Shown one piece after another: positions 1 to 36,036 of a stretch of DNA of 36,036 bases. Where the stretch lies: IMG/VR virus record IMGVR_UViG_3300016484_000187, positions 1-36,036 of that record. The stretch is one strand, 5' to 3'. The translations under genes and the position numbers were made by a program. The stretch is from a virus. Below the pieces are notes generated by a model. The model ran no database searches, was not told the origin of the DNA, and saw only the letters and a list, made by a program, of their open reading frames with translations. The first letter of the stretch is position 1, and every line of letters starts with the position of its first letter.

Positions 1-22
1 AGAAAACCGCCATACAACTTAG
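1..22. repeat. 22-nt terminal redundancy, identical to 36015..36036. Most likely a circular-assembly overlap.
   Basis: agaaaaccgccatacaacttag occurs at both window ends. The dnaB frame is continuous across the join. Confidence 0.9.
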
Positions 23-1383
23 AGACGGAGCGCGTGGTGCTTGGCACGATGGTATTGTTCGAGCAGAGCATTTTCCGTGTTATGGAAATCATTAACGAGC
101 AGACCTTTTACCACGAGAAACACCGTCGCATCTTTGCAGCCATTGATCGACTATTCAGTAAGCGCGAAGCCGTTGACATGGTTACCGTGACTAAAGAACT
201 GAAAGCAACCAACGAACTGGAAATCGTCGGCATCATGACCGTTTCCGAGTTGTGCAACCGTGTTGGTAGTGATGTTCATATTGAAGCGCATTGCAGAGAG
301 ATTCAGGAATTGGCTATGCGTAGGGAAGTGATACAACAGGCTGACAGGTTGATTAATCGCAGTTATGCTGACAGCGTGGACGTGTTTAACATTCGCGATG
401 ACGTTAAGCAGTTAAACGACTTCCTAATGTCGGAAACCACAAAAGGAAAGCAGGTGGTTTCGGTTGCAGAGGTGGTAAAGGTAGAGCGCGAGGAATATGC
501 TAAGAAAGTTTACGCCCGTGAACATAACCTTCCGACTGGAATCAGCACAGGATTCACCGACATGAATCGTGTGTTTGGTGGATGGCAGCCGTCCGACCTT
601 GTGATACTTGCTGCACGTCCTGCAATGGGTAAGACATCATTAGCGTTAGCATTTGCCCGTAATTCCAACAAACCTGTATTGTTTTTCAGCCTTGAAATGT
701 CCGCGCTGCAACTTACAACGCGCCTAATCGTGATGGAATCATGCGTCAATTCGCACAACTACAAGAATGGATGTCTTACTAAGGATGAACTTCGCAAAGT
801 GGAACAGGCGCGTGGTGTGATAGAATGCCATTTATTACAGATTGAGGACAAAGCAGGAATTGATTGGCAGGAATTACGAAGTAAGGCGTTGAAAGCCGCA
901 CAAGGTGGTGTAGGGTTAATTATTGTGGACTACCTACAACTTGTCAGCGTACCAAACGGACGAAACCGAAACCGTGAAGCGATCATCAGCGAAATTAGCC
1001 GTGAGTTGAAGCGTGTGGCAAAAGACTGCAATGTGCCAGTTGTAGCGTTATCGCAATTGAGCCGTGCGGTAGAATCACGCGGTGAGAAACGACCGCAGCT
1101 ATCCGACCTTCGCGAATCAGGCGCAATCGAACAGGATGCGGATATAGTTATGTTTATTCACCGCGCTGAATACTACGGAGAGACGCAGGATGAGAACGGA
1201 CAAAGCACAGCAGGTAAAGCAGAGGTTATAATTGCAAAGCACCGTAACGGAGAAACTGGAACGGTTGACCTGAATTGGGACGGTGAGCATACTTTGTTCG
1301 TTGATCCAAAAAAGACATACATTAGCAACACGCTAAAACCAAACACGGACTTTATTCACAAGGCAGATGACTTGCCGTTTTAA
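1..1383 (+). CDS. dnaB: Replicative DNA helicase, DnaB family. The 5' end lies at 36006..36036, across the linearisation point.
   Basis: Frame 1 is open from nt 1 and continues the ORF-track ORF 34..1383. Joined N-terminus is MNDRKPPYNLETERVVLG, a DnaB-type N-terminus. Walker A 'ARPAMGKTS', 'LFFSLEMS', Walker B 'IIVDYLQL', 'VVALSQLSR', 'LSDLRESGAIEQDADIVMF'. Confidence 0.9.
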   Translation, partial: RKPPYNLETERVVLGTMVLFEQSIFRVMEIINEQTFYHEKHRRIFAAIDRLFSKREAVDMVTVTKELKATNELEIVGIMTVSELCNRVGSDVHIEAHCREIQELAMRREVIQQADRLINRSYADSVDVFNIRDDVKQLNDFLMSETTKGKQVVSVAEVVKVEREEYAKKVYAREHNLPTGISTGFTDMNRVFGGWQPSDLVILAARPAMGKTSLALAFARNSNKPVLFFSLEMSALQLTTRLIVMESCVNSHNYKNGCLTKDELRKVEQARGVIECHLLQIEDKAGIDWQELRSKALKAAQGGVGLIIVDYLQLVSVPNGRNRNREAIISEISRELKRVAKDCNVPVVALSQLSRAVESRGEKRPQLSDLRESGAIEQDADIVMFIHRAEYYGETQDENGQSTAGKAEVIIAKHRNGETGTVDLNWDGEHTLFVDPKKTYISNTLKPNTDFIHKADDLPF

Positions 1384-1433
1384 CGGTATCACTATTTGCG
1401 TAGTAATTTAAAACCTTAACGATAAATTTTTAA

Positions 1434-1778
1434 ATGGAAACAAAAATTAATAATTGGATAGAACAAGCAAAGTTTTTTGGACTTGATTATGCCACAGCAA
1501 AAGCCACAGTTGGAGCTTATGAATTTGATATAAGATATGATTGTGATGGTATTTATGACAAAGGAAGTAAAAGCATAAGAGACGATATAAAGCCTAATAA
1601 TTGTGGATTAACATTAATGATAAGATACAAGAATAGAGTTATGTATAGTGGCTTTGGTGATACAGTAGATGAATTAAAAAACTTTGCTGAGAAATGGTTA
1701 CGCTCAGAGGTTTTAAATTATTATCGCAAATACTGTGTTATGTTTAGCGAAGCGGAGTTGCGAGGTACGAGCAATTAA
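1434..1778 (+). CDS. Hypothetical protein in an AT-rich islet downstream of dnaB
   Basis: 114-aa ORF. Composition is visibly more AT-rich than the flanking genes. No motif recognised. Confidence 0.6.
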   Translation: METKINNWIEQAKFFGLDYATAKATVGAYEFDIRYDCDGIYDKGSKSIRDDIKPNNCGLTLMIRYKNRVMYSGFGDTVDELKNFAEKWLRSEVLNYYRKYCVMFSEAELRGTSN

Positions 1779-1824
1779 ACATAACTCGTAAATACACGCA
1801 ACTCATTGCGCACATCCCTCAACC

Positions 1825-1995
1825 ATGAGCAAAAGAGCAGAACTTCACAAGGAGTATTACAAGCAATTCGGAACGCGCAAAGGTAGCTACAAAGTCTTCG
1901 AGCATTACGTTAAATGGCTCGAAGATAAAGTTCTCGAATTGAGAACGGAGAAAGAAAAAATACAAGCAATCAAAGTATTTACAACAGCCTGTTAA
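1825..1995 (+). CDS. Small hypothetical protein (56 aa), paralogous at its C-terminus to 2063..2368. Absent from the ORF track.
   Basis: Hand translation: MSKRAELHKEYYKQFGTRKGSYKVFEHYVKWLEDKVLELRTEKEKIQAIKVFTTAC*. It shares 'aaccATGAGCAA', the C-terminal KVFTTAC* and the downstream DNA with the next gene. It lies on the same strand as all other genes. Confidence 0.55.
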   Translation: MSKRAELHKEYYKQFGTRKGSYKVFEHYVKWLEDKVLELRTEKEKIQAIKVFTTAC

Positions 1996-2062
1996 AACCA
2001 TGAGAATAGAAACGATTAACCAAAACCAAAGACAAACGATTTACCTTTTTAATAACTAAACC

Positions 2063-2368
2063 ATGAGCAAGTGTAAAAAAGTGTATTTTGCAAACGAAAA
2101 AAGCGCAGAATACTATATAGATAAACTTAATAAAACTTCATCCCGAAAGGTTAAGCCAGTACGCGCATATCTGTGCGAAAGGTGTTTGAATTGGCATTTA
2201 ACAAGCATTATCAGCGAGGAGAGAAAACAGATAATTTACAAGGATAGGCAGATAGCTAACCTTAAAGCCAAAGTGCAGCACTTAGAAAATGAAGTTAAAA
2301 GGCTGACTAATAAAGGTAATAGCAAAACAACAGACCAAGCAACCAAAGTATTTACAACAGCCTGTTAA
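2063..2368 (+). CDS. Small Cys-containing protein with a C-terminal coiled coil
   Basis: 'YLCERCLNWHLTS' is a Cys pair followed by WHLTS, then a heptad-like 'LKAKVQHLENEVKRL'. The protein ends KVFTTAC* like 1825..1995. Confidence 0.6.
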   Translation: MSKCKKVYFANEKSAEYYIDKLNKTSSRKVKPVRAYLCERCLNWHLTSIISEERKQIIYKDRQIANLKAKVQHLENEVKRLTNKGNSKTTDQATKVFTTAC

Positions 2369-2419
2369 ACCATAAAAAAACAAACGATTTACCATTTTAA
2401 CAAATAAAACCAAACAAAA

Positions 2420-2923
2420 ATGAAAGCAACAGATTCACAGAAATTCATGTCTGCATTACAGGCATCAGTACACAACGTGTTCGGATTAACATTCGACGAA
2501 ATAAAAGGCAAAACGCGATTAGGCGAAATAGTGTTGGTTCGTCAATTGGTGATGGGCATACTACGGGAGCATACTATGTTGTCCTTAGTATCAATCGGGC
2601 AAATAGTTAACCGTAACCACGCCACAGTCATTCACGCAATGCGTAGGCATAACAATCGACACAATACAAAGGCTGATCTTAGATACGCGGAAGCATACAG
2701 AACGCTAATGGCTGATTTGTCGCCAAAGTTGGATATGTACGCAGCAGCCGACACACCAGAACTTCGCCTTTGCTTTGTTGGTTATGAAATTGACCAGTTG
2801 TGGAAGTTGTACGAGTTGTGCAAACAAGCAGGTGATGAAGTCAATATGGAGTTGATCGAAATACACATCAAAGCAACGCAGGAACGGATGAGAGTAATTG
2901 ATTCTTTTATGTGTGTTAACTGA
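2420..2923 (+). CDS. DNA-binding protein similar to the DnaA C-terminal domain (domain IV HTH)
   Basis: 'IVLVRQLVMGILREHTMLSLVSIGQIVNRNHATVIHAMRR' matches the DnaA domain IV pattern (R-Q-hydrophobic...SL..IG...DH-T-V-IHA). There is no AAA+ domain. Confidence 0.55.
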   Translation: MKATDSQKFMSALQASVHNVFGLTFDEIKGKTRLGEIVLVRQLVMGILREHTMLSLVSIGQIVNRNHATVIHAMRRHNNRHNTKADLRYAEAYRTLMADLSPKLDMYAAADTPELRLCFVGYEIDQLWKLYELCKQAGDEVNMELIEIHIKATQERMRVIDSFMCVN

Positions 2924-2956
2924 TGTCAATAAATAATATCTAAACGATTTGCGAAT

Positions 2957-3508
2957 GTGCGTAAATTGCAGTCCGTGAACAGAGAACAGATCATCACGGA
3001 GTTGTACAACAGTAAGGAGTTGCGGTCAGCAATAAAGGCTTACTGTCGCACATTCGCAGCCCGTGAAGATTTGTTGCACCTTGTCATTGAGCGTGTTTGT
3101 GCTTTGCCAGAGGAAAACATTTTTAACCTGTATCAAAACGGCAAACTAAAACACTACGCATTTATCACAATGGTGCGTGAGGTGATGCTACCACGATCAA
3201 ACTTTAACAAACAGAATTTTCCTACCTACGAATTTATTGATGACCTTGAATTGGACGTTGTGGATGAGCAAACGGAGCGTGTTGGTCTCGATCCTGAATT
3301 GATACATGAGTTTAAGGCGTTTTGTGATGAGAATAAAACTAATCCCGAACTTAGTTTACAGTCATTGGTGACATTGGAGTACATGGAGTACGAACCGATT
3401 AAGAAACGCAGCTATCGCGATTTTCAGAAGAAAACAGGCATACATTATTCGTCAGCGTGTGTTTACGTGCGGACGATGGTCAAAGAATTTAATAAAACCA
3501 AGCAATGA
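2957..3508 (+). CDS. Putative sigma-70/ECF-like transcription factor. The GTG start is uncertain.
   Basis: Region-2-like 'AREDLLHLVIERVCAL...LKHYAFITMVREVMLPRSN'. C-terminal HTH-like 'RSYRDFQKKTGIHYSSACVYVRTMVKEF'. There is no ATG near the ORF start. Confidence 0.4.
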   Translation: MRKLQSVNREQIITELYNSKELRSAIKAYCRTFAAREDLLHLVIERVCALPEENIFNLYQNGKLKHYAFITMVREVMLPRSNFNKQNFPTYEFIDDLELDVVDEQTERVGLDPELIHEFKAFCDENKTNPELSLQSLVTLEYMEYEPIKKRSYRDFQKKTGIHYSSACVYVRTMVKEFNKTKQ

Positions 3509-4668
3509 AAGTAACCGTATTAACCAACGGATTCGGCAAAGACCGTGAATTGATCGCAAACGGTATGGACTTATATCGTCTTTATATGCCGTATTGCCGA
3601 ATTGATGGAGCGCAAATAGCATCGAAGCATGACATCCTTAATTCGCCATTAGATAGCGATGTGTACGTCATTAACCGAGCGCATCCGATTGAATTGTTTA
3701 CCAAGATTAAAGAGGCGGGTAAAAAGATCATCCTTGACATTGACGATTACTGGAAAATACCAACGTGGCATCAACTACACCACAAATCAATTAAAGGTAG
3801 AATAGAACACGCGACAAACCTTAAAAACGATGAAGCGGTGCGATACTTTACGCATCAGTTAAAAGAGGTCAGCGAGTGGGAGAAACAAACAAAGGAAGTC
3901 GTTAAAATAGTTGATGCGGTTACTTGCTCAACAGAAACCTTAGCGCGTCACATTAAAAACGAATACGGCATTGACGCGACAGTTGTACCTAACACTATTG
4001 ATCCAAACATCACAAAGTTTAGCACGAACAAACAGCCATCAAGATTTACGCGATTTGGATTTATAGCAGGTATGTACCGCGAACGTGATGCAGCGTTAAT
4101 GTTTAACGGTGTTCGTTCTGCTTACCAGAATAAGCATATTCGCTCAAAAGTGCAATTCGTAAACAGCTTTAACCTACATCCATCATTTACGGAAGTGGAG
4201 CGAATGTTTACGTTTAACTACACGCAACTTCCTGACTTTTATCGCGATTACTTAAAGTCATTTGTGCGTGAAGGTAATCACATAGGGAATCAACAGTTTT
4301 ACAAACGACTATGGGCAAAAGACGCGATTGACTACGGTGTGATGTATGAGGAAGTGGACGTGGCGTTGATTCCAATGGAACACGGGGTATTCAATAGCTG
4401 TAAGTCCGAATTGAAGTTGATCGAGGCAGGATGGACAAAATGCGCTGCAATAGTTAGCAATGTTTTACCGTATGCTCCGCATTTGAAGCACAACGCAAAT
4501 GCATTAGTCTGCAATGACAAAGAGGGATGGTTCACAGCAATATTGCGCCTAACAAATGATAAAGAATTGCGCGAACGGTTAGCAAACAATTTGCACGACT
4601 ATGTACGGGAGCATTTTAATCAAAATAAAGCACACAAAAAAGTAACACAAGTACTAAACGCATTATGA
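3505..4668 (+). CDS. Glycosyltransferase, GT-B fold (GT1/GT4-like)
   Basis: 'VDAVTCSTETLARHIKNEYGIDATVVPNTIDP' and the C-terminal 'FNSCKSELKLIEAGWTKCAAIVSN' resemble the GT4 donor-binding region. ATGA overlap with the upstream gene. Confidence 0.55.
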   Translation: MKVTVLTNGFGKDRELIANGMDLYRLYMPYCRIDGAQIASKHDILNSPLDSDVYVINRAHPIELFTKIKEAGKKIILDIDDYWKIPTWHQLHHKSIKGRIEHATNLKNDEAVRYFTHQLKEVSEWEKQTKEVVKIVDAVTCSTETLARHIKNEYGIDATVVPNTIDPNITKFSTNKQPSRFTRFGFIAGMYRERDAALMFNGVRSAYQNKHIRSKVQFVNSFNLHPSFTEVERMFTFNYTQLPDFYRDYLKSFVREGNHIGNQQFYKRLWAKDAIDYGVMYEEVDVALIPMEHGVFNSCKSELKLIEAGWTKCAAIVSNVLPYAPHLKHNANALVCNDKEGWFTAILRLTNDKELRERLANNLHDYVREHFNQNKAHKKVTQVLNAL

Positions 4669-5321
4669 TAGGGATAGGAGTAACGGGATGCAATCGACCT
4701 GAACACGTACAGTTGACGATTGACCAAATTGAGAAGTACACACAATCACCGTACAAATTGCACGTAAGCATTGACACGGAAAAGAAAGGCGTGGCATGGA
4801 ATAAGAACCAATGTTTGGAAGCGTTAAAGGATTGCGATCATATATTCCTGTTTGACGATGACGCTTTTCCACGAGCAAAGGAATGGGAATTGTTTTTTAT
4901 CGAAGCAGCGCAAATGGCTAACATTGGTCACTTTATCTACCAACACGAAACCATCGACGTGCGACTAATTAAAGCGATTGAGCCTAATATCGGAATATAC
5001 AATAACAGCAACGGCTGCATGATGTACTTCACGCGTGAATGTTTGGATAAGGTCGGAATGTTTGATGAGAAGTTTGGTGTGTATGGGTTTGAACACGCGG
5101 ACATGAGCATGAGAGCGCATTTGGAAGGTTGCAGCCCATCACCGTTTGTTTGTCCGTTGGGATCAGCGCAATACATTTATTCATTAGACATTGACAATTA
5201 CCTGCAATATGAAATCGAACATCGTCCGACATTATTTCCCAACGAAATAAAACACGCGGTTGAGGTAAGCCGTGAACGTTGGCAGCAAAAGGTAGAGCAA
5301 TCTAAAAACGACCAAAAATGA
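4665..5321 (+). CDS. Glycosyltransferase family 2-like (GT-A fold)
   Basis: 'GIGVTGCNRPEHV', DxD 'FLFDDDAFP', 'MMYFTRECLDKVGMFDEKFGVYGFEHADMSMR' (GT2-type ED-like motif). Confidence 0.6.
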   Translation: MIGIGVTGCNRPEHVQLTIDQIEKYTQSPYKLHVSIDTEKKGVAWNKNQCLEALKDCDHIFLFDDDAFPRAKEWELFFIEAAQMANIGHFIYQHETIDVRLIKAIEPNIGIYNNSNGCMMYFTRECLDKVGMFDEKFGVYGFEHADMSMRAHLEGCSPSPFVCPLGSAQYIYSLDIDNYLQYEIEHRPTLFPNEIKHAVEVSRERWQQKVEQSKNDQK

Positions 5322-5986
5322 GAATACTTTACAAATACGCATCGCGTTCACGTCCGGACAAGTTCCGTCGTGGATTGGAAAGCATAGCACAAAATTCAGT
5401 TAGCGATAACTACGTAATACTGGCTACATTAGACAGCGACGATCCAACTATTGAGCAATACCGTAAAGAATTACGCGAATGCAGCATAGCATCGCAGGTA
5501 ATTGCAACAGTCGCAACATCAAAGAACAAGATCGACGCGATTAACCGTGACTTAAATGTGGTTCAGGACTGGGATATTTTAGTTAATATGTCCGACGATA
5601 TGGTGTTCACCGCGCAAGGCTTTGATGAGGTAATACGATCAGCGTTTGGGGGTAACACGGATTTGTTCGTGCATTTCAGCGACGGCTACCAAAAGTCAAA
5701 CATCAGCACGATGTCAATAATTGGCCGCAAATACTTCGAGCGTGACGGCTACATTTACCATCCCGACTACAAGAGCCTATGGTGTGACGTAGAAGCAACG
5801 GAGGTGGCTAAATTACGCGGATGCTACAAATACATGGGTGACGACGTGAATATACTCACACACTTACACGTTGCATGGGGTAAGGCTGAATGGGATGACT
5901 TATACAAGCGTAACGAGAATCCTGCCATGTGGAGTCATGATGAAAAACTGTATCACGAACGTAAAGCACGTAACTATGAATTATAG
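5318..5986 (+). CDS. Putative GT-A-like glycosyltransferase, weakly supported
   Basis: 'ATLDSDDP' and 'VNMSDDMVF' are acidic motifs in a roughly 220-aa ORF embedded in the GT cluster. ATGA overlap upstream. Confidence 0.35.
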   Translation: MRILYKYASRSRPDKFRRGLESIAQNSVSDNYVILATLDSDDPTIEQYRKELRECSIASQVIATVATSKNKIDAINRDLNVVQDWDILVNMSDDMVFTAQGFDEVIRSAFGGNTDLFVHFSDGYQKSNISTMSIIGRKYFERDGYIYHPDYKSLWCDVEATEVAKLRGCYKYMGDDVNILTHLHVAWGKAEWDDLYKRNENPAMWSHDEKLYHERKARNYEL

Positions 5987-6581
5987 CCAAAACAACGAAC
6001 AGGAAATAATTGCCAACTACTTTCAAGGTAAGAAGGGCATTTTACTTGACATCGGAGCAAATGATGGTGTTACATTCAGCAACAGCCGTCACCTACTGCT
6101 TAATGGTTGGTCTGGTTGTTTGGTCGAGCCATCGCCATCGTGCGTTAAAAAACTGCTACAACTTTACAAAGATCGCAAAGACGTATCTGTATTTGATGTG
6201 GCAATAGTTAATCAAGATTACAATAAGACATCAATATATTTGCACGTAAATGATCCTCACATTCCAAACGATGACAGTCTATTAAGCACAACGGTAGAAA
6301 CGGAAATAAACAGGTGGAATGGCATAAAGTTTAAGAAAGTCAAAGTAGAGGCAATGAATTATAATGAGTTGTTTGCAGGTTTGCGTTTTGACTTTATTAC
6401 CATCGATGCGGAGGGTATGGATTTATCAATCCTACAACAGATCGACCTTAACGCGTCACAAACGCAAATGGTATGCGTGGAGTACAACGGTGTCAATCCA
6501 GAGCAATACATAGCACATTGCACAAAATACGGCTTAACAGAAATCCACCGAAATGCTGAAAACTTAATTTTTGCACGATGA
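5976..6581 (+). CDS. FkbM-family SAM-dependent methyltransferase
   Basis: 'ILLDIGANDGVTFSNSRHLL..GWSGCLVEPSP' and 'FDFITIDAEGMDLSILQ'. The start is moved to the internal ATG at 5976, because the track start 5871 lies inside the previous gene. Confidence 0.65.
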   Translation: MNYSQNNEQEIIANYFQGKKGILLDIGANDGVTFSNSRHLLLNGWSGCLVEPSPSCVKKLLQLYKDRKDVSVFDVAIVNQDYNKTSIYLHVNDPHIPNDDSLLSTTVETEINRWNGIKFKKVKVEAMNYNELFAGLRFDFITIDAEGMDLSILQQIDLNASQTQMVCVEYNGVNPEQYIAHCTKYGLTEIHRNAENLIFAR

Positions 6582-7192
6582 ACATACAACCAGTATACAG
6601 CACATTTGAGGTGCTAAACCTTACAGGAGAAGTAACCCGTGACGTGTTAACACGAAAAGTTAAAGGCGTACTAATTGAGTGCGGAGTGGCAGCAGGTTCA
6701 CAAATAGCCATGATGCAACAAACACAGTTAGAGTTAGGTCAACACAGAATTATATACGGCTTTGATTCATTTGAAGGTATACCATACGCAACCGAACACG
6801 ATGCTGAACAGCCAGGTATTGGTGAGATTGACAAAACGAAGTTAGGTGCTTTGGAAACAACAGGCGTAAGTTCACACAGCGTAGAAACCGTAATGTACAA
6901 CTTTAATCGGTACGGTTTACCAACTGACAACCTCAATTTGATCAAAGGATGGTTTGAGGACACGGTAGAACAACACGCCAAAGATATTGATAAGATTGCA
7001 TTCCTACGTTTAGACGGTGATTTATACCGTTCAACTAAAGTATGTATGCAACATCTGTTTCCGAAGTTATCAAAGGGCGGTGTGCTAATAATTGACGATT
7101 ACCAATTGTCAGGATGCGCCAAAGCGGTACACGAATTTATTAAACCTGAAAAAGTAACAATTAAACACGGTGTAGGATATTATGTCAAGTGA
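6578..7192 (+). CDS. TylF/MycF-like (macrocin-O-methyltransferase family) class I methyltransferase
   Basis: 'GVLIECGVAAGS', 'FDSFEGIP', 'IKGWFEDT', 'IAFLRLDGDLYRSTKVCMQHLFPKLSKGGVLIIDDY'. Confidence 0.7.
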   Translation: MNIQPVYSTFEVLNLTGEVTRDVLTRKVKGVLIECGVAAGSQIAMMQQTQLELGQHRIIYGFDSFEGIPYATEHDAEQPGIGEIDKTKLGALETTGVSSHSVETVMYNFNRYGLPTDNLNLIKGWFEDTVEQHAKDIDKIAFLRLDGDLYRSTKVCMQHLFPKLSKGGVLIIDDYQLSGCAKAVHEFIKPEKVTIKHGVGYYVK

Positions 7193-7784
7193 AAAACTAT
7201 CCATATTAATTCCAACGATTCCTGAACGTAGTCATCTGTTTGGTGATCTTTACGCTAAACTTCGCACACAAATTGAGAAGCTACCTGTTGCATTGGGCGG
7301 TGTAGAGATATACTACCTTGAAACGCCTAAATTTATTTATGGTGGATTAAGTGTAGGTAAAAAGCGTGAAGCACTTATTAATATGTCTAAGGGCGAATAT
7401 CTTTGCTTTGTTGATGACGATGAAACTATCGCACCAAACTATATTGAGCAATTGGTAAGACTATGCAACATAGGAGCGGACATTGTTACGTTCAAATCAA
7501 TATTTAAGTGCGACTATTATTGGGGTGTTGCCAACATGAGTCTACACCATCCTATAAATGAACAGGCTACACCTTACGGTGAGTTCAAACGCAGACCGTT
7601 TCACATTTGCCCAGTCAAAACAAGCATAGCGCAACGATGCAAATTGCCCGACATCAATAATGCGGAGGATTGGGCGTACATGGAGCAGGTTTTACCGCAA
7701 TGCACAACCGAAATACACACCGAGCAAATACTACATCAATACAACCATAGTGCCAACTTATCGGAAGTAGATCGTATAGCATGA
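7182..7784 (+). CDS. Glycosyltransferase family 2-like
   Basis: 'KLSILIPTIPERSHLF', DxD 'CFVDDDETI', 'NNAEDWAY'. Paralogous to the next ORF. Confidence 0.6.
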   Translation: MSSEKLSILIPTIPERSHLFGDLYAKLRTQIEKLPVALGGVEIYYLETPKFIYGGLSVGKKREALINMSKGEYLCFVDDDETIAPNYIEQLVRLCNIGADIVTFKSIFKCDYYWGVANMSLHHPINEQATPYGEFKRRPFHICPVKTSIAQRCKLPDINNAEDWAYMEQVLPQCTTEIHTEQILHQYNHSANLSEVDRIA

Positions 7785-8362
7785 AGTCCCTGTCAATCCT
7801 AATTCCGTCTTTACACAAGCGTCGCAGTTCATTAGATAGGCTGCTGCGTTCGTTGTACGCTCAAATACTTGCGCTGCCATCTGATCACGCTGCGTTGGTT
7901 GAGGTTATTACTGACGTGGATAACAAAGAGGTGACAACAGGCGAGAAACGGAACAGGCTGTTGAATCGTGCGTTAAAGGATTATGTAGTATTTATCGACG
8001 ATGACGATCAGGTTTATCCGAACTACGTCAAATCAATACTTGAAGCTATCCAAACAGGCGTTGACTGCGTAGCAACGTGCGGACATTACAGCGAGAATGG
8101 TGGAGCGTTAATACTTTGGAAGCTATCTAAAAGTTTTCAAAATGAGAACAAACACGATGGGCAGCGTTTGGTGTTTTATCGTAAGGCTAACCACCTAACA
8201 CCAGTTAAGCGTGAGTTAGCATTAAAGGCTAAATTTCCGCACATCAGCAATGCAGAAGATAAAGCATACAGCGAAGCATTAAATCCTTACCTTAACACCG
8301 AAACAGAAATAACAGAACCAATTTATCACTATGCTTATCTCACGTACAACAAGGAATACTGA
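7781..8362 (+). CDS. Glycosyltransferase family 2-like
   Basis: 'SLSILIPSLHKRRSSLDRLL', DxD 'VFIDDDDQV', 'SNAEDKAY'. Confidence 0.6.
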   Translation: MKSLSILIPSLHKRRSSLDRLLRSLYAQILALPSDHAALVEVITDVDNKEVTTGEKRNRLLNRALKDYVVFIDDDDQVYPNYVKSILEAIQTGVDCVATCGHYSENGGALILWKLSKSFQNENKHDGQRLVFYRKANHLTPVKRELALKAKFPHISNAEDKAYSEALNPYLNTETEITEPIYHYAYLTYNKEY

Positions 8363-9044
8363 TACTTGCGTGGTATCTTATGCAAAGCGCGGTCGGGAGA
8401 ATTACCCTGCTGCCTTGCCTCGATTAGCGGAAAGCATCGAGCGTAACACGTCATACGATTACTTTCTATGGGATGCAACAGATTCAGAACCACCGCATCC
8501 GTTAGCATTCAAGCATTTAACACACGATCAGCGTCCGTACTTCTTCAAGTTGACCATGATACAGCTAATGCGTGAGCAAGGCTACAAAAAGATCATTTGG
8601 TTGGATAGCGTAATGACGTTAGAAAAAGAATTAACGCCTGACTTGTTTACTCATGGCATTATGGCGTTTCATAATTTAGGGCATCCGTTAAAGAATTACA
8701 TTAGCGACCAATGCGTGAGTTATTTTGGATGCGAAAAAGATTTGCCTAATATGGAACAAACATGGGGAGGTGCATTTGCGCTTAACTTCAATACACCTAC
8801 TGCATTATGGGTATTTGATGACTTACTAAAGGCTGCTGACGCTGGGTGTTTTAACAACGGCATATCGACACGCGAAGGGTTTATTGCACATCGTCACGAT
8901 CAATCCGTTTTATCCGTGTTGTTACATTGGTACGAATACAAACTTTTGCCATACGGGACAATAGTAACGCATCCGCATTACTTACAACCATTCGAGTATG
9001 GAACTGACTTTTATATCGCACACCGTCAAATACCAAAGGCATGA
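8331..9044 (+). CDS. Putative nucleotide-diphospho-sugar transferase (GT8/GT-A-like). Start uncertain.
   Basis: 'RPYFFKLTMIQLMREQGYKKIIWLDSVM' and 'HRHDQSVLSVLL' resemble GT-A transferases. There is a 32-nt overlap with the upstream gene if ATG 8331 is used. Confidence 0.35.
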   Translation: MLISRTTRNTDTCVVSYAKRGRENYPAALPRLAESIERNTSYDYFLWDATDSEPPHPLAFKHLTHDQRPYFFKLTMIQLMREQGYKKIIWLDSVMTLEKELTPDLFTHGIMAFHNLGHPLKNYISDQCVSYFGCEKDLPNMEQTWGGAFALNFNTPTALWVFDDLLKAADAGCFNNGISTREGFIAHRHDQSVLSVLLHWYEYKLLPYGTIVTHPHYLQPFEYGTDFYIAHRQIPKA

Positions 9045-9298
9045 CCTACGACCTAACCGAACATACCAAGCAGATAAAAGCGTGTACGACGGAAGTGGTT
9101 CAGGTGGGATGCGCTGACATTGAATTGCACACTACTTTGGTTAACATTTGCAGACGGCACAAAAAGGTGTTGATAACGTACTACATGAATGAAACGGAGA
9201 AACAAACGTCCGACTATCACGGAACGTACCACATACAACGCAAATGGATTAGCGACATTGACCTAAGTAAATACAATTACGTAATAATTAACAAATGA
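9041..9298 (+). CDS. Hypothetical protein
   Basis: 85-aa ORF with ATGA overlaps on both sides. Confidence 0.5.
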   Translation: MTYDLTEHTKQIKACTTEVVQVGCADIELHTTLVNICRRHKKVLITYYMNETEKQTSDYHGTYHIQRKWISDIDLSKYNYVIINK

Positions 9299-9582
9299 TA
9301 CACCAACTATTCATCAACGCATTAATCGGGGTGTTCTGCTATTGGTTCGCGGAATGTACTTTGATACCTCAACGCATCCTGCTAAAATTAAGCGGCAAGA
9401 TCAGCCTAAAACCGTTTACCTGTGGGCTTTGCCTGTCATGGTGGAGCGCGTTAGTCATTAACATTATGCTATTCTGTAATTTTACACAGGTAGAATCTAT
9501 TATTGTTACCGTGCTAATGTCAGGCTTTGCCTCTATGTTTAGCGTGTTAACGATGGAGTTCCACAAGAACCTGCAACGATGA
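9295..9582 (+). CDS. Small integral membrane protein (DUF1360-like Cys motif)
   Basis: Three hydrophobic segments. 'PFTCGLCLSWWSALV'. Confidence 0.5.
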   Translation: MIHQLFINALIGVFCYWFAECTLIPQRILLKLSGKISLKPFTCGLCLSWWSALVINIMLFCNFTQVESIIVTVLMSGFASMFSVLTMEFHKNLQR

Positions 9583-9797
9583 CCGAACAGACATACAACG
9601 CTTTACAACAGCATCGCGAAGCCATTGACCGCTTTATACAAGTCGGTCAGGAGGTTAGCACAGCACCGCGTCAGGCGTTACAGGCTGCATGGTTAGAAAT
9701 ATACGGTGAACTGAAGCCTATGTCATGCTCAAGTTGCATCCGTGAAGCATACGAACGAATACATCAACACATATTAGAATATGAGCGAAACAGGTAG
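9579..9797 (+). CDS. Hypothetical protein
   Basis: 72-aa ORF in the overlapping gene chain. Confidence 0.5.
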   Translation: MTEQTYNALQQHREAIDRFIQVGQEVSTAPRQALQAAWLEIYGELKPMSCSSCIREAYERIHQHILEYERNR

Positions 9798-10245
9798 AGA
9801 CGAAAAAGGAAGATTTGTAGATGGCAACCTGTGGGCGTACGTTAAAAAGAACGTAGGTCGTCCACCGCACTACGAAACACCAGAAGAATTATTAGAGAAG
9901 GCATTAGAGTATTTTGACTTTTGCGACCAAAAGAAGAAGGGCAAGTACAACGAAGCGCATTTGAGAATGTGGCTCGGTTTTACTCGTTCTGTATGGCACG
10001 ATTACTACCGAAACAAACCCGAATTTTCGGACACAATGGACTATATCACGTCTTACTTAGAAGGTGATGTGGAAGACAAGCTAATGTGGGCAGGATCAAC
10101 ACAGGGCGCGATCTTTAAGTTGAAGAACAAATACGGATGGAAGGACGAAGTAACACAACACCAACAAATAACAAATGTCACAGCGGCTTTCGGTTCAGTT
10201 GTACAACCCACACAAGAATCAGGCGGTAATACATCAGGCAATTAA
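9781..10245 (+). CDS. terS: Terminase small subunit
   Basis: 'GRPPHYETPEELLEKALEYFDFC', 'MWLGFTRSVWHDY', 'GAIFKLKNKYGWKD'. It lies directly upstream of the large subunit. Confidence 0.7.
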   Translation: MSETGRDEKGRFVDGNLWAYVKKNVGRPPHYETPEELLEKALEYFDFCDQKKKGKYNEAHLRMWLGFTRSVWHDYYRNKPEFSDTMDYITSYLEGDVEDKLMWAGSTQGAIFKLKNKYGWKDEVTQHQQITNVTAAFGSVVQPTQESGGNTSGN

Positions 10246-11377
10246 CGAAAACCTGAATAAGTATTTTGTCCTGAACATTGGTCGTCAATTCGGTAAAACG
10301 ATGTTGGCGATGAATCAGTTGTACTATTGGATGTTCAACCATTTAGGCTGCAAATGTGCGTGGGTGTCACCTGTTTACAAGCAGTCAAAGAAAGTATTTG
10401 AGGAAATGGTGTTGGCGTTTGAAGGTACTGGACTAATTGAAAAGAACGCTACGGAGTTAACTATAAAGGTGGGCAAATCTTCACTTCAATTTTTCAGCGC
10501 GGAAAGGTACGACAACATTCGAGGCTTTACGTTTGACTACCTTGTATGCGATGAGTTCGCATTTATGGACGAAGCAGCATGGACGGAGGTACTACGGGCA
10601 ACGGTGTTGGTGAAGGGCAAAAAGGTGCTGTTAATCAGTACGCCAAAGGGTAAGAATCACTTTTACAACCTGTTTAACTTAGACGGTGTCAACGAACAAT
10701 ACAAGTCGTTCCAAATGAGTTCTTATGACAACCCACTAATTAACCCATCCGAAATTGACGACGCGCGGTTGACATTACCTGATCATGTATTCAGGCAGGA
10801 GTATTTAGCGGAGTTTATTGACGGTGGTGCAGGGATATTTAGTCCAAAGTACAAAGAAGCATCGGGCGGTGTTAAGTTTTACGGAGGTGTCGATTTAGGA
10901 CGTGCGGATGACTATTCTGTATTGTCTATCTTTAACGAGAAAGGTGAGCAGGTATATCTAAACCGATGGAGACACGATACATGGTCAAACATAACACGGC
11001 AAATATCCGAGCAGATAAACAGGTTTAACGCTACGGTCAACGTCGAGGTTAACAGTATCGGTGATGCGTTGATAGATCAGATAAAATCACAATGCAAGAA
11101 TCCATACAACGTGCAGCCGTTTGTAACATCAGCTAAGAGCAAGAACGACATTATAGAATCTTTGGCGGTAGCAACACAAACCGATGCGGTAACGTTTTTA
11201 CCTATCGACTGGCTACAAAAGGAATTCGACGTGTTTAGTTTTGAATACAACGCCAAAAGCAGAACAATAAAATACGGTGCGCCTTACGGTTTCCATGATG
11301 ACGGAATAATGGCAACGGCAATGGCACACGCAGCACTAAAAGAAGGTAAAGGAGCTAACTTCGCAATACGTTTTTAA
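10175..11377 (+). CDS. terL: Terminase large subunit
   Basis: Walker A-like 'NIGRQFGKT', Walker B 'YLVCDEFAFMDE', 'LLISTPKG'. Nuclease half: 'GGVDLGRADDYSVLSI' and 'GFHDDGIMA'. Confidence 0.8.
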   Translation: MSQRLSVQLYNPHKNQAVIHQAINENLNKYFVLNIGRQFGKTMLAMNQLYYWMFNHLGCKCAWVSPVYKQSKKVFEEMVLAFEGTGLIEKNATELTIKVGKSSLQFFSAERYDNIRGFTFDYLVCDEFAFMDEAAWTEVLRATVLVKGKKVLLISTPKGKNHFYNLFNLDGVNEQYKSFQMSSYDNPLINPSEIDDARLTLPDHVFRQEYLAEFIDGGAGIFSPKYKEASGGVKFYGGVDLGRADDYSVLSIFNEKGEQVYLNRWRHDTWSNITRQISEQINRFNATVNVEVNSIGDALIDQIKSQCKNPYNVQPFVTSAKSKNDIIESLAVATQTDAVTFLPIDWLQKEFDVFSFEYNAKSRTIKYGAPYGFHDDGIMATAMAHAALKEGKGANFAIRF

Positions 11378-11378
11378 T

Positions 11379-11972
11379 ATGAAATACAGAAATTTAACAG
11401 CAGGAAACATCGGTGAGTTTATGCGATTGTCGCAGGAGCAAGTATTGGACATTGACCTATTGGATAGGGATATCAAGTTGCTATCTATGTGGTATGGTAA
11501 GCCTACCGACTATTTTGACAGTATGAACTTCGCGGAGATCAACGAACACCGCAAAGAGTTGTATAAACTGCTTACGGAATATCCAAACAGTCGATACGAG
11601 CCTGTATTTAAGGTCAAAGGTTACAAGTTTGTATGCCTACCTAATATCAACACGATAAAGGTTAAGCATGAGCGGTCATTGCAGATATTGAACCTGAACG
11701 ATAGCAACCTTTACGACCTACTTCCGTACATCGTGGCTATTTTTAGCGATCAGAAAAAGCAATGGTTCAAAAAGCAGCTAACATTTGACGAGCGTGTCAA
11801 ATTGTTCAAAGATCACCTACCTGCGGACATCGCCATTGGGATTGCGCTTTTTTTTTGCGCGGCATCAAAAGCCATCGAGCCTCACGTCCTAACTTATTTG
11901 GAAAGCCTAAGCGATCAACTAATGAAGGAAGCGGAAGCGGTAATCAAAGCGTCGGAGACAGATGGGGAATAG
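11379..11972 (+). CDS. Hypothetical protein containing a T9 run near its 3' end
   Basis: 197-aa ORF. T9 at 11848-11856. The -1 frame is open from 11789 to 12139. Confidence 0.6.
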   Translation: MKYRNLTAGNIGEFMRLSQEQVLDIDLLDRDIKLLSMWYGKPTDYFDSMNFAEINEHRKELYKLLTEYPNSRYEPVFKVKGYKFVCLPNINTIKVKHERSLQILNLNDSNLYDLLPYIVAIFSDQKKQWFKKQLTFDERVKLFKDHLPADIAIGIALFFCAASKAIEPHVLTYLESLSDQLMKEAEAVIKASETDGE

Positions 11973-11989
11973 CCTACACGATATACAAT

Positions 11990-12139
11990 ATGACCAACGG
12001 GGATTTGACCAAAGAAGAACAGTACTATGAATTAACCCTGAATGAGTGGTATAATCGACTGGCGTTAATTAAAGACGTTCAGGACGAACACGCTGAACGG
12101 ATGGAGCGGTTAAAACACGAGATGCAAAGTAAACGTTAA
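11990..12139 (+). CDS. Possible small helical protein (49 aa), or the 3' part of a frameshifted or mis-assembled product of 11379
   Basis: Internal ATG of track ORF 11855..12139. 'MTNGDLTKEEQYYELTLNEWYNRLALIKDVQDEHAERMERLKHEMQSKR' looks protein-like, whereas the upstream part of that frame is low-complexity. Confidence 0.35.
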   Translation: MTNGDLTKEEQYYELTLNEWYNRLALIKDVQDEHAERMERLKHEMQSKR

Positions 12140-12144
12140 CCCGT

Positions 12145-12156
12145 TTTGTAATTTTA
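12145..12156 (+). promoter_or_regulatory. Conserved late-gene motif TTTGTAATTTTA, 5 nt upstream of the ATG
   Basis: It recurs exactly at 18994-19005 and 21953-21964, with a 9-nt core at 19625-19633. Spacing to the ATG is always 5 nt. Confidence 0.5.
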
Positions 12157-12161
12157 CGGAC

Positions 12162-12701
12162 ATGGCTTCCAATGAATCCGACGAAATTCAAGATTACATA
12201 CAAGACTGGGCGCAAACTGTTGTTGATGCTATCCGTGCTAATTTAGTACGTAAGGATGCATACTACGACGAAAGCGATTTAGCAGAATCTATTGAACCAA
12301 TAGTTACTTCGACAGCGGACGGCTATCAGTTGACCATTGTAATGAACAACTATTGGGAGTATATCGACAAAGGGCGTCGACCAACACGAGCATCTGGTAA
12401 TGGCAGCGTCCGTAAAAACCTGTTATTGTGGATTAGTAAACGCGGTATCGCACCACAGTTGAAGCAGGTGATGACCGATAAAAAGACGGGCAAATCATTC
12501 ACACGGACATTCAAGAATACGTTACAATGGCGTGATAGCCTATCTTACGCTATATCGTCCAAGATTCACAAGAAAGGATTTGTGGCTAAGGGCAAAGGCT
12601 TTTTCTCCGAAGTATGGAATGAGGATGCGATCAATGAGTTATTACAAACGCTGTTAACAAAGTCAGGCGAAGTCTTTGTGGCAGAAATATTAGAGGAATA
12701 A
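12162..12701 (+). CDS. Virion-associated hypothetical protein
   Basis: 179-aa ORF preceded by the late motif. It is the first gene of the structural block. Confidence 0.55.
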   Translation: MASNESDEIQDYIQDWAQTVVDAIRANLVRKDAYYDESDLAESIEPIVTSTADGYQLTIVMNNYWEYIDKGRRPTRASGNGSVRKNLLLWISKRGIAPQLKQVMTDKKTGKSFTRTFKNTLQWRDSLSYAISSKIHKKGFVAKGKGFFSEVWNEDAINELLQTLLTKSGEVFVAEILEE

Positions 12702-13918
12702 TGGCAATTAATATCACACACGAGCCACAGGAGTGGACACCCGTGTACAACGAGATGCGCTTTGTTGTAGGTTCTACCAACACAGCACAACCTAACTTTC
12801 GCTACGTTGCTGACATTTACGTGTCAGGAGTTGCAGGTTACACACGTCTTACTTGTGATTCTAATGTAATTACAGGTTACGGTACGTTTGACATTAGCAA
12901 CGTCGTACAGGCTCACATCAGCCATGATATCGATCACACGGTATACGGTTTTCAGCGTTGCACAAATAGCTACAAACCGTATGTTGTAAGATTCGGTGAG
13001 CAATACGGAACTAATCCCGTTGTTTATCCTAACCTGCAAGATACAGGAACAAAGTACGCATGGAACGCATCACTTGATCCTGTAGTGTTGGAGACATACA
13101 ACTACCAGAACTACACGCTTGGATTAGGCGGTGTGGTACTTACACAACAGCCTGAAACGCAGAAATTCGTTGCAGATTCCGAGCAAAGATGGTTGTACTT
13201 TATTAACGACGTGTCAGGTAGTGCGTATTATTTAACCTGCACCACTTACGATTCAGCGGGTAACACGTTAGGTACTTATTTGATTGAAAATCCTTACCAA
13301 GCATCTTCAAGTATTACGCAGGATAAATTGTTGCGTGTTGGCATCGGTGTTGAGGATTTGAACAACGCTACCTTAGCAAGTGGTTCGCAGCCTGTGATTG
13401 ATAGCACGGTTAACAGATACGAAGTTGCACTAACAAATTACGCTAATAACAATCCGAGTACATCGTATTACTTTGAGCGCGATTGTACAGCACGTGGTCA
13501 AAATCCTGTTGAGATAGTATTCTTAAATGAGTTAGGCGGTTTCGATATGTACTCTTACAAATACCGTCGAGACATTACGTCAACTGTGGAGCGCGAGTTT
13601 GTAGAGAAAAATAACGGCTACCTGTCAGGCAATAGTTGGAATCAAGACGTAATCAACAGAGGACAGCGACAAGTGTACACGTCAGCAACTGATACGCTAA
13701 ATTGCACGTCCGAGATGATAGGTAGCGAGGTTACAATAAACTGGCTAAAGGAACTATTCGAAAGTCCCGAAGTTTACTGGCACAATGGTGAGTATTTGCG
13801 ACCTGTGATTGTAGTTGATAGCAATTACCACACTATCAGATACAAGGTATGGGATATGCTGTGGGAGTTTAAGACATCGTTCAGATTAGCCAACAAACGC
13901 AAACGCCAACAGGGATGA
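12701..13918 (+). CDS. Putative tail/baseplate structural protein
   Basis: 405 aa, beta-rich with Ser/Thr/Asn-rich composition. Overlaps both neighbours. Confidence 0.45.
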   Translation: MAINITHEPQEWTPVYNEMRFVVGSTNTAQPNFRYVADIYVSGVAGYTRLTCDSNVITGYGTFDISNVVQAHISHDIDHTVYGFQRCTNSYKPYVVRFGEQYGTNPVVYPNLQDTGTKYAWNASLDPVVLETYNYQNYTLGLGGVVLTQQPETQKFVADSEQRWLYFINDVSGSAYYLTCTTYDSAGNTLGTYLIENPYQASSSITQDKLLRVGIGVEDLNNATLASGSQPVIDSTVNRYEVALTNYANNNPSTSYYFERDCTARGQNPVEIVFLNELGGFDMYSYKYRRDITSTVEREFVEKNNGYLSGNSWNQDVINRGQRQVYTSATDTLNCTSEMIGSEVTINWLKELFESPEVYWHNGEYLRPVIVVDSNYHTIRYKVWDMLWEFKTSFRLANKRKRQQG

Positions 13919-16626
13919 GGGACGAACTATTTATAAACGGAACGCTTGTAAACTTATCACAGGCGGTAGGTGCGTCTTTGAACTTCGCTATCGCTGACAT
14001 TCGCGATCCTGACAAGCGTAACGGTGCATTTAGTCGTACCGTAAAGCTATACAAAGATAAAGTGTTGAGCGAAGTACTGGATGCTGTGTTTGAAATCGGA
14101 TATAACACGCAAACAAGTGGCATCATCAACTTTACGCCTGACTTTAACCCGAATTTGAAGGTTCCATTTGTGTTATACACCGATGGCGTTGAGCAGTTGC
14201 GCGGTTATATGCGTTTGCGATCTATTGACCGCGATCAGCAGCAACTTGGTAAGATGTTTTATAATGTTGAGTTGTATGGTACCTTAACAAACATCTTTAC
14301 GGATTTAGGCGATAAGAAGTTGACGGATTTGGACTACAGTTCCGACAATCACACGTATGATCGTACTAACCAACGTGCAACGTGGTCGAATGTTGATAGC
14401 GATGACGGTAACTACGTTTACCCAATGATCAACTACGGCATTACGTCAGAAGCTACATGGGATGTTAAGGACTTTTTCCCTGCGATTAGTTTGCGGTCAT
14501 TGGTTGAGAAGATTGTAACGGGTGTAGGCTACACGTGGGACAGCACATTTTTAGATTCGTCATACTTCAAAAAGTTGTTTGTTCCTTATTGCGGTGACAA
14601 GTTAACGTTGTCATCAAGCGGTGTGGCAAATAGTTTGTTCAAGGCGAGAAGTTCTGTGTTTGTTAGCGGTAACTTAGCAGCGCAGAATTTTCCTTTTGAT
14701 TTGGAGGTGTCAGATCCATCAAGTCAATACAATCCTACAACCTACACGTTTACGGCTGCCGAATCAGGATGGCATGAGTTTATTATTACAGGCGATGTTG
14801 GATTTATCAATATAACAGCATCGACTATTACCAACTGGACAGGAAATGTCTATTGGGTAATTTATAAGAACAACATATCAATCGGATCAACTACAAATAC
14901 TGGTAATATTTATTTTGGTTCAATAGCATCATGGGCTACTTTGACCTACAATGTCACATTTACAACGCCATCATTATTGCTACAAACAGGTGATCAAATT
15001 ACGTTCAGAATGTTTGGAGGCGTTGTTACGTCTAACTTAAATTCATTTAGAACATACGCAGGTAGTGGCGTTCAAGTGTTTAATACACGAAACAATCCCG
15101 TCGTAGTTGAAGGCAGTACGATTGAAATGAACGCTGTATTACCTATTGACATACGACAGGCGGATTTCTTAAAATGGGTGATATCACGATTTAACCTGAT
15201 GGTTGAACCTGACCGCACTAATGAGAAACTGCTATACATTGATCCGCCTGATGACTTTTTTGGCAGCGTAACATCAGAAGATTGGACGGATAAAGTTGAC
15301 GTAAGTAAAGCCGTTACGATTACGCCGATGGGATTACTTGAGGCGATACGATACGTTGTAAAAGACAGCGACGACAACGACTATTGGAATAAATTTTACC
15401 GTGAGCGTTGGAATAAGACGTACGGCGAATACACGTTGGACGTTACTAACGATTTTATCAAATCCATTAAGGTTATTGAAACAGGATTTGCACCATGTCC
15501 GATATTGAGCAATTCGTCACACGATAGAATCATACCGCACATCTATCAGGTGCAAAACAACGGTAACCGTTCACCGATGAAGACAAAACCGCGCATTCTT
15601 TATTGGGGTGGCGCGTTAACGACTAACACGGCATGGACTTACCAAACGGCAGCGGGTAACTTTACGGAAACGACATATCCTTACATGGGACACGTCGACG
15701 ATCCTTACACGCCAACGTTAGATGTGAACATTGGTGTTCCGCGTGAGATATTTTACGTCAATCCGCGTGGTATTACGCAGTATACAGATAACAACGTGTA
15801 CAACAATTACCACTATTCGTACATGAATGAGATCACCAATGCGAATAGTAAGTTGGTAAGCATTCATTTGCTATTAACACCGTTGGATATTTTGAACCTA
15901 TCGTTTAGACGTGTTATTCACATTGACGGGCATAATTACAGGCTGCATAAGATTGTGGATTATTCTACGAATCAGATCAAGTCTACAAAGGTTGAATTAC
16001 TGCGATTAGCTACGGGCATTCCGTTCACACCTGCGACCAATAAGAACCTCGATTTTACATACGGTGGCACATTGGGTGGTTTACCTGCTCCGTCATTTAA
16101 CTGGGGAAGCACAGGATCAACAGCCGTAGTAACTAACGTAATAAACGTTGGACGCGATAACTACATTGCAGAAGATAGCACAGGCACAACGGTATCGGGT
16201 AGTGGTAACCGCGTTGGTAGTGGAACGTCGAACATTACCATTCAGGACAGTAGCGATATTATTGTTTCGCCTTTATTGCAGAATGTCACAGTCATCAATT
16301 CGTCAAACCTTGTGATCGAGGAAAGCGATGTCGTTTACATCAACAACGTAAGACAGCAAGGGACTGGCACAACTACCTTGACGGCTAACACCACGCTAAC
16401 GCAGTCAGGTTATTATTTAGCAAACGGAACATTCACTATCACGTTATCACCATCTGATTACGCATCGGGAACTGTGATCGACATTAAAGACATTACATCA
16501 GGAGCGCATACGGTAACTATATCGGGTGGCGGTGTCAACATTGACGGTTCAGCGACTTACTCGATGACCGTACAATATGAGAGCGTAACAATTTTGTATA
16601 ACGGAACACAATTCTACATTATATGA
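13915..16626 (+). CDS. Large tail-tip/fibre-like structural protein
   Basis: 903 aa, the largest ORF. The C-terminal third is rich in Gly/Ser/Thr/Asn beta-strand-like repeats ('GSGNRVGSGTSNITIQDSS'). Confidence 0.5.
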   Translation: MRDELFINGTLVNLSQAVGASLNFAIADIRDPDKRNGAFSRTVKLYKDKVLSEVLDAVFEIGYNTQTSGIINFTPDFNPNLKVPFVLYTDGVEQLRGYMRLRSIDRDQQQLGKMFYNVELYGTLTNIFTDLGDKKLTDLDYSSDNHTYDRTNQRATWSNVDSDDGNYVYPMINYGITSEATWDVKDFFPAISLRSLVEKIVTGVGYTWDSTFLDSSYFKKLFVPYCGDKLTLSSSGVANSLFKARSSVFVSGNLAAQNFPFDLEVSDPSSQYNPTTYTFTAAESGWHEFIITGDVGFINITASTITNWTGNVYWVIYKNNISIGSTTNTGNIYFGSIASWATLTYNVTFTTPSLLLQTGDQITFRMFGGVVTSNLNSFRTYAGSGVQVFNTRNNPVVVEGSTIEMNAVLPIDIRQADFLKWVISRFNLMVEPDRTNEKLLYIDPPDDFFGSVTSEDWTDKVDVSKAVTITPMGLLEAIRYVVKDSDDNDYWNKFYRERWNKTYGEYTLDVTNDFIKSIKVIETGFAPCPILSNSSHDRIIPHIYQVQNNGNRSPMKTKPRILYWGGALTTNTAWTYQTAAGNFTETTYPYMGHVDDPYTPTLDVNIGVPREIFYVNPRGITQYTDNNVYNNYHYSYMNEITNANSKLVSIHLLLTPLDILNLSFRRVIHIDGHNYRLHKIVDYSTNQIKSTKVELLRLATGIPFTPATNKNLDFTYGGTLGGLPAPSFNWGSTGSTAVVTNVINVGRDNYIAEDSTGTTVSGSGNRVGSGTSNITIQDSSDIIVSPLLQNVTVINSSNLVIEESDVVYINNVRQQGTGTTTLTANTTLTQSGYYLANGTFTITLSPSDYASGTVIDIKDITSGAHTVTISGGGVNIDGSATYSMTVQYESVTILYNGTQFYII

Positions 16627-17267
16627 GTTACAAGCCTAATACGGGTATTGGTAATATGTTCAAATCCGTTTACGATACAAATGACAACGGTATCGTTGAC
16701 GTGGCTGCATCCGCAAACGTTGTGGAGTGGGCAAATGTTAGCAGTAAGCCGTCAACATTTACACCGTCAGCGCATACACACGCAATAGCTGATGTAACCG
16801 ACTTACAAACAGCATTGGATGGTAAAGCACCAACGATAACAACGGCACAGGCATACGCAACGGCTACAACATCAATAAGTGCTGCGACATACGCTGACAT
16901 TACAGGCTGTAGCGTGTCATTGGCAGCAGGAACATGGCTCGTTATTGGTCACGTTGTAGGTGCTGCTGCTAACTTAATCATTCAGGGATTTATAGCGTTG
17001 ACTGATGGCAGTAACAACGTGATTTCTGAATCTGCAATGACACGACCTGCATCTGCAACGGCATCATTGAACTCACCAACATCGACAAGCGTGTTTGGAA
17101 TAGTTACACCATCAACAACTACGACTTACAAGCTACGTGCAGCTCGTGGATTAACAACACATACGTCCACCATCACAATTTACGACGGCACAGGATATAA
17201 CACAACAAACCACGCAACGAACAACAGCGATAAAGGCACACAAATCTTAGCGATTAAAATAGGATAA
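16623..17267 (+). CDS. Tail fibre-like protein
   Basis: 'FTPSAHTHAIADVTDLQTALDGKAP' is a motif common in phage fibre proteins. The C-terminus is Thr/Ala-rich. Confidence 0.5.
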   Translation: MSYKPNTGIGNMFKSVYDTNDNGIVDVAASANVVEWANVSSKPSTFTPSAHTHAIADVTDLQTALDGKAPTITTAQAYATATTSISAATYADITGCSVSLAAGTWLVIGHVVGAAANLIIQGFIALTDGSNNVISESAMTRPASATASLNSPTSTSVFGIVTPSTTTTYKLRAARGLTTHTSTITIYDGTGYNTTNHATNNSDKGTQILAIKIG

Positions 17268-17268
17268 C

Positions 17269-18981
17269 ATGGCATCAAGAGAAGAAGTAATAAAACTAAC
17301 CATTGAATCAGCGGAGGCTGCAAAATCCGTTAAAGAGGTACGCGACTCGCTAAAGGCTATCCGTAACCAAATGCTTGGCGTTGCGGAGGACAGTCAGGAG
17401 TTCCATCAGTTAGCAGCAGCAGCAGCGGAGTTAAAAGATCGCGTTCAGGATGCTAACGAAGCGATGGCAGCAATGCATCCTGACGGTTTTCAGGCCGTAG
17501 TTGGTTTCGCACAAAAAGCAGCGGGAGCGGTAGCGGGTTTACAAGGTGCAATGGCTTTGTTCGGTGGCGAATCGGAGGAAGTGCAACAGACGATCATGAA
17601 GTTACAGGCTGCAATGGCTTTGACGCAAGGCTTGGAGTCATTAAAGGACATGAGCAAGGCGTGGAGAGCGTTAAACGCCGTTATCGCTGCTAATCCTGTT
17701 ATCGCTGTTACGGTTGCGGTTGTGGCGTTAGGTACTGCGATTAAGGAGGTGGTAAATTACTTTAATCCACTAAACACCGAAGCGCGTCGATTGCAAAGAA
17801 TCAGCGAACAAACGACAAAAGAAGTCGAGTTACGGGCGTCATATTTAGACAACGAAATAAAGTTAGCACAAGCACGTGGTGATTCAGAGCAAAGCATTTA
17901 TGAGAAACAAAAATTACAAGTTGCGGAAAAAGTCAAAGGTGCAAAGGCAGCACTCGCAGCAGCGGAAGCAACGTTAAAGCAACAGGAAGCGGAGAAAGGA
18001 TTATTGGACTACATTGGCGAGGCTTATATTATGATGCTCAAAGTAACTGGGCAATCAGAGATGGCAGCCATTCAAGAAAAAGCACAGGCAGCACGTAGAC
18101 AGCAGAATTTGCAGGAGTATGTCGACGCGGTTGATCAGGCGCGTTTGCAGTTGGATAACTTAATCACAGAACAACAAATTGTCGAGGTCAACCATACAAA
18201 CTTCCTAAAAGAACAATACAAAGAACGTGCAGCAGCGCAACGGGAACAAGCGAAAAATAACGAACAAGCAATTCGTGATATGATGGTTGTTTCTCAGCAA
18301 GAACTTGATGCTGAAAACGAACAATTTATCGCAGATCAGGAGAAAGCAAGAGAAGAGGCACGTTTGGCAGATGCAGCAGAAATAAAAAGAAAAGAAGATG
18401 AAGAGCGAGAGGAAATGGCACGTCAATATCGTTTATACGAATTTGAACAAAAATTAGCAGCACAACGTAAAGCATTAGAGGTCGCAGTTAATAAAGCGCG
18501 TTTGGATTTAGCAAAAGATGCATTTGCTGCATTAGGTCAATTAGCAGGTAAGAACGCTAAACTTCAAAAAGCCTTTGCCGTTGCCGAAACAACTATTGCA
18601 ACGTATCAGGCTGCACAACAAGCATACCTATCACAGTTAGCACTTGCAACGCCCGACGCACCAATTCGTGCAGCGGTAGCAGCAGGTATAGCAATAGCAT
18701 CGGGATTGGCTCGTGTTGCAGCTATTGTCGCTGTAAATGAGAAGGGCGGTGGAGGTGGATCGGTTGGAGGAGGTGGCGGTGGCATGGGTGGCGGTATGGG
18801 ATTAGCGCAAATAAATGACCAACCAAACATCAACAGCGCAGCGCAACCCTCAACGCTATTAGATCAACAGGGCAACGTGATCAACCAACAAAACAACCAA
18901 CCAACAGCATACGTGGCAGTAACCGAAATCAACGAGGTAAACAATAACGTGCAGGTTGTCGAGAACCTTGCGCGATTCTAA
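17269..18981 (+). CDS. Tape-measure-like protein
   Basis: 570 aa with long Ala/Glu/Gln/Lys coiled-coil regions, a hydrophobic segment 'VIAANPVIAVTVAVVALGTAI' and a Gly run 'GGGGGSVGGGGGGMGGGMG'. Confidence 0.5.
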   Translation: MASREEVIKLTIESAEAAKSVKEVRDSLKAIRNQMLGVAEDSQEFHQLAAAAAELKDRVQDANEAMAAMHPDGFQAVVGFAQKAAGAVAGLQGAMALFGGESEEVQQTIMKLQAAMALTQGLESLKDMSKAWRALNAVIAANPVIAVTVAVVALGTAIKEVVNYFNPLNTEARRLQRISEQTTKEVELRASYLDNEIKLAQARGDSEQSIYEKQKLQVAEKVKGAKAALAAAEATLKQQEAEKGLLDYIGEAYIMMLKVTGQSEMAAIQEKAQAARRQQNLQEYVDAVDQARLQLDNLITEQQIVEVNHTNFLKEQYKERAAAQREQAKNNEQAIRDMMVVSQQELDAENEQFIADQEKAREEARLADAAEIKRKEDEEREEMARQYRLYEFEQKLAAQRKALEVAVNKARLDLAKDAFAALGQLAGKNAKLQKAFAVAETTIATYQAAQQAYLSQLALATPDAPIRAAVAAGIAIASGLARVAAIVAVNEKGGGGGSVGGGGGGMGGGMGLAQINDQPNINSAAQPSTLLDQQGNVINQQNNQPTAYVAVTEINEVNNNVQVVENLARF

Positions 18982-18993
18982 ACGAACAACACA

Positions 18994-19005
18994 TTTGTAA
19001 TTTTA
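18994..19005 (+). promoter_or_regulatory. Late-gene motif TTTGTAATTTTA, 5 nt upstream of the ATG
   Basis: Exact copy of the 12145 motif. Confidence 0.5.
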
Positions 19006-19010
19006 TTAAC

Positions 19011-19628
19011 ATGGCAAAGAAAAAGAAAAAGCTACCTATCTACGAAATGACAGTTGACATGAACGACAACACTGGCGTGTCAATGAATGCGTTAGTAGAT
19101 GCACCTGCGGTAGAGGTTGACTTTGTAGTATTTGACGAAGCGAAGCCGATGTACTTTGTTAACGACAAAGAATGGATCGTGACTGGCGTTGCAATGAGAG
19201 CGGACTTCCCGATTTACCGCAATGACAGCAAAGGTGAATACTTTGTAAAGGTTTCAAAAGAGACCATTAAAACCATCGTTAAAAAGTGGGCGAAGCATCA
19301 ACGATTTAACGCGGTTAACAAGATGCACGACGCGGAAGACATCGCTAACGGTGTGTATATGGTTGAATCCATGATCGTGGATAAAGAGCGAGGTGTTAAC
19401 GCACCACAGGCGTTCAAAGATGTTGAGGACGGCAGTTGGATTTTATCTTACTACGTTGAATCACCTGAAATACGCGAGAAGATAACCAAAGGCGAGTACA
19501 AAGGATTTAGTGTTGAGGGATTATTCGGATTTGACTTCATGGCTGACGAACCTAACCCACATGACGAACTTGTAGCGTCAATGGACACGATTATTGATAA
19601 CTTTCTAAACGAATTTACTAAACCGTAA
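19011..19628 (+). CDS. Putative prohead protease (XkdF-like)
   Basis: It lies immediately upstream of the scaffold and capsid genes. 'ALVDAPAVEVDFVVF' and 'FNAVNKMHDAEDIANGVYMVES' resemble the XkdF-type domain. Confidence 0.45.
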   Translation: MAKKKKKLPIYEMTVDMNDNTGVSMNALVDAPAVEVDFVVFDEAKPMYFVNDKEWIVTGVAMRADFPIYRNDSKGEYFVKVSKETIKTIVKKWAKHQRFNAVNKMHDAEDIANGVYMVESMIVDKERGVNAPQAFKDVEDGSWILSYYVESPEIREKITKGEYKGFSVEGLFGFDFMADEPNPHDELVASMDTIIDNFLNEFTKP

Positions 19629-19633
19629 TTTTA
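19625..19633 (+). promoter_or_regulatory. Core of the late-gene motif (GTAATTTTA), 5 nt upstream of the ATG
   Basis: Partial copy with the same spacing to the ATG. Confidence 0.4.
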
Positions 19634-19638
19634 ATAAC

Positions 19639-20298
19639 ATGGCAATCAATCAAGATACTATTAAGAAGTTCGCGGAACAAATGAAGTCTGCATTTGCAGT
19701 GTTCAAAGACGAACAAGTAAACACCAACGAACAAGCATTCGGAAAGGCTGTATTGCCTGACGGTTCTGTTTTGGTTTGGGAAGGTGAACCAATGATCGGA
19801 ACACCTGTAAACGTAGAAACTCCAGAAGGATTAGTACCTGCTGCATCAGGTGATTACACTTTGGAGGACGGTACTGTCATCACTATCGTTGACGGTTTTA
19901 TCACAGAGATTGAAGCACCTGAAATGAAAGATCCAAACAACGAAGAAGTTGTTGCGCCTGTAGCACCGGAAGGAATGAGCGAAGAAACTTCACAAACAAC
20001 ACCGAAAGAGGTTATCGAACGAGTGGAGAAAGTTCAGCGTTTCACCGAAGACGAGGTAAAGGCGTTAAAAGATAACATCACAGCATTGAGCGAAGTGGTA
20101 GCGAACCTAACAAAGCAGAACGAAGAGTTATCTAAGTTTCGCACACAGATGTTAGCGTTCAATGAATCAGTTGCTAAGGCAATCGAGGATTTGGGCGATG
20201 CACCACAAGTTGAAACTAAAAAAGAACAGAATTTCCGCGTTGAAGAAAAGGCAAAGCCGTCAATCGAGGAAATCCGCGCACGAATTTTCAAGCGTTAA
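19639..20298 (+). CDS. Putative scaffolding protein
   Basis: Acidic protein with a C-terminal coiled coil ('VKALKDNITALSEVVANLTKQNEELSKF'). It lies between the protease and the capsid gene. Confidence 0.5.
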   Translation: MAINQDTIKKFAEQMKSAFAVFKDEQVNTNEQAFGKAVLPDGSVLVWEGEPMIGTPVNVETPEGLVPAASGDYTLEDGTVITIVDGFITEIEAPEMKDPNNEEVVAPVAPEGMSEETSQTTPKEVIERVEKVQRFTEDEVKALKDNITALSEVVANLTKQNEELSKFRTQMLAFNESVAKAIEDLGDAPQVETKKEQNFRVEEKAKPSIEEIRARIFKR

Positions 20299-20323
20299 TA
20301 TTCACTAATAAAAACATAAAAAA

Positions 20324-21310
20324 ATGGCATTTGATTTAACAGGGATGACGAACCACGTCACCGACGAAGCAGCCGACCTCCGTTCGATTGCGATTTATTC
20401 ACCTGTGACTGTTCCATTGGTAACAGTTGTAGAAGGCATCAAGTATTCAGAGCGTCTGACTTACTTCGATGTTGATCCTTATTTCCAAGCAGACAGCTCT
20501 TGCGCTACTGTAAACCCATCAGGTGATTCTGGTAACTTTGATCAGATCACTTTGACAGTTGATTCAATGAAAGTTGAATTGGATTGGTGTTTCAAAGATT
20601 TGGACGCGAAGTCACTTCGTCGTTACTTACGCGCTGGTGCTAAGTTGGATGAAAATTCTGCTCCTGAATTAGTATCTACAATCATGGCACGTACAGCGGA
20701 GCAAATCGCAAAAGATTTGGAATCTGCTTACTGGCAGTCATCTAAGACACAAGGTGCAGGTACTCGTAACTTAAAGCACTTCAACGGTTTCATTCAGACT
20801 CTCGAAACTTTAGGCGGTTACGTTAACTCTAACACTACAAGCGAAACCTCAATTACAGTTTCTAACGTTGTTACTATTTTTGACAACCACTGGTTAGCTG
20901 TTCCTGCTGCTATGAAGCGTAAGGAAGACTTGATTACTGTATGTGGTGATGATACTTTCGATAAATTAATCATCAAGATTAAGAACGAAAATTATTTCCA
21001 CTACTCTGCATCAACTGCTGACATCTCAGCACGTCGCGTAACATTGCCGGGTACTAACATGGTTATCCAAGCGGTACCAGGACTTAACTCTGATAACGAC
21101 GAGTTGAGCGGTATGCCTGCATTGTTCAAGAACCGTATCTTCACATTCTACAAGTCAAATTTGATTATCGCAACTGACCAAATCACAGATGCTAACGATT
21201 GGATGGCTTGGTATGAGAAGAAGGATGACAAGTTGTACGCTCGTGTTCGCATGAAGTTTACAACAGGCGTGTTCTTCCCTCAGCACGTAGTATCTTTCAA
21301 GACAGCATAA
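20324..21310 (+). CDS. Major capsid protein (HK97-fold expected)
   Basis: 328 aa, positioned after the protease and scaffold genes and followed by a strong hairpin. Confidence 0.65.
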   Translation: MAFDLTGMTNHVTDEAADLRSIAIYSPVTVPLVTVVEGIKYSERLTYFDVDPYFQADSSCATVNPSGDSGNFDQITLTVDSMKVELDWCFKDLDAKSLRRYLRAGAKLDENSAPELVSTIMARTAEQIAKDLESAYWQSSKTQGAGTRNLKHFNGFIQTLETLGGYVNSNTTSETSITVSNVVTIFDNHWLAVPAAMKRKEDLITVCGDDTFDKLIIKIKNENYFHYSASTADISARRVTLPGTNMVIQAVPGLNSDNDELSGMPALFKNRIFTFYKSNLIIATDQITDANDWMAWYEKKDDKLYARVRMKFTTGVFFPQHVVSFKTA

Positions 21311-21321
21311 TAATTAATCAA

Positions 21322-21350
21322 AGTGTGGCAGCCCCGTAAGGCTGCCCACT
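21322..21350 (+). terminator. Stem-loop downstream of the capsid gene
   Basis: GGCAGCC (21327-33) pairs with GGCTGCC (21340-46) around the loop ccgtaa. The stem extends with one bulge. The T tract is weak. Confidence 0.5.
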
Positions 21351-21367
21351 TTATAAAACATTAGACG

Positions 21368-21877
21368 ATGAGTTGTTCAATCAATCAATCTTTTGTTATC
21401 GACTGTCGTGACAACGTTGGCGGTATCAAAGAGATTAAGGTAAAAACCTTTAATTCTAACTTGACAGGCTTTGCGTTGACATCAGGTCAAGCAACTTTGT
21501 CGGGCAATGGATTGACAGGGTGGTACACTTTGCAATGCGAAGAGGCTACTGCAACCGCTACAGACAGCGGTACAACTTCACGCGAGAATGGCACAACAAT
21601 GTACGCTCCAACAGTTAACTGGGTATGGAACACAAAGAATGCTGCTATCTTGAATGAGGTTCAGAAATATCACGGTGGTACATTCCATGTCGCTGTGAAA
21701 TACAATAACGGTGAGGTGCGTGTGTTTGGTTACGAAAACGGTTTGTTCTGTTCATCTTCTGTTGATGAAGCAGGTACTGCATATGGTGATCGTAACGGTT
21801 ACACTCTTACCTTTACTGGCATGGAAAAGATCAAAGCACCACACGTCACTAACTTGTGGACTGCTTTAGGAGTATAG
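21368..21877 (+). CDS. Abundant small structural protein, possibly the major tail (tube) protein
   Basis: 169 aa, bracketed by two hairpins. 'FHVAVKYNNGEVRVFGYENGL' and 'GDRNGYTLTFTGME' resemble tail-tube families. Confidence 0.4.
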   Translation: MSCSINQSFVIDCRDNVGGIKEIKVKTFNSNLTGFALTSGQATLSGNGLTGWYTLQCEEATATATDSGTTSRENGTTMYAPTVNWVWNTKNAAILNEVQKYHGGTFHVAVKYNNGEVRVFGYENGLFCSSSVDEAGTAYGDRNGYTLTFTGMEKIKAPHVTNLWTALGV

Positions 21878-21905
21878 TTTGTTTTCTGTTCATAGTTTGG
21901 TTTGG

Positions 21906-21935
21906 CGCGTCTATCTTACGGTAGGCGCGTTTTTT
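21906..21935 (+). terminator. Rho-independent terminator
   Basis: CGCGTCTA (21906-13) pairs with TAGGCGCG (21922-29), including one G-U pair, and is followed by TTTTTT (21930-35). Confidence 0.7.
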
Positions 21936-21952
21936 ATTACACAAAAATTCGT

Positions 21953-21964
21953 TTTGTAATTTTA
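21953..21964 (+). promoter_or_regulatory. Late-gene motif TTTGTAATTTTA, 5 nt upstream of the ATG
   Basis: Exact copy, located directly after the terminator. Confidence 0.5.
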
Positions 21965-21969
21965 ATAAT

Positions 21970-22326
21970 ATGTTGCAAGTTACAAAAGGAGCATCCAACA
22001 CGTTGGTGTTAACGTTGACCGAGAAAACAACGCTAACGAATCCATATTATTTGTTTTATTTATTAGGTGGTGATCAGACTGTGGTAACGTGGATTGCACA
22101 ACCATCAGCGAGTGACAGCCGTAAGGATACGTTTGTATTTATTGAAGGCACAACGGCAACGCTAACCGAACAGATATACCAATACTTCGTTTACGAGCAA
22201 ACGAGCAGCAACAATACAAATCCGTCATTAGCTACGTCACTTGTCGAGAAAGGACAGTTGAAAGTTAACGATGTAAATGAACAGGCATACCAAATGCCTA
22301 CTAACACAACGCAATATCATTACTAA
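21970..22326 (+). CDS. Hypothetical virion protein
   Basis: 118-aa ORF preceded by the late motif. Confidence 0.55.
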   Translation: MLQVTKGASNTLVLTLTEKTTLTNPYYLFYLLGGDQTVVTWIAQPSASDSRKDTFVFIEGTTATLTEQIYQYFVYEQTSSNNTNPSLATSLVEKGQLKVNDVNEQAYQMPTNTTQYHY

Positions 22327-24215
22327 TGAGTGAGCAAAATAAACCACAGATTCATTGGTTGCAACTGAACAACAGAAAGCGTCCTGAATTTGTTGAGATC
22401 AAAGATTCGGAGTTCATTAAGTCAGGTGAAAAAAATGATTTTCCATACTACTTAATTGACTTATATCGTCGTTGTTCGTTTCATTCTGCAATCATCAACG
22501 CAAAGGTTAACTACATTGCAGGTGCAGGATGGGATTACGCTAAGGGCGCGTATATGACCGTAGCACAAAAGTCGTTAGCAGATAAGTTGATCAAACAGCC
22601 ATTTGCTGACACGGATTTGAACGAATCAACATTGCGCTGGGCTTTAGACTTCGAGGTGCATAATATGTTCGCTATTCTTGTGAAATGGTCAAAGAACAAG
22701 CGTACTGCAACATTAGAGCACATCGACGTTGCTAACCTGCGTACCAATGCGGACATGAGCAAATTCGCCTATACGCGTAAATGGTACATAATTAAGCAAG
22801 GTAAACGCATCGAGAATAAGAACTTTGAAAAAGAGCCTGATTACAAAGTTTATGACGGCTACGATCCAAATGAGCGCGAAGGTGAGCAGATTTACTTTTA
22901 TGCTGCATACCATCCTGACCAATACGTGTACGCATTGCCACAATATCGCGGTGCGTTGACATGGATTGAGAATCACATTGCGTATTCGGATTTCCAATAC
23001 ACAAACATTACCGCGTCATTTGCGCCAATGATCAATGCTAAGTTCTTTGGCAATATTCCTGATGACGAGAAGCAGCAAGAGATAACTGAATCGTTTACTA
23101 AGAACTTTACAAGTCCAGAAGGTAAGCGATTGATGGTTGGGTTTTATCAGTCTATCGAACAGGCTGCTGCTATTGACCCAATTAACGTACCTGACCAGTC
23201 AACACTTTACAAAGAGATCGCGGATCAATCCGAGTACAATATTTTGGCCTCACACGAGTTTCCAAAGTTATTGTTGGGAATATCTACCGAAGGCGCATTA
23301 GGTCAGCGCAATGAGTTGGCTACAATGGAAGAAAGTTACTATAACCGCTACGTGATAAGCCGTCAGCGTTGTTTGGAGTACGCTATCAATGAGATCGTGC
23401 ACGACATTGGTTTACCTATCACGTTAAAATTAAAGCGCGTTAAGTCAGTTGACTGGATGCCGTCAGACGCTACTATTGAGCGCATCTTAGGTGACGAGCG
23501 ATTGACAGAATATGTAATTGATCGTTTGGGTGTAAAGAACAAACAGTCTTATGCCTTTAATAAAGCAACAATCGACGCAAATATTGCGGTGTTTATGAAG
23601 TACGGTGTTGATGCGGACAAATACGAAGTTGTCCGTGAGCGCGATGTGTTGACATTTGACGCTGATCAGATCGAAGCGAGTGAGCAGGAGTTTATGACGT
23701 TTGCAAAGGCTGAAATAAAATCGTTAGATCGTGTGGTGTTGGACTTGCTAAGTAAAGACCCGTTTATACCTGCCGAGAATATCGCTAAGGTTGCGAAGGT
23801 TTCTATTGGTGATGTCAAAGATACTATTGACCGTTTGCGTGAGAATAAGAGCATCAAATGGTCACCGGAGAAAATCGCAGGTGATAAGGTTGGAGCGTAT
23901 GAGTTGACCGAAAAAGGTCAAGAGTTGATTAAAGAGCAACCTGCTAAGACCGAGAATCTGAAAGTGATGTACCGTTACGATTTATCTGCTAATGCACCAA
24001 AGTTAGTTGCAGGTGGTAAGTCGCGTCCGTTTTGTGTGGAGTTGATGCGATTAAACAAACTTTATTCTCGTGAGGATATTAACCAAATGAGTATTGAAGA
24101 AGATCGTAATGTGTGGAGTTTACGCGGAGGTTGGTACACAAACCCAAATACAGGCGTAGCACAACCACAATGCCGTCACACGTTTAGACAAGTAATCGTT
24201 AGAGAAAGACAATAA
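22326..24215 (+). CDS. Portal protein with a C-terminal extension
   Basis: 'FPYYLIDLYRRCSFHSAIINAKVNYIAGAGW' is a portal-type N-terminus and 'FPKLLLGISTEGALGQRNE' is portal-like. The C-terminal roughly 170 aa carry a wHTH-like segment and a Cys/His segment. Confidence 0.6.
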   Translation: MSEQNKPQIHWLQLNNRKRPEFVEIKDSEFIKSGEKNDFPYYLIDLYRRCSFHSAIINAKVNYIAGAGWDYAKGAYMTVAQKSLADKLIKQPFADTDLNESTLRWALDFEVHNMFAILVKWSKNKRTATLEHIDVANLRTNADMSKFAYTRKWYIIKQGKRIENKNFEKEPDYKVYDGYDPNEREGEQIYFYAAYHPDQYVYALPQYRGALTWIENHIAYSDFQYTNITASFAPMINAKFFGNIPDDEKQQEITESFTKNFTSPEGKRLMVGFYQSIEQAAAIDPINVPDQSTLYKEIADQSEYNILASHEFPKLLLGISTEGALGQRNELATMEESYYNRYVISRQRCLEYAINEIVHDIGLPITLKLKRVKSVDWMPSDATIERILGDERLTEYVIDRLGVKNKQSYAFNKATIDANIAVFMKYGVDADKYEVVRERDVLTFDADQIEASEQEFMTFAKAEIKSLDRVVLDLLSKDPFIPAENIAKVAKVSIGDVKDTIDRLRENKSIKWSPEKIAGDKVGAYELTEKGQELIKEQPAKTENLKVMYRYDLSANAPKLVAGGKSRPFCVELMRLNKLYSREDINQMSIEEDRNVWSLRGGWYTNPNTGVAQPQCRHTFRQVIVRERQ

Positions 24216-24217
24216 TT

Positions 24218-24793
24218 ATGAGTACTATAAATAAGCCGTTATTATTCAAGCCTAACGACGAAGGGCTACTGGCATACGTTGAAAGCACATACGATCAACA
24301 GCAACTGTGCGAGGTGATATGGGACACACAGCGTCACTACATTCGTCCGATATTGGGAAGCGCGTTGTATGATCAACTGTTAACACAAGTGCAGAATAAC
24401 ACGTTAACACAATTAAACACAACGCTGTTAAACACGTACATTAACCCTGTAATGAAGTTCTACGTGTTGGGAAATGGTTTATACGTGTTCAACTACAAAA
24501 TGCGTCAAAAGGGCGTTATGACGATGAACAGCGATAACGCTAATCCTGCGAGTATTTCGGAATTGGACCGTTTGTATAAGTACTTTATGGATAAAGGTCA
24601 GACCGATGCTGATATGTTGATGCGTTACCTGATCGAATACGAAGATCAGTACCCGTTGTACGGCGATCCTGGCGATGGAGTTGATACGGTCTTACCAAAG
24701 CACAAACAGTATAACGTTGGTATTTATATGGGCAAATATCGATCAGGCTATAACCCATGCGGAACAGGTGATGAAAACACAATCGATTTCTAA
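24218..24793 (+). CDS. Putative head-tail connector/adaptor protein
   Basis: 191 aa, directly after the portal. 'HYIRPILGSALYDQL' resembles gp6-like adaptor families. Confidence 0.4.
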   Translation: MSTINKPLLFKPNDEGLLAYVESTYDQQQLCEVIWDTQRHYIRPILGSALYDQLLTQVQNNTLTQLNTTLLNTYINPVMKFYVLGNGLYVFNYKMRQKGVMTMNSDNANPASISELDRLYKYFMDKGQTDADMLMRYLIEYEDQYPLYGDPGDGVDTVLPKHKQYNVGIYMGKYRSGYNPCGTGDENTIDF

Positions 24794-24843
24794 AAAGACA
24801 AAGAACGCTAAAAAGTTTATCGAATACTTAGCGAAGAAGCACG

Positions 24844-25509
24844 ATGACAAGCTACAGCAACATAACGACGTTAAATCAACTGATCGCAAACATTCAGGAG
24901 ATAGCAACGCAGCATCGACAGATAAATGATTTTAAGTACGGCAATACTTGGGAGCATTACGCGTCGGGTACTACGAACACGCCTGAATTATGGTGCAATG
25001 TAGAAAGCGCACAACGTGGAATAAGTAGCACTACATTCGACGTTCGTTTCTGGTTAGTTGACTCCGTTATACGCGGAGAGATAGACGAGTTGGAACGTCA
25101 TTCTGATTTGGTGCAAATAGCGGAAGATATTATTGCACAACTTCGTCATCCTGCGTACAAGTGGCGCATTAACCGTGACACGTTATTTAACTTGGATTTG
25201 TTGGTCGAGTATTCGCCCAAGAATTTAGCAGGTGTTACGTTTACGGTATCGGTCGAGGTTGCGAAAGGCGATGACAGATGCAATATTCCATTTGTGACAC
25301 CGCCATATCCAAATGATGGTGGAGGTACAACAATTTGCGCATCAGCGACGGTAAAGAATAGCAATAATACGTATACGGTAACGGTTGCGAGTGGTGGCAC
25401 GTTAACGCTTCCCGATACAACTTATAATGTGTACGTGGATAACGTGTTGCAGAACACGGTAACGGTAGCAACATTAGACAATCAAACAATTAACATAGTA
25501 TGGCAGTAA
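24844..25509 (+). CDS. Virion structural protein
   Basis: 221 aa with a beta-rich C-terminus, 'YTVTVASGGTLTLPDTTYNVYVDN'. Confidence 0.5.
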   Translation: MTSYSNITTLNQLIANIQEIATQHRQINDFKYGNTWEHYASGTTNTPELWCNVESAQRGISSTTFDVRFWLVDSVIRGEIDELERHSDLVQIAEDIIAQLRHPAYKWRINRDTLFNLDLLVEYSPKNLAGVTFTVSVEVAKGDDRCNIPFVTPPYPNDGGGTTICASATVKNSNNTYTVTVASGGTLTLPDTTYNVYVDNVLQNTVTVATLDNQTINIVWQ

Positions 25510-27257
25510 CAGTCAACATAGATAGTCAGATAGTCGTTAAGACAGCAGCGCAATGGGCAGCGGATTCAACCGTTTATTCTGCTAAGAGAATATTGGTAAC
25601 ATCTGATGAGTATTACGGTGCAACAGATCAACGCAAGTTCAAAATAGCTAACGGCACGGACACATGGTCTAATTTGGACTATATGCCTATCGGCACGGGT
25701 GGAGCAAGTGGTCTTTTGCATGGTACTGCAACGCAGGTTTCAGCAGGCGTTTATACAACAACCATTTCAGGCGTTTCAGCCTATACAACGGGCGATGTTT
25801 ACGCTATCAAATTTACCAGCGTCAACGATAACGGATCAACTATTAATATCAATTCACTTGGTGCGGTTAACATTTACAAGAATAGCATCGTTCCGCTTGA
25901 ATCAGGTGACATAAAAGCGAATCAGGAAATTATAATCGTTTATGACGGTACTAATTTCCAAGCCATCGGATTGACAAGTGCGCATCTGTTGGCATACGTG
26001 CACAATGCGGAAGGTTCTGTAATTAGCAAAGGACAGGTAGTGTACGCGTTTGGATCAACTGGCAACAAGATGTCCGTTAAATTAGCACGGGCAGACGCAG
26101 ATACTACCTCAGCCAAAACAATCGGTATTGTTTATGACTCGACGATTGGAGTAGGTGCGGAAGGTTATATTATTATTCAGGGTGCAATAGTAGGCGTTAA
26201 CACTGCTGCATATTCGGCAGGTGACACGCTTTATCTTAGTGCATCGACATTTGGAGGTGTGACAAACGTAAAGCCTTATGCTCCTGATCATTTGGTGTAT
26301 GTCGGAATAGTTGAAAGGGCAAATGCGGGTAACGGGCAGATTTATGTCCGCTGTCAAAACGGTTACGAACTTGATGAAATTCACAATGTGGATTTGATTA
26401 CAACACCGCCTGTGAATAATGATGTTTTGACTTACAATTCATCGTCACAGTTGTGGTCGGCTAAAAGCATTAATACAATTCTACCGAATGCTGTAACAGG
26501 TACGGGAACGGCTAATCAGATAACGTACTGGGCAACATCGGGAACGGTTGGATCGTTAAATACTACGACATATCCAAGTTTGACAGAGTTGTCATATGTG
26601 AAAGGCGTTACATCCGCTATTCAGACGCAGATAAACGGTAAACAAGCAACGTTAACAAACCCCGTAACAGGTACAGGAACCAATAATGAGTTAGCCGCAT
26701 TCAATTCTACTGGTAGTACGATAACAAGTTTGACAACAGCGACTTATCCAAGTTTGACGGAGTTATCGTATGTCAAAGGTGTTACATCAGCTATTCAGAC
26801 GCAGCTAAATAGCAAAATAACGTTAGACGATGTTATTTTTACTGTTTACGCACTTTACGGTGGTGCAGCACCTTTGACTGATGGTTCCGTTTGGCATTTT
26901 TCAAATGGAGCTAACGCCCCAACAGCAGGGAATACGGCAGCCAATAACGATTCATTTATGCCTTATTCATGTACGTTACAGGCAGCGGTAGTCAACGTGT
27001 CAGGTAATACGACAGCAGGAACGAATGAAAACCAACTGTGGGAATTGTTAAACGTTACACAAAATACCACAGCGACCATAGGCAACATACAAACAAACGG
27101 TGCATCTGCTACCGTTACAAGTACCTTTAACTTTACAGGTTTATCATTGGCATTTACAGCAGGGGATACGTGGGTATTACGTTGCACTAATCCGACATGG
27201 GCAACAAATCCCGTGGGATCAGTATTTAGGGTATTATTATTTTTCAAACGCGTATAA
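25500..27257 (+). CDS. Tail fibre protein with an internal 57-aa tandem repeat
   Basis: 585 aa. 'VTGTGT.N....TYPSLTELSYVKGVTSAIQTQ.N.K' occurs twice. Confidence 0.6.
   Translation: MAVTVNIDSQIVVKTAAQWAADSTVYSAKRILVTSDEYYGATDQRKFKIANGTDTWSNLDYMPIGTGGASGLLHGTATQVSAGVYTTTISGVSAYTTGDVYAIKFTSVNDNGSTININSLGAVNIYKNSIVPLESGDIKANQEIIIVYDGTNFQAIGLTSAHLLAYVHNAEGSVISKGQVVYAFGSTGNKMSVKLARADADTTSAKTIGIVYDSTIGVGAEGYIIIQGAIVGVNTAAYSAGDTLYLSASTFGGVTNVKPYAPDHLVYVGIVERANAGNGQIYVRCQNGYELDEIHNVDLITTPPVNNDVLTYNSSSQLWSAKSINTILPNAVTGTGTANQITYWATSGTVGSLNTTTYPSLTELSYVKGVTSAIQTQINGKQATLTNPVTGTGTNNELAAFNSTGSTITSLTTATYPSLTELSYVKGVTSAIQTQLNSKITLDDVIFTVYALYGGAAPLTDGSVWHFSNGANAPTAGNTAANNDSFMPYSCTLQAAVVNVSGNTTAGTNENQLWELLNVTQNTTATIGNIQTNGASATVTSTFNFTGLSLAFTAGDTWVLRCTNPTWATNPVGSVFRVLLFFKRV
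26490..26819 (+). repeat. Two tandem copies of a 171-nt coding repeat inside the fibre gene
   Basis: gtaacaggtac at 26493 and at 26664. tatccaagtttgac.gagtt.tc.tatgt.aaagg.gttacatc.gctattcagacgcag appears in both copies. Confidence 0.8.
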
Positions 27258-27258
27258 T

Positions 27259-27516
27259 ATGAGAACTGAAATAATTACAGAGCAAAATCAGCATTTTGAC
27301 TGGATCATAAACGAAAATGGTCAGCCTCAAAAACGCATCTTGTCGGATAAGATTATTGAAAAGCAAATCATTGTAACATACGATGACGAAGGCAACGAAA
27401 TTGCAAGGGACAATTATAATCCTAATGTTTACGTGTCACCTGCATTGATAGCACTTAACAATTCTACACCGCAAGAGATCGAACAGATAAAACAAATACT
27501 TGGAATTAACAATTAA
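27259..27516 (+). CDS. Hypothetical protein
   Basis: Internal ATG of track ORF 27100..27516. The upstream part of that ORF overlaps the fibre gene. Confidence 0.5.
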   Translation: MRTEIITEQNQHFDWIINENGQPQKRILSDKIIEKQIIVTYDDEGNEIARDNYNPNVYVSPALIALNNSTPQEIEQIKQILGINN

Positions 27517-27534
27517 CACATAAACTTATTTATC

Positions 27535-27879
27535 ATGAACAACTTTAGAAGCCTATCATTAACAGAAGAATTGTTGAGCGTTGCAGAGTGCGGAGTTGGT
27601 GGATTAACCGTTCGCGGGTTGAACATCATCAATCCAAATCAAAACACTATTTACGTTAAGTTCTTTGACAATTTTGATGCGGATATTACACTTGGCACAA
27701 CTAAGCCAGTTTTGACAATTGCCGTGCCGTCATCAGGGAATGTTTATCAACCTTTTGAGTCGGGTAAAACAATTCAGTTTTTTAGCACAGCAATCGTAAT
27801 CGCAGCAACAACAGGTGTAGCGGATAGCGACACTAACGCACCACAGTCAGCACTTTACGTTCAATTACAATACAACTAA
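27535..27879 (+). CDS. Hypothetical protein
   Basis: 114-aa ORF. Confidence 0.5.
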   Translation: MNNFRSLSLTEELLSVAECGVGGLTVRGLNIINPNQNTIYVKFFDNFDADITLGTTKPVLTIAVPSSGNVYQPFESGKTIQFFSTAIVIAATTGVADSDTNAPQSALYVQLQYN

Positions 27880-28277
27880 TGGTGCGCGTGTGGTTAATGA
27901 AGTTAGGTGAGAAGTTGATTCACCTGCCTGAATTGCTTATAATTTACTTTGCTCCTGCAAGTGGTCAGTTGTTCGTAGTTGCGATGGCTGTGCTATGCGA
28001 CACGGCAACGGGCGTATGGGCAGCGCGTAAAGTAGGCGAGAAGATAAGCAGCCGTAGGTTAGCGGACGTATTTCCTAAACTGTTGGTGTACTTTCTTTTG
28101 ATTCTGTTAGCGCACACGATCGAGAACGTATTTAAGATCGATTTTGGATTCAGCGTTCGCAGCATTGTGTCATTGGCTATACTTGGTAACGAGTTGATGA
28201 GCATTGACGAGAATCTAAAGAAAGCAACTGGTAAGGGTGTGTTCCAAAAAGTAATCGAAGCAATTAAACGTAAATGA
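27879..28277 (+). CDS. Holin (phage_holin_4-like)
   Basis: Three hydrophobic segments. 'AVLCDTATGVWAA' and 'LGNELMSIDENL' match the holin family pattern. It overlaps the endolysin gene. Confidence 0.6.
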   Translation: MVRVWLMKLGEKLIHLPELLIIYFAPASGQLFVVAMAVLCDTATGVWAARKVGEKISSRRLADVFPKLLVYFLLILLAHTIENVFKIDFGFSVRSIVSLAILGNELMSIDENLKKATGKGVFQKVIEAIKRK

Positions 28278-28771
28278 AAGAGTTAGAACTATTAATCATC
28301 CATTGCACGTCAACACCGGAAGGCAGACCGCACACAGGCGCGGACATTCGCGCATGGCATACGTCAGCACCGCCAAAGGGCAGAGGTTGGAAGCAGGTCG
28401 GGTATAGTGACTTAATTCACCTACGTGGTACGGTTGAGAATTTAGTGCCGTATGACGATGATAACATTGTGCAACCGCGTGAGGTTACAAATGGTGCGGT
28501 AGGTACTAATCAGAAAGCGCGTCACGTGTGTTACGTTGGTGGAATGAGCAAGGACATGAAGAAAGCAAAGGACACGCGAACGCCTGAACAACTTGAAGCG
28601 ATGAAGGCGTATGTATTAAACACTATTGCAAAGCATCCACAAATAAAGGTGGCAGGTCACAACCAATTTGCGGTAAAGGCTTGTCCGTCGTTCGATGTAC
28701 GATCATGGGCGCGAAGCATTGGGGTGAAAGATGAGAATATCTATCTTAGCGACCTGATGTACAAGTTATAA
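28274..28771 (+). CDS. N-acetylmuramoyl-L-alanine amidase endolysin (Amidase_2/PGRP, T7-lysozyme-like)
   Basis: 'LLIIHCTSTPEG', 'HVCYVGG', 'VAGHNQFAVKACPSFDV'. Confidence 0.8.
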   Translation: MKELELLIIHCTSTPEGRPHTGADIRAWHTSAPPKGRGWKQVGYSDLIHLRGTVENLVPYDDDNIVQPREVTNGAVGTNQKARHVCYVGGMSKDMKKAKDTRTPEQLEAMKAYVLNTIAKHPQIKVAGHNQFAVKACPSFDVRSWARSIGVKDENIYLSDLMYKL

Positions 28772-28787
28772 ACCAAACCAAAACCAA

Positions 28788-29774
28788 ATGGCAGGAAAAA
28801 CTAAAATTCAGGGTAAGGTAGTAATTAATTACCTTGAGAAGTTCCCAACGGTAGCGACACGGGCAATTGCGCGTAAAATCTACAACGAAAACATTGAACT
28901 GTTTACATCCTATGACGCAGTACGTAACGCCGTAAAATACTATCGTGGTGCGTTAGGTGATAAGAAAAGAGAACAAGTACAGCGCAAAGGATTTCAATTC
29001 CAAACACCTCAACCGCCAGTATCATACGCAGAGAAGCGCGAAGATTTTATAATGCCGAAAGGTGTGACGCGGTTAGGTATTTTATCCGATATTCATTTGC
29101 CTTACCACGATGAAGCAGCGTTGATAGCAGCCGTTAATCACTTGAAAGATCAAAAGGTTAACGGTTTATTGCTTAACGGTGATACGTTGGACTTTCACGG
29201 TGTATCATTTCACGAGAAAGATCCAAGAGCGCGTAAGATTAGTGAGGAAATAGAGACGTGGAAGCAGTTTATCGCATGGGTGAAACATGAGTTAAGTTGC
29301 CCGATTTACTTCAAGATCGGCAACCACGAACAGCGTTTGGTGCGTTATATGCAAGTGAAAGCACCTGAATTGCTCGATTTACCGAACTTTAATCTGTCCG
29401 AAATACTTGAGTTCGGAAAGCATGGAGTTATTGAAATAGGATCGCTGCAACGCATTAAAGCAGGTAAGTTTACCATTTATCACGGTCATGAGTTCAAAGG
29501 TAGCGGTGGCGTATATCCTGCACGTTGGTTAGCGTTAAAATCGCGCATCAGTTCAGCCGTTGGTCATTTCCATAAGGAATCACAATTTACATGGAAGAAC
29601 AGCGATGGCACGGACTACGTGTGCTATTCATTCGGATGTTTGTGCGACCTTTCGCCTGACTACTTGCCTGAGAACGATTGGACGCAAGGATGCGCGGTGT
29701 TGCATATTGATGCTAAGACAGGAGAATACGTGATGAAACAGGCGCGAATAGTTAACGGTAAAGTTTACGCGTGA
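28788..29774 (+). CDS. Calcineurin-like metallophosphoesterase with an N-terminal HTH-like domain
   Basis: 'GILSDIHLPYHD', 'LLNGDTLDFHG', 'KIGNHEQR', 'IYHGHEF', 'VGHFH'. N-terminus 'VATRAIARKIYNENIELFTSYDAVRNAVKYYR'. Confidence 0.75.
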   Translation: MAGKTKIQGKVVINYLEKFPTVATRAIARKIYNENIELFTSYDAVRNAVKYYRGALGDKKREQVQRKGFQFQTPQPPVSYAEKREDFIMPKGVTRLGILSDIHLPYHDEAALIAAVNHLKDQKVNGLLLNGDTLDFHGVSFHEKDPRARKISEEIETWKQFIAWVKHELSCPIYFKIGNHEQRLVRYMQVKAPELLDLPNFNLSEILEFGKHGVIEIGSLQRIKAGKFTIYHGHEFKGSGGVYPARWLALKSRISSAVGHFHKESQFTWKNSDGTDYVCYSFGCLCDLSPDYLPENDWTQGCAVLHIDAKTGEYVMKQARIVNGKVYA

Positions 29775-30055
29775 TGGAAGCACCAAGCGGATTCCCTTAC
29801 TTTGAGTTTGAGATGCTCGAATACGACGAAGGCAAAGAGTTGTATTTTAAGCGTAAAGCTACACTATGCTACGTAGCCGAATGGATTGTATTCTGGCGAT
29901 CAACGGAGGTAAGCGGTGAGAAAGTTGTATACATGAGAACGTCGGACGGGTGGGAGTATATCGCGGTGGATTCATACAAGAAAATAACTGAACGAATAAA
30001 ACAATGGAACGATTATTTGGAATTGGTTTATCAATCGCGTTCGGCATCGGAGTAG
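29771..30055 (+). CDS. Hypothetical protein
   Basis: 94-aa ORF with an ATGA-type overlap upstream. Confidence 0.5.
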   Translation: MMEAPSGFPYFEFEMLEYDEGKELYFKRKATLCYVAEWIVFWRSTEVSGEKVVYMRTSDGWEYIAVDSYKKITERIKQWNDYLELVYQSRSASE

Positions 30056-30438
30056 GATGGTATTTGTTCAGCGGTAAAGTTGAGACAGTTGTAGAGCGTG
30101 AGGTGATCGTTAAGTACGACACGTTGATACTGCATCGTGATACTGTCATTGAACACGTTGAACGATTGCAGTCAATGATTGTGAAATATCAGACCATCAC
30201 GGACACGGTTACCAAGCTACAGATGTGCGATACGATTGTGGTAAAGTGCGATAGTTTAGCCGAGCAATACAGGCAGCAGGATAGCCTTCACCGTGAGTAT
30301 GTCACAGAATTAGGGTTAATCAATGCCCAAAATGTTGCAGAATTACACAAAGTGCAAAAGAAAAACCGCAGAAAAACAGCGGTAATTGCAGCCCTGAGTG
30401 GAATAATAGCAGGTTTTACAGTAAATTTATTGCGTTGA
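30004..30438 (+). CDS. Membrane protein with N- and C-terminal TM helices flanking a coiled coil. Lysis-accessory or spanin-like candidate.
   Basis: 'LFGIGLSIAFGIGVGWYLF' ... heptad-like middle ... 'TAVIAALSGIIAGFTVNLL'. It overlaps the previous ORF by 52 nt. Confidence 0.5.
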   Translation: MERLFGIGLSIAFGIGVGWYLFSGKVETVVEREVIVKYDTLILHRDTVIEHVERLQSMIVKYQTITDTVTKLQMCDTIVVKCDSLAEQYRQQDSLHREYVTELGLINAQNVAELHKVQKKNRRKTAVIAALSGIIAGFTVNLLR

Positions 30439-30458
30439 TTATCAATTAGTTACGGATT

Positions 30459-30485
30459 AGTTGCAAAAATCGCAACTTTATTTTT
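30459..30485 (+). terminator. Probable terminator at the end of the late operon
   Basis: AGTTGC (30459-64) pairs with GCAACT (30472-77) and is followed by ttattttt. Confidence 0.5.
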
Positions 30486-30495
30486 ACGTTTACAC

Positions 30496-30525
30496 TTGTG
30501 TAAATGAAAATTAGCCGTATATTTG
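30496..30525 (+). promoter_or_regulatory. Bacteroidota-type promoter (TTG-N19-TATATTTG), overlapped by the palindrome TTTACAC-TT-GTGTAAA
   Basis: TTG at 30496-98. TATATTTG at 30518-25 fits the TAnnTTTG -7 consensus. The palindrome lies at 30489-30504. Confidence 0.6.
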
Positions 30526-30563
30526 TCCTATCAAATTAAAACAAACAACTAAAACCAAGAACT

Positions 30564-30794
30564 ATGAACTACGAGCTAAAAGTTACTGAAACAAACAACA
30601 AATCAGGAAAGTTTATGTATCAGGTAATTGACGAATCGGGCAATGTAATTTCTTCGAGAAGCAGCAACCGCGAGTATGTTGCCTGTACGATTGATGCGTT
30701 TTATTTCTTTGGTCGTGTAGATTTAATTGGTAAAGGAGATCACGGTCGTAATATCAAACACGGTTATAACAAACCAATAGCTTACAAAAAGTAA
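30564..30794 (+). CDS. Hypothetical early protein
   Basis: 76-aa ORF with the leader aaaaccaagaactATG. Confidence 0.55.
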   Translation: MNYELKVTETNNKSGKFMYQVIDESGNVISSRSSNREYVACTIDAFYFFGRVDLIGKGDHGRNIKHGYNKPIAYKK

Positions 30795-30848
30795 AACCAA
30801 ACGGGGAGCAGCATCCGAATAACTGCATAACCTTAAAAACCAAGAACT

Positions 30849-31025
30849 ATGAAAACTTTAACAGAAAACCAAGCGATCGCAAAAGCAAAAAAACAATTCT
30901 GCGAAGAACATAATTTAACGCGTTTGCCGAAGAATTGTCACGTTAGCATTCATCCACGCTATTCAGGCGGTAAGTATGTTTTGATTAGCAACCGCAAAGG
31001 TTTAACCACCGAGTTTTATTTTTAA
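30849..31025 (+). CDS. Hypothetical early protein (58 aa), absent from the ORF track
   Basis: Hand translation: MKTLTENQAIAKAKKQFCEEHNLTRLPKNCHVSIHPRYSGGKYVLISNRKGLTTEFYF*. Its leader aaaaccaagaactATGaa is identical to the one at 30551. Confidence 0.5.
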   Translation: MKTLTENQAIAKAKKQFCEEHNLTRLPKNCHVSIHPRYSGGKYVLISNRKGLTTEFYF

Positions 31026-31157
31026 CACAACGGGCAAACGAAAACCGCCAAAACTACGCTAATATTAGGATATTGGCGCGTTACAACTTCAAAGTACATT
31101 AACTACGCTTGTTCAGAATTAGGACTAACTAAAACAACCAACTAAAACCATAACAAC

Positions 31158-31451
31158 ATGAACTGGAAACAATTTATAGCCGTACCGATATTCCTGCTAA
31201 TTATAGCAATAATGTTTGCAAAAGCGTGTAACCAATATGATGAACGTCATCCACGCGATATGCACTCCCCGACCATCTTCGTAACAGATAGCACGGAGGC
31301 AATTAAGAACTGTGACGAGTGCATCAAACGCAACGTCAAGAAGCGTGTCAGCTACGAAGCAGCGGTAAAGTTATGCCGTGCCTTATGGCTCAACGACACA
31401 ACCGGACAAGCCGAACCACTCAAGGATGACGAATGGGTGGATCATGAATAA
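31158..31451 (+). CDS. Secreted or lipoprotein-like early protein
   Basis: N-terminal 'FIAVPIFLLIIAIMFAKAC' followed by 'NQYDE'. Confidence 0.5.
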   Translation: MNWKQFIAVPIFLLIIAIMFAKACNQYDERHPRDMHSPTIFVTDSTEAIKNCDECIKRNVKKRVSYEAAVKLCRALWLNDTTGQAEPLKDDEWVDHE

Positions 31452-31474
31452 GTAAACCAATAAACCAAATAAAT

Positions 31475-31729
31475 ATGACAACAGAAACCAAAACACAAGC
31501 AGAATTGCTGCAAATCTTAACGGAGATTAACGACAAAATATCTTTGGAGTTATTCTATTCCATCGAGACAGGACATGGCAGAATTAGACTGCAAGGACAT
31601 TACAGTAAGCAAGTCCGTAAGCAATGCGAGGCAGCATTTGACACATCATTCTACCTTACTGATGAAAACTGGGTAAAATTGCAGCATGACGAGTTAAACC
31701 TATCTATTTACTTAACCTTACCCGAATAA
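31475..31729 (+). CDS. Hypothetical early protein
   Basis: 84-aa ORF with an A/C-rich leader. Confidence 0.55.
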   Translation: MTTETKTQAELLQILTEINDKISLELFYSIETGHGRIRLQGHYSKQVRKQCEAAFDTSFYLTDENWVKLQHDELNLSIYLTLPE

Positions 31730-31731
31730 AT

Positions 31732-31980
31732 ATGAAATCATCACTCACAAAGTACGTCACCATTAACTTCTTTATGGATGACACGGAAGGAATCTCATTT
31801 GACGTTCCTGTACACGTAACAGTCAGCGAGGTAGCAGGTGACTGGTATAACGAGAAACAAACAGACATCAACGCGGTAATCGACTACAAAGATTTGACCG
31901 ATGCTATCCAACGCTTTGCGGACTTCATGAAGCAGGACGTGATCAATTACGTAGAAACCGAAGTCATCGACAACCTATGA
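31732..31980 (+). CDS. Small, strongly acidic early protein
   Basis: 82 aa. I counted 16 D/E against 6 K/R. Confidence 0.55.
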   Translation: MKSSLTKYVTINFFMDDTEGISFDVPVHVTVSEVAGDWYNEKQTDINAVIDYKDLTDAIQRFADFMKQDVINYVETEVIDNL

Positions 31981-32147
31981 AGTCAATAGATAAATTAAAC
32001 CGCAAGATCAAGTTATTAGGAATCAGCAAGTCCCACGTGGCAAAGTTAATCGGATGCAGCCGTCCGCACCTTTACCGAATCTTACGCGGTGAACGCTACT
32101 TAACTGATGCGCAAAAAAAATCTTTGCAGGACAACCAACTAATCTAA
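31977..32147 (+). CDS. Small HTH DNA-binding protein (56 aa), absent from the ORF track
   Basis: Hand translation: MKSIDKLNRKIKLLGISKSHVAKLIGCSRPHLYRILRGERYLTDAQKKSLQDNQLI*. ATGA overlap with the upstream gene. Confidence 0.55.
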   Translation: MKSIDKLNRKIKLLGISKSHVAKLIGCSRPHLYRILRGERYLTDAQKKSLQDNQLI

Positions 32148-32154
32148 ATTTTAG

Positions 32155-32170
32155 TTACATTTGTGTAAAT
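32155..32170 (+). promoter_or_regulatory. Second copy of the TTACAyTTGTGTAAAT operator-like element. It contains TACATTTG, a TAnnTTTG match.
   Basis: 15 of 16 nt are identical to 30490-30505. It lies in the intergenic region upstream of the recT-like gene. Confidence 0.5.
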
Positions 32171-32185
32171 CAAAACCAAAACAAA

Positions 32186-32905
32186 ATGAAACAGAAAACA
32201 GAAACAAAGATCGTCGATGGCATTGAATATCCTGCCGACTTCGATCAACAACCGGAGGTGCAAGAGCAACCTACCGAGCAACCAACAGCCGAAGTGCCTG
32301 TTGTAATTGATGAACCTGTTGCTATCCAACCGCGTCAGGTCAACCAAGCGGTGAGCGTATTCACCAATGCAGAATCTTTTGAACTGGCGCAACGTCAGGC
32401 AAAGGTACTGGCAGCATCACAGTTAGTGCCTAAGACATATCAGGGCAACATCGCTGACTGCATCATTGCTATCGAAACCGCATCCCGTATCGGAGCGTCT
32501 CCGCTAATGGTTATGCAGAACCTGTACATCGTTCACGGCAAACCTGCATGGTCGAGTAATTTCCTGATTGCAACGCTTAACGCATCGACCGCATGGGGTA
32601 CGATTGGCTATGAGGAATCAGACAAAGACGGTGGATCATGCCGAGCGTATGCAGAGGACAAGCGCACAGGCGAAATTAAGCATGGCATCTGGGTTAGCGT
32701 TAAGATGGCAACGGACGAAGGATGGGCAACAAAGGCAGGTAGCAAGTGGAAGACAATGCCACAGCTAATGCTTCGCTATCGTGCAGCAGCGTTCTTTGTG
32801 CGACAATTTGCACCCGAGATCAGCATGGGCATCCACACCTACGAGGAAGTAATCGACGTACAATCACAACCACTAAAACAGAACACACGATGGACACAAG
32901 AGTAG
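32186..32905 (+). CDS. recT: RecT-family single-strand annealing protein
   Basis: 'IETASRIGASPLMVMQNLYIVHGKPAWSSNFLIA' and 'WKTMPQLMLRYRAAAFFVRQFAPE'. It is followed by a YqaJ-type exonuclease. Confidence 0.6.
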   Translation: MKQKTETKIVDGIEYPADFDQQPEVQEQPTEQPTAEVPVVIDEPVAIQPRQVNQAVSVFTNAESFELAQRQAKVLAASQLVPKTYQGNIADCIIAIETASRIGASPLMVMQNLYIVHGKPAWSSNFLIATLNASTAWGTIGYEESDKDGGSCRAYAEDKRTGEIKHGIWVSVKMATDEGWATKAGSKWKTMPQLMLRYRAAAFFVRQFAPEISMGIHTYEEVIDVQSQPLKQNTRWTQE

Positions 32906-33546
32906 AAGCAAACAGTTTTGAATGGCATCAGGCGCGTGTAGGCAAATGGACCGCGAGTAACCTGTACGACTTAATTTGCACACCTAAGAAGCGACCACGC
33001 CCGTACATCATACAGAAGTTAGCCGAGCGATTGACTGGCGAAAGTCAGGAGGACTTCTACGAGAGCGCGGATATCGCACACGGTGTAGAAAATGAATCCC
33101 GTGCATTTACATGGCTTGAAAAGTTAGTGCCAACTGTAACGCTCGAAGATAGCAGCTATTTTCAGCAATGGGACGAAGTTCCTACATTTGGTGCAACGTG
33201 TGATCGTGTTGGAACATACGCAGGTGAAGATTGTATTTTTGAGGTTAAATGCCCAAAGACAACCACGCACCTACGTTATTGCCTTATGGAAAGCGTCGAG
33301 GATTTGAAGAAGGAAATGCCAAAGTATTACTGGCAGATCGTCGCAGGTTGTATCGTTCACGGAGTTGATCGTGGTATGTTTGTTTCTTTCGATCCACGTG
33401 TCGATGATGAATGTGGATTGTACTATTTATTTTTTGGTGTTCCTGAATCCGACATCGATTTAGGCAAAGAAGCCATCCGAAAAGCCGAAGCAGAGTTGCA
33501 GGAGTTAAAAACAAAACTGAACATCACACAATTTAAGATCGGATAA
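32890..33546 (+). CDS. YqaJ/lambda-Exo-like recombination exonuclease (PD-(D/E)XK)
   Basis: 'FEWHQARVGKWTASNLYDLI' and 'CIFEVKCPK'. The start is moved to ATG 32890, because the track start 32746 lies inside recT. Confidence 0.65.
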   Translation: MDTRVEANSFEWHQARVGKWTASNLYDLICTPKKRPRPYIIQKLAERLTGESQEDFYESADIAHGVENESRAFTWLEKLVPTVTLEDSSYFQQWDEVPTFGATCDRVGTYAGEDCIFEVKCPKTTTHLRYCLMESVEDLKKEMPKYYWQIVAGCIVHGVDRGMFVSFDPRVDDECGLYYLFFGVPESDIDLGKEAIRKAEAELQELKTKLNITQFKIG

Positions 33547-33809
33547 TGAAGTACAAATACAAGCGCGACGGGAATGAGGCAGAAATTGTCAAGGCTATGG
33601 AAGCCATTGGTGCAACCGTGAACAAGATCAACGGACGCGACATTCCCGACCTGCTTGTAAGTTATCGCGGTAAGTGGTTTGTGATGGAGGTCAAAACCAA
33701 AACAGGCAAACTGCGCGAAGGTCAGGAGCGATTTCAGCAAATTAACTGCGCTCCCGTGTACGTTGTACGAACATCAGACGAAGCAATAGAATTATTAACC
33801 AATAACTAA
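33546..33809 (+). CDS. VRR-NUC domain nuclease
   Basis: 'EAEIVKAMEAIGATV', 'IPDLLVSYRGKWFVMEVKTKTGKLREGQ'. Confidence 0.6.
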   Translation: MKYKYKRDGNEAEIVKAMEAIGATVNKINGRDIPDLLVSYRGKWFVMEVKTKTGKLREGQERFQQINCAPVYVVRTSDEAIELLTNN

Positions 33810-33821
33810 AACCAAAACAAA

Positions 33822-34088
33822 ATGAAAACCAAAACACAAAAATCAGCATTAATCCAAGCGTTCATCGACAACAAGCATTTAACCGCTATTACAGCGTTCA
33901 AATTGACTGGATCAATGAAACTATCCACTCGCGTTCCTGAATTTGAACAGATGGGGTTAAAATTCAAGAAAACGCCTATCCAGTTTAAAACTAAATACGG
34001 AACATCGGGCAGGTATAACGAGTATCAACTTGTCAATAAGTCGGAAGCAATAAAGTTGCTCAAAGGTTTGCAGAAAGGCAATAGTTAG
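33822..34088 (+). CDS. Small winged-helix/HTH-like protein
   Basis: 'LTAITAFKLTGSMKLSTRVPEFEQMGLKF...RYNEYQL'. Confidence 0.35.
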   Translation: MKTKTQKSALIQAFIDNKHLTAITAFKLTGSMKLSTRVPEFEQMGLKFKKTPIQFKTKYGTSGRYNEYQLVNKSEAIKLLKGLQKGNS

Positions 34089-34096
34089 TATATTTG
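34067..34096 (+). promoter_or_regulatory. Bacteroidota-type promoter (TTTG-N18-TATATTTG)
   Basis: TTTG at 34067-70. TATATTTG at 34089-96 is the same -7 octamer as at 30518. Confidence 0.55.
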
Positions 34097-34238
34097 CTCA
34101 TTAGGTCGTAGCTGACCAATAACAAATTATGTCACAAGCAATTTATTATAATCCCGTTTGGGGTGCATTAACACGGAGGGTCGATTTGTCCCAACAGCTA
34201 CCCGTGTTGAACACTTCGACGGGATTTACTTTTTAATT

Positions 34239-34931
34239 ATGCGAAAGTCATTTATTATTCACATGGATTCTTTGGTCGTTTTGGACAGCCTTACTGATGA
34301 ACAGGCAGGGCAGTTGTTTAAGAAAATATACGACTACAACAAACCAAAAGAACCCAACGAAACCCAAATAACCCAGTCGGTTAATCAAATAATTGACTTA
34401 GTGTTTATCCCGTTCAAAGCACAATTTGACAGGGATTCAGCTAAATATCAGGCGGTGTGTGAACGCAATAAAAAGAATGGAATGATGGGTGGTAGAAGAA
34501 CCCAAAGAACCCAGTCGCCCCCAGTCGCCCCCGATAGTAAGAGTGATAGTAAAAAAGATAGTGATAAAGATAGTGATAAAGACAACGATAGTTATTTTCA
34601 AGAATATGCAGAAACCGAGCAACCGATACAACCGCCACGTTACATTGACCAATTCAAACCGCAGCCGAAATTTAAGGTGGAACACATCCGAGAATTGCCC
34701 AAACAGACATTGTGGTATGAAAATGTTATCCGAGCCTATAAGATTAGTCCTGATGACTTTAACAGGCTTGTTGATGAGTTTATAGCACATTGCTATTCGC
34801 AAGGCAAGGATGACGATAAAACGGAACGCGATCTAAAATCGCATTTTACTAACTGGCTTGGAGTAAAGCAAAAGAACGGTGAACTTAAACCAAAACCAAA
34901 ACCGCAGTATAAAAAGTTTAATTTTGAGTAA
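34239..34931 (+). CDS. DUF6291-like protein, a putative replication-associated organiser, with a low-complexity repeat linker
   Basis: 'MRKSFIIHMDSLVVLDSLTDEQAGQLFKKIYDY' and 'CERNKKNGMMGGR'. The start is moved from TTG 34158 to ATG 34239. Confidence 0.45.
   Translation: MRKSFIIHMDSLVVLDSLTDEQAGQLFKKIYDYNKPKEPNETQITQSVNQIIDLVFIPFKAQFDRDSAKYQAVCERNKKNGMMGGRRTQRTQSPPVAPDSKSDSKKDSDKDSDKDNDSYFQEYAETEQPIQPPRYIDQFKPQPKFKVEHIRELPKQTLWYENVIRAYKISPDDFNRLVDEFIAHCYSQGKDDDKTERDLKSHFTNWLGVKQKNGELKPKPKPQYKKFNFE
34511..34592 (+). repeat. Short tandem repeats: ccagtcgccc x2, then GATAGT x5 with mostly 12-nt phasing
   Basis: ccagtcgccc at 34511-20 and 34521-30. GATAGT at 34533, 34545, 34557, 34569 and 34587. 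Confidence 0.85.
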
Positions 34932-34965
34932 TTAACATTAACTTTGTAAACCAAACTAAATCAAT

Positions 34966-35412
34966 ATGAAGGCTAAAACAAAATACACTCCGCTATTTAC
35001 TATTAAAAAAAATGACACAGAATTTCCTCAAGTAAAAATTAAATCAAGCCTTGATGCATACAATTTCATAAGGCAATTTTATTTTGAAGATATAGAGGTT
35101 TATGAATCATTTTTTATATTATTATTGAATAGAAGCAAAACGACTGTTGGCTACGCTAAAATATCGCAAGGTGGAATATCAGGTACTGTTGTTGATATCC
35201 GTATTATTGCAAAATATGCATTGGATAGTTTGGCAGACGCTGTTATACTTGCACACAATCATCCATCGGGCAATGTACAGCCTTCAGATCAAGATATAAA
35301 TTTAACCAAAAAGACAGCACAAGCGTTGAAATTGATTGATGTTGATATTTGTGATCACGTAATCTTGACAAAAAGTAGTTATTATTCATTTGCTGATGAA
35401 GGCAAGTTATAA
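34966..35412 (+). CDS. radC: RadC-like JAB/JAMM-domain protein
   Basis: 'AVILAHNHPSGNVQPSDQD' fits the H-x-H-x7-S-x2-D JAMM motif. The gene is AT-rich. Confidence 0.8.
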   Translation: MKAKTKYTPLFTIKKNDTEFPQVKIKSSLDAYNFIRQFYFEDIEVYESFFILLLNRSKTTVGYAKISQGGISGTVVDIRIIAKYALDSLADAVILAHNHPSGNVQPSDQDINLTKKTAQALKLIDVDICDHVILTKSSYYSFADEGKL

Positions 35413-35434
35413 ACCAAAATAAAACAAATGAACT

Positions 35435-35785
35435 ATGTTTACACTAAAACTATTTGACAGAAAAGGAATAGAACTCCAATTTGGCGATATTGTAAAAATA
35501 TCAAACGGCAAAGAGTTCACATTCTATGCAGAGGTAACATACTTGCAGCAGGAAAAATTGATAGCGCCGTTTCACACGTTTAGTTTTCATTCATTTGAAA
35601 AGGTGGATGCATTGCCTTATAACGCTATTAAAGCAACTGGCGAAGAAAGATACAACGTGTGGTACACCGAAGATTCTGAATTGGACGCAGAACACAACGA
35701 AGTAGCGATAAAGGATTACCTGATACAATGGAGAGAATGCGAACGTTTAATTGAGCAAGGTATTTACCAAATTGAATTTATTTAA
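35435..35785 (+). CDS. Hypothetical protein (AT-rich island)
   Basis: 116-aa ORF. Confidence 0.55.
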   Translation: MFTLKLFDRKGIELQFGDIVKISNGKEFTFYAEVTYLQQEKLIAPFHTFSFHSFEKVDALPYNAIKATGEERYNVWYTEDSELDAEHNEVAIKDYLIQWRECERLIEQGIYQIEFI

Positions 35786-35794
35786 CCGAATTAA

Positions 35795-35998
35795 ATGAAC
35801 GAGCCGAAAAAATTGATAGGTAAAAAAGCATACGAGAAGTTAAGACCAGATAGAATCGGAATTTTGGAGTGTATTGCTTTTCAGAGCAAAGACAATAAGA
35901 TATGTTGGTTCTTGTTTAGATGGGAACATGGTGCTTATCTTGTAAGTTACGAAGATTTACATATTGTGCAATATGATGAACAATTAACTCTATTTTAG
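35795..35998 (+). CDS. Hypothetical protein (AT-rich island)
   Basis: 67-aa ORF. Confidence 0.5.
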   Translation: MNEPKKLIGKKAYEKLRPDRIGILECIAFQSKDNKICWFLFRWEHGAYLVSYEDLHIVQYDEQLTLF

Positions 35999-36005
35999 CA
36001 GCCAA

Positions 36006-36036
36006 ATGAACGACAGAAAACCGCCATACAACTTAG
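36006..36036 (+). CDS. dnaB: 5' end of dnaB, which continues at nt 23 of the window once the 22-nt overlap is removed
   Basis: ATG at 36006. MNDRKPPYNL... runs in frame into 1..1383. Confidence 0.85.
   Translation, partial: MNDRKPPYNL

Follow-up and report, generated by a model that had tools for sequence, protein, structure and literature searches.

An overlapping cluster of six glycosyltransferase and two methyltransferase genes in a phage genome, with virion protein glycosylation as its best explanation

A run of glycosyltransferase (GT) and methyltransferase genes in a small phage genome raises the question of what glycan it would build, and onto which acceptor. We addressed this question for IMG/VR record IMGVR_UViG_3300016484_000187, analysed as one stretch of 36,036 nucleotides (the window). 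The same 22 bases occur at both window ends, indicating that the contig is circular and complete, with a genome of 36,014 bp. Eight overlapping ORFs occupy positions 3505-9044 of the + strand; at 5,540 bp, or 15.4% of the genome, they match the original prediction of a cluster of about 5.5 kb covering about 15%. Neighbouring ORFs overlap at all seven internal junctions, by 4, 4, 11, 4, 11, 4 and 32 nt, and four of these junctions are ATGA. The predicted coupling to the terminase genes was likewise borne out: an unbroken chain of overlapping genes, glycosylation locus included, runs from 2957 to the end of TerL at 11377, the packaging genes adjoin the glycosylation chain without a gap, and no terminator-like site was found on the + strand of positions 1-12000.

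2957-3508, + strand: conserved upstream gene, sharing a 4-nt ATGA overlap with ORF1
3505-4668, + strand: ORF1, GT-B-fold glycosyltransferase, first core gene (phrog_7162 'glycosyltransferase' at 3e-31)
4665-5321, + strand: ORF2, GT-A glycosyltransferase (GT7/GT2-like), core (phrog_2456 at 1.5e-40)
5318-5986, + strand: ORF3, GT-A (GT2-like) glycosyltransferase, core (phrog_14945 at 1e-20)
about 5920-9040, + strand: exchangeable tailoring cassette of about 3 kb, ORF4-ORF8, the segment replaced in relatives
5976-6581, + strand: ORF4, FkbM-family SAM-dependent methyltransferase (PF05050 at 2.4e-14)
6578-7192, + strand: ORF5, TylF/MycF/NovP-family sugar O-methyltransferase (PF05711, TylF, at 3.6e-38)
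7182-7784, + strand: ORF6, GT2 glycosyltransferase (PF00535 at 3.7e-6; 27.4 bits, cut-off 23.3)
7781-8362, + strand: ORF7, GT2 glycosyltransferase (PF00535 at 1.4e-9, above cut-off)
8331-9044, + strand: ORF8, retaining-type GT-A glycosyltransferase with a GT6/GT8-like fold (AF2 model and Foldseek)
9041-9797, + strand: three small conserved genes (85, 95 and 72 aa) between the cassette and TerS
9781-11377, + strand: TerS and TerL (phrog_606 at 6e-17 and phrog_2 at 6e-48)

Gene content of the locus and its flanks

Our analysis confirmed that positions 3505-9044 encode six GTs (one GT-B and five GT-A) and two sugar-type O-methyltransferases (FkbM and TylF). Profile and Foldseek checks upheld these assignments; profiles, predicted models and conserved residues back the fold or family of each of the eight proteins, and the catalytic motifs are intact. 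For ORF1, whose Glyco_transf_4 and Glycos_transf_1 Pfam matches both lie under their cut-offs, the predicted GT-B call is sustained by the PHROG match and by a profile of its orthologues, which has the GT-B enzyme PglA as best PDB match (1.4e-3); its invariant residues include DxDD and K300, S301, K304 and E307. The DxD motifs foreseen in three GTs (FLFDDDAFP, FVDDDE and FIDDDD) are present in ORF2, ORF6 and ORF7, each with family support. The DxD of ORF2 is invariant (D64, D66), and its orthologue profile gives a weak match to beta4GalT1 (0.013). ORF3 and ORF8, initially called weaker GT-A candidates, both adopt GT folds according to AlphaFold (pLDDT about 96) and Foldseek. ORF3 (pLDDT 95.6), from a family of more than 1,222 homologues that has no Pfam model and gave no Pfam match, is closest in the PDB to the GT-A/GT2 enzymes WrtF (1.7e-8), BcsA, SpsA and TarS/TarP, and its SDD motif (S92, D93, D94) is invariant.

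In the distal segment, the predicted FkbM and TylF assignments held. ORF4 scores 54.3 bits against PF05050 (cut-off 22.7) and also matches TIGR01444 at 3.5e-12. ORF5 lacks the N-terminal lid and has PDB relatives 5i10/4cdz, MycF and NovP at 1e-21 to 1e-25; its motifs ExGVxxG, DSFxGxP, GWFxxT and DxDLYxST and a later aspartate, D173, are also kept in Mycobacterium avium MtfB and in the C-terminal domain of mycobacteriophage Che8 gp108. ORF6 and ORF7 are paralogues, as proposed (31% identity, 6e-23), sharing the NAED.AY motif and invariant DDD and ED residues (D73, D74, D75, E159 and D160 in ORF7). ORF8 matched nothing in any of the profile libraries searched; its model (pLDDT 95.9) has retaining GT-A enzymes as best Foldseek PDB matches, namely BoGT6a (5e-8), human GTA/GTB and UGGT, and its BFVD matches comprise uncharacterised Caudovirales proteins and giant-virus GT6/8/34 enzymes. 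Its family spans 1,912 representative clusters, with W90, D92 and H187-R-H-D-Q191 invariant, and wherever members occur elsewhere in phages, GT or methyltransferase genes adjoin them.

Genes on either side are conserved as well. A sigma-like label for the upstream gene found no backing: it has no Pfam, PHROG or NCBIfam match and only five homologues. Nearly all relatives have a gene of similar size here (families f3 and f5; f5 has a weak HTH_28 match, E 0.014). Downstream, each of the three small genes overlaps its neighbours by 4 nt, and the 95-aa product (9295-9582) is a predicted membrane protein with a hydrophobic segment (KD19 2.01), kept in nearly all relatives.

The eight cluster proteins themselves have no transmembrane segments (KD19 at most 1.27). 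In keeping with the absences originally listed, we found in the genome no initiating phosphoglycosyltransferase, Wzx/Wzy flippase or polymerase, ABC transporter, Gtr or nucleotide-sugar synthesis gene, and no DNA base hydroxymethylase or dioxygenase.

Homologous enzymes in glycosylating viruses and the choice of acceptor

Half of the cluster (ORF2, ORF5, ORF6 and ORF7) has homologues in actinobacteriophage glycosylation cassettes, at identities of only 27-39%. Che8 gp108 fuses a GT2 domain like ORF6 and ORF7 (residues 10-184, E 2e-23) to a TylF domain like ORF5 (residues 233-361, E 3e-14). ORF6 is 32% identical to its residues 10-163, and ORF7 is 32% identical to its N-terminal domain and 38.6% identical to Squint gp15. 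ORF2 matches GTs of cluster F, C and J mycobacteriophages; by tblastn, 567 of the 738 phage records matched were Mycobacterium phages, and identity reaches 32% with the N-terminal part of GUmbie gp100 and 27% with Squint gp18. The homologous cassette of Squint (cluster J) is flanked by the genes for the major capsid protein and the head-to-tail adaptor.

According to three articles, all citing Freeman et al. 2023, capsid and tail-tube proteins of Che8, Corndog and Myrna are O-glycosylated by phage GTs (PMC12363180, PMC12619734, PMC13445384), and the first describes Che8 gp110 as a GT essential for capsid glycosylation (PMC12363180). Paired methyltransferases also have a precedent on a virion glycan: the chlorovirus pair A064R-D3 and A061L acts on the terminal rhamnose, methylating first O-2 and then O-3 (PMC9614988). 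Virion protein glycosylation, with one or more structural proteins as candidate acceptors, is the best explanation of the locus, one that we hold with middling confidence. Of the two roles originally proposed, virion glycosylation is the one that gained support, through the homology to actinophage cassettes; no acceptor was identified. Homologues of Che8 gp110 were not detected, and whereas the Che8 major capsid and tail-tube proteins both end in -GS, the structural proteins of the window have no common C-terminal motif. Homology does not fix the acceptor because GT2, TylF and FkbM enzymes also occur widely in the pathways for O-antigens, glycolipids and antibiotics. Moreover, an environmental phage has no obvious equivalent of the antibody shielding shown to benefit mycobacteriophages, which counts against the virion reading.

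The same enzyme classes prompt comparison with DNA hypermodification, in which a GT-built glycan on 5hmC or 5hmU would evade restriction, as in T4 and in C5-methyltransferase/5mYOX/GT clusters. Phage GT-A and GT-B enzymes do glycosylate DNA, with successive GTs extending the glycans (bioRxiv 10.1101/2023.12.21.572611). The DDD and ED-aromatic motifs of ORF6 and ORF7 resemble those described for DNA GT-A enzymes, and in some relatives DNA methylases are encoded close by (PF00145 in L014, a ParB_N-N6_N4 MTase in L035). However, the window encodes no thymidylate-synthase-like hydroxymethylase, TET/JBP dioxygenase, C5-methyltransferase, DNA polymerase or dNTP-pool gene; its unassigned non-structural ORFs, of at most 144 aa, are too small for base-modifying enzymes, and the 282-aa protein beside the C5-methyltransferase in some relatives gives no dioxygenase match. 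Since six GTs and two sugar O-methyltransferases also surpass every described DNA glycan pathway, and the Che8 homologue acts on proteins, we regard this reading as highly improbable.

An acceptor of another kind, either a host protein modified for takeover or counter-defence or a soluble or lipid-linked methylated glycoconjugate or small molecule, seems improbable too, if less so. Characterised TylF and FkbM members have macrolide, aminocoumarin or polyketide substrates, and the small conserved proteins at 9041-9797 have no assigned role; against this, the window contains no aglycone biosynthesis genes, six GTs would be excessive for inactivating a host protein, and in unrelated phages the module consistently adjoins structural and packaging genes.

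A conserved locus with interchangeable distal genes

The original prediction considered such a pathway unusual for a phage of this kind, which does not hold within the lineage: a survey of related genomes located the cluster at the same site in 26 of 29. This recurrence, a GC content matching that of the remaining genome and the lack of a detected integrase in the present genome count towards selection, which may act on the locus. ORF1-ORF3 are the conserved core. ORF1 occurs in every cluster-bearing relative and is the sole GT of L068, which also retains the gene for the 95-aa membrane protein.

Comparison of these genomes adds a new result, namely that the distal half of the cluster is an exchangeable cassette. 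Between the window and L017, nucleotide identity ends at about 5919 and restarts at about 9041, and the pairs L051/L050 and L090/L105 have the same breakpoints. The cassette is cleanly replaced between backbones 92-94% identical, and a cassette 94% identical is found across backbones only 76% identical. The relatives have at least four alternative gene sets at this site, the substitutes encoding a second FkbM protein, a hexapeptide acyltransferase or unknown proteins. L002 and L003, at 92-94% identity to the window, precisely lack the ORF5 gene. GT/methyltransferase clusters also adjoin terminase or tail genes in phages with another terminase family (L018, L019 and L020) or another morphotype (L006 and L008).

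Cassette turnover would also be expected if a host surface glycan were the target, and the cassette diversity is like that of O-antigen loci. The soluble GTs and methyltransferases could work from the cytoplasmic side of the inner membrane, taking as substrates the LPS core or the host's O-antigen, capsule or O-glycan intermediates carried on undecaprenyl phosphate; host export machinery would then display the altered glycan, blocking superinfection or keeping progeny from adsorbing to debris. Bacterial O-antigen GTs are likewise peripheral and lack transmembrane segments, O-antigens are known to carry methyl caps, and a conserved small membrane protein is encoded directly downstream. Furthermore, PglA, the best PDB match of the ORF1 profile, acts on Und-PP-diNAcBac, and among cellular proteins ORF5 is nearest to M. 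avium MtfB, of glycopeptidolipid synthesis. Some members of the lineage are temperate or integrated (L018 carries an integrase and L020 lies inside a 360-kb MAG contig), so a host-directed role keeps a share of the probability. Nevertheless, family and profile searches detected neither integrase nor repressor in the present genome, the cluster shares one overlapping gene chain with the terminase genes, unlike an independently expressed moron, and a Gtr-type gene, flippase, polymerase and ligase are all absent. Surface rebuilding late in a lytic cycle would have little time to take effect, and the matches in isolated phages are confined to actinophage cassettes with documented virion glycosylation and to uncharacterised GT clusters. 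Remodelling of the host envelope is accordingly unlikely in our estimation, while deserving more weight than the DNA or other-acceptor readings.

A proposed pathway for virion glycosylation

Under virion protein glycosylation, the locus would constitute a cytoplasmic module, co-expressed with the packaging genes, through which one or more phage structural proteins would receive a methylated oligosaccharide drawn from host nucleotide sugars and SAM. What we infer here is the acceptor, the sequence of the steps, the sugars donated and the biological benefit. The core GTs (the GT-B enzyme ORF1 and the GT-A enzymes ORF2 and ORF3) may place a first sugar on the acceptor and build the inner glycan; since ORF1 alone is kept in the most reduced relative, it is the strongest candidate for the initiating transferase. 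The cassette would supply the outer sugars, through the inverting GT2 paralogues ORF6 and ORF7 and the retaining-type GT-A enzyme ORF8, while ORF4 (FkbM) and ORF5 (TylF) would O-methylate these outer sugars, probably as terminal caps. The retention of a core and the swapping of the remainder among relatives can be likened to serotype cassettes; with the core kept and the cassette exchanged, near-identical phages should therefore show different outer glycans, or 'glycotypes'.

Genome layout and the terminase-linked operon

The window is a complete phage genome. Bases 1-22 and 36015-36036 are identical, so the contig is circularly closed and the true genome length is 36,014 bp. Every gene lies on the + strand.

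Main genes of the window, with the eight genes of the glycosyltransferase (GT) and methyltransferase (MT) cluster
34-1383, +, DnaB helicase
2420-2923, +, DnaA-C-like HTH protein
3505-4668, +, ORF1, GT-B-like enzyme
4665-5321, +, ORF2, GT-A-like enzyme
5318-5986, +, ORF3, predicted GT2-like GT-A
5976-6581, +, ORF4, FkbM-type MT
6578-7192, +, ORF5, TylF-type MT
7182-7784, +, ORF6, GT2 enzyme
7781-8362, +, ORF7, GT2 enzyme
8331-9044, +, ORF8, predicted retaining-type GT-A
9781-11377, +, TerS and TerL
19011, +, prohead protease
20324, +, probable MCP
22326, +, portal
27879-28771, +, holin and amidase
Also +: tail and fibre-like genes, a metallophosphoesterase, RecT with an exonuclease, and RadC

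Pfam and PHROG scans of the window ORFs detected no integrase, repressor, DNA polymerase or nucleotide-metabolism gene. ORF1-ORF8 were found at 3505-9044 exactly as the original prediction had placed them, spanning 5,540 bp (15.4% of the genome), with internal overlaps of 4, 4, 11, 4, 11, 4 and 32 nt from ORF1 to ORF8. The predicted chain of overlapping genes was likewise present, and its extent proved longer than had been described: starting at 2957, it continues uninterrupted across three small genes and takes in TerS and TerL, ending at 11377. The first gene of this chain (2957-3508) had been called sigma-like, a designation that we do not retain, as it matched no Pfam, PHROG or NCBIfam family and has five homologues only. 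A terminator scan identified no + strand terminator-like site within 1-12000, and the counts from promoter and terminator scans were at chance level. The GC content of the cluster (0.40-0.44) is the same as that of the rest of the genome.

Several features of the surrounding genome were also recorded. A 95-aa membrane protein without a family match is encoded at 9295-9582, between the cluster and TerS, and is kept in nearly all relatives, including the most reduced one (L068). Directly before TerL lies a second variable island (9781-10245 in the window; relatives L002, L003, L017, L035 and L061), in which several close relatives carry, in place of TerS, a ParB_N-domain gene together with a different 125-aa protein; the ParB_N-domain gene is fused to, or precedes, an N6/N4 DNA methylase or PAPS-reductase-like gene. 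The late-gene order within 11379-24215 is odd, in that the terminase precedes six tail- or fibre-like genes (including one of 903 aa and a 570-aa tape-measure-like one), and only after these come the prohead protease, a scaffold-like gene, the probable MCP and the portal. Family matches were lacking for most late genes in this interval.

Enzyme families and predicted folds of ORF1-ORF8

At the level of fold or family, all eight ORFs are glycosyltransferases or methyltransferases, and family matches, motifs and predicted folds bear out each of the calls made originally. Among the methyltransferases, ORF4 passed the FkbM threshold with PF05050 (54.3 bits against a cut-off of 22.7) and TIGR01444 (47 bits against 37.7). 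ORF5 matched PF05711 at 131.8 bits (cut-off 23) and, in a PDB sequence comparison, lay near the solved sugar O-methyltransferases MycF, NovP and CalS11 (MycF and NovP at 1e-21 to 1e-23). It is 38% identical to M. avium MtfB and retains the motifs ExGVxxG, DSFxGxP, GWFxxT and DxDLYxST and a later Asp (D173), all common to MtfB and the C-terminal domain of mycobacteriophage Che8 gp108. It differs from the solved enzymes of the TylF family in its length of 204 aa, lacking their N-terminal lid of ~70-90 residues.

Among the glycosyltransferases, ORF6 and ORF7 exceeded the Pfam gathering threshold for PF00535 (27.4 and 38.6 bits; cut-off 23.3). They are paralogues (31% identity, 6e-23), and their GT2 acidic motifs, D73-D74-D75 and E159-D160, were invariant in the 14 sequences of the ORF6/ORF7 test. 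ORF1 scored below the Pfam cut-offs (Glyco_transf_4, 21.5 bits against 28.5; Glycos_transf_1, 16.3 against 26.4) and matched the 'glycosyltransferase' family phrog_7162 at 3e-31; a profile of 22 orthologues matched the GT-B enzyme PglA (1.4e-3) and a GT1-family protein (3e-3), and the orthologues gave weak Glyco_trans_1_4 matches. ORF2 matched phrog_2456 (1.5e-40), its profile weakly matched beta-1,4-galactosyltransferase, and its DxD motif is invariant. Searches of the PDB with phmmer were uninformative for ORF1, ORF2, ORF4, ORF7 and ORF8.

The two ORFs originally described as weaker candidates, ORF3 and ORF8, were resolved by structure prediction only: no Pfam or NCBIfam model matched ORF3, no Pfam, NCBIfam or PHROG family matched ORF8, and neither family profile matched a PDB entry by sequence. 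AlphaFold models built with homologue alignments reached a pLDDT of 95.6 for ORF3 and about 96 for ORF8, and Foldseek matched both to glycosyltransferase folds. For ORF3 the matches comprised the WrtF fucosyltransferase, SpsA, BcsA and TarS/TarP (E 1e-8 to 1e-5), and S92-D93-D94 (an SDD motif) is invariant; at fold level, ORF3 is thus predicted to be a GT2-like GT-A enzyme. For ORF8 they comprised Bacteroides BoGT6a (5e-8, TM 0.63), the human ABO transferases (GTA/GTB), a3GalT and the UGGT catalytic domain, a fold match that predicts a retaining-type GT-A enzyme (GT6/GT8/GT24-like). In the ORF8 family (homologues P0001-P0120 and P0241-P0385), the DxD position is occupied by D92-S93, and W-x-D-S and HRHDQ are invariant. 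This family comprises 1,912 representative clusters at E<=1e-3 in a 1.8-billion-protein library and was absent from the isolated phages searched. ORF3 and ORF8 represent two glycosyltransferase families that have no Pfam model.

A conserved core and an exchangeable cassette in a metagenomic lineage

The window belongs to a large metagenomic lineage with no close isolated relative. In INPHARED nucleotide searches, neither the cluster nor 25 kb of the genome matched an isolated phage; the nearest TerL from such phages is <30% identical. TerL relatives are encoded in 232 IMG/VR stretches, of which we kept 80 loci that are 60-89% identical. We then compared the 29 relatives carrying at least 7 kb upstream of TerL. 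A multi-gene cluster occupied the same site in 26/29, a GT-B gene stood alone in one (L068) and two had none; several of these contigs are near-duplicates, so the tallies count contigs and not independent events. The common order is the upstream gene, an ORF1-like GT-B, an ORF2-like GT-A, an ORF3-like GT-A, a variable segment, the small membrane protein with small genes, and the terminase. In one relative (L018, 2145-3662), genes for an HTH repressor-like protein and a tyrosine integrase lie directly upstream of the cluster; the lineage thus includes temperate phages, though the window itself shows no lysogeny genes.

The variable segment, which in the window corresponds to ORF4-ORF8 (about 5920-9040), holds at least four gene sets across the relatives, and in L019 it includes a hexapeptide acyltransferase.

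Gene sets of the variable segment
Type A (that of the window): FkbM, TylF, one or two GT2, ORF8-like GT
Type B: FkbM, second FkbM, GT2, ORF8-like GT
Type C: GT2 and three uncharacterised proteins of ~275, 240 and 166 aa
Type D: GT2 and uncharacterised proteins of ~272, 224 and 87 aa

Five cassette protein families (f4, f8, f9, f20 and f21) had no Pfam or PHROG match, and hhalign yielded no credible link between them and the GT/MT families of the window (best, f4 with the ORF8 family at 23% probability).

Pairwise comparisons revealed clean replacement of this segment. Between L051 and L050, the flanks are 91.7% and 93.6% identical, whereas the intervening 2.75 kb lacks similarity, and L090 and L105 display the same pattern. 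Conversely, L109 and L016 share a cassette that is 93.8% identical on backbones that are only ~76% identical. The closest sequenced relative of the window, L017 (TerL 86%, ORF1 82%, ORF2 89%), has a cassette of type C, without ORF4, ORF5 or ORF8, whereas the more distant L004 (TerL 62%, ORF1 40%) encodes ORF5-ORF8 at 53-65% identity. The outer part of the pathway turns over in a manner analogous to an O-antigen serotype locus. On a smaller scale, the TylF gene (window 6582-7187; L003 at 8858) is precisely missing from L002 and L003, which otherwise match the window at 92-94% identity; the presence or absence of this gene is a natural single-gene polymorphism at an ATGA-type gene junction.

The module also adjoins packaging or tail genes in other phage settings. 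L018 and L019 combine it with a different terminase family, and the myovirus-like contigs L006, L007 and L008 carry it as well, L008 with additional NDP-sugar epimerase/dehydratase and FdtA-like genes. On a 360-kb contig of a Bacteroidetes MAG (L020, NGFH01000005.1), a syntenic cluster at 8182-16860, composed of GT-B, ORF2-like, ORF3-like, GT2, FkbM, ORF8-like and MT-like genes, is followed by a Terminase_3 TerL; judged by its genes, this looks like a prophage-like region with a different packaging type and the same module. In the window, a Shine-Dalgarno-like 4-mer at -20 to -5 was present in 4/51 genes against a background of 10.5%, and the leaders are A-rich. The Bacteroidetes prophage-like region, the near-absence of Shine-Dalgarno motifs and the A-rich leaders together suggest that the host is probably a Gram-negative member of the Bacteroidota. 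Separately, the Bacteroidota -7 motif TAnnTTTG was observed at 30518, 32156, 34089 and 34939 (+), 20-70 nt upstream of the early-region genes at 30564, 32186, 34158 and 34966; none precedes the cluster, and the motif is not enriched in the window (30 found, 38 expected).

Parallels in other viruses and the proposed acceptor

Among isolated phages, tblastn with ORF2 matched 738 records; Mycobacterium phages of clusters F, C and J account for 567, and phAPEC8-like coliphages were matched as well. ORF7 matched Che8, cluster J phages and Gordonia phages, ORF3 matched Streptomyces phages and ORF1 matched phAPEC8-like phages. Literature searches on phAPEC8-type GT clusters and on FkbM in phage virions returned nothing on function.

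These matches include Che8 gp108 (391 aa), whose residues 10-184 match ORF7 (E 2e-23) and ORF6 (E 1e-16; ORF6/7 32% identity) and whose residues 233-361 match ORF5 (E 3e-14; 27% identity). By these alignments, gp108 is a Rosetta-stone fusion of a GT2 domain with a TylF domain. The same fusion is seen in PHROG 8858, and it ties ORF5, ORF6 and ORF7 to one pathway. ORF2 matched Che8 gp109 at an E value of only 0.004, and cluster F gp100 far better, at 2.5e-26. BLASTP matched none of the window ORFs to Che8 gp110, and hhalign of the ORF3 and ORF8 family profiles with gp110 returned probabilities of <1%. Three papers (PMC12363180, PMC12619734 and PMC13445384) report that Che8, Corndog and Myrna virions carry O-linked glycans on the C-termini of capsid and tail-tube subunits, added by phage GTs, with Che8 gp110 and Corndog gp38 as essential GTs (citing Freeman et al. 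2023).

The window cluster and Che8 gp108-110 share phage GTs without membrane segments and a TylF-type MT function. They differ in that the window has eight separate genes instead of three, with GT and MT split and not fused; a gp110 homologue is missing from it, and a GT-B, an FkbM MT and a retaining-type GT-A are additional; and its locus heads the late operon, whereas that of Che8 lies at the right genome end. Moreover, the host of the window is probably a Gram-negative Bacteroidota member, its cassette is exchangeable, and a glycoprotein is its proposed product. In Che8 (L111), the major capsid (5051-5872) and major tail (7613-8422) proteins, the two described in those reports as C-terminally glycosylated, both end in -GS (…NKTGS and …YSDGS). 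Among the structural proteins of the window, we found no common C-terminal -GS-like motif and no convincing Ser/Thr-rich tail.

A second parallel is the cassette of the cluster J phage Squint (Omegavirus), in which genes 15-20 place GT, MT-GT, GT and GT genes within the structural module; gp15 is 38.6% identical to ORF7, and gp18 is 27% identical to ORF2. Unlike the window cluster, this cassette includes a Ser/Thr kinase, is flanked by the genes for the major capsid protein and the head-to-tail adaptor, and lacks FkbM and homologues of ORF1, ORF3 and ORF8. Our literature search found no direct experimental evidence on the cluster J cassette.

In the capsid glycosylation machinery of the chlorovirus PBCV-1 (A064R, A061L and A111/114R), virus-encoded cytoplasmic GTs glycosylate the major capsid protein, and antigenic variants map to the genes of this machinery; the terminal rhamnose of the glycan is methylated first at O-2 by A064R-D3 and then at O-3 by A061L (PMC9614988). 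Two MTs acting in sequence offer a functional analogy for ORF4 and ORF5, one of logic and not of family; PBCV-1 is a eukaryotic giant virus with N-linked glycans and multidomain enzymes.

From the observed folds, motifs, operon structure, conservation, cassette exchange and homology, we infer a pathway that builds a methyl-capped oligosaccharide on a phage structural protein, a reading that we regard as evenly balanced between right and wrong. Its enzymes, free of membrane segments and made together with the packaging proteins, would use host NDP-sugars and SAM. The conserved trio ORF1-ORF3 would assemble the inner part of the glycan. ORF1 is the sole GT surviving in the most reduced relative and, for this reason, the leading candidate as initiating transferase. 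The cassette enzymes would then add and methylate outer sugars, such that phages differing in the cassette alone would differ in the outer glycan. Transfer to a host protein or a small molecule by the same enzymes appears improbable to us.

Hydrophobic segments of membrane-spanning length are absent from all eight proteins. As originally noted, the window encodes no initiating phosphoglycosyltransferase, flippase or polymerase; no matching family was found, nor any transporter or GtrA/B/C family. Gtr proteins reside in the membrane and work from its periplasmic side by way of Und-P-glucose. The GtrA/GtrB/GtrC seroconversion modules resemble the cluster as phage-encoded glycan modification and differ from it in that all eight window proteins lack a transmembrane segment. 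An alternative is that the locus remodels a host envelope glycan at the cytoplasmic membrane face, which we consider unlikely. In its favour, membrane segments are likewise missing from O-antigen GTs, the substrate of the best ORF1 match in the PDB is a lipid-linked sugar, temperate phages occur among the relatives, and the diversity of cassettes would fit this reading too; the window genome, however, has no lysogeny genes, its cluster is chained to the terminase genes, and export and Gtr functions are missing.

Phage DNA is a further conceivable acceptor. Phage DNA glycan clusters (bioRxiv 10.1101/2023.12.21.572611) similarly combine GT-A and GT-B enzymes, sometimes with secondary GTs and sugar-modifying enzymes, and couple them to base-activating enzymes (C5-MT/5mYOX or ThyS), which the window lacks. 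Consistent with the original prediction that no base hydroxymethylase is encoded, Pfam and PHROG scans of the window ORFs detected no dCMP/dUMP hydroxymethylase and no C5-MT plus 5mYOX/TET. The unassigned non-structural ORFs, all <=144 aa, are too small to encode a base-activating enzyme, and DNA glycosylation is accordingly very unlikely. In relatives, a 282-aa protein adjoining a C5-methylase had no dioxygenase match.

The enzyme families and the idea of phage-encoded virion glycosylation are already known. What is new is its occurrence in a lineage of small environmental phages whose hosts are probably Gram-negative Bacteroidota; the size of the locus, with eight genes taking up 15% of the genome; the splitting of genes relative to Che8; and, most of all, an architecture in two parts, of which the exchangeable cassette is serotype-like. 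In the accessible literature, phage-encoded virion glycosylation has been demonstrated for a few mycobacteriophages only, with its value framed as antibody evasion, and our searches found no report of it in phages of Gram-negative hosts. More tentatively still, and with a low likelihood in our estimation, the glycan would be displayed on the virion and the swappable cassette would set a heritable virion 'glycotype' under frequency-dependent selection. If so, this would be the first virion glycosylation in phages of Gram-negative hosts and the first with serotype-like cassette switching, and the glycan would be a second factor, not a protein, that determines host interaction. As a ligand for glycan-binding outer-membrane proteins of Bacteroidota hosts, it could aid adsorption, or it could instead be a variable shield against recognition by hosts or grazers. 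Collectively, our findings suggest that such machinery is standard in an abundant, uncultured lineage of environmental phages with genomes of ~35-40 kb, which probably infect Bacteroidota, and that these phages invest in it heavily. The turnover of the cassettes points to phage surface glycans having an ecological role beyond animal hosts, and to a new layer of diversity among phages, one that is invisible to protein-based host-range analyses.
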